The notes beneath the pieces were generated by a model. It ran no database searches. It was given only the letters and a program-made list of their open reading frames with translations, and was not told the origin of the DNA. Source: a virus. Taken from it: a stretch of DNA of 28,733 nucleotides. The stretch is taken from the IMG/VR virus record IMGVR_UViG_3300035136_000101; one strand, 5' to 3'. Numbering within the stretch: the first letter of the stretch is position 1; each line of letters begins with the position of its first letter. Position numbers and translations under genes: made by a program. This document shows positions 1-28,733 of this stretch, piece after piece.

Positions 1-2
1 TT

Positions 3-371
3 GAAATTATAGATGAATCTACGATTGAATTTAAATCGCTTTGTAGAAGAGGTTTTTTTCGTAGGACGAGTAGACCAAAAGATTTAAATGTAGATAAAAA
101 GAATATTTCTGATAAAACATTTAAAGATGTTATTAAGAAATCAAAAATGGCAAGGCTTATTGCTGAAAAAGGTGTTACAATAGCTATGGATGTTCCTCCA
201 GTATCGAAAGTTAAAGTTGAATTAACTGAAGGTGAAATGGAGAATATTTCATTGGATGAAATGAGTGAAGAGAAGAAAGTTGATATAGGTGATTTTTTAG
301 ATGTTGACCAGGGTGAAGCGTTGCCGAATATTGAAATAAAAAAAGAAGAAAAAAAGAAGAAACGCCGTTAG
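3..371 (+). CDS. 5'-truncated hypothetical protein; its frame is open from the window edge and the C-terminus is acidic and Lys-rich
   Basis: The reading frame of tracked ORF 147..371 stays open upstream to position 3 with no stop. Translation begins EIIDESTIEFKSLCRRGFF... The gene is co-oriented with and ends 27 nt before the sheath gene. I recognise no family. Confidence 0.35.
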   Translation, partial: EIIDESTIEFKSLCRRGFFRRTSRPKDLNVDKKNISDKTFKDVIKKSKMARLIAEKGVTIAMDVPPVSKVKVELTEGEMENISLDEMSEEKKVDIGDFLDVDQGEALPNIEIKKEEKKKKRR

Positions 372-397
372 GTCGGCTTGGCAACATGGAGTAAAAA

Positions 398-3193
398 ATG
401 ACTGATTACACATATCCTGGGGTCTATATTCAAGAGGTTCCTAGTGGTCCTGGTCCGATTACTGGTGTTTCAACATCTAATTTGGGTCTTATTGGTTTTT
501 CTACCAAAGGTCCAGTTAATGAACCAATTATATCGACAAGTTTTCAGGAATTTTCGAACAGATTTGGAAGTTTTACAGAGAAGGGTTTATCTGCTCATGA
601 AGCGTTTGCTTTTTTCTCTAATGGTGGACAAGTTTTGTATTTTGTTAGGGTTGTGGCTAGTGATGCTGCAACAGCTTATTGGGATTTTGCTGCAACAGTA
701 TCAAGTGAAAATGTATCAAATACTGCTGAAGGAACAGGGATTTATGATTTGGAATTAGATCATTCTCCGGTTGTTCCTGCTACATTGACATTGACTTTTA
801 CAAATTCTGGTACACCAGCAAATCAAAACGTATTTGTTGCTGATGCTAGTGGTGTGTTAACGTTAGATACAACAGCATCGGGTGGTTCAGCTGATGGTGG
901 TACTGGTTCTGTTGATATGGAAACAGGGGAGATTCATGTAGAATTGACTACACCTGGTCAATTTACAGGAAGTACTGATTATATTGTAGCTGAATATAAT
1001 TATACGATATTCAGGTTTAGAATGGCATGGCCAGGATTGGCTGGGAATTATTTTAGAGTAAGGATAATTCCAGGAAGTGATGATTATCTTGTTCAGGCTG
1101 AAGCTAGGTGGACAAGATTTACAGTAATCGTTGAAGAAGATGTAAATTATGATGCAACAAATCGTTCATGGTCAATTGTTGAGACATGGGCAGATCTTGT
1201 ATTTGATGATTCAGAGGATCCAAATTTTGTTGCTACAGTAATAAATGCTGATGGTGCTGGGTCTGATTATATCGAAGTAGTTGATTATGGAAACGGAATG
1301 AATCCTGCAGCGCTTGCAGGAACACAAATTACGTCTGAGGATATTTCTGATACTCAATTACCACAAGGCAGCACTTCTACTCCTCCTGTTGCATATGACG
1401 GAACAACAAAGGCTTGGGAATATACATTGGCAAATGCTCCATTTCAGAAGACTTTGAATATGGATTTTCAGATGGCTGATGGCTTAGTATCTTTTACTGG
1501 TGCAGCCACAGCGGATAATGTAGTTCTTACAGATTCTGGAGCAAATTTTACTGGTGGTGGGGCAGCAGATAATTTAGCTGGTAAGATTGTTGTAAATATA
1601 TCAAAGGGAGCATCTGCAGTAATAACTGCAAATGATGCAACGACAATAACAGGTGTATTAACAGGTGGGGCTGTAACATGGTTAACAGGTGATTTGTATG
1701 CTGTTATTGAGGCATCAACAAAGATAGGAACAGGAACCGCTCAAGCAAGTGGTCAAGAATCTGTAATATCACCTGGTAATACATCAAATCCTGTTCAGAT
1801 TGTTCCTGGTTCAGTTGTGATGGAATTGACTCTTACTGGACCTACAACTGTTCATGTTATAGATGATGGATCTGGTAATTTATGGGATGGTTCTGGTGGG
1901 TCGTTGGCAACAATTGATTATACAACTGGTCAGATTACAGGTATAAGTCCTACAACTGATGATCTTATTACGATACAGAGTGTTACAGCATGGGCAAGTG
2001 ACACAGTTGCTGTTGGTAGCGAAATTAAATTTGGTTGTATATATGCAGTTCCAATTGCATTGGAGGATGATGCGGATGGGAATATGGTAATGTCAGATAC
2101 CCAAGCAACTGGGTATCCTGCTAAGTTTTCGCTTAATCTTGTTTCTGGTGTAAATACTGTTAATTATACAACTGGTGTTGTTGATTTAACATGGAAAATT
2201 GAGGGTAATCCAGTTGCAGGTCCAGCAGGAGTATATTCTGAAACAGCAGATTATTATACAAATCCAGATGATGAGATAGCAACGGTATTAACAGGAGGGT
2301 CTGATGGTTCTTCTGTTTCTAGTGATGATGTTGTAGGTGCAGATTTGGCAGTTGACCAGGAAGGCATATATGCTTTTGGAAAAGTAAATGCCTTGATGCA
2401 ACTTGTAGCTGCTGATTTTCAGACAGATACAAATGTTGCTGATGCACTTATTACATATGCTGAATTGGTGAAGGATAAATTTGTTATTTTGACGGTTCCT
2501 CATGGTCTTAGTTATCAAGAGGCTGTTAATTGGAAGAAATTTCAACTTAATAAATATACTTCATATGCTGCTTTGTATTATCCGCATATCAAGATTAAGG
2601 ACCCTGTGAGTGGAGTAAATCAGGATATTCCTGTTGGTGGACATGTAGCTGGGGTTTACGCAAGGACTGATACTATAAGAAATGTTGGTGAAGCTCCTGC
2701 TGGTACCGAAAAAGGTGTTTTGAATTGGTCAACTGGTCTTGAAGTTGAGTTGACTGATACACAGGTTGGTATTATATATCCAGAAAAGATAAATGCTTTA
2801 GTAGCATGGGCTAATACTGGACGTGTTGTATGGGGTGCTAGAACATTAGATATTTCTGGAGGTGAATGGCCATATATTCAGATGCGTAGGCTTTTCATGT
2901 TTGTTGAAAAATCAGTGTTTAATAGTACTCATTTGCATGTATTTAAAAATAATGGTTCTTCATTATGGAGTGCAATAAGAACTCAGGTCGTTTCTTTCTT
3001 GTTAGGTTTGCACCAATCAGGATATTTTGCTGGAAATAGTCCAGATGAGTCATTCTTTGTGATTTGTGACCGGTCAAATAATCCTCAGAATACAGTGGAC
3101 CAAGGTATCGTGTTTTGTGATGTAGGGATTGCACCTAATAAGCCAGCGGAATTCATAGTGTTCAGATTTCAGCAAAAGGCACTCACTAGTTAA
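398..3193 (+). CDS. contractile tail sheath protein, unusually long at 931 aa
   Basis: The N-terminus has the sheath signature Y-x-PGVYIQEV. The C-terminal ~200 aa (…VWGARTLDISGGEWPYIQMRRLFMFVEKSV…KPAEFIVFRFQQK) matches the conserved sheath C-terminal domain. A GGAG sits 6 nt upstream of the ATG. Confidence 0.9.
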   Translation: MTDYTYPGVYIQEVPSGPGPITGVSTSNLGLIGFSTKGPVNEPIISTSFQEFSNRFGSFTEKGLSAHEAFAFFSNGGQVLYFVRVVASDAATAYWDFAATVSSENVSNTAEGTGIYDLELDHSPVVPATLTLTFTNSGTPANQNVFVADASGVLTLDTTASGGSADGGTGSVDMETGEIHVELTTPGQFTGSTDYIVAEYNYTIFRFRMAWPGLAGNYFRVRIIPGSDDYLVQAEARWTRFTVIVEEDVNYDATNRSWSIVETWADLVFDDSEDPNFVATVINADGAGSDYIEVVDYGNGMNPAALAGTQITSEDISDTQLPQGSTSTPPVAYDGTTKAWEYTLANAPFQKTLNMDFQMADGLVSFTGAATADNVVLTDSGANFTGGGAADNLAGKIVVNISKGASAVITANDATTITGVLTGGAVTWLTGDLYAVIEASTKIGTGTAQASGQESVISPGNTSNPVQIVPGSVVMELTLTGPTTVHVIDDGSGNLWDGSGGSLATIDYTTGQITGISPTTDDLITIQSVTAWASDTVAVGSEIKFGCIYAVPIALEDDADGNMVMSDTQATGYPAKFSLNLVSGVNTVNYTTGVVDLTWKIEGNPVAGPAGVYSETADYYTNPDDEIATVLTGGSDGSSVSSDDVVGADLAVDQEGIYAFGKVNALMQLVAADFQTDTNVADALITYAELVKDKFVILTVPHGLSYQEAVNWKKFQLNKYTSYAALYYPHIKIKDPVSGVNQDIPVGGHVAGVYARTDTIRNVGEAPAGTEKGVLNWSTGLEVELTDTQVGIIYPEKINALVAWANTGRVVWGARTLDISGGEWPYIQMRRLFMFVEKSVFNSTHLHVFKNNGSSLWSAIRTQVVSFLLGLHQSGYFAGNSPDESFFVICDRSNNPQNTVDQGIVFCDVGIAPNKPAEFIVFRFQQKALTS

Positions 3194-3205
3194 TAGGGGT
3201 TTAAA

Positions 3206-3934
3206 ATGGCTCTAATAAAGGTAATTCCAAATGTGCTCATTCATGAGTTTTTGACTGGAGCTTCTTTATCAGGTGTTGCTCCAGTCAATGTAGAATATTC
3301 ATTTGATTATGATAATGAAGCTAGTGGACCATTTGTAGTTGGTGACGCATTGTCTTGGACTGGTGGAACAGGTCTTTTAGCAGATTTAGTAGATAATGGT
3401 ACTACGGGAAGTATGACTATTGTATTGATAAGTGGAGTTGTACCAACTGATGGTTTGACTATTACAGGGGCACCGTCTGGTGCTACTTGTGATGTTGATG
3501 GTGTTGTAACATTAGTGGGTGATTGTGATTCTAATGAGACTATAAAGAGAGGGCGTTATAGAAGATATTGTAATTTGGCAGATGGTGGATTGATAGATAT
3601 TGAAGAATCTGTTGCAATAAATGGTTTCAGAGTAAAAGATGTTTTGATTAGTGCACCTGGTATTACTGCGGTTATTTTTTATGTTGTTGATAGGGATTCG
3701 AATGCTGTATGTGCTGGTAGTGCAACTGTTACAACAGGGAATGGTTTTAATGAATGGATAGAACCTGGTTTACTTGTTGCTCCAGGATGTAAATTTAAAG
3801 TAGTTGGCACAGGTACATTAACTGATGCTGGAAGAATAATGTTTATTCTTGATAATGGATGGGGAGCAAGTGTATTTGATTTTGCACCATCGATAGGCAG
3901 GGAAAGTCGGCCTCCTGGTATGGATAGGCCATAA
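3206..3934 (+). CDS. hypothetical Gly/Val/Thr-rich protein between the sheath and tube genes
   Basis: A complete 242-aa ORF with an AGGGG RBS, sitting 12 nt after the sheath stop. I recognise no family. Confidence 0.4.
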   Translation: MALIKVIPNVLIHEFLTGASLSGVAPVNVEYSFDYDNEASGPFVVGDALSWTGGTGLLADLVDNGTTGSMTIVLISGVVPTDGLTITGAPSGATCDVDGVVTLVGDCDSNETIKRGRYRRYCNLADGGLIDIEESVAINGFRVKDVLISAPGITAVIFYVVDRDSNAVCAGSATVTTGNGFNEWIEPGLLVAPGCKFKVVGTGTLTDAGRIMFILDNGWGASVFDFAPSIGRESRPPGMDRP

Positions 3935-3946
3935 GGAGTTAATGAA

Positions 3947-4474
3947 ATGCGAGCAGCAAATACAGATTTCATGCAAGGTTTTAGATATCATGTTGTGGCA
4001 AATAATGGGGAGGGCGATCCACTTCAACCATCAGTTCAATCTGATCGTGATGGTCATGATACAAATGGTCAAGCTGGTTTTCAATCGGTTACAATTCCAG
4101 AAATTTCGGTGGAAGCAGCTGAATATAGAGAAGGTATTTTTAAATGGACAGAAAAATTTCCTGGTCCACCTACTGTATCAGAATTGACTATGATGAGAGG
4201 TATTACAAAGCGTGATACTACATTTTATGATATGGTAATGGCATCTGTTGAAGGTGCGGAATATCGAGCAGATGTAATAATATATCATTATCAGAGATCT
4301 GAGATGGATTTAGCTACATCAGCTACAGTTGGTGATGATATTCGTAGGATTGAGTGTGGAGAATGTTTTGCTATTCGTGCTAAACCAAATGGAGATTTGG
4401 ATTCTACGGCTGGAGATGTTTCTTTAGGTGAAGTAGATCTTGCAGTGGAAAAATTTGAAGTAAAATATTCTTAA
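3947..4474 (+). CDS. tail tube protein of the T4 gp19 / Afp1-like family
   Basis: The motifs FRYHVV…EISVEAAEYREGIFKWTEKFPGPPTVSELTMMRGITKRDTTFYDMV and C-terminal VEKFEVKY fit the gp19-type tube consensus (EYREGG…K.PG…LKRG). An AAGGAG RBS is present. Confidence 0.8.
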   Translation: MRAANTDFMQGFRYHVVANNGEGDPLQPSVQSDRDGHDTNGQAGFQSVTIPEISVEAAEYREGIFKWTEKFPGPPTVSELTMMRGITKRDTTFYDMVMASVEGAEYRADVIIYHYQRSEMDLATSATVGDDIRRIECGECFAIRAKPNGDLDSTAGDVSLGEVDLAVEKFEVKYS

Positions 4475-4495
4475 TATTTTTATGAAGGTGCATAA

Positions 4496-5053
4496 ATGGC
4501 AAGAAATCGTTTATTGGATTTTATGCAAACTCATAAATTTTGGCTATTCGATGTAGTTCCAAGTTTGTCTCCTCCTTTTTGGGTTTTAGGGACACCTTTT
4601 TTAGGTTTTTCAAGTATTACAGCACCACAATACACCGCTGAAGTTGATAATATAAAACAGATTAATTCTATGTTTCGGAAATATGCTTATTCTGGAGGAC
4701 AAGTTGATCCAATAGTATTGACAAGAGGTGTTCGTGGATTTGATGATACTATGTGGGAATGGATGTATAGAGCAATAACTGGTTTAGAGGTTACAAATAG
4801 ACATTTGTTATTGCTTCATTTTACGAATATTAGATTGTCTGATAGTCCTTTTCCAAATGTGGCTGAAGGATTTCAATTTCCGATGACTGCTGGAATTTTT
4901 CTTCCTGGTAAAGCATGGCTTCTTTGGAATTCTATTCCAATACGGTATAAAGCTGGATCAGATTTTGATGGTAAAAGTGGTGAAGTTAGTTTGGCTGAAT
5001 TAGAGGTTCAGCCAGAAGCTATAACAGAATTTACATTGTTAGATCCTGTATGA
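4496..5053 (+). CDS. second tail tube paralog (Afp5-like or tube-initiator-like)
   Basis: HKFWLFDV…FSSITAPQYTAEVDNIKQINSMFRKYAYSGGQVDPIVLTRGVRGFDDTMWEWM parallels the tube-family blocks. The C-terminus SLAELEVQPEAITEF resembles the tube C-terminus. The gene sits immediately after the first tube gene. Confidence 0.6.
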   Translation: MARNRLLDFMQTHKFWLFDVVPSLSPPFWVLGTPFLGFSSITAPQYTAEVDNIKQINSMFRKYAYSGGQVDPIVLTRGVRGFDDTMWEWMYRAITGLEVTNRHLLLLHFTNIRLSDSPFPNVAEGFQFPMTAGIFLPGKAWLLWNSIPIRYKAGSDFDGKSGEVSLAELEVQPEAITEFTLLDPV

Positions 5054-5066
5054 TAATTTATAGATA

Positions 5067-5546
5067 ATGGAATTTCAATATACTTCAACAATGACGAGAA
5101 GAGAACTTGCTGTAAAACTAATGAATGTTTTACGTGAAGGGTTCAATAAAAGATTCACAAAGAGAGCTTTTATTTCTCCTGTTCCAAGATCTTTTCCTGG
5201 TGGTCATGTAATGGTTATGTTGTCTCCGTTATATAATAAAAAAGGTGAAAATGTTGGTGAAATAAGGATTTATATCTATGTTTCAGAAGATGAAAATATA
5301 CCAATTCTTATAAGATCAGAATGGACAAGAAATGCATTTGGTTTTTGGTATAGATACGATAATAGATTATTTGATAAAGATAATGTAATAGTTGATTTGT
5401 ATTCAAAAATAAGAGACATTTCAAAATGGTTTTCTGTTACAGCAGATGGGACGGTTAAGGTTTTGTCAATGAATCGTATGTTTAGAAAAATAAAGAAAAC
5501 ATCTGCTCGTGACAAAGCAGTCAGAGTTGGAATGGTAATGGGATAA
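5067..5546 (+). CDS. hypothetical protein (159 aa)
   Basis: A complete ORF in the co-oriented tail operon. I recognise no family. Confidence 0.4.
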   Translation: MEFQYTSTMTRRELAVKLMNVLREGFNKRFTKRAFISPVPRSFPGGHVMVMLSPLYNKKGENVGEIRIYIYVSEDENIPILIRSEWTRNAFGFWYRYDNRLFDKDNVIVDLYSKIRDISKWFSVTADGTVKVLSMNRMFRKIKKTSARDKAVRVGMVMG

Positions 5547-5558
5547 GGAATTGGTAAA

Positions 5559-5882
5559 ATGAGGAATAGATTATCTGATTTTATTATTGATAAGCCGGTT
5601 AAAGAGGAACATGTATTATCTTACAAAGGTAAACGTCTTTTTAGGGCATTAAAATCCTTGGGAGAACGTTCCATTAAAGGACGTGATGTTGATAAATATA
5701 TTTTTGAAGTTGTATATAAAAATGGTGTAGAAACATTAAGAATGCTTATCGAAGGTAGACATGCTTTATCTATTAGTAATCAGATAGCAAAAGGACTTTC
5801 AAATATGGACGAACTCGAGTTCGTTGATGTTGTGAAAACAAAAAATGGTGCGAAGATTGTACTTCGTTCTATTGGAGAGTAG
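5559..5882 (+). CDS. hypothetical protein (107 aa); it contains one copy of the CGAACTCGAGTTCG palindrome in its coding sequence
   Basis: A complete ORF with a GGAATTGG RBS. The palindrome encodes DELEFVD. Confidence 0.4.
   Translation: MRNRLSDFIIDKPVKEEHVLSYKGKRLFRALKSLGERSIKGRDVDKYIFEVVYKNGVETLRMLIEGRHALSISNQIAKGLSNMDELEFVDVVKTKNGAKIVLRSIGE
5809..5824. repeat. palindrome ACGAACTCGAGTTCGT (copy 1 of the CGAACTCGAGTTCG motif), inside a CDS
   Basis: Read directly from the sequence. It is a perfect 16-bp palindrome. Confidence 0.9.
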
Positions 5883-5891
5883 GAGAGTAAA

Positions 5892-6302
5892 ATGGGAAAA
5901 TTAAAGATATATTCTGATAGTATAGATGAGTTACTGGTTAATAGGGTTGATGCTGATGTAATGAGTGAATCATCTGAGTTAGGTAATGATGATGAAAAGA
6001 TTGATGAGGCTTGGAAGATTGAAGACTATATGTTTAATTTCGTTTCGGTAAAAGCTTTGGTTGCGTTGTCATTGTCGATAGTAAAGCGAATGAAAGGCAG
6101 TGCTCTTTCTAAATTTCAAGGAAAATTATCTGATATTGATAATGAGATGGAAAAAGAAATAGACAGAATGGATAGCAAAAAAGAGATGGAATTTAATAAA
6201 TTATATATGAAAAAGATAAAAGGTGTTAAGGCTAAAATATTAGAAGAATTTGGTGGCGATTTTTTGAAAGAAATTGAAGAAGATAAAAGGGAAAAAGAAT
6301 GA
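5892..6302 (+). CDS. acidic coiled-coil protein, putative tail assembly chaperone (gpG-like)
   Basis: A 136-aa highly acidic protein with a strong AGGAGAG RBS. It lies between the tube and tape-measure genes, where G/GT chaperones are found. It ends in an A-run (GGGAAAAAG) and overlaps the next ORF, which is in the -1 frame. Confidence 0.4.
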   Translation: MGKLKIYSDSIDELLVNRVDADVMSESSELGNDDEKIDEAWKIEDYMFNFVSVKALVALSLSIVKRMKGSALSKFQGKLSDIDNEMEKEIDRMDSKKEMEFNKLYMKKIKGVKAKILEEFGGDFLKEIEEDKREKE

Positions 6303-6598
6303 CAATATCTTCTGGTAATATTGCTGGTGTGATAAAACCTATTGGAATGTTAAAATTACCGTGGTGTCCATGTAGTGGTAGAATTTGTAAAATTGAAGAA
6401 ATTCCAGTTAATAAAAAGAAGAAGAGAAAGATTAGTGTGTATGAGATATTGAATATTGATGGTCATACTATGCTTGAAGAAGCAAGAGAAAAACGTCATA
6501 TTGTGAACGGTAAACGTGGAATATGGCGCACAATAAGAGGAAGGCATTATTTTTTTCCGGATGATAAATCAGGTGTTATTCCTCCAATTAAGGGTTAA
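6299..6598 (+). CDS. basic protein; possible T-extension of a G/GT-like chaperone, or an independent small protein
   Basis: A 99-aa Lys/Arg-rich ORF in the -1 frame relative to 5892..6302, with an ATGA overlap. Its frame is open only from 6287, inside the A-run. Confidence 0.35.
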   Translation: MTISSGNIAGVIKPIGMLKLPWCPCSGRICKIEEIPVNKKKKRKISVYEILNIDGHTMLEEAREKRHIVNGKRGIWRTIRGRHYFFPDDKSGVIPPIKG

Positions 6599-6600
6599 TA

Positions 6601-6810
6601 ATGGTTATTATGAAGGATATTATAGAGTCTAGTGGTTCAGAAATGATGGAGGGTATTTCATATGGTGCTGCTGAGAAGTTAGCAGATAATATGATAAAAA
6701 ATCCTAGAAGTGTAGCTATGTTGGATAGATATGGTGTTGAGGCATCTGAGGATATTACTAGATTGAAAGATGCTCTAGTTAAATTTCTAATAAATTATTT
6801 TAAGAGATAA
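6601..6810 (+). CDS. hypothetical small protein (69 aa)
   Basis: A complete ORF in the operon. An alternative ATG lies at 6610. Confidence 0.3.
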   Translation: MVIMKDIIESSGSEMMEGISYGAAEKLADNMIKNPRSVAMLDRYGVEASEDITRLKDALVKFLINYFKR

Positions 6811-6822
6811 TAAAAAAATTGA

Positions 6823-6838
6823 TGTTTCACGTGAAACA
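6823..6838. promoter_or_regulatory. 16-bp perfect palindrome TGTTTCACGTGAAACA, a candidate operator
   Basis: Read directly from the sequence. It is perfectly self-complementary and lies 7 nt upstream of the 6845 ATG, abutting its AGAGAGG RBS. Confidence 0.4.
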
Positions 6839-6844
6839 GAGAGG

Positions 6845-7144
6845 ATGTGTAAGATGTGTAAAAAGAAGACTGTAAATGTTGTGAATTCTGATGATTTGAG
6901 GAAGAAAGTTTCTGATGTTGAGATATTTGGTAATCCAGATACTTTTCAGTTAATTTGTAAGGCAAGTTCCAAAAATGAAGGATGGATGAAGTCAACAAAG
7001 GCTATGGAGATTCCCGGAAGAGGATGTATAATACAAGTTTCTACACAGCAAGGTGATAATGTTGCAGAAGCTATTTGTTTTGTTCCGGATGTTGTTATTT
7101 TAGTTGATGATGAAAGTGGAAATAAAAAGATAGTAAAAGGATAA
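6845..7144 (+). CDS. hypothetical protein (99 aa, N-terminus MCKMCKKK)
   Basis: A complete ORF with an RBS. It is the last plus-strand gene before the inverted regulatory insert. Confidence 0.35.
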   Translation: MCKMCKKKTVNVVNSDDLRKKVSDVEIFGNPDTFQLICKASSKNEGWMKSTKAMEIPGRGCIIQVSTQQGDNVAEAICFVPDVVILVDDESGNKKIVKG

Positions 7145-7154
7145 TAATTGTGTT

Positions 7155-7505
7155 TTATGTCAAACACTTATTGATCCATTCAGTAATGAGAGCATCATAG
7201 ATTTCACAGACATCGCATGGTTTAGTAAGAATATGTATATTGGGCATATCATATTTGAGTGTATAGTTTGCTGTATATATTACGAATGGTATTGTTGAAT
7301 GTTGAACTATTTTTAGTCCGTCTGATTTGTTTGGGCAATCCCAATCACTAAGGATTATGTCAAAATTTCCGTCTTGAAGAGCTATTAGTCCATCATCACA
7401 GGAATGTTTTATTGTTATACTTTTCCAAGTATTTTTCATTACTCTGGAAAGCATACGGGTAATTTGTTCATCATCATCGATGATTAGTAAATTCAGGTTT
7501 TTCAT
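7155..7505 (-). CDS. stand-alone response regulator receiver (CheY-like REC) domain protein
   Basis: LLIIDDDEQI…DIILSDWDCPNKSDGL…FVIYTAN…ILTKP carries all the conserved REC residues: the acidic DD pair, the phospho-acceptor Asp, Thr and Lys. It is 116 aa with no output domain. Confidence 0.75.
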   Translation of the reverse strand: MKNLNLLIIDDDEQITRMLSRVMKNTWKSITIKHSCDDGLIALQDGNFDIILSDWDCPNKSDGLKIVQHSTIPFVIYTANYTLKYDMPNIHILTKPCDVCEIYDALITEWINKCLT

Positions 7506-7512
7506 TGTTTTT

Positions 7513-7722
7513 TTACCATACGGCTATTTGTTTTTTGCATGAATCACAAGGTTCAGTGTTTGATTTGGAGAGATGTGAATTCATAATAAAAATAGCAGTT
7601 CCTTCTTTTTCTAGTTGTTTAGCACATTCTATACAATAGAGATAACCTCTGTTGTCGACTATTCCTGTAATTGTATTATTTGGGTCATTTTTTTGATAGA
7701 TATAAATTTCTGAGGCTTTCAT
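7513..7722 (-). CDS. small Cys4 zinc-ribbon protein
   Basis: 69 aa with C-x2-C…(25)…C-x2-C (CIECAKQ…CDSCKK). It lies 7 nt upstream of the REC gene on the same strand, with an AAAGGAA RBS. Confidence 0.5.
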   Translation of the reverse strand: MKASEIYIYQKNDPNNTITGIVDNRGYLYCIECAKQLEKEGTAIFIMNSHLSKSNTEPCDSCKKQIAVW

Positions 7723-7738
7723 TAGTTTGTTCCTTTCT

Positions 7739-7755
7739 GTCGAAATCTTATCGAC
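7739..7755. promoter_or_regulatory. inverted repeat GTCGA-n7-TCGAC in the 5' leader of the minus-strand operon
   Basis: Read directly from the sequence. It lies between the predicted minus-strand -10 element and the RBS of the zinc-ribbon gene. Confidence 0.3.
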
Positions 7756-7766
7756 TATCTATATGA

Positions 7767-7794
7767 ATATTAACATTATGATAAAGTTTGTCAA
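7767..7794 (-). promoter_or_regulatory. sigma70-like promoter for the zinc-ribbon/REC operon
   Basis: The minus strand reads TTGACA, then a 16-nt spacer, then an extended -10 TGtTAATAT. Confidence 0.5.
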
Positions 7795-7821
7795 TTTTTT
7801 TGATAAAAAAATGCAAAAGTG

Positions 7822-7851
7822 TTGATAATAATAGCAGAAAAGTGGTATTAT
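7822..7851 (+). promoter_or_regulatory. sigma70-like promoter for the RHH gene and the downstream operon
   Basis: TTGATA (7822-7827), an 18-nt spacer, TATTAT (7846-7851), followed by an AGGAAGG RBS and the ATG at 7884. Confidence 0.4.
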
Positions 7852-7883
7852 TTACTCAAGTAGTGTTTTAGGAAGGTTGTTAT

Positions 7884-8063
7884 ATGCCAAGGTTGAATGT
7901 TGAAATAAAAAGTGGTGTATATAAGAGGTTTCTTGATCAATGTAAGGAGGATGGTAGAAGTGCTAGTGATGTTGTTAGAGAGTTGATTTTAGATTATGTG
8001 GAGAGAAGAGTTAGGGAAAAATTTAGGATTGCTAAAATAGAGAAAGAAGTTACAGATGAATGA
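7884..8063 (+). CDS. ribbon-helix-helix (CopG/Arc/ParD-like) DNA-binding protein, 59 aa, not in the ORF track
   Basis: ATG at 7884 is preceded by AGGAAGG. MPRLNVEIKSGVYKRFLDQCKEDGRSASDVVRELILDYVERR fits an RHH beta-strand plus two helices. The stop at 8061-8063 overlaps the next gene's ATG at 8056. Confidence 0.6.
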   Translation: MPRLNVEIKSGVYKRFLDQCKEDGRSASDVVRELILDYVERRVREKFRIAKIEKEVTDE

Positions 8064-8883
8064 GATGAACGATGAAAAGGTTATCGATGATAAAATTGTA
8101 TTAGGTAAGACAAAAGGTCATGTTCTTGATATAGGGCCAGGTTGTATTACTATTGAGTTGCCAGCAGGATATATTCATGAGGATGGAGAGCTTCACGTGC
8201 ATGCTGTATTACGTGAGATGAAGGGACCAGAAGAAGAATTGTTGGCTAGTAAAGGTTCAATAGTTTCTAGATTGAATGTTATAATGGGGAATTGTTTAGA
8301 GCAAATAGGGTCTATTAGTGATAAGTCTTTATTAAGAAAGATAGCTTGTAATTTGATAGCTCAAGATAGGATGGCTATTCTTTTGGCTCTTCGTAGGATA
8401 TCACTTGGTGATTTTTATGATTGTACAGTTACATGTCCAGAGTGTAATGTGAGTCAGCATGTTACGGTAAATTTATCAGAAATTGAAATTTCACCAATGC
8501 CAAATAGGATGGAAAGAGAAATGATTAATACTCTTCCTAGTGGAAGAGAAATTAAATGGCATGTGATAAGGACAGAAGATGAAGAATGGCTTACAGAGCA
8601 GCGTAAAAGAAAAAGAGATAAAGAACTTTTAACATTACATTTATTGTCTCGTGTTGATTCGATTGATGATATTGAAGTAGATAGAAAGAATAAGTATAAA
8701 GAAGCTATTGATTTGTTGATGGATTTATCGATAAGGGATAGAGCTACTTTGAGAGATCTTTTTGATAAAAAAGAAGATAATATAGATACGTTGGTGCAGT
8801 TTATGTGTGAGAGGTGTGGACATGAATGGGAAGGTAAGTTGGATGTTGGTCAGCCAAGTTTTTTCTTCCCATCGGTCAAATAG
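8056..8883 (+). CDS. hypothetical protein with two CxxC…CxxC zinc-ribbon motifs (275 aa)
   Basis: CTVTCPECN and CERCGHEW motifs are present. The gene is translationally coupled to the RHH gene. I recognise no family. Confidence 0.5.
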   Translation: MNEMNDEKVIDDKIVLGKTKGHVLDIGPGCITIELPAGYIHEDGELHVHAVLREMKGPEEELLASKGSIVSRLNVIMGNCLEQIGSISDKSLLRKIACNLIAQDRMAILLALRRISLGDFYDCTVTCPECNVSQHVTVNLSEIEISPMPNRMEREMINTLPSGREIKWHVIRTEDEEWLTEQRKRKRDKELLTLHLLSRVDSIDDIEVDRKNKYKEAIDLLMDLSIRDRATLRDLFDKKEDNIDTLVQFMCERCGHEWEGKLDVGQPSFFFPSVK

Positions 8884-9065
8884 GTGTCCTTGAGGATGAA
8901 ATATTTTATTTAATGGAAAGACAAGGACAGAGTTATTTGACCATTATGAATATGCCATATTCAAGAAGAAAGCGGTTTGTAGAAAAAAAATCTTCATTAG
9001 ATAGGTCTGCTATGAATGTTAAAAAGAATCAACAAAATTATAGCAGACCAAGACGAAGAAGGTAA

Positions 9066-9079
9066 CGAACTCGAGTTCG
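9066..9079. repeat. palindrome CGAACTCGAGTTCG (copy 2), 12 nt upstream of the tape-measure ATG
   Basis: Read directly from the sequence. It is a perfect 14-bp palindrome. Confidence 0.9.
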
Positions 9080-9090
9080 CGAGGTAAATT

Positions 9091-12075
9091 ATGGGTTTTC
9101 TTGGTATGTCATTAGAATTATCAGCTATTGATGATGGTATGAAATCAGCCATAGGGAAAGCAAGTGATTTACTTAATAATATAAATGAAATGATTCATGA
9201 CCAATTTAATGCGATAAGGAAGATAAAAAAAGAGGATTTTTTTAAAGGTATAAAAAGTGGTGCACAACAAGCTATTAAATCTATTAAGGATTTAAGTTTT
9301 GATTTTAAGTCGTTTTCTAATTTATTAGATAAGGTTGGAAAAAAATCATATGAGGTTTGGAAAAAGTTTGGAGATGGAATAAAAAAAGTTTCAGATGATT
9401 CTAAGAAACATATTGATAGTATGATGAAGCGTGTAACGCAGTTTAATATTGCTAATATGGCTTCAAATATGAAAACACTTACAGGGGAGACTGGTAATTT
9501 AACTAATAGTTTAGAAGCAACAATGACTAGTTTAATTCAAACGACAAAACCAATTGCTGCAACATTAGATTTATCAGGAAAGGAGATGAAGAAGTTTGCA
9601 GGTCAAGCGGCAAGTATGGCTTATAGTATGAATACATCGGCTGATGCTGTTGCAGAAACAATGAGATCAATTCATATAGCTAATAAGGGGGCAACAGAGG
9701 CTATGAATGAATTGGGATTGTCTACAAAAGATTGGGTTAAAGTTGTTCAAACAACTAATGTTCCTATGTCTGAATATACGGCTATTCTTGGTGATATGAC
9801 AACAAGTTGGCAAGCTTCACCAAAAGAGGCCGCTAATATGATTGACAGCCTTATGGCAATAGGAAAGGCTGCTGGAACTGGAACTGGTGCTGTAAAGAAT
9901 GCAAAAGTTCAGTTGGATGAATTAGGGGAAGTTTTTAAAACTTTGCCTCCTTCTATGGCAAGAACTTCTGATGAGATAATGAGCTTAATGCAATCATCAG
10001 CTAGAATGTCTGGTGTATTTAGAGAGATGGGAGATACGCAAGAAGAAGCTATAACAAAGGCAAATACTGTAGCAAGGATGTTTGCTGAACAGGATGTTGC
10101 TATTAGAAAAGCTTTAAATATTGGTGATGAACGTGCTCTTATGGATAATCCATTGCTTAAGTATCTTATGAGACTTGGTATTGGATTTGATTCGGCCAGA
10201 AAGATTATTGAAACTGGTAGTCGTGATGTAGTTGCTGGTATGAAGATGGTTAATAATGTTTATGCACGTTTTGGAACTGATGTGTCTCCACAGGTTCAAA
10301 GAGCTTTATCTGGATTAAGTGGTGCTCTTGGGGAAGGAGCTGCTGGATTATCATATTTGGCGACTAATACAAAACAAGGAACTGCTGCATTAGATAAAAT
10401 GGCAAATATGTCTGTTGTAGGTTCTGGAGCATTAAAGAAATTTGGAAAAGATGCATATAGTTCCGGGTTAACCTTACAAGAAACGTATGATAGAGCAAAA
10501 GAGTCATTTGATACAACTATTAGAAGTATATCCAGAGGAGATGTTAGAGGATTAGTTAGAAAACAGATAGAAGGAATGCGTCAAGCTGGTAAGGAATTAA
10601 AAAAACTTGGTTCTGATGAGACTTGGGGACCATGGATAAATGCTTTATCAAGATTTAGACAAATGGGTGTAGGTGGTATATTTTCAAGTGTTGCAGAGTC
10701 TACTGGCGTTGGTGCTGAAAATGCTGCTAAATTTGGTACCAAAGCAGGATTAATATTTGATACGGTAAGTCAACTTGGGGGTGAAATTGCTCCATTAATG
10801 CATTTATTTGGTATGACTGGTCCGCTAGGTCCATTGATTGCTATGGGAGGGTTAGGTGCATTGTTGGCTATGGATGAAGCTACTAGTAAGAAAATTTTAG
10901 GGTCATTTTATGATACATTTGCATCTTTAAAAAAGATGCTTCTTGGTGTTTGGGATGTATTTACTGATAAATTTGTTAGTATTTGGGATAATACAATAGC
11001 TCCAAAAATATCAGAAATTTGGAGTGAAATGTTATTGCCATATCTTGAGGAAACTACTCCAAGGATAGGAAAAGTATTTTTAGATGCATTCAAGTGGGCG
11101 TGGGATGCATTTTGGAGGGGAGATATGGAACAAGCACTTCTTGATGCAGAGAGGTTGAAAAAAACGGGTGTTTCTGGTCTTAGTGATAGAAAACTTGAAG
11201 AAATGTCTAAACGGAATGAAAAGGTTATAGAAGAAGAAACTAAAAATATAAATAGTCTTAAAACACTTACCATGGGAATGGGTGGTATTTCTGGTGGGTA
11301 TGCTCTTATGTATGCACCTGAGAGTAGGAAAATTGAAAAGGTTGAAGAATCTCAAAAAGCAATAGAGAGACAAAAAAAGTTTAGGAGAGATTTGGAAAAA
11401 TATGGGGCACCAAAGGCTGATATATTCACAGATGTAGCAGGTGTTTTTAGCGATTGGTCGGAAGGTGCAAAAAGTGGTGGAACAACTACTGGTGATTCAT
11501 TTGTTGAAGGAATTACAGATTCTTTGAAGAAGGGAAAAGATGTAGTTGATAAAAATGCAGGTTACGTAGCAGAAGGTGTGATATCTGAATCTCCAATTAA
11601 ATCTGGACCATTGGCTGGAGAGAAGGAAAATAATGCTGCATATCGTGGTGGTTATTTTACAATGGAGCAATTTGCTTTAGGTATTACTGATAGTACTGAT
11701 ATGATTAAGAGAGCAATTGAAGATACTCTTGCTGATTCTGTTATACTTACTATAGATACATATGCTGAAAAAATGAGAGATCTTGCTGAACAAAAGATGT
11801 TTTTAGCATCTGTTGCTAAAGCAATGGTAAAAGATTTAGGTGGAAATATAGAAACATCTATTGATTCCGAATCTGATATAAATGTGAAAAAGAATTTTGA
11901 AGCTGCTATGAATTTACCTGGTCTTGCTAGTGTTGTTTTGGCTGTTTCAAATGAAGGTGCTCAAACAAGGAAATTATTAAAACGTATTTTAGAAGAAAAT
12001 ATACGTCAAACCAGTGTAATGAGTGGCGGTGTGAGTATTTCTGTGACAGGAACTACTACTCCACCACCAAGTTGA
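9091..12075 (+). CDS. tail tape measure protein-like (994 aa)
   Basis: A long, helical, Ala/Met/Lys/Gly-rich protein with a hydrophobic Gly-rich segment (PLMHLFGMTGPLGPLIAMGGLGALLAM). It sits between the chaperone-like genes and the baseplate hub, with a GAGGT RBS. Confidence 0.65.
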   Translation: MGFLGMSLELSAIDDGMKSAIGKASDLLNNINEMIHDQFNAIRKIKKEDFFKGIKSGAQQAIKSIKDLSFDFKSFSNLLDKVGKKSYEVWKKFGDGIKKVSDDSKKHIDSMMKRVTQFNIANMASNMKTLTGETGNLTNSLEATMTSLIQTTKPIAATLDLSGKEMKKFAGQAASMAYSMNTSADAVAETMRSIHIANKGATEAMNELGLSTKDWVKVVQTTNVPMSEYTAILGDMTTSWQASPKEAANMIDSLMAIGKAAGTGTGAVKNAKVQLDELGEVFKTLPPSMARTSDEIMSLMQSSARMSGVFREMGDTQEEAITKANTVARMFAEQDVAIRKALNIGDERALMDNPLLKYLMRLGIGFDSARKIIETGSRDVVAGMKMVNNVYARFGTDVSPQVQRALSGLSGALGEGAAGLSYLATNTKQGTAALDKMANMSVVGSGALKKFGKDAYSSGLTLQETYDRAKESFDTTIRSISRGDVRGLVRKQIEGMRQAGKELKKLGSDETWGPWINALSRFRQMGVGGIFSSVAESTGVGAENAAKFGTKAGLIFDTVSQLGGEIAPLMHLFGMTGPLGPLIAMGGLGALLAMDEATSKKILGSFYDTFASLKKMLLGVWDVFTDKFVSIWDNTIAPKISEIWSEMLLPYLEETTPRIGKVFLDAFKWAWDAFWRGDMEQALLDAERLKKTGVSGLSDRKLEEMSKRNEKVIEEETKNINSLKTLTMGMGGISGGYALMYAPESRKIEKVEESQKAIERQKKFRRDLEKYGAPKADIFTDVAGVFSDWSEGAKSGGTTTGDSFVEGITDSLKKGKDVVDKNAGYVAEGVISESPIKSGPLAGEKENNAAYRGGYFTMEQFALGITDSTDMIKRAIEDTLADSVILTIDTYAEKMRDLAEQKMFLASVAKAMVKDLGGNIETSIDSESDINVKKNFEAAMNLPGLASVVLAVSNEGAQTRKLLKRILEENIRQTSVMSGGVSISVTGTTTPPPS

Positions 12076-12083
12076 GATATAAA

Positions 12084-12473
12084 ATGAGTATTGGAACAGA
12101 CCCAAATCCAAAGAAGAATTTATTGAGAGCTAGTACATTTTCTTATATGAATTTTATGCCTGAGCAGTTGATTTATGATAAGGAAAAGAATAATTTGATT
12201 AGATTTAGATCTATGTTTGAAATGCCTAATTGGGATGGTGTGGAGGATGGAGAATTTAGTTATGTTATTAGTGGGCAAAATGAACGTTTGGATAAAATAG
12301 CTGCTAAATTTTGGGGAATTGATAGACAGGAACTTTATTGGGTAATTGCAGCAAGAAACAATTTGGATCTTCCAGATGTTCAACTTTATCAAGGTAGGAC
12401 AATAAAAATTCCATCTAAAAGTTGGATAGATACATATTTGTTACCTCAAACACAGAATTATATTGAAAGATGA
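12084..12473 (+). CDS. LysM-domain tail protein (gpX / XkdP-like)
   Basis: The C-terminal YVISGQNERLDKIAAKFWGIDRQELYWVIAARNNLDLPDVQLYQGRTIKIPS fits a LysM fold. I place the start at ATG 12084 rather than the track's TTG at 12072. The gene overlaps the next by ATGA. Confidence 0.7.
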   Translation: MSIGTDPNPKKNLLRASTFSYMNFMPEQLIYDKEKNNLIRFRSMFEMPNWDGVEDGEFSYVISGQNERLDKIAAKFWGIDRQELYWVIAARNNLDLPDVQLYQGRTIKIPSKSWIDTYLLPQTQNYIER

Positions 12474-13798
12474 CAGTTAGATTTATAGATCCTGTTGCAC
12501 AAGTAATAATCAAAGACCATGAAAGTGGTGAGGAATGGCATTGGGGGTCTCCATCACATCCTTTTTTGACTTCTCTGACTATGATATGGGAAGGTGATAT
12601 GGTTATAACTGGCATAGTTATAGGTGTAGATATGCCTTATGATTATGCTATGACTGCGCTTGATGCATCAAAAACGCCATTTAAGAAAGATAATCTTGTG
12701 AGAGTTAGAATGGGATATGCATCAGGGGAATGGACAGAATGGGCTCATGGTGTATTAGCTGTTGGAGGAAAAGGATTATCAATAGGACCAGATGGTTTAT
12801 CTGGTAATTTAGAAGTTAGTCATGTACCGATGAAGCTATCGGGATATACAGTTTCGAAAGATATCTTGAAGAATGCTGGCTATGATGTTGAAAAATTATT
12901 AAAATTACTAGGGGAAGAGATAGGTTGCGAAGTTGATATAACATCAAATGCTTTATCAAATATGAATGCATGGAAACTTGCTGAACCAAGAACGATTTCT
13001 TATAAAGAAAAGGCTAATTTCTATGCTGGTCTTGAAGGTATGAGTATTTGGCAAATTTTTAGAACTGTTTGTAAAGATAATGATTGTTCATTTTTTATTA
13101 AGAAATATAAGGGTGAGAAGACAATAATTGTTCATACTGAAAAAGATATAACGAGTGGTAATTTGAATGAAACTGATTATGTAAATAAATATGTAATAAG
13201 AGGTATTGTAGACCCTTTAAATAATCAATATCCTTGTTTTGGATTTACACCTAAATCTGATGAGGCAGTGTGGTTGAGTAGGATACCTAGTTCTGCGTCA
13301 GCAGGAACAAATGGTAGGGGAATAGATTCTGAGACTGCTGAAGATGTTGAATATGATGTTAGGTCTGAAGACCAAGAAGATGCAAGAGATGGTAAAGTTG
13401 AGAATACTGAGCCACAAGATATAAAAACATCTGATGGATATGAAAAATATATAGCTGATGCTTTTAAAAATGATGGTTCTCTTGGAACTTTTATGAGTGC
13501 ACCAATTTTACCATATGGAACAGAAATTTTTAAAAATCAGGTTAGAAAATTTCAACGTCAAGGTGATCCTGGTATGCATATGGAAATAAACAGTATTGGT
13601 GTTCCTAGTGAAATGGTTGGTAATCTTTGTCAGTTGTGGGGTGCTGGTGTGTTATTTAATGGTACGTTTTGTATAGAGAAGATGGTTCATTCGTGGAGTC
13701 CTGGTTCATGGGAAATGCGATTGAATGTTTATAGACGTGGATATAAGGCTGTGTCTGGAGAGCAGAAAGAATCTTCTGGAGGTCAGCTTCCAAAATGA
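12470..13798 (+). CDS. baseplate hub protein (gpD / XkdQ / gp27-like)
   Basis: Sits between the LysM protein and the spike. The blocks LVRVRMGYASGEWTEWAHGVLAVGG and MSIWQIFRTVCKDNDCSFFIKKY are compatible with the gpD family. It overlaps both neighbours by ATGA. Confidence 0.5.
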   Translation: MTVRFIDPVAQVIIKDHESGEEWHWGSPSHPFLTSLTMIWEGDMVITGIVIGVDMPYDYAMTALDASKTPFKKDNLVRVRMGYASGEWTEWAHGVLAVGGKGLSIGPDGLSGNLEVSHVPMKLSGYTVSKDILKNAGYDVEKLLKLLGEEIGCEVDITSNALSNMNAWKLAEPRTISYKEKANFYAGLEGMSIWQIFRTVCKDNDCSFFIKKYKGEKTIIVHTEKDITSGNLNETDYVNKYVIRGIVDPLNNQYPCFGFTPKSDEAVWLSRIPSSASAGTNGRGIDSETAEDVEYDVRSEDQEDARDGKVENTEPQDIKTSDGYEKYIADAFKNDGSLGTFMSAPILPYGTEIFKNQVRKFQRQGDPGMHMEINSIGVPSEMVGNLCQLWGAGVLFNGTFCIEKMVHSWSPGSWEMRLNVYRRGYKAVSGEQKESSGGQLPK

Positions 13799-14745
13799 AA
13801 TGGATTGAATGGCTTAGGGATTATCTTGCAGATGTTACGCATGGTCTAGAGAGGTTCTGCGGTAGATATTATGGTAGTTATTTAGGAAGGGTAATTGATA
13901 TAGCAGACCCTGATAACAGGGGAAGGATAAGAGCTACATGTCCAGCTATAAATATGCCAAAGGCTGAAGATGTTCCAGGTGGATATTGGATATTACCATG
14001 TATGCCAGGGTTAGGAGAGGATTCTGATGGAAAAATGACTGGTATATTTCATCCTCCTGAAGAAGGTTCCCTTGTATGGATTCAGTTTGAATTTGGTGAT
14101 CCAAGAAAACCTTTATATATGGGAGGATTTTTAACAACTAGAAATACTTCCGATACATTTTTTTCTGATGATGCTGAAAAAAAAGGGCCATCAAAGAGAG
14201 GTATAAGAACAAAAGCTGGTCATTTTTTGAGGTTCAATGATGATCCAGATAAGTTGGAAATTACAATTGCTAGAGGAGATGGTGAAGGAGAGTCAACATC
14301 TCAATTTATAAGTATGACAACAGAAGGTCATACACTGATAACGAATAGTAATGGGTCTTCATTATATATGAATGCTGAAGATAATGAAACTACACTTCAG
14401 ACATTGGATTCTAATGGAAATGTATTATCGATGCTTTTTCTAGGTGATGACAAGATTACTTTGACTACAAAGTCAGGTGGTGCAATAGGTATAGATGGGA
14501 AAGATATTGTGTTAACAGGGGATAATGTTGTTGCAGATGCAAATAAACAATTTTCTGCAAATGCTGGTACTGTAATGCTTGGAAAAGGTGCATCTGAGCC
14601 AGCAATTAGGGGCAATAAGTTTGCTATTGGTTGGGGAATTATGCATCAGCATACTTCTACTGCTCCAGGAAGCCCTACAACACCAGGTGCAACACCTCCT
14701 GTGATGCTTTATAGAGAATTAAGTGAGAATGTTTTTATATCATGA
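13795..14745 (+). CDS. baseplate spike (gpV / VgrG-like OB-fold plus a beta-helical C-terminus)
   Basis: GRVIDIADPDNRGRIRATCP…GGYWILPCMPGLGEDSDGKMTGIFHPPEEGSLVWIQFEFGDPRKPLYMGG matches the Phage_base_V consensus. The C-terminal repetitive beta-strand region (…LITNSNGSSLYMNAEDNETTLQTLDSNGNVL…) is typical of a spike. Confidence 0.75.
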   Translation: MKWIEWLRDYLADVTHGLERFCGRYYGSYLGRVIDIADPDNRGRIRATCPAINMPKAEDVPGGYWILPCMPGLGEDSDGKMTGIFHPPEEGSLVWIQFEFGDPRKPLYMGGFLTTRNTSDTFFSDDAEKKGPSKRGIRTKAGHFLRFNDDPDKLEITIARGDGEGESTSQFISMTTEGHTLITNSNGSSLYMNAEDNETTLQTLDSNGNVLSMLFLGDDKITLTTKSGGAIGIDGKDIVLTGDNVVADANKQFSANAGTVMLGKGASEPAIRGNKFAIGWGIMHQHTSTAPGSPTTPGATPPVMLYRELSENVFIS

Positions 14746-15095
14746 GTAAATGTAAAATTGCATTATTACCTGTTCCTGGATTAGCGATACCTATTCCACA
14801 ACCACCATTTAGTATGCCGTCAAGGCCAAAGATACCTGGGATTCCAAAGACTCCTAATATACCTGGAATAAGTATTGAGGTTAAAATTCCAAAGTTAGCG
14901 ATACCTATACCGCAACCACCATTTAGTATGCCGGCAATACCTAAGATACCTAGGATTCCCGGTAAAGTACCTGGTATTGCGATTAGGGATTTTTCTGTTA
15001 AATTGGCAGTTCCTATACCACAACCACCATTTAGTATGCCAGCAAGGCCAAAGATACCTAATGTTCCTAAATTGCCAAGATGTCCTTTGGATTAA
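14742..15095 (+). CDS. proline-rich three-repeat protein at the PAAR/spike-tip position (non-canonical)
   Basis: 117 aa with three tandem repeats of LA(I/V)PIPQPPFSMP(S/A)xPKIP at 38/36-aa spacing. It overlaps the spike gene by ATGA and lies immediately upstream of the gp25-like gene. The other two forward frames are closed. Confidence 0.5.
   Translation: MSKCKIALLPVPGLAIPIPQPPFSMPSRPKIPGIPKTPNIPGISIEVKIPKLAIPIPQPPFSMPAIPKIPRIPGKVPGIAIRDFSVKLAVPIPQPPFSMPARPKIPNVPKLPRCPLD
14781..15060 (+). repeat. three in-frame tandem direct repeats (114 and 108 nt) inside the Pro-rich gene
   Basis: The core gcgatacctat(t/a)cc(a/g)caaccaccatttagtatgcc recurs at 14784, 14898 and 15006. Confidence 0.8.
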
Positions 15096-15098
15096 TTG

Positions 15099-15112
15099 CG
15101 AACTCGAGTTCG
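15099..15112. repeat. palindrome CGAACTCGAGTTCG (copy 3), in the intergenic gap before the gp25-like gene
   Basis: Read directly from the sequence. It shares the extended flank CGAACTCGAGTTCGTTG with copy 1. Confidence 0.9.
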
Positions 15113-15131
15113 TTGTGATAGGGTATAGAAT

Positions 15132-15560
15132 ATGAGTATTGTTAATACGGTTCCTTCTGCAAAAGATTTGGATATTATTAAGACGTTCAAGTTTCCATTT
15201 CAAATTGGTGCTGTTGGTTTTCCAGAAATGGAAGATCCAACAAAATATAGTTTTGCAAATATTGTAGCATTGCTTTTGACTGGTGTTGGAGAGAGGGTGA
15301 TGAATGTTGGCCTTGGGGTGAATGTTCATGATTTTTTGTTTTCAAATATGACACCTATTCAACAGGTTCGTCTTTCAAGTATGGTATCTACTGCTATAGA
15401 AACATTTATACCATGGGTTAATGTTATAAGTGTAATTCCTAGTCAATTGAAGTATGATGATGGTATTGGTTCTAAAATAACGTTTGATATTACGTATTCT
15501 GTTGGAGGACAGGACAGTACTCAACAAATAATTTATCCACCAACTGTACAAGGGTATTAA
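15132..15560 (+). CDS. baseplate wedge protein (gp25 / GPW-like)
   Basis: ANIVALLLTGVGERVMNVGLGVNVHDFLFSNM matches the GPW/gp25 core (iL.T..GeR…fG…l…lF). An AGGGT RBS is present. Confidence 0.75.
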   Translation: MSIVNTVPSAKDLDIIKTFKFPFQIGAVGFPEMEDPTKYSFANIVALLLTGVGERVMNVGLGVNVHDFLFSNMTPIQQVRLSSMVSTAIETFIPWVNVISVIPSQLKYDDGIGSKITFDITYSVGGQDSTQQIIYPPTVQGY

Positions 15561-15561
15561 A

Positions 15562-17742
15562 ATGTCAGATGACCAATATAGTCCGTTAGTTCCAGACCAA
15601 ACGTTTTTGAATGAAGTGAAATATGCTGCTCGAGATTTTGTTTCTATTGCTGATGATTTGCTTCGTAGATTAAAAATAGAATATGGTACCGTATATAATG
15701 ATTATGCAAGTACTTCTCAGGGGATAATGTTGAGAGACCTTGTGGCATGGGCTTATGCTGCTTTAACATGGTATTTGGATAGGACTGCATCAGATTGTTT
15801 TTTATCTACAGCAAGGACCAGAAGCGCAGTAGAACGACTTGTAGAACAAATTGCATATAAGATGACACCTGCTTCTCCTGCTGGAACTACGTTGGTTTTG
15901 ACTTTTCCTGGTGGAACTACATCAGGATTCATAATGAAAGATCGGTGGAGATTTCAAGGACCAAATGGATTGACTTTTGAGTCTTATGCTAAAATAACGC
16001 AATCATCTGCTTTGTCAGAAGGTGCAACAATAAATGTAGATGTAAGGCAAGGTGATACTAGGATATTAACTTATACTGCAAATGGTAGTAAGAATCAGAC
16101 ATATAGATTAGCCAATATTTTAGAAGATCGTTTTCTTGCTGTAGACGCTACTGAAGTATGGGTTGATGGTCAGTTGTGGGAAGAAAAGGATTTTTTAGAG
16201 TATGAAAAAACAAATCATTATGAGATTAGTTATTTAGCTAATCCACCGATTATTAGATTTGGTGATGGATTGGCAGGTAATATACCTGCGTCTGGTTCTG
16301 AGATAAAAATTCGTTTTTTGATTATTGATGGTAAAAATGGTAATGTAAGAAGTAATACAATACAATCTTCTATTGATACTTTGACGATAAATGGGCAACC
16401 TGTTTTATTTGATGTTAACAATACAAATCGTGCTGTAGGTGGATTAGATCCAGAAGATGCTGAGAAAGCAAAACGTTTGGCTCCTTCAAGTTTTGCTGCT
16501 CGTGGTGCTGCAATAACACAACAAGATTACGAGGCTCTTTCAAATAGTTTTGTAGATCCAGCATATGGGGCAGTTGCAAAAGCATATGCTGTTAATCCAA
16601 GGAGTTTTTATAGTGATACAGTATTTAATGCATTAGTTGTTGATATTCAAACGTTGCTTTTATCTTTTTCTAGTATTATTGGAGCAATGGAAGAGTCAGT
16701 AATTATTGATGCTGCATCTTTGACAACAGCTTTAGCATCAATAGAGACATCAGTGGATGAATTAGACACCTTAAGGCAACAAATATATAGTTGGTCTGGG
16801 GCTGCTTCTGCTGGTGCTTCTTCTGCTAGAAGTTCAATGAATGAGGCTTCTTCTAGAAGTACATTGGCTATGAATTTAGCTAATGATGCAATAAATACTG
16901 GTGAAGCATTAGTTCAATATATTCAGGATGGAAATACTAATATTGATCATATTTTGGCAGAAGTTAATAATATGCTTGTAGATATAACGGGTTCTCATCA
17001 GGAATCTACACAAGCTGCAAGTGTCGCATCTTCTGCATCTTCTGCTATAGAAAATGTTGTATTGTTAAATTCTAATAATATAATGAATGCTACTAATACA
17101 GATGGGGCTGTAGATATAGAAGTTAATAATATAGTTTCTCAAATATCTTCTTTGGCTATTCATATTAGTAATATTCAAAGTACTTTATCTTCTATAGATG
17201 GTAATTTTGATTCATTATCTTCTCAAATTAATTTAATTATGTCAGATATGAAAGATAGAATAGGCGTTTTATTTTCTGATGATTGTTTGTCAAATTATGT
17301 TCAGGTTCCTATTTTGTCATTAGATTTAGATGGTAATTATTCTTCTCCATCTATTGGATTGAGGTCTGCGTTACAAGAATATTTGGATGGAATAAAAGAA
17401 GTTACACAAGTTGTAGAGGTTGTTGATGGAATTTCTGTTCTTATTTTGGCTGACATTTCTATAAAAGTTAAGATTATTGAAGCATATGTTATTTCTGAAG
17501 TTAAATCTCAGATTGAATCTGTTGTTATAAGTCTTTTAAAGGGAAGAGAGTTTAATCAACCATTATATTTGTCTGATTTATATGATATTGTTACAGAATC
17601 TTCGGCTGGGATTAATTATGTGAATATTTCTATAACTGGACCAACTGATTATTTAGTAGATGGAAATCTTATTCCAGATTCAAATCAAGTGATAGTATTG
17701 GGAAGTCTTGTTATAAAAAATGAAATAGGAGAAATATTATAA
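15562..17742 (+). CDS. baseplate J-like (gp6 / gpJ) protein, extended to 726 aa
   Basis: The N-terminal region (FLNEVKYAARDFVSIADDLLRRLKIEY…GIMLRDLVAWAYAALTWYLDRTASDCFLSTARTRSAVERLVEQIAYKMTPASPAGTTLVLTF) fits the Baseplate_J consensus. It lies directly after the gp25-like gene and overlaps the next gene by TAATG. Confidence 0.7.
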   Translation: MSDDQYSPLVPDQTFLNEVKYAARDFVSIADDLLRRLKIEYGTVYNDYASTSQGIMLRDLVAWAYAALTWYLDRTASDCFLSTARTRSAVERLVEQIAYKMTPASPAGTTLVLTFPGGTTSGFIMKDRWRFQGPNGLTFESYAKITQSSALSEGATINVDVRQGDTRILTYTANGSKNQTYRLANILEDRFLAVDATEVWVDGQLWEEKDFLEYEKTNHYEISYLANPPIIRFGDGLAGNIPASGSEIKIRFLIIDGKNGNVRSNTIQSSIDTLTINGQPVLFDVNNTNRAVGGLDPEDAEKAKRLAPSSFAARGAAITQQDYEALSNSFVDPAYGAVAKAYAVNPRSFYSDTVFNALVVDIQTLLLSFSSIIGAMEESVIIDAASLTTALASIETSVDELDTLRQQIYSWSGAASAGASSARSSMNEASSRSTLAMNLANDAINTGEALVQYIQDGNTNIDHILAEVNNMLVDITGSHQESTQAASVASSASSAIENVVLLNSNNIMNATNTDGAVDIEVNNIVSQISSLAIHISNIQSTLSSIDGNFDSLSSQINLIMSDMKDRIGVLFSDDCLSNYVQVPILSLDLDGNYSSPSIGLRSALQEYLDGIKEVTQVVEVVDGISVLILADISIKVKIIEAYVISEVKSQIESVVISLLKGREFNQPLYLSDLYDIVTESSAGINYVNISITGPTDYLVDGNLIPDSNQVIVLGSLVIKNEIGEIL

Positions 17743-20700
17743 TGTCAGAAAGTCCAAGATATAATTGGCCTATTCCACAATGGAATGCTGATTGGCAATC
17801 ATGGCAGCAAAGATTTGAAGATCTTTCAAATGATATTGATTCTACTGTATTTTCAAATATGGAAGGATCTAAGTGTATATTTTATCAGCTTCCAAATGCT
17901 AGAGTTTATGATGATTCAGGTACTTATAAACTTGAGATGCTTTCTGATTTGATTCTTATTTCAAGAACTTATAATATGAAAGTTACGGTTGATTCATCAA
18001 GTGATTTAGTACTGATTCCATATAATTTGATAGGATTAACGTTTACTGCTGGAACTGTGGAAGAAACCACGGTTGAGTTCGAATTATTTAATACAGCACC
18101 AATAGATTCAGACGTTCATATTTTTGGATATGTTACAGCGGATTATTCAATAAATTGGTTTAATGGTTCAGTATTTGCTGATGGTGAAGATGCTAGACAA
18201 ATGTTTTCTTTTTTGGCATCTACAGGTGCTGATACAAATAAAGTAAAAGTTACCAATGCTGATACTACAGCTGATTTTCTAAGTAGTAAAATAACTTCTG
18301 GTTCAAATATTACGATTAATGTTTTAAATCCAGGTGGTGATGAAGAATTAGAAATAGTTGCAACTAGTGGGTATTGGAGTAGAAATGCAGTTCCAGCATA
18401 TGTGTATCCAACTACAGATACTGATGCTATGAGAATAGGAGATGGTAGTGTTTCAGTTCCAGGTATTGCATCGAAAACGTATGTTGATACAGGGTTTAGA
18501 TGGGATGTAACAGAATCTCCATCTAGTAGTAATGAAGATAGTATATATTTTGTTTCAGAGGGTAATGATGTTGCGTCAGTTTATTATGATAATACTACTT
18601 CAGAACAAGTTATTTCTTTTGTTGATGAAGCTACAAATGATAATGCAACAATAAGAAAAAGAATGGTACCAGGTACAGCATCAGATTTAGTTGTTTTTAA
18701 TATTGAAGTAGAAGGAGGAGTAAATACAGATGGTTCTCAGTTGATTTTAAAATCAATGACTAATGATGATACATCTCATCTTCAGACTTCTACTGTTGAA
18801 ATTGAAAGTATTGCTTCAGGATTGGATGCTTTGTCTGTATTAAAAGCATCAACTGGAGTAGGTGCTACATCTGGTACTGCTGAAGTACAAATTTTAGCAG
18901 AGGGATATAATGATGTAAATTGTTTAATTAGAGCTCAAGATTTGGCTGCACATACAACATCGATAGTGATATTATCTGATGGTGGGTCAGTATCGGATGT
19001 TTCGATTAAAGCAGAAGGAACTGTTCAATCAAATGCAGAATTTGGTACAGACCCAAGTACTGGTTATGCATATACAGATTTGTTTGCTATATCAACAGAT
19101 TCGTTATCAAGTATGGAGATAATTTCACAATCTGGTGGTGGTGGAAATATTGATGCTGAACTTGATATAAAAGCATTAAATAATGGTGCAGATGCATATG
19201 ATGATGCAACTGTAGTTGTTAGAAGTTATGCTGTTGCAGGTTATGCATCTGTAGTAATTGGTGCTCCAAGTACTGAGGATGTTATATTATCTGTAAGTGA
19301 TTCTGTATTTTTTAAATTTGCAGATGTAGATAAACTAGAGGTTTATCATTCTACTGATACAGTAGTGTTTAGTACCTTTGAACCAGATGATACGTTATCT
19401 GTATTAGAATTTAGTCATAAGAAGTATGCTGGAACAAGTGAAGCTGCGATTGAATTTAATGTTATTGGTGACACTGGAACAGGTGGGTCTAGATTTACTA
19501 TAAATAGTTATAATTATGAAACTACAGATAAAGCAGATATTGAGATTTATGCTAATGGTGGTACTCCCAAAATTGATATTGTAGCAACTTCTACAGGTAG
19601 TGGATTGGCAGAAGTAAATTTGTATGCTGATGGTAATGTAACTGGAGATGGAGAAGTAGATATATTAGCTACAAGTGCAACATCAAATGCTTTTGTTCAT
19701 ATTGCTGCAGAGGGAAATGTTAGTGGAATAGTGTATGTTGGATCGATATCAACAGATATAGTTGCTTTTACTGATGTATCTTCATCTGCTATTCATGGTG
19801 TATGGTCTGAAGATGCAATTCCTTTTTCTATTAGTCCATCAGAATGGACAACGTACAATTCAAATTTTGGTGAAGTATCATTATTGGCTGCATTAAATGT
19901 GGCATATACTTCAGGTGGTGGTAGTGTATCTGAGCCTGCTGGACAGATTGTGTATGGTACAGGAGCTGGTGTTGATTCCTCTTCTATATTTATGTGGGAT
20001 ACTGTAAATAGTGTTCTTATAGTAGGTCATAATGGTACTAGACAAGCTACATCTTTAGATAGTAAGGCTGAAATTCAAGATGGAATAACATCAGGAAAGT
20101 GGACAACTACATTAGCAGATTCATCAGCGTTATCATTTATAAGAAGTTATAATGTTTCTGTAGGTTCTCATACTGCTGTTCCTGCAGATGGTTATCTTGG
20201 TGAGATTAATTTTTATGGATCTACAGGAAGTGCATGGGCTGAAGGTGCTCGTATTATAGTTTCTGCTGCTAGTACTTTTTCTGGAACAAATTCTGGGTCT
20301 GATTTAAGTTTTTATATAACAGAAAAAACTACTACTACTCCAGCATTGGCTATGCGTCTTGATTCTAATGGATATCTTTCGATTACGGATTCATCTTCTG
20401 CTGCAGCAACGGCTGCTCTTGAGATATTTGGCAATGGAGATAATACATATGATAATATATTAGCTTTGTCGTTTTTTAGTGATTATACAGGTGAGCGACC
20501 GATGGTTAGGATAAGAAAATCTCAGACTGATACTATTGGGAATCATGGTGCTGTTTCTTATGGATCGGCATTAGGTGAGATAGTTTTTCAAGCATCAAAT
20601 GGAACATCGTTTGCAAGTGCTCTTGAACTTAGGACTGTTGCTACAAGTCCATGGTCTGGGTCATCAGAAGGAGCAAAATTAGAATTATGGCAATCTCTTG

Positions 20701-21725
20701 CTGGAGATACTGGTATTGAAAGAGCGGTTGTAATTTATAGGGGTGGTGAATTATTAACAGCGAGTGGATATTCAACAGTACACATGCATATAGGTGATGA
20801 TGGTGATCATGAATCACTTGTTATAAGAGCTAATAATTTATTTGTATTTCAAGATGTTAATACTTTAGATGATTCTTATATGGGTGGTAATCTTGTTGTT
20901 GGTGGTGGAAATGATTTTGATGGGTCATATTTGTCTGATTCTATAATTGTTGGTGATTCTAATAGTTTCACTACTTCTTCAGGATTGATTTATAGAGGAA
21001 ATTCTAATACTATATCATCAGTTCAAGATTCATTATTATTGTTGACTAGTACGAATCCAACTAATATTACAAAATCTATTGCTATTTGTACTAGTTCTAC
21101 TTTTCAAAACTGTAGTAATACAATTGCTGTTGGTTCTGCGCATGTTTGTCAAAACAGTAGTTATAGTTTAATGCTTGGATATGGATGTTATAGTGATACG
21201 CATCCTGGTGTAGTTGTTAGAGGGCAAAGGTCAAAGGCTGATTTTGATTATGGTGAATTTTTTACAGCTGGAAGACTCGATGGTTCTACATTAGGTAGTT
21301 CTCAAGCATTTAAAGCTATTCCAATGATGTATAGAACTACTGATACTACACCAACGGTTCTTACTACTACTGGTTCTGGAACTACTTCTCCTTTAGTGAT
21401 AGAAGAAGAATATCTATATTGTTTTGAATGTCGTTTAGTTGGTACAGCACATGGGGCTACTGTTGATGCAATTGAGATTTGGGTTTGGGATGTTGAGGTG
21501 TGGAGGAATTCTGTGAATGGTATACAATTTCATGAAACAGAGAGATATCATATTGCTTTAAGTGGTGGAGTTGGGAATGCAAGTTGGCAAAAAAATGATA
21601 CGGATCATACATTAGAACTTGAAGTTCAAGGTACAGGTAGTGAACTTCTTGAAGTTGATTGGTTTGCTCATATATGGGGAGGAGTTAAGCTTAAAACTAC
21701 TTATGATGAAATATATGGTGGGTAG
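17742..21725 (+). CDS. large distal baseplate / tail fibre-like protein (1327 aa)
   Basis: Sits immediately after the J-like gene. Long Ser/Thr/Gly-rich repetitive beta-type sequence (…TGSGLAEVNLYADGNVTGDGEVDILATSATSNAFVHIAAEGNVSG…) is typical of fibres. I recognise no conserved gpI N-terminus. Confidence 0.4.
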   Translation: MSESPRYNWPIPQWNADWQSWQQRFEDLSNDIDSTVFSNMEGSKCIFYQLPNARVYDDSGTYKLEMLSDLILISRTYNMKVTVDSSSDLVLIPYNLIGLTFTAGTVEETTVEFELFNTAPIDSDVHIFGYVTADYSINWFNGSVFADGEDARQMFSFLASTGADTNKVKVTNADTTADFLSSKITSGSNITINVLNPGGDEELEIVATSGYWSRNAVPAYVYPTTDTDAMRIGDGSVSVPGIASKTYVDTGFRWDVTESPSSSNEDSIYFVSEGNDVASVYYDNTTSEQVISFVDEATNDNATIRKRMVPGTASDLVVFNIEVEGGVNTDGSQLILKSMTNDDTSHLQTSTVEIESIASGLDALSVLKASTGVGATSGTAEVQILAEGYNDVNCLIRAQDLAAHTTSIVILSDGGSVSDVSIKAEGTVQSNAEFGTDPSTGYAYTDLFAISTDSLSSMEIISQSGGGGNIDAELDIKALNNGADAYDDATVVVRSYAVAGYASVVIGAPSTEDVILSVSDSVFFKFADVDKLEVYHSTDTVVFSTFEPDDTLSVLEFSHKKYAGTSEAAIEFNVIGDTGTGGSRFTINSYNYETTDKADIEIYANGGTPKIDIVATSTGSGLAEVNLYADGNVTGDGEVDILATSATSNAFVHIAAEGNVSGIVYVGSISTDIVAFTDVSSSAIHGVWSEDAIPFSISPSEWTTYNSNFGEVSLLAALNVAYTSGGGSVSEPAGQIVYGTGAGVDSSSIFMWDTVNSVLIVGHNGTRQATSLDSKAEIQDGITSGKWTTTLADSSALSFIRSYNVSVGSHTAVPADGYLGEINFYGSTGSAWAEGARIIVSAASTFSGTNSGSDLSFYITEKTTTTPALAMRLDSNGYLSITDSSSAAATAALEIFGNGDNTYDNILALSFFSDYTGERPMVRIRKSQTDTIGNHGAVSYGSALGEIVFQASNGTSFASALELRTVATSPWSGSSEGAKLELWQSLAGDTGIERAVVIYRGGELLTASGYSTVHMHIGDDGDHESLVIRANNLFVFQDVNTLDDSYMGGNLVVGGGNDFDGSYLSDSIIVGDSNSFTTSSGLIYRGNSNTISSVQDSLLLLTSTNPTNITKSIAICTSSTFQNCSNTIAVGSAHVCQNSSYSLMLGYGCYSDTHPGVVVRGQRSKADFDYGEFFTAGRLDGSTLGSSQAFKAIPMMYRTTDTTPTVLTTTGSGTTSPLVIEEEYLYCFECRLVGTAHGATVDAIEIWVWDVEVWRNSVNGIQFHETERYHIALSGGVGNASWQKNDTDHTLELEVQGTGSELLEVDWFAHIWGGVKLKTTYDEIYGG

Positions 21726-21746
21726 TAATAATATGAGAGGTATTTG

Positions 21747-22625
21747 ATGAATATATATTATATAAATTTGGACCGTTCAGAAGATAGAAGAGAAAAAATG
21801 GAGAAATCTTTTGAGCATGAAAAATTAATAAGGATATCCGCTATAGATGGCATGGAATGGGCTATTGAAGATACGTTTGATACTAGAGGGTTTCCTGTAT
21901 GGAATTTAGAGTATCGTGATAAATTTGTTAATGAAGGTATATTATTTGAAAATAGTATTCTTCCACCAACTCATGTTGCGTGTAATTTAAGTCATAGAAA
22001 GGCTATTCAGGAGTTTTTGAATACTGATGATGAATGGGCAATTATTATGGAGGATGATGTTGAAAAGTCAAAAGCTTATTTTAAAGATGGAGAATTGATA
22101 GAAAAAAAAGTAGTTATTCCTAGTGATGCTGATATGTTTTATTTATGTGGGACAAGACCAGATAGACGGATATACGTTTTTGATGATGGTCAAGTTAGAA
22201 AAACTAGGACATTGATGGGATATTGTATATCAAGAAGAGGTGCTGAATTATTTTTAAAATCAACAATACCAATGATGTGGCTTTCTGATTATCAATTTCC
22301 TGTTTGTTGTTTTGATAGTATGTTAAATAATATAAGAGAGATTAAAATAAGAGATAGAAAAATAGTTTTTAAAAAGCGTATATTATTTAAAGAGAACAAA
22401 GATGATAAAGGAAATATTATAAGGAAGAAAAAGGAATGTGTTTCATTTTCAATTCCAAATAAAGATAACTATAGGACTATAAAACCAATTTTTCCAAAGG
22501 AAATAGAAAGTGAAGAAAAGATAAAAGCTTTTGCTGATAAAAAAGATGGTTTAATAAGACATTCTATTTTGTCTAAGCAATCATTACTTGGTAATTATGA
22601 AGGACATGGGAAAAGATTTTATTGA
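21747..22625 (+). CDS. glycosyltransferase family 25 (LgtB/Lic2A-type LOS glycosyltransferase-like)
   Basis: The N-terminus NIYYINLDRSEDRREKMEKSFEHEKL…ISAIDG matches the GT25 signature (IsL.rs.eRR…AvDG). I place the start at ATG 21747, 6 nt after a GAGAGG RBS. The track's start at 21744 is a TTG. Confidence 0.7.
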   Translation: MNIYYINLDRSEDRREKMEKSFEHEKLIRISAIDGMEWAIEDTFDTRGFPVWNLEYRDKFVNEGILFENSILPPTHVACNLSHRKAIQEFLNTDDEWAIIMEDDVEKSKAYFKDGELIEKKVVIPSDADMFYLCGTRPDRRIYVFDDGQVRKTRTLMGYCISRRGAELFLKSTIPMMWLSDYQFPVCCFDSMLNNIREIKIRDRKIVFKKRILFKENKDDKGNIIRKKKECVSFSIPNKDNYRTIKPIFPKEIESEEKIKAFADKKDGLIRHSILSKQSLLGNYEGHGKRFY

Positions 22626-22628
22626 TAG

Positions 22629-23195
22629 ATGAAGAAAGAAGAGGGTTATAAAGGTATGAAATATCGAGATGTTGATGCGTTGTTGAAGATTTTTAAAAAG
22701 CTTGCTAAGACAGTTGAAGTTATTCCAAGGTGGGAAAATGCTAAACGTGTAAAAGTATTAAAGGAGATTATTGGACCTATTGATATAGCGCGTGAAGTAA
22801 CTGATGAGATGAAATCTTATTATGAGAAACAAGATAAGATATTTGAAAAACATGGTACGCCAGTTTCTAGTCAAGGTGGAATGGGTTACAGGATTGAAAA
22901 TTGGGGACCAGTTAATGAAGAAATTGCTATTTTAAAAGAAGAGAATAAAGATCTTTTAGAGAAGGAAAGAGAAAGAAAAAAAGATATAGAACTTTTACTT
23001 GATAAGGATGTTGAAGTTAATATTGAACCAATTGATTATGAATGGTGTGGAGATTTAATTGATGGGAATGATCTTGTTGTATTAATGGATTTTAATCTTG
23101 TAAATGAACCTATGTCTGATGAAGAAGCTGAAGAAGCTGAAGATGCAAAACTTAAAAATATTAGGAATCAGAAAAAAAGAGCAAGAAAGAAATAA
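22629..23195 (+). CDS. hypothetical charged (Lys/Glu-rich) protein (188 aa)
   Basis: A complete ORF that abuts the GT25 gene. I recognise no family. Confidence 0.35.
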   Translation: MKKEEGYKGMKYRDVDALLKIFKKLAKTVEVIPRWENAKRVKVLKEIIGPIDIAREVTDEMKSYYEKQDKIFEKHGTPVSSQGGMGYRIENWGPVNEEIAILKEENKDLLEKERERKKDIELLLDKDVEVNIEPIDYEWCGDLIDGNDLVVLMDFNLVNEPMSDEEAEEAEDAKLKNIRNQKKRARKK

Positions 23196-23213
23196 TAGGG
23201 AGTAAAGTAAAAA

Positions 23214-25478
23214 ATGTCTCTAGTTTCTAGTAGTATAAATAAGTCTAGGATAAAGTTTCGTTTTGCTGAAAGATATGCTAGTGATGCAGCAAATATTCAG
23301 ACAGGAGTGAATAGTCCTGGTGTTTATAGAGGTGCAGAAGTATTAGAATCTGAAGGTGGAGCAGATACTTCTTTTAGAATTGAGCTCGGACCAGAAAATG
23401 ATTCATTGATTCTTCATCAGAATATTACAAATGGAATGGCCACAGTTGTTAGATTGGAATCAAGAGTCATATTAGATATGAGTTCTCAAACATGGCCTAT
23501 TCCTTCAGATGTTGAATGGGTTGTTTATATGGTTGTTAATTATCAGGATTTTCAGGATACGACTGGAGCTTTTGAGGTTGATATTCCATCTAATGTTCCT
23601 GATGATGCAGTTATTCTTGCTCATATATTGATGCAATCTGGTGATATTTCTATATTGCAATCAAGAATTAGGACTGATGGTAGTTATAGGGATAAGGTTT
23701 TAGGTAAGAAAGGGATACTTGTAAGAAGAAAAATTGAAAAAACTACTAGTAGTGCAACAAGATTTCAACTTACAGGTAGGATATCATTTGTTGATAAAAC
23801 GTATAATTGGGCTGGGAAAGTTAGACTTGTAGTCGGAATAAGTAATGATACAGGGATGATTGGAAGTAATGGTGGTGCGATATCTGCTGGGTCATGGTAC
23901 ACACAAGAAATTGGTGGTAGTGCAATAACTGTATCAGATTTGGATGAAGATGGTTGTTATACTGATCCATGGATTTCTATGTCATTTCTTGATGTTTCTG
24001 AATCTAATTGGACTGGAACGTTTGCTGTTGTTTATTGGGAATTTGTAGAGTTTGAAAATCTTGATACTGATGATGCTGTTGCTACAGATGTAAATCCTCA
24101 TGCAAACAATGTTTATTGTAAAGAAAATACAACATATACTGATGCACAATTATCTAATGGTTCATTAACTAGTCAGATTAGTAGTTTATTGTATCATATA
24201 CAACAGAGGATTAAGGATATTCATCCAGATTCTGTTTCATCTTCATGGACTTTATTATGGAGGTCAAACAATGTTATATTTGATTCTAATGTAGATGAAA
24301 AAACTGTATCGGTTTATTTTTCTAGTGAAGGTATTCTTGTATGCAAGGGTGGGTATATGAGTGGTACCAATGATTTTCATATAAATGAAATTGGTTATTG
24401 TTCTGTAGTATTTATAGATGATGACAAAATTTATAAAATGGTGAGGTCATTTATAAGTGCTCCTACTTCTGTAGATATACGCTATGATGGAGATTGGGAT
24501 TCTTGGGATAGATATGGAGCAGGCCTTTTTACATTTGGAACAAGTGGTGTTCAACGTTTATTTAATTTTTTTGAGTATGGAACTGCAAAAATGGCAGCAT
24601 TGCCTAATGAAGGAGGAAGAGATTTTCGTTTAGAAATTCTTCGTTTGGCAGAACATGTTCGTGTTTATTATACAAATCCTGATGATGGTGCATCTTTTGA
24701 AATTGCATGTGGTTGTTATTGGGATGACTCCGTTAATTTATGGAAAAGAGTAGGTACACAAGAATTTAATAGTGTATTATATTCTTTTACTAGGTCTGGA
24801 TTTGTTTTTTTTAATAAAAATCGTAATGATGCAAATTGGACAACTGGTTGGAGTTCAACGGATTTTTCTGTATCATGGTCATTTTCAGATGATACGAGTT
24901 TTTCACCGATTAAGTTAGTTGGTTCAATAAAAGAAGAATGGGATGTAGATTTTAGGGTTGTTTTATCAAATGATTTGATAAAGGCAATGGGAAAATTTGT
25001 AGGATGGGACGGTGTTGAGAGAGGAAAAAAACTTTTTTATAGAGGTGAAAGATTAATTGTACCTTCAACTGGCAATTTTTCAGTAGTAAAGAAAAGTGGT
25101 CTTAATGCGGATATAGTAGTAAGTGCTCCGACTAGTTGGGGATTTACCGCTGGAGGTCTTATATATTTAGTTGATTCTTTAGAAGGTGCAGCTATTTATA
25201 CTCTTGTTAGTGATAGAATAAATTTAATTGGATGGAATTTAGGAATAAATCCTGGTTCTCATATTTGTTTGAGAGGTGATGGAGTTAATAAATCATGGTT
25301 GGTTAAAGAAGTTTATGAGTTGGGTGGTGCAACAAATAATACATCATGTATCGTAGAAACTAATAGTGGTGTTGATAATGTTCCAACATCTGTAGGAACG
25401 AAAAAAGCGTATTATGTACCAAATTTTGATTTAGGAAGTGAAGTAACAGCTGTTTATACAATAAAATTGTTTGGATGA
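23214..25478 (+). CDS. hypothetical large protein (754 aa); its position suggests a tail fibre or receptor-binding protein
   Basis: A complete ORF with a GGGAG RBS. I recognise no family. Confidence 0.35.
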   Translation: MSLVSSSINKSRIKFRFAERYASDAANIQTGVNSPGVYRGAEVLESEGGADTSFRIELGPENDSLILHQNITNGMATVVRLESRVILDMSSQTWPIPSDVEWVVYMVVNYQDFQDTTGAFEVDIPSNVPDDAVILAHILMQSGDISILQSRIRTDGSYRDKVLGKKGILVRRKIEKTTSSATRFQLTGRISFVDKTYNWAGKVRLVVGISNDTGMIGSNGGAISAGSWYTQEIGGSAITVSDLDEDGCYTDPWISMSFLDVSESNWTGTFAVVYWEFVEFENLDTDDAVATDVNPHANNVYCKENTTYTDAQLSNGSLTSQISSLLYHIQQRIKDIHPDSVSSSWTLLWRSNNVIFDSNVDEKTVSVYFSSEGILVCKGGYMSGTNDFHINEIGYCSVVFIDDDKIYKMVRSFISAPTSVDIRYDGDWDSWDRYGAGLFTFGTSGVQRLFNFFEYGTAKMAALPNEGGRDFRLEILRLAEHVRVYYTNPDDGASFEIACGCYWDDSVNLWKRVGTQEFNSVLYSFTRSGFVFFNKNRNDANWTTGWSSTDFSVSWSFSDDTSFSPIKLVGSIKEEWDVDFRVVLSNDLIKAMGKFVGWDGVERGKKLFYRGERLIVPSTGNFSVVKKSGLNADIVVSAPTSWGFTAGGLIYLVDSLEGAAIYTLVSDRINLIGWNLGINPGSHICLRGDGVNKSWLVKEVYELGGATNNTSCIVETNSGVDNVPTSVGTKKAYYVPNFDLGSEVTAVYTIKLFG

Positions 25479-25484
25479 TAAAAT

Positions 25485-27944
25485 ATGACAACGACTTTAA
25501 ATTATCCAAGTGGGACTGGTTTTTTTGGGAGGGGATATTGGGGAAGAAAAGTATTTTGGTTAAATGTACCTTCTCAATGGAGGAATTTAGACCAGTATAA
25601 TTATTTGCAAATGTTGCTTAATACATGGGGGGATGTAGGTGAGAATTTAATTGAATATATTAAACTTCTGCCTAAACAAAGAGACCCATATGAAGTTAGG
25701 ACGTTAAATACTATAGTAAAATGGTTTTATGTAACAGAAGCATTTAATTATTATGATAAAGATAAAGGAAATGTAATTAGATTAATAGGTGAGAAAAATC
25801 CAGATAGATTACCAGGATCTAGTTTGTCATCAGTGCCAAGTACTGATGAAGATGTAATGTCGGAACAATTTCCTTGGTATCCGTATGAGCCATTAGCTGA
25901 TGTAGGTAAATTTTGGCAAGTTAAATGGATGGATGCGAAGTATGAAGTTGTAAATGTAAGGGCTAGAAATTTTGACCAAGTTGAAATATATAATCAATAC
26001 ACTTCGTTGGCAAATGAGATATGGGTAAAGGGTGGAGATTTAACGTTATTATTTGATTATTTAACAAATAGATTATGGGATAAGTCTATAGAAGATGACC
26101 TAATTCAAGGTACTGTAGAAATAGGTATTACTGATGGGTCTCAGAGACCATATGTTGAATTTCCTGTTACTCCAATAAGGCTTGAGAATAGGTGGTCTGA
26201 TGTTGTTCCTCCATCAACTTTGATTGAGTCATCTACGTTAAGAATTTATATTCCATTACAGGGTGGTGGATATAGAATACTTTATGATTTGCCAATAAGT
26301 GAAAATGAGGGGACATTACATGCAGAAAGTGGAGGAATAATAGGTGGTGCTGTTGTTGGAAATGTTAATTATTTATCTGGTAAATTAGATTTTGATTTAT
26401 CTATATTGTCTGAATTTTCATCACAGACGGCACTAGATATAAAAGCAAAATATCAAGTTAGGGGATATTATATGAAATTTAATGCGCCACCTAATATTGA
26501 TTATTTGGCGCATGATTACGGATTTAATAATGACGAGAATGACCCAGAAGATGTTCAGAGGTCATCTATAGCTAATGTAACAAAATTTTGGGGTATTAAA
26601 TCAACACAAGATTCGTATCGTATTAGAGGGGAAATAAGTCTTTTTGATGTTTATATGCAAGGTTTGTATAAAATTTGTAGTGCTGAACTTGCGTCTAAAC
26701 TTCCAAGCAATTCTGTTTATGAAGTAGGAACAACTTTTTATACTGATGTTATGCCAACATTTATACGGTATGACCATATTTCTGTAGATGAACTATTTTA
26801 TGACTATGATTCTGGTGGAAGTCCGATATGGGTTACTATAATAGATAATATGCTTATTGCATTGGATTCTTCTAGATGGGACGGCATGACAATAGGTCAG
26901 GCATATGCTGTAGATGTGACTCAGGGATATTATGCTCCAATATCAGAAGTTAATGCAGTCTTACGTGGACCCGCAACTGTTCAGTCTGTTACGCAGATTA
27001 GCCAAGAAGAGCTTGAAGAAAGAAGATGGGAGAATGGGTATAGATATGAAATAGAGATGCGTAGATGTCAGTATGAAGCGTTTAATATGATATTAGATTC
27101 TAATGGTATACAGACGAAGGAATTGTTTGCTTTATCTGTATATGATTATAATCCTGTTGGTCCAGAATATGGTATTCCACCTAATGTAAATGATGTTTAT
27201 TATTATATTGATCGTGAAGATACAACTTGGACTCTTACATCTTCTCCATCATCAGACCCAAAAGAAGATATTGGAGTTTGGACTGTAGATATTAGATTTG
27301 GAGTTGGTGTTTCTTCTCCGATACAAGTATCTGATGATATTGCTGTTAGATATTTTCCGTTATTTGATGATATGGATTGTTGTTATTGTAGAGCTAGTAG
27401 TATGCGTGCTTATATTGACGTTATAGAAGAAGCATATGATTTTTATGATACATATGAAAAAATAGAGTATGCAATTACAAGATTAAAAATGAAATTGAGT
27501 GATCTTTTGCCTATTCATACTAGAATTATTGAATGGGAGATTACAAGACGATTTCAAGAAGAATTTTATGGTGTTGAAAATGGTGCTACAGTTATTCATA
27601 CATTAACTGGAGAGCAATTTTTAAATAATACAAAAGTTTTATTATCAGTTAAATATCGTGGTGATAGTGATTCTGGAACACCTAATACAGATTTGGATTT
27701 TCGTGTATATAGTGAAGATACCGGTACTGTTTGGGAATTATTAAATTGGAATCCAGTTACTCCTGCTGGTGATAATGAAACATGGGTTGATGTTGTTACA
27801 GATGAAGAAATAATTCTTCCTGATGACCCATCAGACCCTGGTCCACCAATAGTTCCATATTATGCATCGGTTCGTGCTATTGCTGGTTCTGCGTCTTTAT
27901 ATGGTGATGTTATGTGGATTTTTAAGATTACTACTAAGGAGTAA
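25485..27944 (+). CDS. hypothetical large protein (819 aa); its position suggests a tail fibre or receptor-binding protein
   Basis: A complete ORF that abuts its neighbours. I recognise no family. Confidence 0.35.
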   Translation: MTTTLNYPSGTGFFGRGYWGRKVFWLNVPSQWRNLDQYNYLQMLLNTWGDVGENLIEYIKLLPKQRDPYEVRTLNTIVKWFYVTEAFNYYDKDKGNVIRLIGEKNPDRLPGSSLSSVPSTDEDVMSEQFPWYPYEPLADVGKFWQVKWMDAKYEVVNVRARNFDQVEIYNQYTSLANEIWVKGGDLTLLFDYLTNRLWDKSIEDDLIQGTVEIGITDGSQRPYVEFPVTPIRLENRWSDVVPPSTLIESSTLRIYIPLQGGGYRILYDLPISENEGTLHAESGGIIGGAVVGNVNYLSGKLDFDLSILSEFSSQTALDIKAKYQVRGYYMKFNAPPNIDYLAHDYGFNNDENDPEDVQRSSIANVTKFWGIKSTQDSYRIRGEISLFDVYMQGLYKICSAELASKLPSNSVYEVGTTFYTDVMPTFIRYDHISVDELFYDYDSGGSPIWVTIIDNMLIALDSSRWDGMTIGQAYAVDVTQGYYAPISEVNAVLRGPATVQSVTQISQEELEERRWENGYRYEIEMRRCQYEAFNMILDSNGIQTKELFALSVYDYNPVGPEYGIPPNVNDVYYYIDREDTTWTLTSSPSSDPKEDIGVWTVDIRFGVGVSSPIQVSDDIAVRYFPLFDDMDCCYCRASSMRAYIDVIEEAYDFYDTYEKIEYAITRLKMKLSDLLPIHTRIIEWEITRRFQEEFYGVENGATVIHTLTGEQFLNNTKVLLSVKYRGDSDSGTPNTDLDFRVYSEDTGTVWELLNWNPVTPAGDNETWVDVVTDEEIILPDDPSDPGPPIVPYYASVRAIAGSASLYGDVMWIFKITTKE

Positions 27945-27946
27945 TT

Positions 27947-28733
27947 ATGGCTATTGGATTAGTAGTAAGTATTGTTGACGCAATTATGAATGGACCAGAA
28001 GGTGGTCAATATGCATCTTTAACAATTGCTGGAGTTGACCCTACTGACCCATCTAAAATATACAAAGCTGGTATTGATCCTGGAGATGATTTTGATTTTA
28101 GTGAAAGAGCACTTCAGTATTGGCCGGAAACCATACAGGATAGTATTGATATAGGATGGTCTTTGAAAGATATAGGTGGTGCTTCACACGCTCTTGCTCA
28201 ATGGTCATCAAATAATGGAAGAACGATTAGTTTTGATATTCAACTATCTAGATTTATGATGCCAGTCAAAACTAGAACGGCTAAAGAACAATTTTTGTCA
28301 TATTCAGAACCTGGGTCAAATAGATTAGAAGAAAGAGACAATAGACCATATAATGTTGATATTAAAGAACAGATTCATTTTTTGAGAGGATTTTGTTATC
28401 CAACATATAAAAGTATTGATAATGTAAATGTGGCATATCCTCCACCGATTGTAATTTTAAATATTCCAAATTTTGGTTTAAATGAATCTGGAGGAGATGC
28501 TATTTTTTGTATAATGACTGGGTGTGATGTAACATATACATTAGCATTTAGAGATGGAACACCAAGAAGAGCAACAGTTTCTGTTACTTTTAGACAGATT
28601 GTACAAACAGCAAAGGGTATTTTGTTTAAAGGCTTTAAAGATGCTCCTTCGAAATATTCATTTGATGATAATGAAGAATTAGGAAAGAGTGCTGGGAGGG
28701 AAGTTAATGGAATAGACCCATCGATGGTGAGAT
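27947..28733 (+). CDS. 3'-truncated hypothetical protein (at least 262 aa)
   Basis: ATG at 27947 follows an AAGGAG RBS. The frame is open to the window end and translates MAIGLVVSIVDAIMNGPEGG…YWPETIQDSIDIGW…. The ORF is absent from the track because no stop lies inside the window. Confidence 0.45.
   Translation, partial: MAIGLVVSIVDAIMNGPEGGQYASLTIAGVDPTDPSKIYKAGIDPGDDFDFSERALQYWPETIQDSIDIGWSLKDIGGASHALAQWSSNNGRTISFDIQLSRFMMPVKTRTAKEQFLSYSEPGSNRLEERDNRPYNVDIKEQIHFLRGFCYPTYKSIDNVNVAYPPPIVILNIPNFGLNESGGDAIFCIMTGCDVTYTLAFRDGTPRRATVSVTFRQIVQTAKGILFKGFKDAPSKYSFDDNEELGKSAGREVNGIDPSMVR

Follow-up and report, generated by a model that had tools for sequence, protein, structure and literature searches.

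The 14-bp palindrome CGAACTCGAGTTCG recurs in invariant form across the genomes of a phage lineage, mostly at gene junctions, and also occurs in a second, unrelated phage. Comparison of its copies supports the view that it is a functional, selected, sequence-specific site and no chance repeat. It may well serve, in its many copies, as the binding site of one homodimeric DNA-binding protein, whose role at module boundaries would be that of a roadblock or insulator. The window (the whole 28,733-nt stretch of DNA analyzed here) comes from an uncultivated, distant T4-like myovirus (Portal_T4, gp23-like capsid) whose host is bacterial (tmRNA at 128 bits) and uses strong GGAGG-type Shine-Dalgarno (SD) sequences.

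Copies of the palindrome and their conservation

An exact and mismatch search of the window located CGAACTCGAGTTCG three times (Table 1). The 14-bp cores of copies 2 and 3 lie at 9066-9079 and 15099-15112, as the initial annotation reported, while copy 1 lies one base from the 5811-5824 given there, at 5810-5823. No additional match was found in the window at up to two mismatches. The claim that three exact copies exceed chance was confirmed, as dinucleotide-preserving shuffles gave no match in 100 and the analytic expectation for this composition is ~4e-5 per 40 kb. Three further copies of the same phage stand just beyond the window, and the phage has six exact and no near copies in 40.3 kb. 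The real unit is a dyad-symmetric 16 bp, R-CGAACTCGAGTTCG-Y, i.e., R-CGAAC-TCGA-GTTCG-Y. The TCGA center was present in 41 of 42 GAAC-N4-GTTC matches, the sole variants were four transitions, all at the outermost position, and 63 of 64 half-sites had a purine at -1 or a pyrimidine at +1. Copies 1 and 3 do have a longer stretch in common, as first noticed (a TTG extension). Beyond the 16 bp, however, the copies share no flanking identity, one pair excepted, and the suggestion of a miniature repeated element finds no support for this reason. An explanation by XhoI-type restriction fared no better, since CTCGAG apart from the motif was seen twice against ~3.8 expected and is neither avoided nor enriched.

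Table 1. Positions of the palindrome copies, the predicted fold at copy 1 and the genes that follow copies 2 and 3
Feature	Position	Strand	Description
Motif copy 1	5810..5823	.	Inside 107-aa ORF 5559-5882
Extended predicted hairpin around copy 1	5797..5837	+	17 pairs, two bulges
Motif copy 2 with flanks, A-CGAACTCGAGTTCG-C	9065..9080	.	Exact match and context
Tape-measure-like gene	9091..12075	+	994 aa, typical composition; opens module after copy 2
Motif copy 3 with flanks, G-CGAACTCGAGTTCG-T	15098..15113	.	Exact match and context
gp25-like baseplate wedge gene	15132..15560	+	PF04965, E = 7e-8; opens module after copy 3

The gene context originally described for the three copies was borne out by the ORF, stop and ATG positions. 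Copy 2 adjoins the TAA stop (9063-9065) of a 50-aa ORF (8913-9065), its -1 purine being the last base of the stop, and is followed by the SD sequence GAGG (9081-9084) and, 11 nt from the motif, by the ATG of the tape-measure-like gene, which was placed relative to a T4_baseplate-like ORF and LysM/hub/spike genes. Copy 3 begins 3 nt past the TAA (15093-15095) of a Pro-rich ORF (14742-15095) and stands 19 nt before the gp25-like ATG. Copy 1 is intragenic, with the codons GAC GAA CTC GAG TTC GTT (D-E-L-E-F-V), and the next ATG (5892) is 68 nt downstream. Its orthologue in a fourth lineage is exact (L128:656), and the identity there extends over 29 nt, synonymous positions included. Since other intragenic copies are read in different frames (RTRVR, TNSSS), what is constrained is the nucleotide sequence, not the encoded protein.

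The junction sites before the tape-measure-like and gp25-like genes were kept in genomes at 72-84% nucleotide identity, in which the flanks mutate and gain indels while the motif stays. The copy 2 site is unchanged in L146 and L270:873 and takes the form TGAACTCGAGTTCG in L147:3956, an indel of 6 nt adjoining the motif; the copy 3 site is unchanged in L146, L270:6969 and L147:9973, where indels flank it on both sides. Thus, L270 has both sites exact and L147 shows one outermost-base change. As judged from these comparisons, the motif is held by purifying selection.

Placement at gene junctions and occurrence in a second phage

The pan-genome of the lineage has at least 23 distinct junctions or sites with the motif. 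Copies in relatives occur in head, replication, tRNA and small-gene regions at ~1 per 5-7 kb, and the motif is therefore not tied to tail loci as had been supposed. The initial annotation had set against its own reading an even density without positional preference; the density is indeed even, but the preference for gene junctions is very strong (~80% of copies). Every assignable junction site lies between co-directional genes, and at 17 of 19 intergenic sites the motif stands 0-4 nt past the upstream stop. As a rule, the upstream stop codon is followed after 0-4 nt by the motif and then by the ribosome-binding site (RBS) or a promoter of the next gene, with a motif-to-ATG distance that is usually 7-20 nt (range 7-120 nt). 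The motif keeps its place by the upstream stop even with a long spacer, e.g., at L132:2261, where it stands ahead of a TTGACA-16-TGaTAGTAT promoter.

Seven exact copies were also found in an unrelated 38-kb myovirus, one of them ~24 nt upstream of a -35 box. The two phages, both of which have the motif, show no resemblance at the DNA level and next to none at the protein level. The same site in two unrelated phages implies a common trans-acting factor, which would come from the host or be a phage protein shared by horizontal transfer. Both phages came from the same kind of sample (neighboring JGI numbers).

These distributions bear on the regulators first named as possible binders, the RHH (7884-8063), zinc-ribbon (7513-7722) and REC-domain (7155-7505) proteins encoded in the window. 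RHH tetramers can read 14-20 bp dyads, and an RHH-like protein (weak Pfam matches) is encoded ~1 kb upstream of copy 2. However, a local operator serving the tail operon only is very improbable, considering that copies are genome-wide, that no homologue of these genes was detectable in the 29 kb sampled of the 38-kb phage, and that the divergent promoter region of the RHH/zinc-ribbon/REC island (7722-7884) contains neither a copy nor a half-site. The initial interpretation as a whole is partly supported: a link to these three proteins finds no support, but a dimeric regulator's operator is the reading that would best accommodate the symmetry data.

DNA-level and RNA-level recognition

Full dyad symmetry through the TCGA center, together with symmetric but unpaired flanks, would be expected if a symmetric dimer bound duplex DNA. 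Watson-Crick or G-U pairing between the flanks was observed 18 times against 15.1 expected, i.e., without excess. Since a hairpin loop needs no palindromic center, we counted the symmetry toward a dimer on duplex DNA. In the mechanism that we propose, one homodimeric, sequence-specific protein, supplied in trans by the host or as a horizontally shared phage protein, would read the 16-bp dyad on double-stranded DNA, and the phage would have set copies at many gene and module junctions, past the upstream stop and ahead of the next RBS or, occasionally, promoter. An occupied site would keep RNA polymerase from reading through into the next module, or insulate that module from it, as a roadblock like mycobacteriophage "stoperators", and expression of successive modules would depend on the state of that protein. 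Stop-anchored placement, kept with a long spacer, is in keeping with a roadblock or insulator set ahead of the following unit. T4-like myoviruses are classically lytic, and silencing of the repressor type is therefore less expected in this phage, which counts against the proposal.

Co-directional placement and stop anchoring would be explained equally well by an RNA-level element, and a processing or antitermination hairpin is a serious rival to a DNA site, although we consider it unlikely. In that case an mRNA hairpin (5-bp stem CGAAC/GUUCG, loop UCGA) past the upstream stop would be read by an RNA-binding protein or endoribonuclease, giving differential stability or translation of neighboring cistrons, or would load an antitermination or termination factor like lambda boxB/nut. 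The motif has the size of boxB-type hairpins, and its copies are always in transcribed junctions, as a rule just past a stop and shortly before the next ATG; an invariant sequence would also be expected of a protein-recognized hairpin. Stronger hairpins are predicted at copy 1 (-15.8 to -16.1 kcal/mol, z = -2.3 to -3.6), whose L128 orthologue gives a similar predicted fold (-18.8 kcal/mol; the comparison being of these two sequences only), and at L140:532 (-15.6 kcal/mol, z = -3.4). However, no general stem extension was seen across copies, and the core hairpin is marginal (-4.4 kcal/mol), being outcompeted by alternative folds at copy 2, where it is absent from the MFE fold. A palindromic loop would be needless for such an element (1/16 by chance), and the -1/+1 flanks, although symmetric (R/Y), show no preference for pairing. 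The four outermost variants divide 2:2 into U·G-preserving and C·A-breaking changes (mRNA sense), and compensatory variation is nil. At L132:2261, where the promoter is downstream of the motif, that gene's own transcript would lack it.

Searches for other signals were negative at the three window copies: no sigma-70-type promoter was found beside them, no intrinsic terminator was called and no U-tract was present, while Rfam gave no relevant match in the window at E <= 1. TTTT follows the motif at only some copies elsewhere. An intrinsic (Rho-independent) terminator was rejected on the lack of a terminator call at the window copies and on the weakness of the core stem.

For a dimer on duplex DNA, LexA, or a protein like it, comes first among the candidate binders, since the half-sites, spacing and -1/+1 flanks of the motif equal those of the Gram-positive LexA box. 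All copies, CGAAC-TCGA-GTTCG, agree with the 14-bp dyad of the Cheo/LexA consensus, CGAAC(N4)GTTCG (PMC9578287, Table 1; PMC9700832, methods). The R/Y flanks are likewise compatible with the A/T flanks of the Firmicutes lexA-promoter consensus TACGAACATATGTTCGTA, tACGAAC....GTTCGTa (PMC2248561), and LexA boxes control phages such as GIL01 and the jumbo prophage pBtic235 (PMC9578287, PMC2248561, PMC9700832). The likeness to LexA/DinR SOS boxes thus covers half-sites, spacing and length. SOS boxes, however, overlap or adjoin promoters, number one to few per element and have variable AT-rich centers (CGAAC-RNRY-GTTYC), while the motif has dozens of copies at gene junctions, the three window copies being without promoters, and an invariant GC-rich TCGA center that does not keep to R at position 6 and Y at position 9. 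The degeneracy of a LexA regulon is virtually absent among its copies. A tblastn search of the sampled phage DNA with B. subtilis LexA gave no match. Neither LexA_DNA_bind nor S24 peptidase nor ParB domains turned up in Pfam scans that covered 122 ORFs from relatives, 20 from the window and 10 from the 38-kb phage; these scans returned three Xre-type HTH, one HTH_36 and one weak RHH match as well as Bro-N/ANT proteins. No repressor could be assigned among the Xre-type HTH and ANT/Bro-N proteins in the sampled part of the genome.

Known phage repeats and module exchange

Repeats of comparable design are known from mycobacteriophages. Cluster O genomes have 34 invariant 17-bp dyad repeats, 5'-TGTTCGGNNNCCGAACA, predicted by the authors to bind a dimeric protein, with a function still unassigned; about two-thirds are at or near gene boundaries and one-third are intragenic, and a small number of further sites depart from the sequence by a single position (Cresawn et al., 2015, PMC4351075). 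Like the motif, they occur in tens of copies genome-wide, with invariant inverted halves and mostly away from promoters. They differ in being 7-3-7 repeats with a variable 3-bp spacer (TGTTCGG-NNN-CCGAACA) in an actinobacterial siphovirus, while the motif is a continuous 14/16-bp palindrome of another sequence with an invariant center in a T4-like myovirus, is anchored 0-4 nt past stops and is common to an unrelated phage. The roadblock mechanism is proposed by analogy with the stoperators of Cluster A, 13-14 bp sites of the L5/Bxb1-type immunity repressor, at which one protein stops elongation (PMC9283540, PMC6550527). Stoperators are also numerous and near-identical, standing in short intergenic gaps over the whole genome, including structural operons; the six copies in 40.3 kb, the distinct sites in relatives and the junction placement described above resemble this pattern. 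Unlike the motif, which is a perfect palindrome with symmetric flanks, stoperators are asymmetric, monomer-bound and oriented with transcription, and belong to temperate phages that encode the repressor, whereas the DNA sampled here yielded no repressor gene and the T4-like core argues against temperance of the window's phage.

Within T4-type phages, the nearest elements are PeSLs, composite terminator/promoter cassettes (PMC2839356, PMC4122927). These too are repeated, conserved intergenic stem-loop elements at gene boundaries in a T4-like lineage and are implicated in boundary indels. They are, however, longer composites that include an early promoter and cluster in hyperplastic regions, while the motif is a bare 16-bp palindrome, usually without a promoter. 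Membership of the PeSLs was rejected, since nothing is conserved beyond 16 bp, the window copies have no promoter, and copies lie inside conserved late (tail/baseplate) modules.

The motif could also be a site of DNA transactions, although this seems rather improbable. It would then be a junction of illegitimate or site-specific recombination (PeSL-like), or a place at which an enzyme, of the phage or of its host, introduces nicks, cuts or methylation; sliding clamp loading for late transcription and the start of recombination-dependent replication in a T4-like phage are examples. Copies do stand at module boundaries, T4-type phages shuffle genes at conserved terminator/promoter cassettes (PMC4122927, PMC2839356), and Type II enzymes read sites of just this sort, the motif being a perfect palindrome around a CTCGAG core. 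In addition, a 27-nt identity joins copy 3 and an unrelated junction in L136, two metagenome contigs start 4 nt past copy 3, and in one close variant, compared at the protein level and identical in its gp25 protein, a DNA methylase gene is inserted immediately before gp25, exactly at the copy 3 junction. However, 14-16 bp is very short for homologous exchange, flanking identity is confined to one pair of copies, gene order round the tape-measure and gp25-like junctions is conserved across four lineages, and the other indels of close relatives (the 6600-7500 and 10934-11567 stretches) do not coincide with the motif.

Asymmetric repeats that contain the ribosome-binding site occur in Cluster K mycobacteriophages as start-associated sequences (SAS). 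A close tie between SAS and the points of translation initiation is described (PMC4351075), and, like the motif, they are short conserved repeats beside many gene starts; the motif differs from them in being symmetric, in standing 7-120 nt from the ATG and in being anchored to the upstream stop.

Occurrence of the palindrome within and beyond the window

A search of the window for the 14-bp perfect palindrome CGAACTCGAGTTCG (half-sites CGAAC and GTTCG, centre TCGA) recovered three exact copies and no other matches at two or fewer mismatches. The initial annotation had reported three exact copies and their gene contexts, and our search agreed on both; the positions it gave were right for copies 2 and 3 and off by one base for copy 1. 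The motif was absent from 100 dinucleotide-preserving shuffles and its analytic expectation at the local composition (34% G+C) is ~4e-5 per 40 kb, which rules out a chance origin. An assembly or cloning artefact was ruled out as well, since independently made JGI and Logan assemblies of many samples show the motif at the same positions; all three window copies are kept in every assembly of the phage. Matches to the 14-mer in the literature were shRNA constructs.

Copies of the palindrome in the window and their gene contexts
Copy	Position	Context
1	5810-5823	Inside ORF 5559-5882, read as D-E-L-E-F-V
2	9066-9079	Abuts TAA of a 50-aa ORF; 11 nt to the tape-measure ATG
3	15099-15112	3 nt past TAA of the Pro-rich ORF; 19 nt to the gp25-like ATG

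Three further exact copies lie outside the window, one 813 nt upstream (locus and position L148:1569) and two downstream (L124:15077 and L124:18162), giving six exact and zero near copies over 40.3 kb of this phage. A scan of IMG/VR returned mostly single, evidently chance matches in GC-rich contigs, together with a set of low-GC contigs bearing several copies apiece, most of which were linked to the window's lineage by protein comparison. These related contigs span head genes, DnaB, a methylase, GroES, tRNA arrays and many small ORFs. Since copies are found across non-tail contigs, the motif is a genome-wide feature, with a density in the lineage of ~one copy per 5-7 kb and at least 23 distinct sites counted. 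The enrichment at tail loci for which the initial annotation had suggested counting exact and one-mismatch occurrences was therefore not found, and the copies in head, DnaB, tRNA-array and small-ORF regions rule out a tail-specific signal. A protein-coding repeat was also ruled out: the intragenic copies are spread over three reading frames, and most copies lie outside coding sequence.

A 38-kb myovirus contig (IMGVR_UViG_3300035136_000034; locus L132) carries seven exact copies at comparable positions. Its tape-measure and baseplate genes are its own, and it also encodes an HTH_36 protein and a Bro-N protein. This phage has zero DNA similarity and essentially zero protein similarity to the window's phage, and the two come from samples with neighbouring JGI numbers. 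No regulator common to both phages was found; they share one weak domain of unknown function. The sole protein similarity linking the 38-kb phage to the lineage of the large phage covers ~50 aa (L132:298-549 and L065:6041-6460; 37% identity, E = 3e-5); this stretch is not obviously DNA-binding and is the only shared candidate.

TCGA is strongly depleted in the window's phage (49 observed vs. ~129 expected from base composition, over 40.3 kb), a depletion absent in the 38-kb phage, and the motif itself contains three CpG and one TCGA despite the depletion in the large phage. Outside the motif, CTCGAG showed no signal of avoidance or enrichment, and the XhoI-core reading of the initial annotation is not supported.

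Purifying selection on the motif

Comparison with related phages showed that strong purifying selection maintains the motif as a sequence-specific recognition site. It is kept before the tape-measure and gp25-like genes in three relatives (L146, L270 and L147, at ~95%, ~80% and ~72% nt identity, respectively), and the sole change at these junctions is C1 to T, in one case. The adjoining bases diverge in relatives, with 3-6-nt indels directly beside the motif. Copy 1, which is intragenic, is exact in L146 and in the more distant fourth lineage L128, with which it shares a 29-nt identical block, synonymous positions included. Only four one-mismatch variants were found anywhere, all at the outermost base, and the TCGA centre was present in 41 of the 42 GAAC-N4-GTTC matches in 243 kb of related loci. 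Non-orthologous copies have nothing in common outside the motif, one pair excepted. Since an invariant motif sits amid diverging flanks and little is shared beyond it, selection acts on the 14-16-bp unit and not on a spreading longer element. A miniature mobile element, one form of the miniature repeated element considered in the initial annotation, was rejected, as there is neither a conserved flank nor a target duplication.

The exceptional pair consists of window positions 15089-15115 and L136:2449-2475, which are identical over ~27-28 nt (TGGATTAATTG, the motif and TTG). The L136 junction, on a 42-kb contig, is unrelated to the gp25 junction, and the shared stretch is far above chance for one pair; it may stem from a small conversion, or a transfer, from one motif copy to another. 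In a 2.7-kb contig (sample 3300042731), a gene for a 317-aa N6/N4 DNA methylase lies directly 5' of an identical gp25 gene, and two other contigs (L006 and L007) begin 4 nt past copy 3. Population-level variation exactly at the copy-3 junction (15096-15131) is suggested, and the methylase-insertion variant and the two assembly breaks, all at this junction, are the main support for a recombination or DNA-enzyme site, an explanation that we consider improbable.

Placement of the motif and its candidate readers

Among 32 distinct instances, 63 of 64 half-sites had a purine at -1 or a pyrimidine at +1. Watson-Crick or G-U pairing between these two positions was not enriched (18 observed vs. 15.1 expected), and no further flank position paired above expectation. 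This defines the unit as R-CGAACTCGAGTTCG-Y, whose symmetry lies in base preference rather than in pairing. Although the genomes are almost wholly open reading frame, some 80% of sites fall at junctions. At 17 of 19 clearly intergenic sites the motif lies 0-4 nt past the stop codon of an upstream co-directional gene, the -1 base often being the purine that closes every stop codon. The distance to the next start is mostly 7-20 nt and reaches 58-120 nt, and where the gap is this long the motif still adjoins the stop. No sigma-70-like promoter or intrinsic terminator coincided with the window copies, and the T4 late promoter TATAAATA was neither enriched nor associated with the motif. In the 38-kb phage, a good promoter (TTGACA-16-TGaTAGTAT) lies downstream of the motif at L132:2261.

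The explanation that we favor, and to which we give about even weight, is that the motif is the site of a dimeric DNA-binding protein, for which we infer a roadblock or insulator effect at junctions. A symmetric dimer would recognize the motif on duplex DNA, and the bound site would insulate the next unit or block read-through into it. Location immediately past the upstream stop, and ahead of the promoter where one exists, fits such an insulator or roadblock. An RNA-level element, either boxB-like or a processing hairpin, would account equally well for stop-codon anchoring and co-directionality, and it would better explain why a few copies (copy 1 and L140:532) lie within clearly longer hairpins. 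However, duplex DNA is favored by the full dyad symmetry, centre included, by flanks that are symmetric yet non-pairing, and by the absence of compensatory changes, combined with the marginal thermodynamic stability of the hairpin (5-bp stem, UCGA loop, -4.4 kcal/mol, out-competed at copy 2). An Rfam search gave no matching RNA family, and we regard the RNA-level element as the less likely explanation, albeit one of some weight. The initial annotation had instead proposed an operator of the local RHH, zinc-ribbon or REC proteins. This proposal is highly improbable because the motif is genome-wide and the antisense island's own promoter region has neither a copy nor a half-site.

Within the dimeric-site explanation, the match of sequence makes LexA or a LexA-like protein a possible reader, holding at most half of the weight given to the whole. 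The LexA box of Bacillus and of Staphylococcus reads CGAAC-N4-GTTCG (PMC9578287; PMC9700832), and in the Firmicutes lexA-promoter consensus TACGAACATATGTTCGTA the core is preceded by A and followed by T (PMC2248561). The motif flanks agree with this arrangement. LexA-controlled phages are on record, a jumbo prophage included (PMC9700832), and a host-encoded reader would neatly explain an identical site in two unrelated phages whose samples bear neighbouring JGI numbers. A simple LexA regulon is argued against by the invariant GC-rich centre, the absent promoters, the large number of sites and the T4-like, presumably lytic, nature of the phage. The phage DNA that was sampled also yielded no LexA, S24 or ParB gene; it does encode three Xre-type HTH proteins (e.g., L142:12257-12523 and L224:2007-2270). 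In the Firmicutes genomes returned by the genome scan, the 14-mer gave apparent single chance occurrences within GC-richer sequence, none near a LexA homologue, which bears neither way on the LexA reading. It is conceivable, although rather unlikely, that host LexA, or a LexA-derived reader of the TCGA centre, serves as a genome-wide roadblock or sensor for two unrelated phages of the same host, one of them T4-like. The sites, dozens of perfect SOS boxes, would then be "SOS stoperators" at module junctions, gating middle and late expression on the state of DNA damage in the host, or would titrate LexA during phage replication and so turn on the host SOS regulon without damage.

Invariant short repeats in many copies have been described at phage gene junctions before (stoperators, Cluster O repeats, SAS and PeSLs), and function is known for Cluster A stoperators only. 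A roadblock against read-through is established for the latter (PMC9283540) and is proposed here by likeness. Cresawn et al. (PMC4351075) reasoned in the same way about Cluster O phages, predicting that their 34 invariant dyad repeats bind a dimeric protein that acts on DNA in a process other than transcription initiation; these repeats have been without explanation since 2015. New here are the continuous 16-bp palindrome, its presence in a T4-like uncultivated lineage with tmRNA and >20 tRNAs, its sharing with an unrelated phage, and the match to the LexA-box consensus. The mechanism is what we infer; the finding is solid and testable. Exact sharing points to a common, possibly host-encoded reader, and the perfect LexA-box match makes of an "unknown repeat" a hypothesis open to direct test. 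Should LexA be the reader, phages, the nominally lytic type included, would have a new route for tying expression of the whole genome to the SOS state; were the element to work on RNA instead, it would provide a small, portable signal for processing or insulation.

The phage lineage and its tail module

The window is a contractile-tail module with sheath, two gp19-like tube genes, T4_baseplate-like and tape-measure genes, a Phage_base_V spike, a gp25-like gene and large baseplate or fibre genes. The same phage recurs in several JGI and Logan assemblies, the longest being a 158-kb contig. Since its relatives encode a T4-type portal, a gp23-like capsid protein, >20 tRNAs and an Rfam-confirmed tmRNA (128 bits), it is a large, distant T4-like phage of a bacterium. 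The tmRNA lies at L142:7009-7360 and L224:7133-7483 (Rfam 115-128 bits), with tag peptides AKNNYPDLAEAA and VRHNDSKVLAEAA, and the tRNA arrays in L131 and L099 are flanked by the motif too (e.g., L131:5594 and L099:8333).

Whichever way it acts, the 16-mer serves in practice as a marker with which to recruit contigs of related phages, and it may help to link phages to a host; it has already revealed phage contigs mis-binned in an "archaeal" reference MAG. The sole multi-copy match in the genome scan was the GTDB species representative "uncultured archaeon binchicken_co196_315", which includes 65-kb and 53-kb contigs of this bacteriophage, orthologous to loci L133 and L131 (MAG loci L149, L224 [CAYUTF010000008.1] and L244 [CAYUTF010000016.1]). 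The 65-kb contig bears the tmRNA and tRNAs. These contigs are viral DNA mis-binned in a reference genome, and an archaeal host is ruled out since they are the phage itself, with a bona fide tmRNA.

Other features of the module were also recorded. The Pro-rich 117-aa ORF (14742-15095) has three internal ~57-nt repeats (…AIPIPQPPFSMP(S/A)RPKIP…) that are mutually 74-94% identical, and it occupies the place expected for a spike-tip or PAAR-like protein. An antisense island (7155-7884) encodes a REC-domain protein (7155-7505, minus strand) and a zinc-ribbon protein (7513-7722, minus strand), which face an RHH-like gene (7884-8063, plus strand); the 160-bp spacer between them holds good divergent sigma-70-like promoters (7767-7851). 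Close relatives differ in the gene content of the island, with extra small ORFs in L003. The tape-measure protein is 994 aa in the window vs. 1024 aa in the 158-kb contig, and a central stretch (10934-11567) is unalignable to L001 DNA while both flanks are 94-99% identical; it is a replaced or rearranged segment within the tape-measure gene. Accessory genes within or adjoining the module encode a "Lockin" (PF26760) domain protein (6845-7144), a family-25 glycosyltransferase amid the fibre genes (21744-22625) and, downstream, a papain-like peptidase (L124:13492-14310).

Follow-up and report, generated by a model that had tools for sequence, protein, structure and literature searches.

Within a 28,733-nucleotide stretch of viral DNA (IMG/VR record IMGVR_UViG_3300035136_000101; hereafter the window), two small genes occupy an unusual position inside a tail morphogenesis cluster, on the strand opposite to it. 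The genes and elements at this locus are the following:

6845–7144, plus strand: Lockin-family anti-Thoeris sponge gene (99 aa; match to PDB 9p8l_A, E = 1.4e-17)
7155–7505, minus strand: stand-alone minimal receiver (REC) of 116 aa, with the motif SDWDCP and the predicted phospho-acceptor D54
7513–7722, minus strand: Cys4 protein (ZnR; CxxC...CxxC) of 69 aa, leading the minus-strand cassette
7739–7755, no strand: palindrome GTCGA-N7-TCGAC within the leader of the minus-strand cassette; its end lies immediately ahead of the Shine-Dalgarno sequence
7767–7794, minus strand: predicted sigma70-type cassette promoter (TTGACA, 16 nt, (TGt)TAATAT)
7822–7851, plus strand: sigma70-type promoter-like site 5' of the RHH and hub genes (TTGATA, 18 nt, (TGg)TATTAT)
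7884–8063, plus strand: putative RHH (CopG/Arc-like) protein of 59 aa, with sub-threshold RHH profile matches
8056–8883, plus strand: first structural gene downstream, for a baseplate hub protein of the T4 baseplate family (PF12322, E = 2.6e-13; phrog_150 baseplate hub, E = 1.6e-15)

The REC, Cys4 and RHH open reading frames lie exactly where a first-pass annotation had placed them. That annotation had also described REC and Cys4 as the only minus-strand genes of the window, which our check of the open reading frames bore out: each of the other minus-strand frames of at least 80 aa was nested in a bigger plus-strand gene, leaving REC and Cys4 as the only credible genes on that strand. The anatomy that it had outlined, namely a receiver that has the canonical residues and no output domain, together with a Cys4 protein, an RHH protein, divergent promoters and a palindrome in the leader, likewise held.

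The Lockin gene closes the upstream block on the tail strand and converges on REC with a gap of 10 nt, while at the other end of the locus the RHH gene shares its last 8 nt with the hub gene. A search of 6500–9200 for intrinsic terminators, the point of convergence of Lockin and REC included, found none, an Rfam search of the same interval at a permissive E-value gave no match, and a tRNA scan of the whole window detected no tRNA. Near-identical loci are present on viral contigs of 158–173 kb, which rules out a tailocin regulatory module; the locus is part of an uncultivated large myovirus genome. The regions read contained neither an integrase nor lysogeny genes, and the phage is apparently virulent as well as large.

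Divergent promoters and a conserved palindrome

Promoter-like sites as a class were not enriched in this AT-rich region (18, versus 13.9 ± 4.0 in shuffles). The minus-strand TTGACA, by comparison with relatives, was invariant in every one of them, including those at 45% and 53% GC (L002, L004, L005, L009, L017, L027 and L051 all keep this -35 element). The plus-strand TTGATA site was conserved in L004, L005 and L009 and not recognisable in L017 or L051. Both had been put forward in the first-pass annotation, and both are present: the minus-strand TTGACA-16-TAATAT with its TG at 7794–7767, and the divergent TTGATA-18-TATTAT with TG at 7822–7851, the latter as a predicted site that could feed the RHH gene. 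The cassette would thus be driven by a conserved promoter of host (sigma70-like) type that diverges from the promoter of the RHH and hub genes.

The same annotation had pointed out a GTCGA-n7-TCGAC repeat in the minus-strand leader, which we also recovered. Searched as GTCGAAATCTTATCGAC, it has its sole match in the window at 7739–7755 and had zero matches in 100 shuffles. It is invariant in close relatives, and L017 keeps the pairing through a compensatory change from A-T to G-C. The palindrome lies downstream of the predicted cassette promoter and abuts the putative ribosome-binding site, and it could be either a candidate operator, on which a binding protein would act, or a 5'-UTR hairpin (-6 kcal/mol).

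Intergenic identity to the relatives was 74–87%, as against about 16–50% at synonymous sites of the flanking genes, which indicates that the locus is conserved well beyond the synonymous-site level, these synonymous sites being largely saturated. A second copy of the conserved block TCGACTATCTATATG was not found elsewhere in the window beyond chance. The T4 late promoter motif TATAAATA was not enriched in the window either (6 found versus 5.1 expected), and its occurrences were not at intergenic positions.

A compact receiver family with an intact acceptor site

The REC protein scored just below the gathering cut-off of the Pfam Response_reg family (PF00072; E = 2.7e-6, 28.0 bits, cut-off 30.2). 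Despite this sub-threshold score, its sequence-based assignment to the CheY-like receiver superfamily is not in doubt, since its relatives have precomputed PF00072 matches and a profile of the family matches CheY over the full length with an E-value of 1.5e-13. The AlphaFold model (pLDDT 94.7) has the (beta-alpha)5 fold with five strands and five helices, and Foldseek aligned it with the CheY and PmrA receivers at TM scores of 0.80–0.86 and a probability of 1.00. In an alignment that also included Spo0F, D10/D11, D54, T78 and K95-P96 of REC fall on D12/D13, D57, T87 and K109 of CheY. The catalytic quintet, i.e., the acidic pair after beta1, the Asp after beta3, the Thr/Ser after beta4 and the Lys after beta5, is therefore intact. 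It is kept across 25 family members, in which position 10 is either D or E, and D11, D54, T78 and K95 are invariant even though these sequences are only 29–60% identical. The dN/dS values of 0.06–0.07 against L024 and L027 indicate strong purifying selection.

The output side of the domain is different. Helix alpha4 is a stub of residues 83–86 in both the model and the alignment, and the position three residues before the conserved Lys holds Ile92 instead of Tyr/Phe, so that the aromatic switch residue (Y106 in CheY) is absent; an aromatic switch and a full alpha4 are typical of the receiver family, not strictly defining. The alpha4-beta5-alpha5 output face is thus degenerate while the acceptor site is kept. 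REC shares with CheY and other single-domain regulators the (beta-alpha)5 fold, the acidic pair, the Asp, the Thr, the Lys and the absence of an output domain, and its SDWDCPN loop resembles SDWNMPN of CheY. It differs from CheY in its low identity (about 20–24%), the four-residue alpha4, an alpha3-beta4 loop that is seven residues shorter, the Ile at the Tyr106 position, and in being phage-borne with no che genes or kinase nearby. Helix alpha1, on which kinases usually dock in receivers, is well conserved in the family among phages whose GC contents differ widely. This would fit a conserved partner encoded by the phages no less well than a diversity of host kinases.

The family to which REC belongs has the motif [ST]DWDCP and consists of stand-alone receivers of about 115 aa. 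When 1.84 billion representatives were searched exhaustively with HMMER, only 338 matches had E < 1e-3 and about 20 had E ≤ 1e-10, all but one of the latter being stand-alone proteins of 108–150 aa (the exception has 587 aa); three further members with E-values of 1.7e-10 to 4.1e-10 were added in alignment A3. In a set of 185,579 species genomes, a single true member was found, on a phage-like contig binned into a metagenome-assembled genome. The label of that genome, 'uncultured archaeon', is a probable binning artefact, given the sigma70-like promoters and the Shine-Dalgarno sequences on the genes. DNA and protein searches of GenBank phages with the region, the REC of the window and three other members found no cultured phage that carries the family, the sole match being a weak, generic receiver in a 2.5-kb Salmonella phage fragment. 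In the searches made, the family thus appears rare, compact and restricted to phage-like contigs.

The members lie on viral contigs of 35–63% GC in varied contexts. Several are located in replication modules, beside DNA ligase and dCMP deaminase, and have neither tail genes nor an RHH gene nearby. Within the lineage studied here, REC keeps its tail-cluster slot down to 40% identity (L017), which may reflect a local role. A metagenome scan added no new contexts. The first-pass annotation had suggested looking for orphan histidine kinases or Hpt proteins; no such gene was found in the window or near any family member.

The Cys4 protein, a candidate zinc ribbon in which two CxxC knuckles on beta-hairpins would hold one zinc ion, is more restricted: it was found only in this clade, and most phages that carry a family receiver are without it. 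Its C30, C33, C59 and C62 are invariant among relatives, and its dN/dS is about 0.15. No family match was obtained in Pfam, PHROG or NCBIfam, the AlphaFold model reached a pLDDT of 68, and no PDB fold matched with an E-value below 1. The name 'deoxycytidylate deaminase' given by JGI to one relative can be set aside, the protein having only 7 residues after the second CxxC, too few for a deaminase fold. The Cys-rich proteins encoded ahead of REC in L017 and L015 showed no homology to it either. A gap of 7 nt, devoid of a Shine-Dalgarno sequence, separates the Cys4 stop codon from the start of REC; such a junction suggests co-translation, and the Cys4 protein may be a clade-specific, tightly co-translated companion of REC.

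A variable slot beside anti-defence genes

The minus-strand slot holds two to six genes in relatives that bear REC. Its content may be ZnR and REC, as here; a 68/78-aa protein, ZnR, a 78/79-aa protein and REC; or a 57-aa transmembrane protein, a 274-aa protein and REC. The six genes of L004 encode, in order of transcription, proteins of 78 aa and 78 aa, ZnR, two proteins of 90 aa, and REC. In L051, the slot contains eight other genes and neither REC nor ZnR, with the RHH and hub genes and a TTGACA-16-TATATT promoter still in place. The slot is therefore a swappable accessory site between the tube/assembly block and the block of RHH, hub and tape-measure genes, and the RHH protein and the baseplate operon do not need REC, since L051 keeps RHH, the hub gene and the promoter without it.

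The RHH protein matched the VapB antitoxin, RHH_5, ParG and RHH_1 families of Pfam as well as Arc-like PHROGs with E-values of 1e-3 to 1e-2, all below the respective cut-offs. JGI names its relatives 'CopG family antitoxin', one of which has a weak ParG match. It is 81–100% conserved in all relatives, the 81% being the identity in L051, which has no REC. This putative RHH protein probably controls the divergent promoter region, independently of REC.

The gene that abuts REC on its other side we regard, on the strength of its similarities, as a bona fide member of the Lockin family. A local Pfam search with its product gave no match. The product is, however, identical to a protein of L022 with a precomputed PF26760 Lockin match, and it matched the PDB entry 9p8l_A 'Lockin' over residues 6–96 (E = 1.4e-17) with its GWMKSTK stretch aligned. 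Lockin is an anti-Thoeris sponge whose ligand-contacting residues are K45, S46, T47 and K48 (bioRxiv 10.1101/2025.07.12.664507); hexameric assembly and binding of 3'cADPR or His-ADPR are the traits of the family. The gene is absent from L003 and L004. Further anti-defence genes occur in relatives: the slot of L051 contains an AcrVA2-like gene, and in L018 an Acb2/Tad1-like gene is 4 kb away. For the role of REC and ZnR, these neighbours amount to guilt by association. With its small genes, variable content and fixed site, the slot resembles known phage anti-defence islands; it differs from them in lying antisense in a tail cluster and in that the anti-defence role of REC and ZnR is a putative one.

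Possible roles of the receiver cassette during infection

Given the variable slot and its anti-defence neighbours, we hypothesize that REC and ZnR are cargo in a swappable accessory slot of a large uncultivated myovirus lineage. REC would take phosphoryl groups from a histidine kinase or Hpt protein of the host and thereby divert or drain a host His-Asp pathway, as a decoy or phosphate sink that would serve host takeover or counter-defence and not tail regulation. Promoter type and orientation suggest that the cassette would be expressed early. In T4-type temporal organisation, early genes are on the strand opposite to the late genes, and the cassette is similarly a unit with a host-type promoter that is antisense within a late structural array; it differs in that the window shows no enrichment of a T4-type late promoter motif, and its early timing is a putative one. 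We give this explanation as a whole, slot cargo with REC as an early, host-directed phospho-acceptor decoy or sink, a probability of roughly 0.45. 'Phosphate sink' paralogues of CheY exist, for example CheY1 of Sinorhizobium. Moreover, DtcB of the Detocs defence system is a stand-alone receiver that was proposed to act as a buffer absorbing phosphoryl groups from the kinase (bioRxiv 10.1101/2023.01.24.525353). REC is like DtcB in being a stand-alone receiver with an intact acceptor Asp, and the proposed sink logic is the same, but would be used by a phage; unlike DtcB, it has no DtcA kinase, DtcC receiver-effector or PNP effector nearby and instead lies in a phage tail-cluster slot. A PADLOC search returned only a weak PDC-M60B match for the REC of the window (E = 1e-3) and none for three relatives, with a library that may lack a DtcB model. 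A more specific form of the idea, in which the DWDCP mini-receivers are early phosphate sinks that disarm Detocs-like defence of two-component type or a host stress/dormancy phosphorelay from within an anti-defence island beside Lockin, is speculative, and we consider it less likely than not. Our literature searches gave no specific description of a phage-encoded receiver that acts as a decoy or against Detocs; one preprint goes no further than noting CheY and two-component genes among the morons of ammonia-oxidiser phages.

The first-pass annotation had favoured a different role, in which a two-component signal of the host is coupled to particle production or firing: a host kinase would phosphorylate REC, and REC, alone or with RHH or ZnR, would tune transcription of the baseplate and tail genes. 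Wherever a sub-clade has REC in a tail context, down to 40% REC identity, the receiver is indeed conserved together with RHH, the region of the divergent promoters and the palindrome at exactly this site, and the RHH protein would be a plausible DNA-binding output. However, L051 has neither REC nor ZnR and yet retains the promoter, the hub gene and an RHH protein of 81% identity, members of the family in other phages lie in replication modules free of tail genes and RHH, the output face of REC is degenerate, the cassette varies in content next to anti-defence genes, and the element belongs to a phage, not a tailocin. The proposal is thus unsupported, and we judge it quite unlikely. The annotation had added that a pair occurring elsewhere only outside tail loci would point to unrelated cargo. 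The comparison gave a split answer: REC occurs outside tail loci, as that view expects, and also inside them, which it does not, whereas ZnR is confined to this clade. Its own alternative, a moron or defence cargo, best fits the variable slot and the anti-defence neighbours.

If such cargo is accepted, several modes of action can still be weighed. REC could be a true phospho-switch that senses the state of the host through a host kinase or acetyl phosphate and whose phosphorylated form binds a target, either a protein of the host (e.g., a motor protein or an adaptor of a protease) or one of the phage, such as Cys4, and so redirects host physiology or the infection programme. The intact quintet under strong purifying selection, the conservation of alpha1 and the DWDCP loop across hosts (suggestive of a conserved partner surface), the co-translation suggested by the 7-nt ZnR-REC junction and a weak resemblance to CheY, CpdR and similar single-domain regulators are in line with this idea; the missing Tyr/Phe switch residue, the truncated alpha4 and the absence of ZnR from most phages of the REC family, by which ZnR is not a general target, make it rather unlikely. 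A pseudo-receiver adaptor that works independently of phosphorylation, with the fold as a scaffold to bind and inhibit a host or phage protein, would accommodate the sub-threshold Pfam score, the shortened loops and the small, divergent family with its 338 matches. Pseudo-receivers typically lose acceptor-site residues, though, and the invariance of D11, D54, T78 and K95 in 25 such divergent sequences renders this mode very unlikely. Least credible, with only a slim chance, is cargo for defence or superinfection exclusion that targets competing phages and not host signalling: a variable hot spot with a host-type promoter would suit it, but REC, ZnR and RHH have no significant match to PADLOC defence models, the recognisable neighbours are anti-defence and not defence genes, and the phage appears virulent and large, with no integrase or lysogeny genes in the regions read.

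No signalling module is more common in bacteria than the receiver domain, yet to our knowledge almost nothing is known about its use by viruses. The family described here is a distinct and compact group of receivers from phage-like contigs, with the signature [ST]DWDCP, a stub alpha4, a length of about 115 aa and an intact acceptor site, and it sits in a cargo slot that holds anti-immunity genes elsewhere. If the sink model were true, phages would block His-Asp signalling directly, in the same way that they soak up the cyclic-nucleotide signals of immunity. REC proteins would then represent a class of inhibitors that is undescribed as far as our literature searches show, and the family would be a ready-made tool to silence specific kinases. 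If the sink model were wrong, the locus would still be a conserved hot spot for accessory genes that has its own promoters and candidate operator within a tail cluster, and it could help in the search for anti-defence genes of large phages that are uncultivated.

Tail locus and its inverted cassette

Protein family scans identified the window as a phage tail morphogenesis region, with a 931-aa sheath, two gp19-like tube proteins, a T4-type baseplate hub (PF12322), a 994-aa tape-measure protein, gp25-like and gp6-like wedge proteins and large fibre-like proteins. The features discussed here are the following.

3206-3934, unannotated 242-aa protein
6299-6598, plus strand, 99-aa protein
6845-7144, plus strand, 99-aa Lockin-like protein
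7155-7505, minus strand, REC, 116-aa stand-alone receiver
7513-7722, minus strand, ZnR, 69-aa Cys4 protein
7739-7755, GTCGA-N7-TCGAC palindrome
7884-8063, plus strand, RHH, 59-aa putative ribbon-helix-helix protein
8056-8883, plus strand, baseplate hub
21744-22625, plus strand, family-25 glycosyltransferase (PF01755, E 5.8e-12; PHROG 'glucosyltransferase'), amid large fibre and baseplate genes

Because near-identical loci are found on viral contigs as long as 158-173 kb, the element is a large myovirus and not a tailocin; nothing similar to the locus was found among the GenBank phages searched. REC and ZnR are the only credible minus-strand genes of the window, all other ORFs on that strand being nested within larger plus-strand genes. 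The first-pass annotation had described both proteins, RHH, the promoters and the palindrome accurately. Strand composition is extremely asymmetric across the window. In the 13 genes quantified, third-codon-position GC skew runs from +0.59 to +1.00 for plus-strand genes, which carry almost no C at that position, and is -0.35 for REC and -0.60 for ZnR when each is read in its own coding direction. It thus follows the DNA strand rather than codon choice, and the composition of the inverted cassette has come into equilibrium with it; the source could be asymmetric replication or transcription, or a base modification.

In every relative, the minus-strand block points in the opposite direction to the tail genes and is divergent from RHH and the hub, while its gene content varies.

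Genes of the cassette in the window and related loci
Window, L024: ZnR, REC
L052, L054: ZnR, 59-aa gene, REC
L009, L010: 68/69 aa, ZnR, 78/79 aa, REC
L003, L004: six genes, in transcription order 78 aa, 78 aa, ZnR, 90 aa, 90 aa, REC
L017: 57-aa membrane protein, 274-aa Cys-rich protein (unrelated to ZnR), REC
L051: eight unrelated genes, without REC or ZnR

In L051, a relative at 53% GC and the decisive case, the slot encodes a 468-aa AcrVA2-like protein (3702-5108, minus strand; PF26125, precomputed match) and seven other small genes, and neither REC nor ZnR was detectable there by tblastn. As this locus nevertheless keeps RHH (81% identical to that of the window), the hub and the promoter (TTGACA-16-TATATT), the conserved backbone consists of RHH together with the baseplate operon and the divergent promoter, and REC and ZnR are one among several alternative cargoes.

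The gene converging on REC matches the crystallised Lockin (PDB 9p8l, E 1.4e-17) and conserves the GWMKSTK ligand-contact stretch with its KSTK motif. A protein identical to its product has a precomputed PF26760 Lockin match; our local Pfam copy, which holds no matching model, returned none. The product is thus best assigned as a Lockin-family anti-Thoeris sponge; Lockin sequesters 3'cADPR and His-ADPR, the signalling molecules of Thoeris (bioRxiv 10.1101/2025.07.12.664507). Since the gene is absent from L003 and L004, it is also accessory. The slot that houses REC is interchangeable in content and adjoins anti-defence genes.

The 99-aa protein at 6299-6598, just upstream of the slot, has no family match and is kept in relatives of 33% to 45% GC (counterpart L017:6852-7145), with a lysine-run linker (KKKKRK) and a conserved C-terminal GVWRTIRGRHYFFPDDKSG motif. 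Between sheath and tube genes, one sub-clade encodes a 300-aa protein with faint Sigma70_r4/HTH matches (L005:14376-15278, minus strand), at the position of the 242-aa protein of the window.

Regulatory region and small proteins

A sequence scan recovered the promoter hexamers exactly as first annotated, and the palindrome, which is unique in the window and did not occur in 100 shuffles. This AT-rich stretch is not enriched for promoter-like sites overall, so the case for function rests on conservation, assessed with relatives drawn from IMG/VR, JGI, Logan, ENA and one MAG. Between the window and L004, L005 and L009, identity across the 161-bp intergenic region is 74-87%, with synonymous sites of REC, ZnR and hub differing at 50-84% of positions; conservation is highest in the palindrome and its 3' flank, in the minus-strand TTGACA and in the plus-strand TTGATAATAATA...AAAAGTGnTATTAT. 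In L017 (45% GC; REC 40% identical) the minus-strand promoter reads TTGACA-17-TATGCT and the palindrome TCGGCA-N3-TGCCGA, in which one A-T pair has become G-C and an earlier mismatch is paired, at an unchanged position directly 5' of AGAAAGGAAC-N-ATG. The region is strongly constrained, and the pattern would fit either a dyad operator or a 5'-UTR hairpin (~-6 kcal/mol).

ZnR, found in this clade only, has four invariant Cys, a conserved N-terminal MKASEIYIYQKNDPNNTITG and a dN/dS of ~0.15; family profile scans and a structure search gave no family or fold match. Its motifs C-x-E-C and P-C-x-x-C, 29 residues apart, recall the zinc motif of cytidine deaminases, and its relative P0157 is named 'deoxycytidylate deaminase' by JGI; we rejected this identity as the stretch after the second motif is too short for a deaminase fold. 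The 7 nt between the ZnR stop and the REC start hold no Shine-Dalgarno sequence, which suggests coupled translation. RHH, whose matches to RHH families are all sub-threshold, shows the highest conservation among the small proteins of the locus (81-100% identity), and its gene overlaps the start of hub in every case.

A family of phage-borne receivers

Although REC falls slightly under the gathering cut-off of Pfam Response_reg (28.0 versus 30.2 bits), its membership is secure. phmmer matches it to CheY, aligning SDWDCPN with SDWNMPN, and a 25-member family profile matches CheY end to end (E 1.5e-13). The AlphaFold model (pLDDT 94.7, five strands and five helices) superimposes on the CheY and PmrA receivers with TM 0.80-0.86, and D10/D11, D54, T78 and K95-P96 fill the five catalytic positions. 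REC thus has a genuine receiver fold whose acceptor pocket is complete, and with a dN/dS of 0.06-0.07 (two unsaturated comparisons) it is under purifying selection.

An exhaustive HMMER search of 1.84 billion representatives returned only 338 matches at E<1e-3 and ~20 at E<=1e-10, the latter all stand-alone (108-150 aa, end to end) except one 587-aa protein. In the alignment, to which three extra members were added (E 1.7e-10 to 4.1e-10), D11, D49, D54, P58, P73, T78 and K95 are invariant, [ST]DWDCP forms a signature and alpha1 is well conserved (RML-R-LK--W). Compared with CheY, the alpha3-beta4 loop is 7 residues shorter, alpha4 has four residues only and Ile/Val occupies the Tyr106 position.

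The distribution is restricted to phage-like contigs: ten in IMG/VR (35-63% GC) and, among 185,579 species genomes, a single true member, whose contig, phage-like and 53 kb long, belongs to an 'uncultured archaeon' MAG. This contig (L027/L052; CAYUTF010000016.1 of GCA_964447495.1) carries a close relative of the window locus; given the sigma70-like promoters and Shine-Dalgarno sequences, the archaeal label is probably a binning artefact. The receiver gene of L015, L016 and L018 has the same orientation as the replication genes around it, among them dCMP deaminase and ATP-dependent DNA ligase, and contexts differ again on L019, L020 and L021. L018, an unrelated phage contig, also encodes an Acb2/Tad1 hairpin-domain protein (1662-1997, plus strand; E 1.4e-10, above cut-off) ~4 kb upstream of its receiver.

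Possible action of the receiver

The first-pass annotation proposed that tail production or firing is wired to a host phosphorelay, which the receiver-free slot of L051 and the non-tail contexts contradict; its alternative, moron or defence cargo, is supported and can be narrowed to accessory cargo, probably for counter-defence. The orphan kinase or Hpt partner it suggested seeking did not emerge: HisKA, HATPase_c and Hpt were not found in the scanned window proteins or near family members (25 most frequent of 28 matched families, 95 neighbouring proteins).

The cassette would be transcribed early by host RNA polymerase, antisense to the late tail genes, and a host kinase or Hpt protein would phosphorylate REC. 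As the output face normally used by receivers is degenerate in REC, the protein may act mainly by competing for phosphoryl groups, as a decoy or sink, or alternatively through a phospho-dependent interaction via another surface. A simple model in which it draws on many host kinases is disfavoured by the conservation of alpha1 across hosts, which leaves room for a conserved partner. The sink concept has a cellular precedent in DtcB, a stand-alone receiver with a proposed role as buffer of the Detocs kinase, although no specific resemblance of REC to defence-system receivers was seen; our literature search found no paper on a phage receiver used as decoy or sink. The family represents minimal receivers carried by phages, a new, recognisable form of a very well-known domain in an informative context, with a putative function.

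Follow-up and report, generated by a model that had tools for sequence, protein, structure and literature searches.

The window, which here denotes the whole 28,733-nt stretch of viral DNA analysed (IMG/VR virus record IMGVR_UViG_3300035136_000101), carries a tail module in which the genes for the tape measure (TMP), a LysM protein, a protein in the hub slot, the central spike and a small proline-rich protein, designated X, form a five-gene run chained by 4-nt overlaps, with X in the last place (Table 1). The spike profile matched the OB domain and beta-helix of a T6SS VgrG (8gra, E 3e-14). A palindrome, CGAACTCGAGTTCG, was found in three copies in the window versus zero expected, one at each border of this block, and it follows X in every clade locus. 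The first-pass annotation had placed X between a spike gene and a gp25-like gene, with the start ATG of X overlapping the TGA of the spike gene (ATGA), and this arrangement was upheld by the Pfam matches of both neighbours.

Table 1. Coordinates of the genes and sequence features of the hub/spike block and of gene X in the window.
Feature	Coordinates	Strand	Evidence or remark
Palindrome CGAACTCGAGTTCG	9066..9079	.	12 nt before tape-measure start; marks block beginning
Tape measure	9091-12075	+	HMM annotation
LysM protein	12072-12473	+	HMM annotation
442-aa protein in hub slot	12470-13798	+	hub by position only; no HMM match
Central spike gene, 316 aa (OB domain and beta-helix)	13795..14745	+	PF04717 (Phage_base_V) E 6.6e-11; overlapped by X via ATGA
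HQH (His284-Gln-His286) of spike, apex-type histidine-cage motif	14644..14652	+	invariant in clade alignments; present in 10/10 clade spikes
Spike C-terminal 30 residues after HxH, TSTAPGSPTTPGATPP-VMLYRELSENVFIS; candidate X docking site	14653..14742	+	highly conserved
Gene X	14742..15095	+	117-aa protein, three proline-rich repeats; 27% Pro, 0 His, 2 Cys; ORF and same-slot homologues
Cys4 codon of X (N-terminal MS[KRN]C motif); proposed clasp half	14751..14753	+	Cys4 invariant in clade alignments
Repeat 1 core LAIPIPQPPFSMPSRPKIPGIP	14781..14845	+	reference copy in repeat comparison
Repeat 2 core LAIPIPQPPFSMPAIPKIPRIP	14895..14959	+	89% identical to repeat 1
Repeat 3 core LAVPIPQPPFSMPARPKIPNVP	15003..15067	+	83% identical to repeat 1
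C-terminal CPLD motif of X (Cys114); proposed other clasp half	15081..15092	+	invariant in alignments
Palindrome CGAACTCGAGTTCG	15099..15112	.	directly after X stop, 20 nt before gp25 start; marks end of hub/spike block
gp25/gpW-like wedge (sheath initiator), first gene of next block	15132..15560	+	PF04965 E 7e-8; phrog_261 E 6e-12

The X ORF starts with ATG and encodes a protein of 117 aa (MSKCKIALLPVPGLAIPIPQPPFSMPSRPKIPGIPKTPNIPGISIEVKIPKLAIPIPQPPFSMPAIPKIPRIPGKVPGIAIRDFSVKLAVPIPQPPFSMPARPKIPNVPKLPRCPLD). The three near-identical repeats and the 108–114-nt DNA periodicity reported in the first-pass annotation were both recovered: the DNA contains three 65-nt direct repeats with 83–89% identity, spaced by 114 and 108 nt, and the F anchors of the protein repeats, at residues 23, 61 and 97, define periods of 38 and 36 residues. 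Each repeat carries the short, hydrophobic and proline-lined motif [LI][AS][IV]P[IV]P.[PA]PF[SG].P..P..P. The cysteines at positions 4 and 114, which are the most conserved residues of the X family, lie 110 residues apart, that is, 3 x 36.7. The N-terminal one (residue 4 here, residues 2–8 family-wide) is preceded by no hydrophobic signal segment, and a lipoprotein or o-spanin-like proline-rich protein was rejected since it would be expected to have a signal peptide with a lipobox before the Cys and to lie in a lysis cassette, whereas the gene of X belongs to the tail operon.

X is a real gene and is under purifying selection, its dN/dS against orthologues being about 0.2 (0.18–0.25, with saturating dS), and its reading frame is kept in every relative. 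That it might be a chance ORF over a DNA repeat, with no functional gene, has next to no probability, even if its sequence is low-complexity, an antisense ORF overlaps it (14895-15329, 144 aa) and another frame was chosen by the GenBank annotators in MW202476.1. Besides the dN/dS values, most of the inter-repeat differences fall at third codon positions, and start, stop, length, both cysteines and repeat number are constant across lineages at about 30% identity, so that the chance-ORF reading is refuted for practical purposes.

Moreover, X is a member of a real, undescribed family encoded directly after the spike gene. The family was defined by a length of about 100–121 aa, a Cys within the first 8 residues, a C-terminal CP[LF][DN], three repeats of period 33–42 aa, a Cys-to-Cys span of approximately three periods and a gene directly after the spike; with its Cys4, its Cys114-Pro-Leu-Asp, the periods and span given above and its ATGA overlap, the window protein belongs to it. 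In 10 distinct window-clade loci and in six Mu-like tail modules (all readable loci), the gene that immediately follows the spike gene was X or a homologue, usually overlapping the spike stop by 4 nt or lying no more than 7 nt away. The Mu-like modules present the order TMP, DNA_circ_N, gp44-like hub, gp45-slot protein, X and gp46-like, and their 'spikes' were identified by position together with sub-threshold Phage_Mu_Gp45 matches (E 0.003–0.05). The idea that homologues elsewhere should neighbour spike genes was therefore borne out, as the gene just before each homologue found is a spike or spike-slot gene.

Across these lineages, CP[LF][DN] was present at the C-terminus in 13/13, and all Mu-like members have the N-terminal Cys at residue 2–8. 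The two cysteines are separated by 107–114 residues in members of the window's clade and by 100, 100, 100, 100 and 98 in five Mu-like lineages, or about three internal repeat periods, and the three repeats persist even where identity falls to about 30%. Among the six Mu-like X proteins, five keep the three-repeat architecture; in the sixth (L028) only the Cys-bearing ends are kept, with hydrophobic helices in place of the repeats. Members have no His and exactly two Cys, except for the L028 variant with four. Pro content ranges from 14 to 32% and net charge from +13 to -9, this lack of a conserved charge being the reason for which a proline-rich antimicrobial-peptide or DNA-binding role was dismissed, while a CaaX-like prenylation signal in CPLD was ruled out by the four residues that follow the motif in P0010. 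The assemblies also contained a 79-aa two-repeat allele (P0001, L002), a 43-aa one-repeat form (P0007, L024) and a homologue with TGA at the Cys4 position (L021), for which selenocysteine was unsupported (no Rfam match; downstream fold z = -0.29).

Sequence searches recovered few of these proteins. When the X, P0009, L029 and L030 proteins were run by tblastn against 50,697 phage genomes, no match was obtained, which is weak evidence as the low-complexity filter was on; a word-indexed query of 5.8 billion protein clusters brought up only 3–5 family members, and an exhaustive HMMER search of 1.84 billion representatives gave 8 matches, three of which (P0005, P0006 and P0008) were discarded as spurious repeat proteins, AHNAK-like and fibre-like. 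As queries for scans of viral contigs, P0009, P0010 and the L025 hub were fruitless, and the L023 hub led to three further loci. Since gene callers often miss X, as in MW202476.1, the family may be much commoner than one would judge from protein databases.

The other tail proteins of the X-bearing lineages showed no detectable similarity between them. In fact, among 18 window tail proteins, only X matched the five Mu-like loci searched (E 2e-7, 3e-6 and 9e-5), none of 301 composition-matched decoys matched an X homologue (best decoy E 9e-4), and the comparison of the window-spike profile with the L023 and L025 gp45-slot proteins by hhalign yielded a probability below 1%. The finding of X as the only cross-lineage match mirrors a published remark, namely that no proteins of contractile injection systems are better conserved than the tip proteins (PMC12407873). 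Within the clade, X evolves faster than the spike, with a dN 2–4 times higher, which differs from classical tip proteins and speaks against a tip or collar function.

Several traits are shared by X and the PAAR tips (PF05488; T4 gp5.4, T6SS PAAR), namely the small size (about 100 aa), the three-fold pseudo-repeats, the spike-adjacent gene, the placing of one monomer on the trimer, proposed for X, and the unusual conservation across otherwise unrecognisable tail modules (cf. PMC12407873). PAAR proteins are characterised by three Pro-Ala-Ala-Arg motifs set in Gly-rich beta-strands, by His/Cys metal ligands close to the tip, by a compact conical beta fold and by a monomer that binds the blunt end of the trimeric spike beta-helix. 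However, X has no sequence match to them, combines a proline-rich composition with hydrophobic PhiPPhiP cores, has no predicted compact beta-cone and, in the window's clade, co-occurs with an HxH-bearing spike. The absence of a PAAR motif, claimed in the first-pass annotation, was confirmed by HMM scans, in which X had no Pfam match at E <= 1, PF05488 and DUF4150 included, and no PHROG match; the distant members P0009, P0010, L028, L029 and L030 likewise yielded nothing in either database. The accompanying claim that X lacks His and Cys ligands held for His alone, given that the protein contains two Cys, only at its extreme ends, which are precisely the residues most conserved in the family. 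On sequence grounds, X does not belong to the PAAR proteins. A PAAR-repeat protein that had diverged strongly would share the size (about 100–120 aa), the three-fold internal repetition and the location next to the spike gene, and the MPARP/MPSRP strings of X vaguely recall PAAR, but this origin is most improbable because neither PF05488 nor DUF4150 was matched at E <= 1 by the window protein or by the five distant members, no PAAR string, Gly-rich G.PAAR.GD pattern or His occurs in X, and AlphaFold2 shows no beta-cone. The AlphaFold2 models of X and P0009, built from alignments of only 3 and 5 sequences, respectively, presented no fold and no secondary structure (pTM 0.11–0.12; pLDDT 59 with pTM 0.11 and pLDDT 49 with pTM 0.12), which with such shallow alignments is weak evidence. 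The lack of a predicted autonomous fold is as expected for a chain ordered only on its partner.

The end of the spike also bears on what should be found in this slot. By a published rule, an HxH motif is the sign of an Fe-binding apex built into the spike and speaks against a separate tip (bioRxiv 10.1101/2023.02.25.529910; PMC12407873). The window spike carries the invariant HQH followed by PGSPTTPG (cf. P2 HTHKHPGDSGGTTG and Mu HIHRGDSGGTTG), resembling the HTH..PGDSGGTTG of P2 and the HIH.GDSGGTTG of Mu. BLASTP of the window spike against P2 gpV was not significant, and the last 75 aa of the spike retrieved only noise from the PDB by sequence; it is the HxH and PG.S..TT.G motifs, and not homology statistics, that mark the window spike as a gpV-type protein with a built-in apex. 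A PAAR tip, which the first-pass annotation had expected at this position, is consequently not to be expected in the window phage by the published rule, given this marker of a built-in apex. A PAAR gene nearby, named there as something that would weaken the proposal, was not found among the plus-strand ORFs of at least 90 aa of the 28.7-kb tail module. By the same rule, the HxH of the window-clade spike predicts no separate tip, which counts against X as a tip or collar.

The built-in Apex of gpV-type spikes (P2 gpV, Mu gp45 and R-pyocin PA0616, with an Fe-binding HxH cage) concerns the same spike end as that proposed for X, although the Apex belongs to the spike polypeptide itself and X has a gene of its own. 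In Mu and P2, the HxH lies 12 aa from the spike end and there is no X, whereas 30–32 aa separate it from the C-terminus in the window clade, whose spikes have an extra conserved 18 aa after the HxH. The six Mu-like putative spikes adjoining X all depart from the canonical Apex in another manner, as 6/6 are devoid of HxH within the last 60 aa. The X core and spike Tyr306 did not co-vary cleanly, since L020 breaks the pattern.

This correlation of X with non-canonical spike C-termini points to the spike end as the site of action and weakens the possibility that X is a component of the hub or tube lumen, acting as an extended hydrophobic plug or cement that lines the inner, three-fold wall of the hub, or attaching to the trimeric C-terminus of the tape measure, and being freed when the spike leaves. 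Such a location, which we regard as rather improbable, would agree with the last position of X in the TMP-to-X overlap chain, with its strong hydrophobicity (the L021, L029 and L030 members are nearly charge-free, with K+R of 0–1), with the long hydrophobic helical segment of the L028 variant and with three-fold repeats that suit any trimeric partner; however, the X gene always abuts the spike gene and not the hub or TMP gene.

The explanation that we tentatively prefer is that X serves the central spike complex as an accessory protein, with one chain per spike trimer and one repeat per subunit, forming a ring clasped by its two cysteines that would function as a non-PAAR tip, cap or collar. 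Each repeat would present the same short hydrophobic proline-lined motif, in which Pro at every second position would allow hydrogen bonding along one edge only, and the (x-hydrophobic-Pro)n stretches after the motif are typical of polyproline-II (PPII) helices. The three repeats would each occupy an equivalent site on a different spike subunit, most likely at the non-canonical C-terminal end. As the invariant cysteines are three repeat periods apart, the N-terminal Cys and that of CPLD would meet in space, a geometry that fits a self-closed pseudo-three-fold object, and they could clasp the chain into a closed ring by a disulfide or a shared metal. We infer in this way the presence of X in the virion, its 1:3 stoichiometry, the docking site and the clasp. 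Some members fit this arrangement poorly: the two-repeat and one-repeat forms, if real and functional, would break the correspondence of one repeat per subunit, and the TGA at Cys4 in L021 and the replacement of the repeats in L028 also speak against it.

The hydrophobic, proline-rich composition of X, together with the variable middle and conserved Cys-bearing ends seen in L028, could otherwise suggest a cargo or effector, that is, a membrane-active hydrophobic peptide that rides on the spike, which is translocated into the periplasm (PMC12407873), and helps to open the outer or inner host membrane. This role is improbable: the range of net charges leaves no conserved membrane-binding electrostatics, selection acts on the repeat core and not on the ends alone, and the Pfam and PHROG scans linked X to no known effector or holin-like protein. 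It also overlaps with the proposed collar instead of excluding it.

Adjacency and translational coupling to the gene of a trimeric spike fit an assembly chaperone as well as they fit a collar, and such a chaperone is the main rival to the collar. X would then be a spike-specific assembly factor outside the virion, whose three putatively equivalent binding motifs hold the three nascent chains in register while the beta-helix and apex fold, and which then leaves, by analogy with tail-fibre assembly proteins encoded downstream of the fibre gene. This role is unlikely. The lack of a predicted autonomous fold and the evolution of X at a faster pace than its structural neighbours would suit such a factor, and a structural tip is not obviously needed where the window-clade spike has its own apex motif. 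Nevertheless, the P2 beta-helix folds without the apex (bioRxiv 10.1101/2023.02.25.529910), Mu and P2 need no such factor, and no chaperone family was matched by X among the Pfam and PHROG HMMs. Moreover, a transient chaperone would leave unexplained the conserved three-period Cys-to-Cys span, as well as CPLD, which is kept across lineages with unrecognisably different spikes.

The collar proposed here has partial counterparts in known systems. Like the P2 gpG and Mu U type chaperones and the T-even gp38, X is encoded directly downstream of a trimeric beta-structured protein. Polyglycine-II helices occur in the gp38-type adhesins, and their geometry is close to that of polyproline-II and hence of the stretches expected in X. 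T-even gp38 is a monomer that caps the trimeric gp37 (PMC12407873). X has no sequence relationship with these fibre assembly or tip proteins, its target would be the central spike and not a receptor-binding fibre, and it has no receptor-binding loops. A precedent in location is RB43 orf205w, a non-PAAR protein encoded just after the spike gene and proposed as the spike tip or cap (PMC12407873), but it has about 690 aa and is largely alpha-helical and unrepeated, whereas X proteins have about 105–121 aa and are proline-rich and three-fold repeated.

In the current view, the spike is finished by either a fused Fe-binding HxH apex or a separate PAAR cap, with RB43 orf205w as the one proposed exception. 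The family described here adds a third, sequence-unrelated small protein that is consistently found in the tip-protein slot, both in six Mu-like modules with HxH-less putative spikes and in a distinct clade whose apex is modified. It is possible, if doubtful, that contractile tails have a new class of monomeric spike-tip or collar protein, widely overlooked so far and represented first by X, in which one chain of three one-sided, proline-lined strand/PPII repeats, cyclised by the Cys-Cys clasp, would wrap around the three-fold end of the spike, replace both PAAR and the Fe-binding HxH apex in many Mu-like phages and supplement the modified apex in the window's clade. X is already a practical marker, being the only tail protein recognisably common to the lineages compared, and it exposes a systematic annotation gap in low-complexity phage structural genes. 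If X is on the virion, it would represent a new building principle, the single-chain three-fold collar with a cysteine clasp, it would explain how spikes devoid of both HxH and PAAR are finished, and it would offer a compact handle for the engineering of phage, tailocin and injection-system spikes.

The protein X, whose gene separates those of the spike and the gp25-like protein, carries at the DNA level three direct 65-nt repeats beginning at 14781, 14895 and 15003 (83–89% identity, spacings of 114 and 108 nt), corresponding to the protein repeat [GK]LA[IV]PIPQPPFSMP..PKIP..P, whose periods are 38 and 36 residues. Most differences between the copies fall at third codon positions. Comparison with orthologues gave dN/dS values of 0.18–0.25, with dS saturating, which shows that X is a real coding sequence under selection, and makes it barely credible that X is a non-gene, although its dN exceeds that of the adjacent spike and gp25 genes 2–4-fold. 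The first-pass annotation was correct except in denying the usual His/Cys ligands: Cys4 and Cys114 are present and are the best-conserved residues of X.

Features of the window and X relatives at other loci
Feature	Source	Position	Strand	Remark
Sheath	window	398-3193	+	
Two gp19-like tube genes	window	3947-5053		
Palindrome CGAACTCGAGTTCG	window	5810-5823		
gp26-like T4_baseplate gene	window	8056-8883		
Palindrome CGAACTCGAGTTCG	window	9066-9079		just upstream of tape-measure start
Tape measure	window	9091-12075		
LysM protein	window	12072-12473		
Protein in hub slot	window	12470-13798		442 aa
Spike	window	13795-14745		Phage_base_V OB domain
X	window	14742-15095	+	ATG start, 117 aa
Palindrome CGAACTCGAGTTCG	window	15099-15112		just past X stop, 20 nt ahead of gp25
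gp25-like	window	15132-15560		after X
gp6/J-like	window	15562-17742		large distal proteins come next
X member	L029	7353-7670		by position, L023 hub bait
X member	L030	4779-5102		TTGA overlap with spike
X member	L032 (GenBank MW202476.1)	4938-5249		103 aa, MC...ECPFD, three repeats
X variant	L028	3248-3532		94 aa, same slot

The window is a tail module from an uncultivated myovirus, in which 4-nt overlaps chain five genes, from the tape measure through X. The perfect palindrome CGAACTCGAGTTCG has three copies in the window, against an expectation of zero, and is found 3′ of X in every related locus (L001–L004, L007, L012, L018, L020, L021 and L024), even at only 50% protein identity. Its arms (CGAAC/GTTCG) are constant, its 4-nt centre varies among relatives, and it lies 12–20 nt upstream of the start codons of the tape measure and gp25; it probably forms a phage-specific hairpin that delimits tail operons and serves in regulation, processing or termination. 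This placement, together with the overlap chain, indicates that X is expressed as the final member of the hub/spike block and not with the wedge genes. A role of X as a plug of the hub or tape-measure lumen, whose genes share this block, is nonetheless considered unlikely.

At 931 aa, the sheath protein is unusually long, its canonical domains occupying only the last ~260 residues, with an insertion of more than 600 residues without family match. The sole sizeable minus-strand ORF (7155-7505, 116 aa) presented a sub-threshold match to the response-regulator receiver domain (PF00072, E 2.7e-6; 28.0 bits, cut-off 30.2), and an LPS-biosynthesis-type family-25 glycosyltransferase (PF01755, E 5.8e-12) is encoded at 21744-22625 (+) amid distal tail/fibre genes.

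Sequence searches of 5.8 billion clusters revealed very few relatives (P0001, P0002 and P0003), and several further loci were recovered from viral, metagenome and MAG collections, all from the same phage clade. P0009 was added by exhaustive HMMER search (E 6e-4) and P0010 by a mixed profile; both lie in Mu-like modules ordered as tape measure, DNA_circ_N protein, gp44-like hub, gp45-slot protein and X, followed in locus L025 by a gp46-like protein. The remaining Mu-like members were located by position, using the L023 hub as bait. The expectation that homologues would adjoin spike genes was borne out, since all clade loci have X between gp25 and a spike with the C-terminal His-x-His motif (HxH), and the Mu-like ones have it after the gp45-slot protein. 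One clade phage (L026; CAYUTF010000016.1, a 53-kb contig), whose X is identical to that of L018, was binned in a MAG named 'uncultured archaeon', which may be a binning error or a clue to the host.

The family was undescribed in Pfam, PHROGs, PDB sequences, cultured phage genomes and the literature searched. In GenBank MW202476.1 the homologue is unannotated, the deposited call being an ORF of 151 aa in a different frame (4940-5395). Evidently, gene calling and low-complexity filtering conceal the family; a systematic failure to annotate its low-complexity, GC-rich genes is probable and would account for its rarity in protein databases. Weak matches of the X profile to P0005 and P0006 (E 4e-10 and 6e-8), giant AHNAK-like repeat proteins of eukaryotes with MPKFKMPSFG... 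units, were attributed to convergence in repeat composition rather than to homology.

The window spike matched the OB and β-helix part of the T6SS VgrG (8gra, E 3e-14) and ends in ...GWGIMHQHTSTAPGSPTTPGATPPVMLYRELSENVFIS, compared with ...HTHKHPGDSGGTTGSPL in P2 gpV and ...HIHRGDSGGTTGPMQ in Mu gp45. Its HQH is invariant in clade alignments and present in 10 of 10 clade spikes, one of them only 50% identical. Leiman-lab papers treat a C-terminal HxH as diagnostic of a built-in Fe-binding apex and propose that spikes with HxH have no tip protein, which HxH-less spikes carry (bioRxiv 10.1101/2023.02.25.529910; PMC12407873). Therefore, the PAAR protein that the first-pass annotation expected beside this spike is probably not to be expected in this phage, and no plus-strand ORF of at least 90 aa in the window matched PAAR. 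X itself had been read as non-PAAR, which held, as it lacks the sequence features that define that family; a diverged PAAR is very improbable.

In the window spike, the C-terminus is 30 residues past HxH, against 12 in the canon, with an extra, highly conserved 18-residue tail shared by the clade spikes. In Mu and P2, HxH is 12 residues from the end and X is absent. HxH was also absent from the last 60 residues in all six Mu-like gp45-slot proteins adjoining X, named as spikes by position and sub-threshold Phage_Mu_Gp45 matches only (E 0.003–0.05). With HxH absent or followed by an extension, every X-associated spike, the Mu-like ones being putative, has a non-canonical end.

Family members span 103–121 aa (94 in L028) and lack His; each has exactly two Cys, apart from L028 with four. 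The first Cys is found at residue 2–8, often in MS.C, and the last within a C-terminal CP[LF][DN]. Except in L028, members present three repeats of 33–42 aa with hydrophobic-Pro-hydrophobic-Pro cores; net charge varies from +13 (window) to −9 (L029). The Cys-to-Cys span is 107–114 in the window's clade and, across five Mu-like lineages sharing only ~30% identity, 100, 100, 100, 100 and 98; each of these values is roughly three internal periods. For the window protein, the leftover 'virtual' period through both Cys is 36, beside 38 and 36. Because three-fold pseudo-symmetry brings residues separated by three periods to a common position, the two Cys are most simply read as a putative clasp (disulfide or shared metal) closing the chain into a ring. 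The joined termini of L029 (...IPC + MCDFPSLELP) reproduce an internal repeat junction (...WPSFDFDLPSLELP).

AlphaFold2, with very shallow alignments, gave no fold for X (pLDDT 59, pTM 0.11) or P0009 (pLDDT 49, pTM 0.12), with pLDDT slightly raised across repeat cores. In ...A-I-P-I-P-Q-P-P..., Pro occupies every second residue, so that one edge of an extended strand would be unable to donate hydrogen bonds, which may suit the capping of an exposed β edge; in the (x-Ile/Leu-Pro)n stretches that follow, the three-residue period would match that of an amphipathic polyproline-II helix.

Our best explanation, held tentatively, is that X is a spike-bound accessory, with a single chain per trimer, each repeat on one subunit and the two Cys as clasp, which would serve as a tip or collar distinct from PAAR. 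A precedent is RB43 orf205w, whose gene adjoins that of the spike and which has been proposed as a non-PAAR tip (PMC12407873). Against this model stands the HxH apex marker already in the window spike; a non-virion chaperone of spike trimerisation is also conceivable, if rather unlikely. Also against the favoured model, near-identical phages carry, in assemblies, a 79-aa two-repeat allele (P0001, L002:3664-3903) and a 43-aa one-repeat form (P0007, L024:23-154). The L002 deletion junction within the identical repeat core, and a ~20-nt conversion tract copied from repeat 2 into its repeat 3, indicate real and active recombination between repeats; the one-repeat form may be an assembly collapse, as its Logan contig begins 22 nt ahead of the gene. 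A further point against the model is that the most distant clade member, L021 (Ga0316196_10021497; 2355-2369), has TGA exactly at the Cys4 position (M-A-S-K-TGA-N-I-P...), with three repeats and CPLD intact, possibly through a mutation, an error in sequencing or a restart from TTG at 2390; selenocysteine was unsupported (no SECIS-like structure, z = −0.29; no Rfam match). L028 likewise counts against the model, as it keeps the Cys-bearing ends (MPC... and ...SCPLNG) with a Pro-rich stretch and ~45 residues of hydrophobic helix instead of repeats, which suggests that the termini are a conserved anchor and the middle is exchangeable. Delivered membrane-active cargo, which overlaps with the accessory model, is quite improbable.

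Of all 18 window tail proteins compared by phmmer with the complete ORF sets of five Mu-like loci, X alone gave matches, solely to its homologues (E 2e-7, 3e-6 and 9e-5), which were matched by none of 301 composition-matched decoys (reversed sequence, shuffles and repeat-preserving shuffles; best decoy E 9e-4); the spikes were mutually unrecognisable between these lineages. The same pattern was reported for the spike tip proteins T4 gp5.4 and P1 UpfC, the only matching tail proteins (PMC12407873). Most likely, X is a newcomer in a known role, that of a spike tip or accessory protein.

Follow-up and report, generated by a model that had tools for sequence, protein, structure and literature searches.

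Fibre genes accompanied by the gene for a cognate chaperone are familiar as two-gene cassettes, namely H-G in P2, S-U in Mu, stf-tfa in lambda and gp37-gp38 in T4. Bacterial adhesin genes can be paired in a similar manner with a glycosyltransferase gene, as in AIDA-I/Aah and TibA/TibC, while receptor-directed functions are found beside the genes for receptor-binding proteins (RBPs), examples being the receptor blockers llp beside oad in T5 and cor beside the tail genes of phi80 and N15, and the gtr/O-antigen conversion genes beside the tailspike in P22 and epsilon15. Within glycosyltransferase family 25 (GT25), COLGALT1 and COLGALT2 are the human collagen hydroxylysine galactosyltransferases, the former being a proven protein O-glycosyltransferase, and LgtB, Lic2A and LpsA are bacterial beta-glycosyltransferases of lipooligosaccharide (LOS). 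To our knowledge, the bacterial members characterised so far act on LOS rather than on protein, and GT25 is not a family of DNA glycosyltransferases. In mycobacteriophages, phage-encoded glycosyltransferases have been described that decorate virion proteins (Freeman et al. 2023, as related in PMC12619734 and PMC12801897), the targets being, according to the summary in PMC12619734, the capsid and the C-termini of the tail tube. Phage virion glycosylation documented so far is that of mycobacteriophage capsids and tail tubes, and in the literature searched no glycosyltransferase dedicated to a tail-fibre tip was described.

In the window analysed here, the whole of a 28,733-nt stretch of viral DNA, a plus-strand gene at 21747..22625 encodes a soluble 292-aa GT25-type protein with a pI of 8.6. 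The reading frame opens with an ATG at 21747, with a TTG at 21744 as an alternative start, and the Shine-Dalgarno sequence GAGAGG (21735-21740) is located within the 21-nt junction (21726..21746, +) that separates the gene from the stop codon of a 1327-aa fibre-like gene (17742..21725, +). The latter was designated fibre-like on the basis of its composition and of its position directly after the gene for a gp6/Baseplate-J-like wedge protein (15562..17742, +; PHROG 219, E = 2.5e-26; tblastn matches to T4-like gp6 and baseplate J), upstream of which lies that for a gp25/W-like wedge protein (15132..15560, +; PHROG 261/43, with PF04965 on the source contig). Sheath, tube-like, tape measure, hub and gp5/V-like genes complete the surroundings, and on these homologies the GT25 gene sits in a contractile-tail module. 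On its 3' side, after a gap of 3 nt, follow three plus-strand ORFs, none of which belongs to any family in Pfam, PHROG or NCBIfam: a 188-aa protein directly 3' of GT25 (22629..23195), 43% of whose residues are charged; a 754-aa protein (23214..25478), conserved in the clade with 63-93% identity in relatives; and a mosaic 819-aa protein (25485..27944), of which relatives have longer versions (972-1069 aa) that exhibit a weak DUF4082 match. The arrangement set out in an earlier note on this DNA, a GT25 gene between fibre-like genes of the tail module, abutting the 1327-aa ORF and followed by three proteins of no known family, was thus borne out.

Assignment of the product to family 25, also made in that note, was confirmed by a match to the Pfam profile PF01755 Glyco_transf_25 (E = 1.3e-11; 45.2 bits, the gathering score being 24) covering residues 2-171 of the protein and positions 3-186 of the 199 in the profile, together with a match to PHROG 2835 'glucosyltransferase' (1.1e-20); no NCBIfam match was obtained for this gene or for the others, and those from Pfam and PHROGs were of GT25 type only. 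An AF2 model (pLDDT 73 overall; 81-95 for residues 1-130 except for one block at 75, and 51-89 for residues 131-172) predicted a GT-A fold whose best Foldseek matches in the PDB were COLGALT1, R655 and a bacterial GT25 galactosyltransferase (E = 3e-8 to 3e-5), with vaccinia H3 also present among the structural matches. When the family profile was compared with solved structures, the best match was the COLGALT1 catalytic domain (6.9e-26), and mimivirus R655 (8e-20) and the bacterial GT25 beta-1,4-galactosyltransferase 8xc8 (2e-16) were likewise recovered.

Alignment placed R14, G35, S82, E102 and D104 opposite R354, G377, S415, E435 and D437 of COLGALT1, the comparison of Mn2+/UDP-binding residues being confined to mappable positions, among which T571 is not included. 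The E-x-D metal-binding motif (GAG GAT GAT, E102-D103-D104; 22050..22058, +) thereby corresponds to E435-x-D437 of COLGALT1, mutation of which leads to loss of activity (PMC11897130). All five residues were invariant in a 23-sequence alignment (A2) and were kept in a wider set of 16 sequences, and throughout the fibre-coupled clade, with the sole exception of locus L015, which has Gly at S82, and the E-x-D motif was present in every fibre-coupled relative. Degenerate catalytic motifs, which would have told against the functions suggested in the earlier note, were looked for, and the COLGALT1-equivalent residues proved conserved apart from that one substitution; with its active site intact, the enzyme is predicted to be catalytically competent.

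Comparison of relatives gave dN/dS values of 0.26-0.37 (~0.3), and the gene is under purifying selection. The protein has no transmembrane segment (maximum KD19 = 0.64) and is Lys-rich, in contrast to the acidic structural proteins all around it; its C-terminal part is more basic still (pI 9.7; dN/dS 0.27-0.52). An insertion of ~46 aa (22359..22496, +; residues ~205-250), predicted with low model confidence to form a beta-hairpin, is limited to the GT25 proteins of the window's phage clade and is missing from relatives of 237-249 aa (L015 and the GT-B of L007, considered below), whereas a KIKAFAD..GLIRHS motif downstream of it (nt 22518-22565) is common to all GT25 relatives compared. With the CAZy/Pfam GT25 enzymes (LgtB/Lic2A/LpsA, COLGALT1/2, R655), the protein shares the domain, predicted GT-A fold, E-x-D motif and UDP-contacting residues, but its identity to every characterised or bacterial member is low, at 18-37%, and, besides the insertion, it is distinguished by its place in a small phage-specific clade that is linked to fibres in its genomic context.

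The 1327-aa protein is acidic (pI 4.2), contains 22% Ser+Thr, and is a mosaic. A 785-aa metagenomic protein (P0032) has repeats in common with its mid-region; a 973-aa protein of locus L150, itself matching a PHROG tail-fibre family, resembles residues 734-1321 and 162-355; and conservation in L007 is limited to residues 1-760. Its last ~200 aa (residues ~1138-1327; 21153..21722, +) constitute a putative tip domain, recognised from homologous fibre ends upstream of other GT25 genes; this tip, designated type A, is homologous to the fibre C-termini that precede GT25 in L015/L014, L148 and L150. A second type, B, is homologous to type A (hhalign profile-profile comparison, probability 96%, E = 3.5e-9), a relationship for which profiles on both sides were needed, as the distal fibre of L007 taken as a single sequence gave a marginal probability of 31% against type A. 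An AF2 model of the tip built from eight sequences was unusable (pLDDT 47.6). Searches of a 5.8-billion protein index with the tip alone returned zero matches although homologues exist and the full-length query succeeded; no sequence match to the 1327-, 754- or 819-aa protein was found in the PDB, and 50,697 phage records searched with the region (megablast) or the fibre (tblastn) gave no match to a cultured phage.

Every sequence in the alignment of type A tips (A3) has a Thr-rich RTTDxTxT...SPL loop, but its candidacy as a general acceptor sequon was dropped: type B tips do not conserve it, one close relative reads RTTG, and an acceptor motif common to both types was not found. A collagen-like acceptor, considered by analogy with COLGALT1, was likewise rejected, the 1327-aa protein having no G-X-Y repeats and no lysyl hydroxylase being encoded nearby.

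Loci recovered by means of the tip domain alone numbered 14, and in every one of them, four of four with type A and ten of ten with type B, a GT25 gene was located immediately downstream. Three further loci were reached via the glycosyltransferase alone; in two, L148 (E = 2e-25) and L150 (7e-27), the upstream gene ends in tip A, and in the third, L149, also within the clade, the last 199 aa of the upstream gene are without tip similarity. Gaps between fibre stop and GT25 start ranged overall from -4 to +28 nt, the two genes overlapping or abutting (-4 to +1 nt) in L015 and the type B loci and standing 7-28 nt apart in the clade of the window. In the glycosyltransferase tree, clades A and B match the tip types whatever the phage backbone, and identities to the L007 copies of GT-B and tip B follow the same rank order (80/75, 80/54, 70/48, 67/41 and 52/30%). 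Phage backbones that carry the pair number four or more and are unrelated to one another, and among relatives of the window GT25 occupies the same position in every one examined (>7), down to 54% identity and with dS >1. P2-like loci have the order W-J-I-like-fibre-GT, which therefore puts the glycosyltransferase in the slot of the gpG chaperone. The 188-aa gene is kept after GT25 in all clade relatives and has homologues 3' of GT25 in the unrelated L119/L145-147 (28% identity, E ~1e-18) and in L149 (36%, 2e-29), a distribution that marks its product as an occasional third member of the module.

Locus L007, from a relative of the window's phage, carries a second GT25 gene (GT-B), which together with the fibre's distal 400 aa forms a GC-rich island (GC3 of 0.26 and 0.50, as against 0.13-0.21 for the backbone) with 75% and 78-80% identity to the pair in P2-like phages. 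This second tip and its glycosyltransferase reached L007 together: GT-B is compositionally foreign, yet a fibre tip arrived along with it. The original gene, GT-A, was kept under purifying selection after replacement of tip A; relaxed selection on the orphaned copy was not seen (dN/dS 0.28 against 0.24 in a control pair), in a test of low power because the tip swap looks recent.

Viewed as a whole, these data show that fibre tip and GT25 have been both co-inherited and co-transferred between unrelated phages, and it is this behaviour that lends strong indirect support to an enzyme acting on the tail fibre. The suggestion in the earlier note that GT25 may glycosylate a fibre is to that extent strengthened, the glycan itself staying a prediction. 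The reading that we favour, to which we accord about an even chance of being correct, is that GT25 is a cognate fibre-tip glycosyltransferase in the place normally held by fibre-assembly chaperone genes. As a soluble Mn2+/UDP-sugar-dependent GT-A enzyme co-produced with the fibre from the late tail operon, it would glycosylate the C-terminal tip of the 1327-aa protein in the cytoplasm, before or during fibre assembly, and the sugar donor would be a common host UDP-hexose, since GT25 is not accompanied by genes for making sugar nucleotides. The enzyme would thus serve as a cognate maturation factor of the tip, swapped among phages along with it, from the slot that the tip-specific chaperone occupies in phages of the P2, Mu, lambda and T4 types. 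That the tip is the acceptor, and which sugar and linkage are used, we infer; a point in favour is that COLGALT1, the best solved-structure match of the family, glycosylates protein. The support for fibre glycosylation is all genomic association, however, and a receptor-masking enzyme would yield the same pattern. Also counting against it are the missing common acceptor motif, the persistence of GT-A in L007, the tip-less upstream gene of L149, the poor tip model and the LOS acceptors of the characterised bacterial GT25s.

Comparison with the systems introduced above shows both what is shared and what is not. Like the second gene of a fibre-chaperone cassette, GT25 is directly 3' of the fibre, varies in step with the distal tip and moves between phages along with it, but it has no similarity to Tfa, gp38 or gpG, and its predicted fold is that of an enzyme, with the active site intact, and not that of a chaperone. 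AIDA-I/Aah and TibA/TibC likewise place a cytoplasmic glycosyltransferase beside a Ser/Thr-rich, beta-rich surface adhesin that is modified before export or assembly; Aah and TibC, however, are heptosyltransferases of another family that act on autotransporters and not on phage proteins. Relative to mycobacteriophage virion glycosylation, the predicted target is here the fibre tip, with a single GT25 rigidly paired to it, and the system is known from genes alone. The GT25 proteins of cyanomyoviruses (P-SSM2, S-T4, Sf-CH8) and giant viruses belong to the same Pfam family, with 24-29% identity to the window enzyme over the aligned catalytic region. Their genes, however, belong to clusters that also encode epimerases, heptose enzymes and other glycosyltransferases, and these clusters adjoin auxiliary metabolic genes and lie outside tail modules; in five sampled uncultured viral contigs GT25 was again found in multi-enzyme glycan clusters outside the tail module. 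The window gene is solitary, unlike these, and the view of the earlier note that its placement in a tail operon is unusual holds.

Of the alternatives, receptor masking is the main rival, although we regard it as unlikely. GT25 would then alter the host glycan bound by the tip (the LOS/LPS core or another polysaccharide), to the benefit of the phage by stopping superinfection or by preventing the loss of progeny on cell debris. A receptor-specific enzyme inherited with an RBP tip explains the linkage and co-transfer equally well; the characterised bacterial GT25s are LOS/LPS core beta-glycosyltransferases, consistent with the Pfam description and the match to 8xc8; the basic C-terminal part resembles that of peripheral-membrane LOS transferases; and the fact that L007 kept GT-A when it lost tip A is easier to account for with a host glycan as target. 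The P22/epsilon15, T5 llp-oad and cor systems similarly have a gene beside that for the RBP with a specificity matching the receptor, but they are separate units, often encoding membrane proteins and expressed early or in the lysogen, whereas GT25 is soluble, operonic and coupled to a late gene. From within a late structural operon, often with translational coupling, little time would be left to remodel an existing surface, and an adjacency of 0-28 nt in every backbone exceeds what masking needs. No flippase, GtrA/GtrC-like partner or membrane segment accompanies the enzyme, neither GtrA flippase nor GtrC-like genes being found in the window or its flanks.

In the specific form put forward in the earlier note, that of a lysogenic-conversion moron, the masking reading is not supported, because GT25 has no promoter or terminator of its own, overlaps or abuts the fibre stop in relatives, is native in composition (GC3 0.17, with neighbours at 0.12-0.20) and is never missing from relatives. 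No consensus promoter or terminator sites flank the gene, by a consensus that may not fit the host, and promoter-like sites were fewer than in shuffled sequence. A close copy, prophages included, was not found in 185,579 reference genomes (one per species), which therefore give no sign of a lysogenic-conversion lifestyle. The best bacterial matches in those genomes were only 25-37% identical, in Opitutae/Verrucomicrobiota and Rhizobium, and at such identities were uninformative as a means of calling the host.

That the GT-A fold protein is instead non-catalytic, serving as a tip-specific assembly chaperone or as a minor lectin-like or adaptor component of the virion or baseplate, seems to us improbable. 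It occupies the chaperone slot, its variation follows that of the tip just as seen for Tfa, gp38 and gpG, vaccinia H3, which has a glycosyltransferase fold and is part of the virion, provides a precedent, and the clade-specific insertion and basic C-terminal part could dock an acidic fibre. Retention of the Mn2+/UDP-binding residues, with the one S82G in L015, across clades only 30-45% identical would nevertheless be unexpected if catalysis were dispensable, and neither the basic, Lys-rich character of the protein amid acidic structural neighbours nor its lack of similarity to known fibre chaperone families is in keeping with such a role. An acceptor elsewhere, either phage DNA with hypermodified bases or a virion protein such as the 754- or 819-aa product, with fibre adjacency a matter of history, is very improbable. 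In its favour, glycosylation of DNA by phage glycosyltransferases is known (reviewed in PMC12619734), DpdA-like and QueC-like genes adjoin a more distant GT25 (L120), and L007 has kept GT-A but not tip A. Against it, GT25 is not known as a family of DNA glycosyltransferases, no base-hydroxymethylase or other DNA-modification genes were found in the ~50 kb examined of the 158-kb source contig, and an adjacency that was purely historical would have been lost on repeated transfer with the tip into four backbones.

Fibre-tip glycosylation by a cognate GT25 can be taken a step further, tentatively and with rather less assurance: these tips may be obligate glycoproteins, each travelling with its own GT25, so that a two-gene cassette of tip and glycosyltransferase, the enzyme replacing the chaperone, would be the unit of host-range exchange. 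Glycosylation would in that case serve the folding or stability of the tip, receptor recognition, or the evasion of host defences. Were masking instead to prove true, enzymatic receptor masking would be wired into late tail operons, an arrangement undescribed for GT25. If the tip does need GT25, then both genes would have to be carried along in RBP swaps for host-range engineering, pipelines for structure and host prediction that assume an unmodified fibre polypeptide would be wrong for these fibres, and a chaperone could no longer safely be presumed in the 'gene after the fibre' slot.

The glycosyltransferase gene was confirmed as a plus-strand ORF at 21747-22625, encoding 292 aa from an ATG at 21747, with a GAGAGG ribosome-binding site six bases before the start. 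The Pfam family PF01755 (Glyco_transf_25) matched residues 2-171 with an E-value of 1.3e-11 (45 bits, the gathering score being 24), and PHROG 2835 matched the ORF at 1.1e-20. The gene content of the window, which derives from a 158-kb metagenomic contig and has no close relatives among 50,697 deposited phage genomes, is that of a contractile-tail module: a 931-aa sheath is followed by two tube-like genes, a T4-baseplate-like gene and the tape measure, then by gp5/V-like, gp25-like and 726-aa gp6/J-like genes, the 1327-aa fibre ORF (17742-21725) and GT25, after which come ORFs of 188, 754 and 819 aa, family matches being absent for all three. The position, family and neighbourhood assigned to the gene in the earlier note were thereby upheld.

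Other features of the module were also recorded. The sheath (398-3193) is unusually long, and the tube-like genes (3947-5053) are adjacent paralogues of 175 and 185 aa. Minus-strand ORFs at 7155-7505 (116 aa) and 7513-7722 (69 aa) break a module otherwise wholly on the plus strand, the 116-aa product giving a sub-threshold response-regulator receiver (CheY-like) match (28 bits; gathering score 30.2). Just past the window end (L109, 12463-14313; also in L001) the contig codes for a second tube-like protein of 262 aa with an above-threshold CIS_tube match (E 1.2e-7), then for an ORF of 75 aa and a papain-like protein of 273 aa (Peptidase_C1, E 2.3e-7), an order downstream of the fibre-like genes that is the same in all relatives. 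The 819-aa gene (25485-27944) is mosaic, its relatives having versions of 972-1069 aa with the N-terminal ~127 aa in common and, in the longest, a weak DUF4082 match; this mosaicism suggests a second exchangeable receptor-binding protein.

A family profile built from 23 sequences and compared with solved structures retrieved the GalT-C catalytic domain of human COLGALT1 (6.9e-26), mimivirus R655 (8e-20) and a bacterial GT25 beta-1,4-galactosyltransferase (2e-16), and Foldseek returned the same three from an AF2 model of the enzyme (pLDDT 73, with the N-terminal domain higher). In COLGALT1, Mn2+ and UDP are bound by R354, G377, S415 and E435-x-D437, and mutation of R354, E435 or D437 abolishes activity (PMC11897130). 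HMMER alignment identified R14, G35, S82, E102 and D104 of the window enzyme as the respective counterparts of R354, G377, S415, E435 and D437: none of the five varies among the 23 aligned sequences, and every fibre-linked relative keeps them, the sole exception being S82 to Gly in locus L015, so that the degenerate catalytic motifs envisaged in the earlier note as evidence against its proposed roles were not seen. Pairwise dN/dS against six relatives was 0.26-0.37 (catalytic part 0.13-0.34, C-terminal part 0.27-0.52), a constraint resembling that on the adjoining fibre-like genes (0.20-0.40) and looser than that on the baseplate core (0.10-0.24). The protein has no hydrophobic segment and is basic (pI 8.6), the surrounding structural proteins being acidic (pI 4.2-5.1). 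Its C-terminal extension was rejected as a separate domain, being a ~46-aa insertion specific to the window phage clade, after which comes a KIKAFAD..GLIRHS motif common also to shorter relatives. Each defining sequence and fold feature examined was present, and the enzyme belongs to GT25; it is intact, soluble and under selection, with catalysis predicted.

The proposal that GT25 might be a lysogenic-conversion moron modifying host surface glycans proved a poor fit. GC3 is native (0.17; neighbours 0.12-0.20), the gene is separated by 21 nt from the one before it and by 3 nt from the next, and no flanking promoter- or terminator-like sites were detected, the promoter scan having used an E. coli-type consensus. 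The order gp25, gp6-like, ~1327-aa, GT25, ~180-aa and 754-aa genes recurs in all relatives retrieved, including those with GT identity as low as 54% and dS exceeding 1, and 185,579 bacterial and archaeal species (one genome each) yielded no close copy, the best matches being 25-37% identical. Among cultured phages GT25 genes occur only in cyanomyoviruses, where their neighbours are other glycosyltransferases, epimerases and heptose enzymes, with hli and ferredoxin genes adjoining; in a sample of five GT25 loci from uncultured viruses, the flanking genes encode GT2, GT11, an epimerase/dehydratase, a lytic-transglycosylase (DPBB) domain protein and a porin. At L120 3789-10318 (IMGVR_UViG_3300017991_000077), a GT25 that is more distant (32% identity) lies among phosphoheptose-isomerase-like, QueC-like, radical-SAM, GtrB-like and queuine tRNA-ribosyltransferase (DpdA-like) genes, a cluster that may combine DNA-modification and glycan functions.

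The C-terminal domain (tip A) of the fibre was found together with GT25 in a second lineage, the GC-rich P2/Mu-like myovirus represented by loci L015/L014, with the order tape measure, hub, hub, W-like, J-like, 271 aa, 450 aa, GT25, 151, 211 and tail fibre. This GT25 (249 aa, 43% identical to the window enzyme) is the nearest relative outside the clade, and the 450-aa protein encoded directly upstream shares homology, in its final ~200 residues, with the final ~190 of the 1327-aa protein (E 1e-8 to 8e-12).

The fibre of L007, which is related to the window phage, is conserved only over residues 1-760; its distal 400 aa (with tip B) differ, and a second GT25 (GT-B, 237 aa) is encoded between the fibre gene and that of the resident enzyme (GT-A). 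Several other backbones carry both the distal part and GT-B, in unchanged order: they occur in P2-like phages (L116, L117, L138-140), in a 110-kb contig lineage (L119, L145-147), and between large terminase and portal in L118, L143 and L144, an insertion site (L118 3096-10504, IMGVR_UViG_3300031371_000005) that is unusual for a fibre gene. When compared with the L007 copies, GT-B and tip B rank the loci alike by identity: 80% and 75% in L138, 80% and 54% in L117, 70% and 48% in L116, 67% and 41% in L118, and 52% and 30% in L119. The L007 island (8070-9989) is compositionally foreign, the GC3 of its tip being 0.26 and that of GT-B 0.50, where the backbone has 0.13-0.21; both genes therefore arrived together, recently, and their source is GC-rich P2-like phages such as L138-140.

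Profile-profile comparison showed distant homology between tips A and B (probability 96%, E 3.5e-9, 174 columns), and in a neighbour-joining GT tree clades A and B match the tip types whatever the phage backbone, the L120 enzyme (from the glycan/DNA-modification cluster) and the cyanophage enzymes falling outside. Searches seeded with the tip only gave four type A and ten type B loci, and in 14/14 GT25 starts directly after the fibre gene. By the enzyme alone, an exhaustive search of 1.84 billion representatives (514 matches at E <= 1e-3, 61 at <= 1e-10, 12 at <= 1e-30) led to three further loci: the upstream protein ends in tip A in L148 (640 aa, E 2e-25) and L150 (973 aa, E 7e-27), and in L149, a clade member on a truncated contig, the last 199 aa of the upstream gene showed no tip similarity. 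Fibre stop and GT start are separated by -4, -1, 0, 0, +1 and 0 nt in L015 and the type B loci, and by 7-28 nt in the window clade. The 188-aa charged protein following the window GT has a counterpart 3' of the GT in L119/L145-147 and L149; it is a possible third gene of a module that sometimes has three. No acceptor motif conserved across both tip types was found. All relatives are metagenomic, representing few independent lineages on about six backbones. A word-indexed protein search with the last 247 aa of the fibre (20982-21722) gave zero matches, and one with the full-length query nine homologues covering that region at 53-100% identity (P0023-P0030), which looks like a gap in index sensitivity, not biology.

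Fibre tip and GT25 make up a mobile module, of which the enzyme is a core component. In P2, Mu, lambda and T4-type phages a tip-specific fibre-assembly chaperone gene sits in this post-fibre position, and it is the slot of that chaperone which GT25 occupies. The tip itself is the putative acceptor, to which the enzyme would transfer sugar from host UDP-hexose in the cytoplasm, a reading given an even chance. It is favoured because one GT25 member, COLGALT1, is a proven protein O-glycosyltransferase, because the gene is translationally coupled to that of its putative substrate, with an adjacency stricter than a trans-acting function requires, because the enzyme is solitary rather than placed within a glycan pathway, and because late expression fits an enzyme that modifies a late protein.

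The main rival, in which GT25 modifies the host glycan receptor seen by the adjacent tip, follows a logic of receptor binding plus receptor masking known in other forms from T5 llp/oad, P22 and epsilon15. It accounts equally well for tip-GT co-inheritance and agrees with the activity of bacterial GT25 enzymes on LOS and with the retention of GT-A in L007 after loss of tip A (dN/dS 0.28, a test of low power), but operonic late expression and the absence of membrane partners and of any lysogeny signal fit it poorly, and it is considered unlikely. A non-catalytic chaperone or structural role is more doubtful still, the catalytic residues being nearly all conserved. DNA or other acceptors, for which support was absent within the ~50 kb examined, are highly improbable.

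Virion glycosylation is reported in mycobacteriophages, where it affects proteins of the capsid and the tail tube (Freeman et al. 2023, cited in PMC12619734 and PMC12801897); the literature searched yielded no description of bacteriophage tail-fibre glycosylation or of a GT25 paired with a fibre tip. The module is genetically like the fibre-chaperone cassettes, although GT25 is not of the chaperone families, and functionally analogous to adhesin-glycosyltransferase pairs such as AIDA-I/Aah. On the genomic comparisons made here, the association of fibre tip and GT25 is robust and, as far as we know, new.
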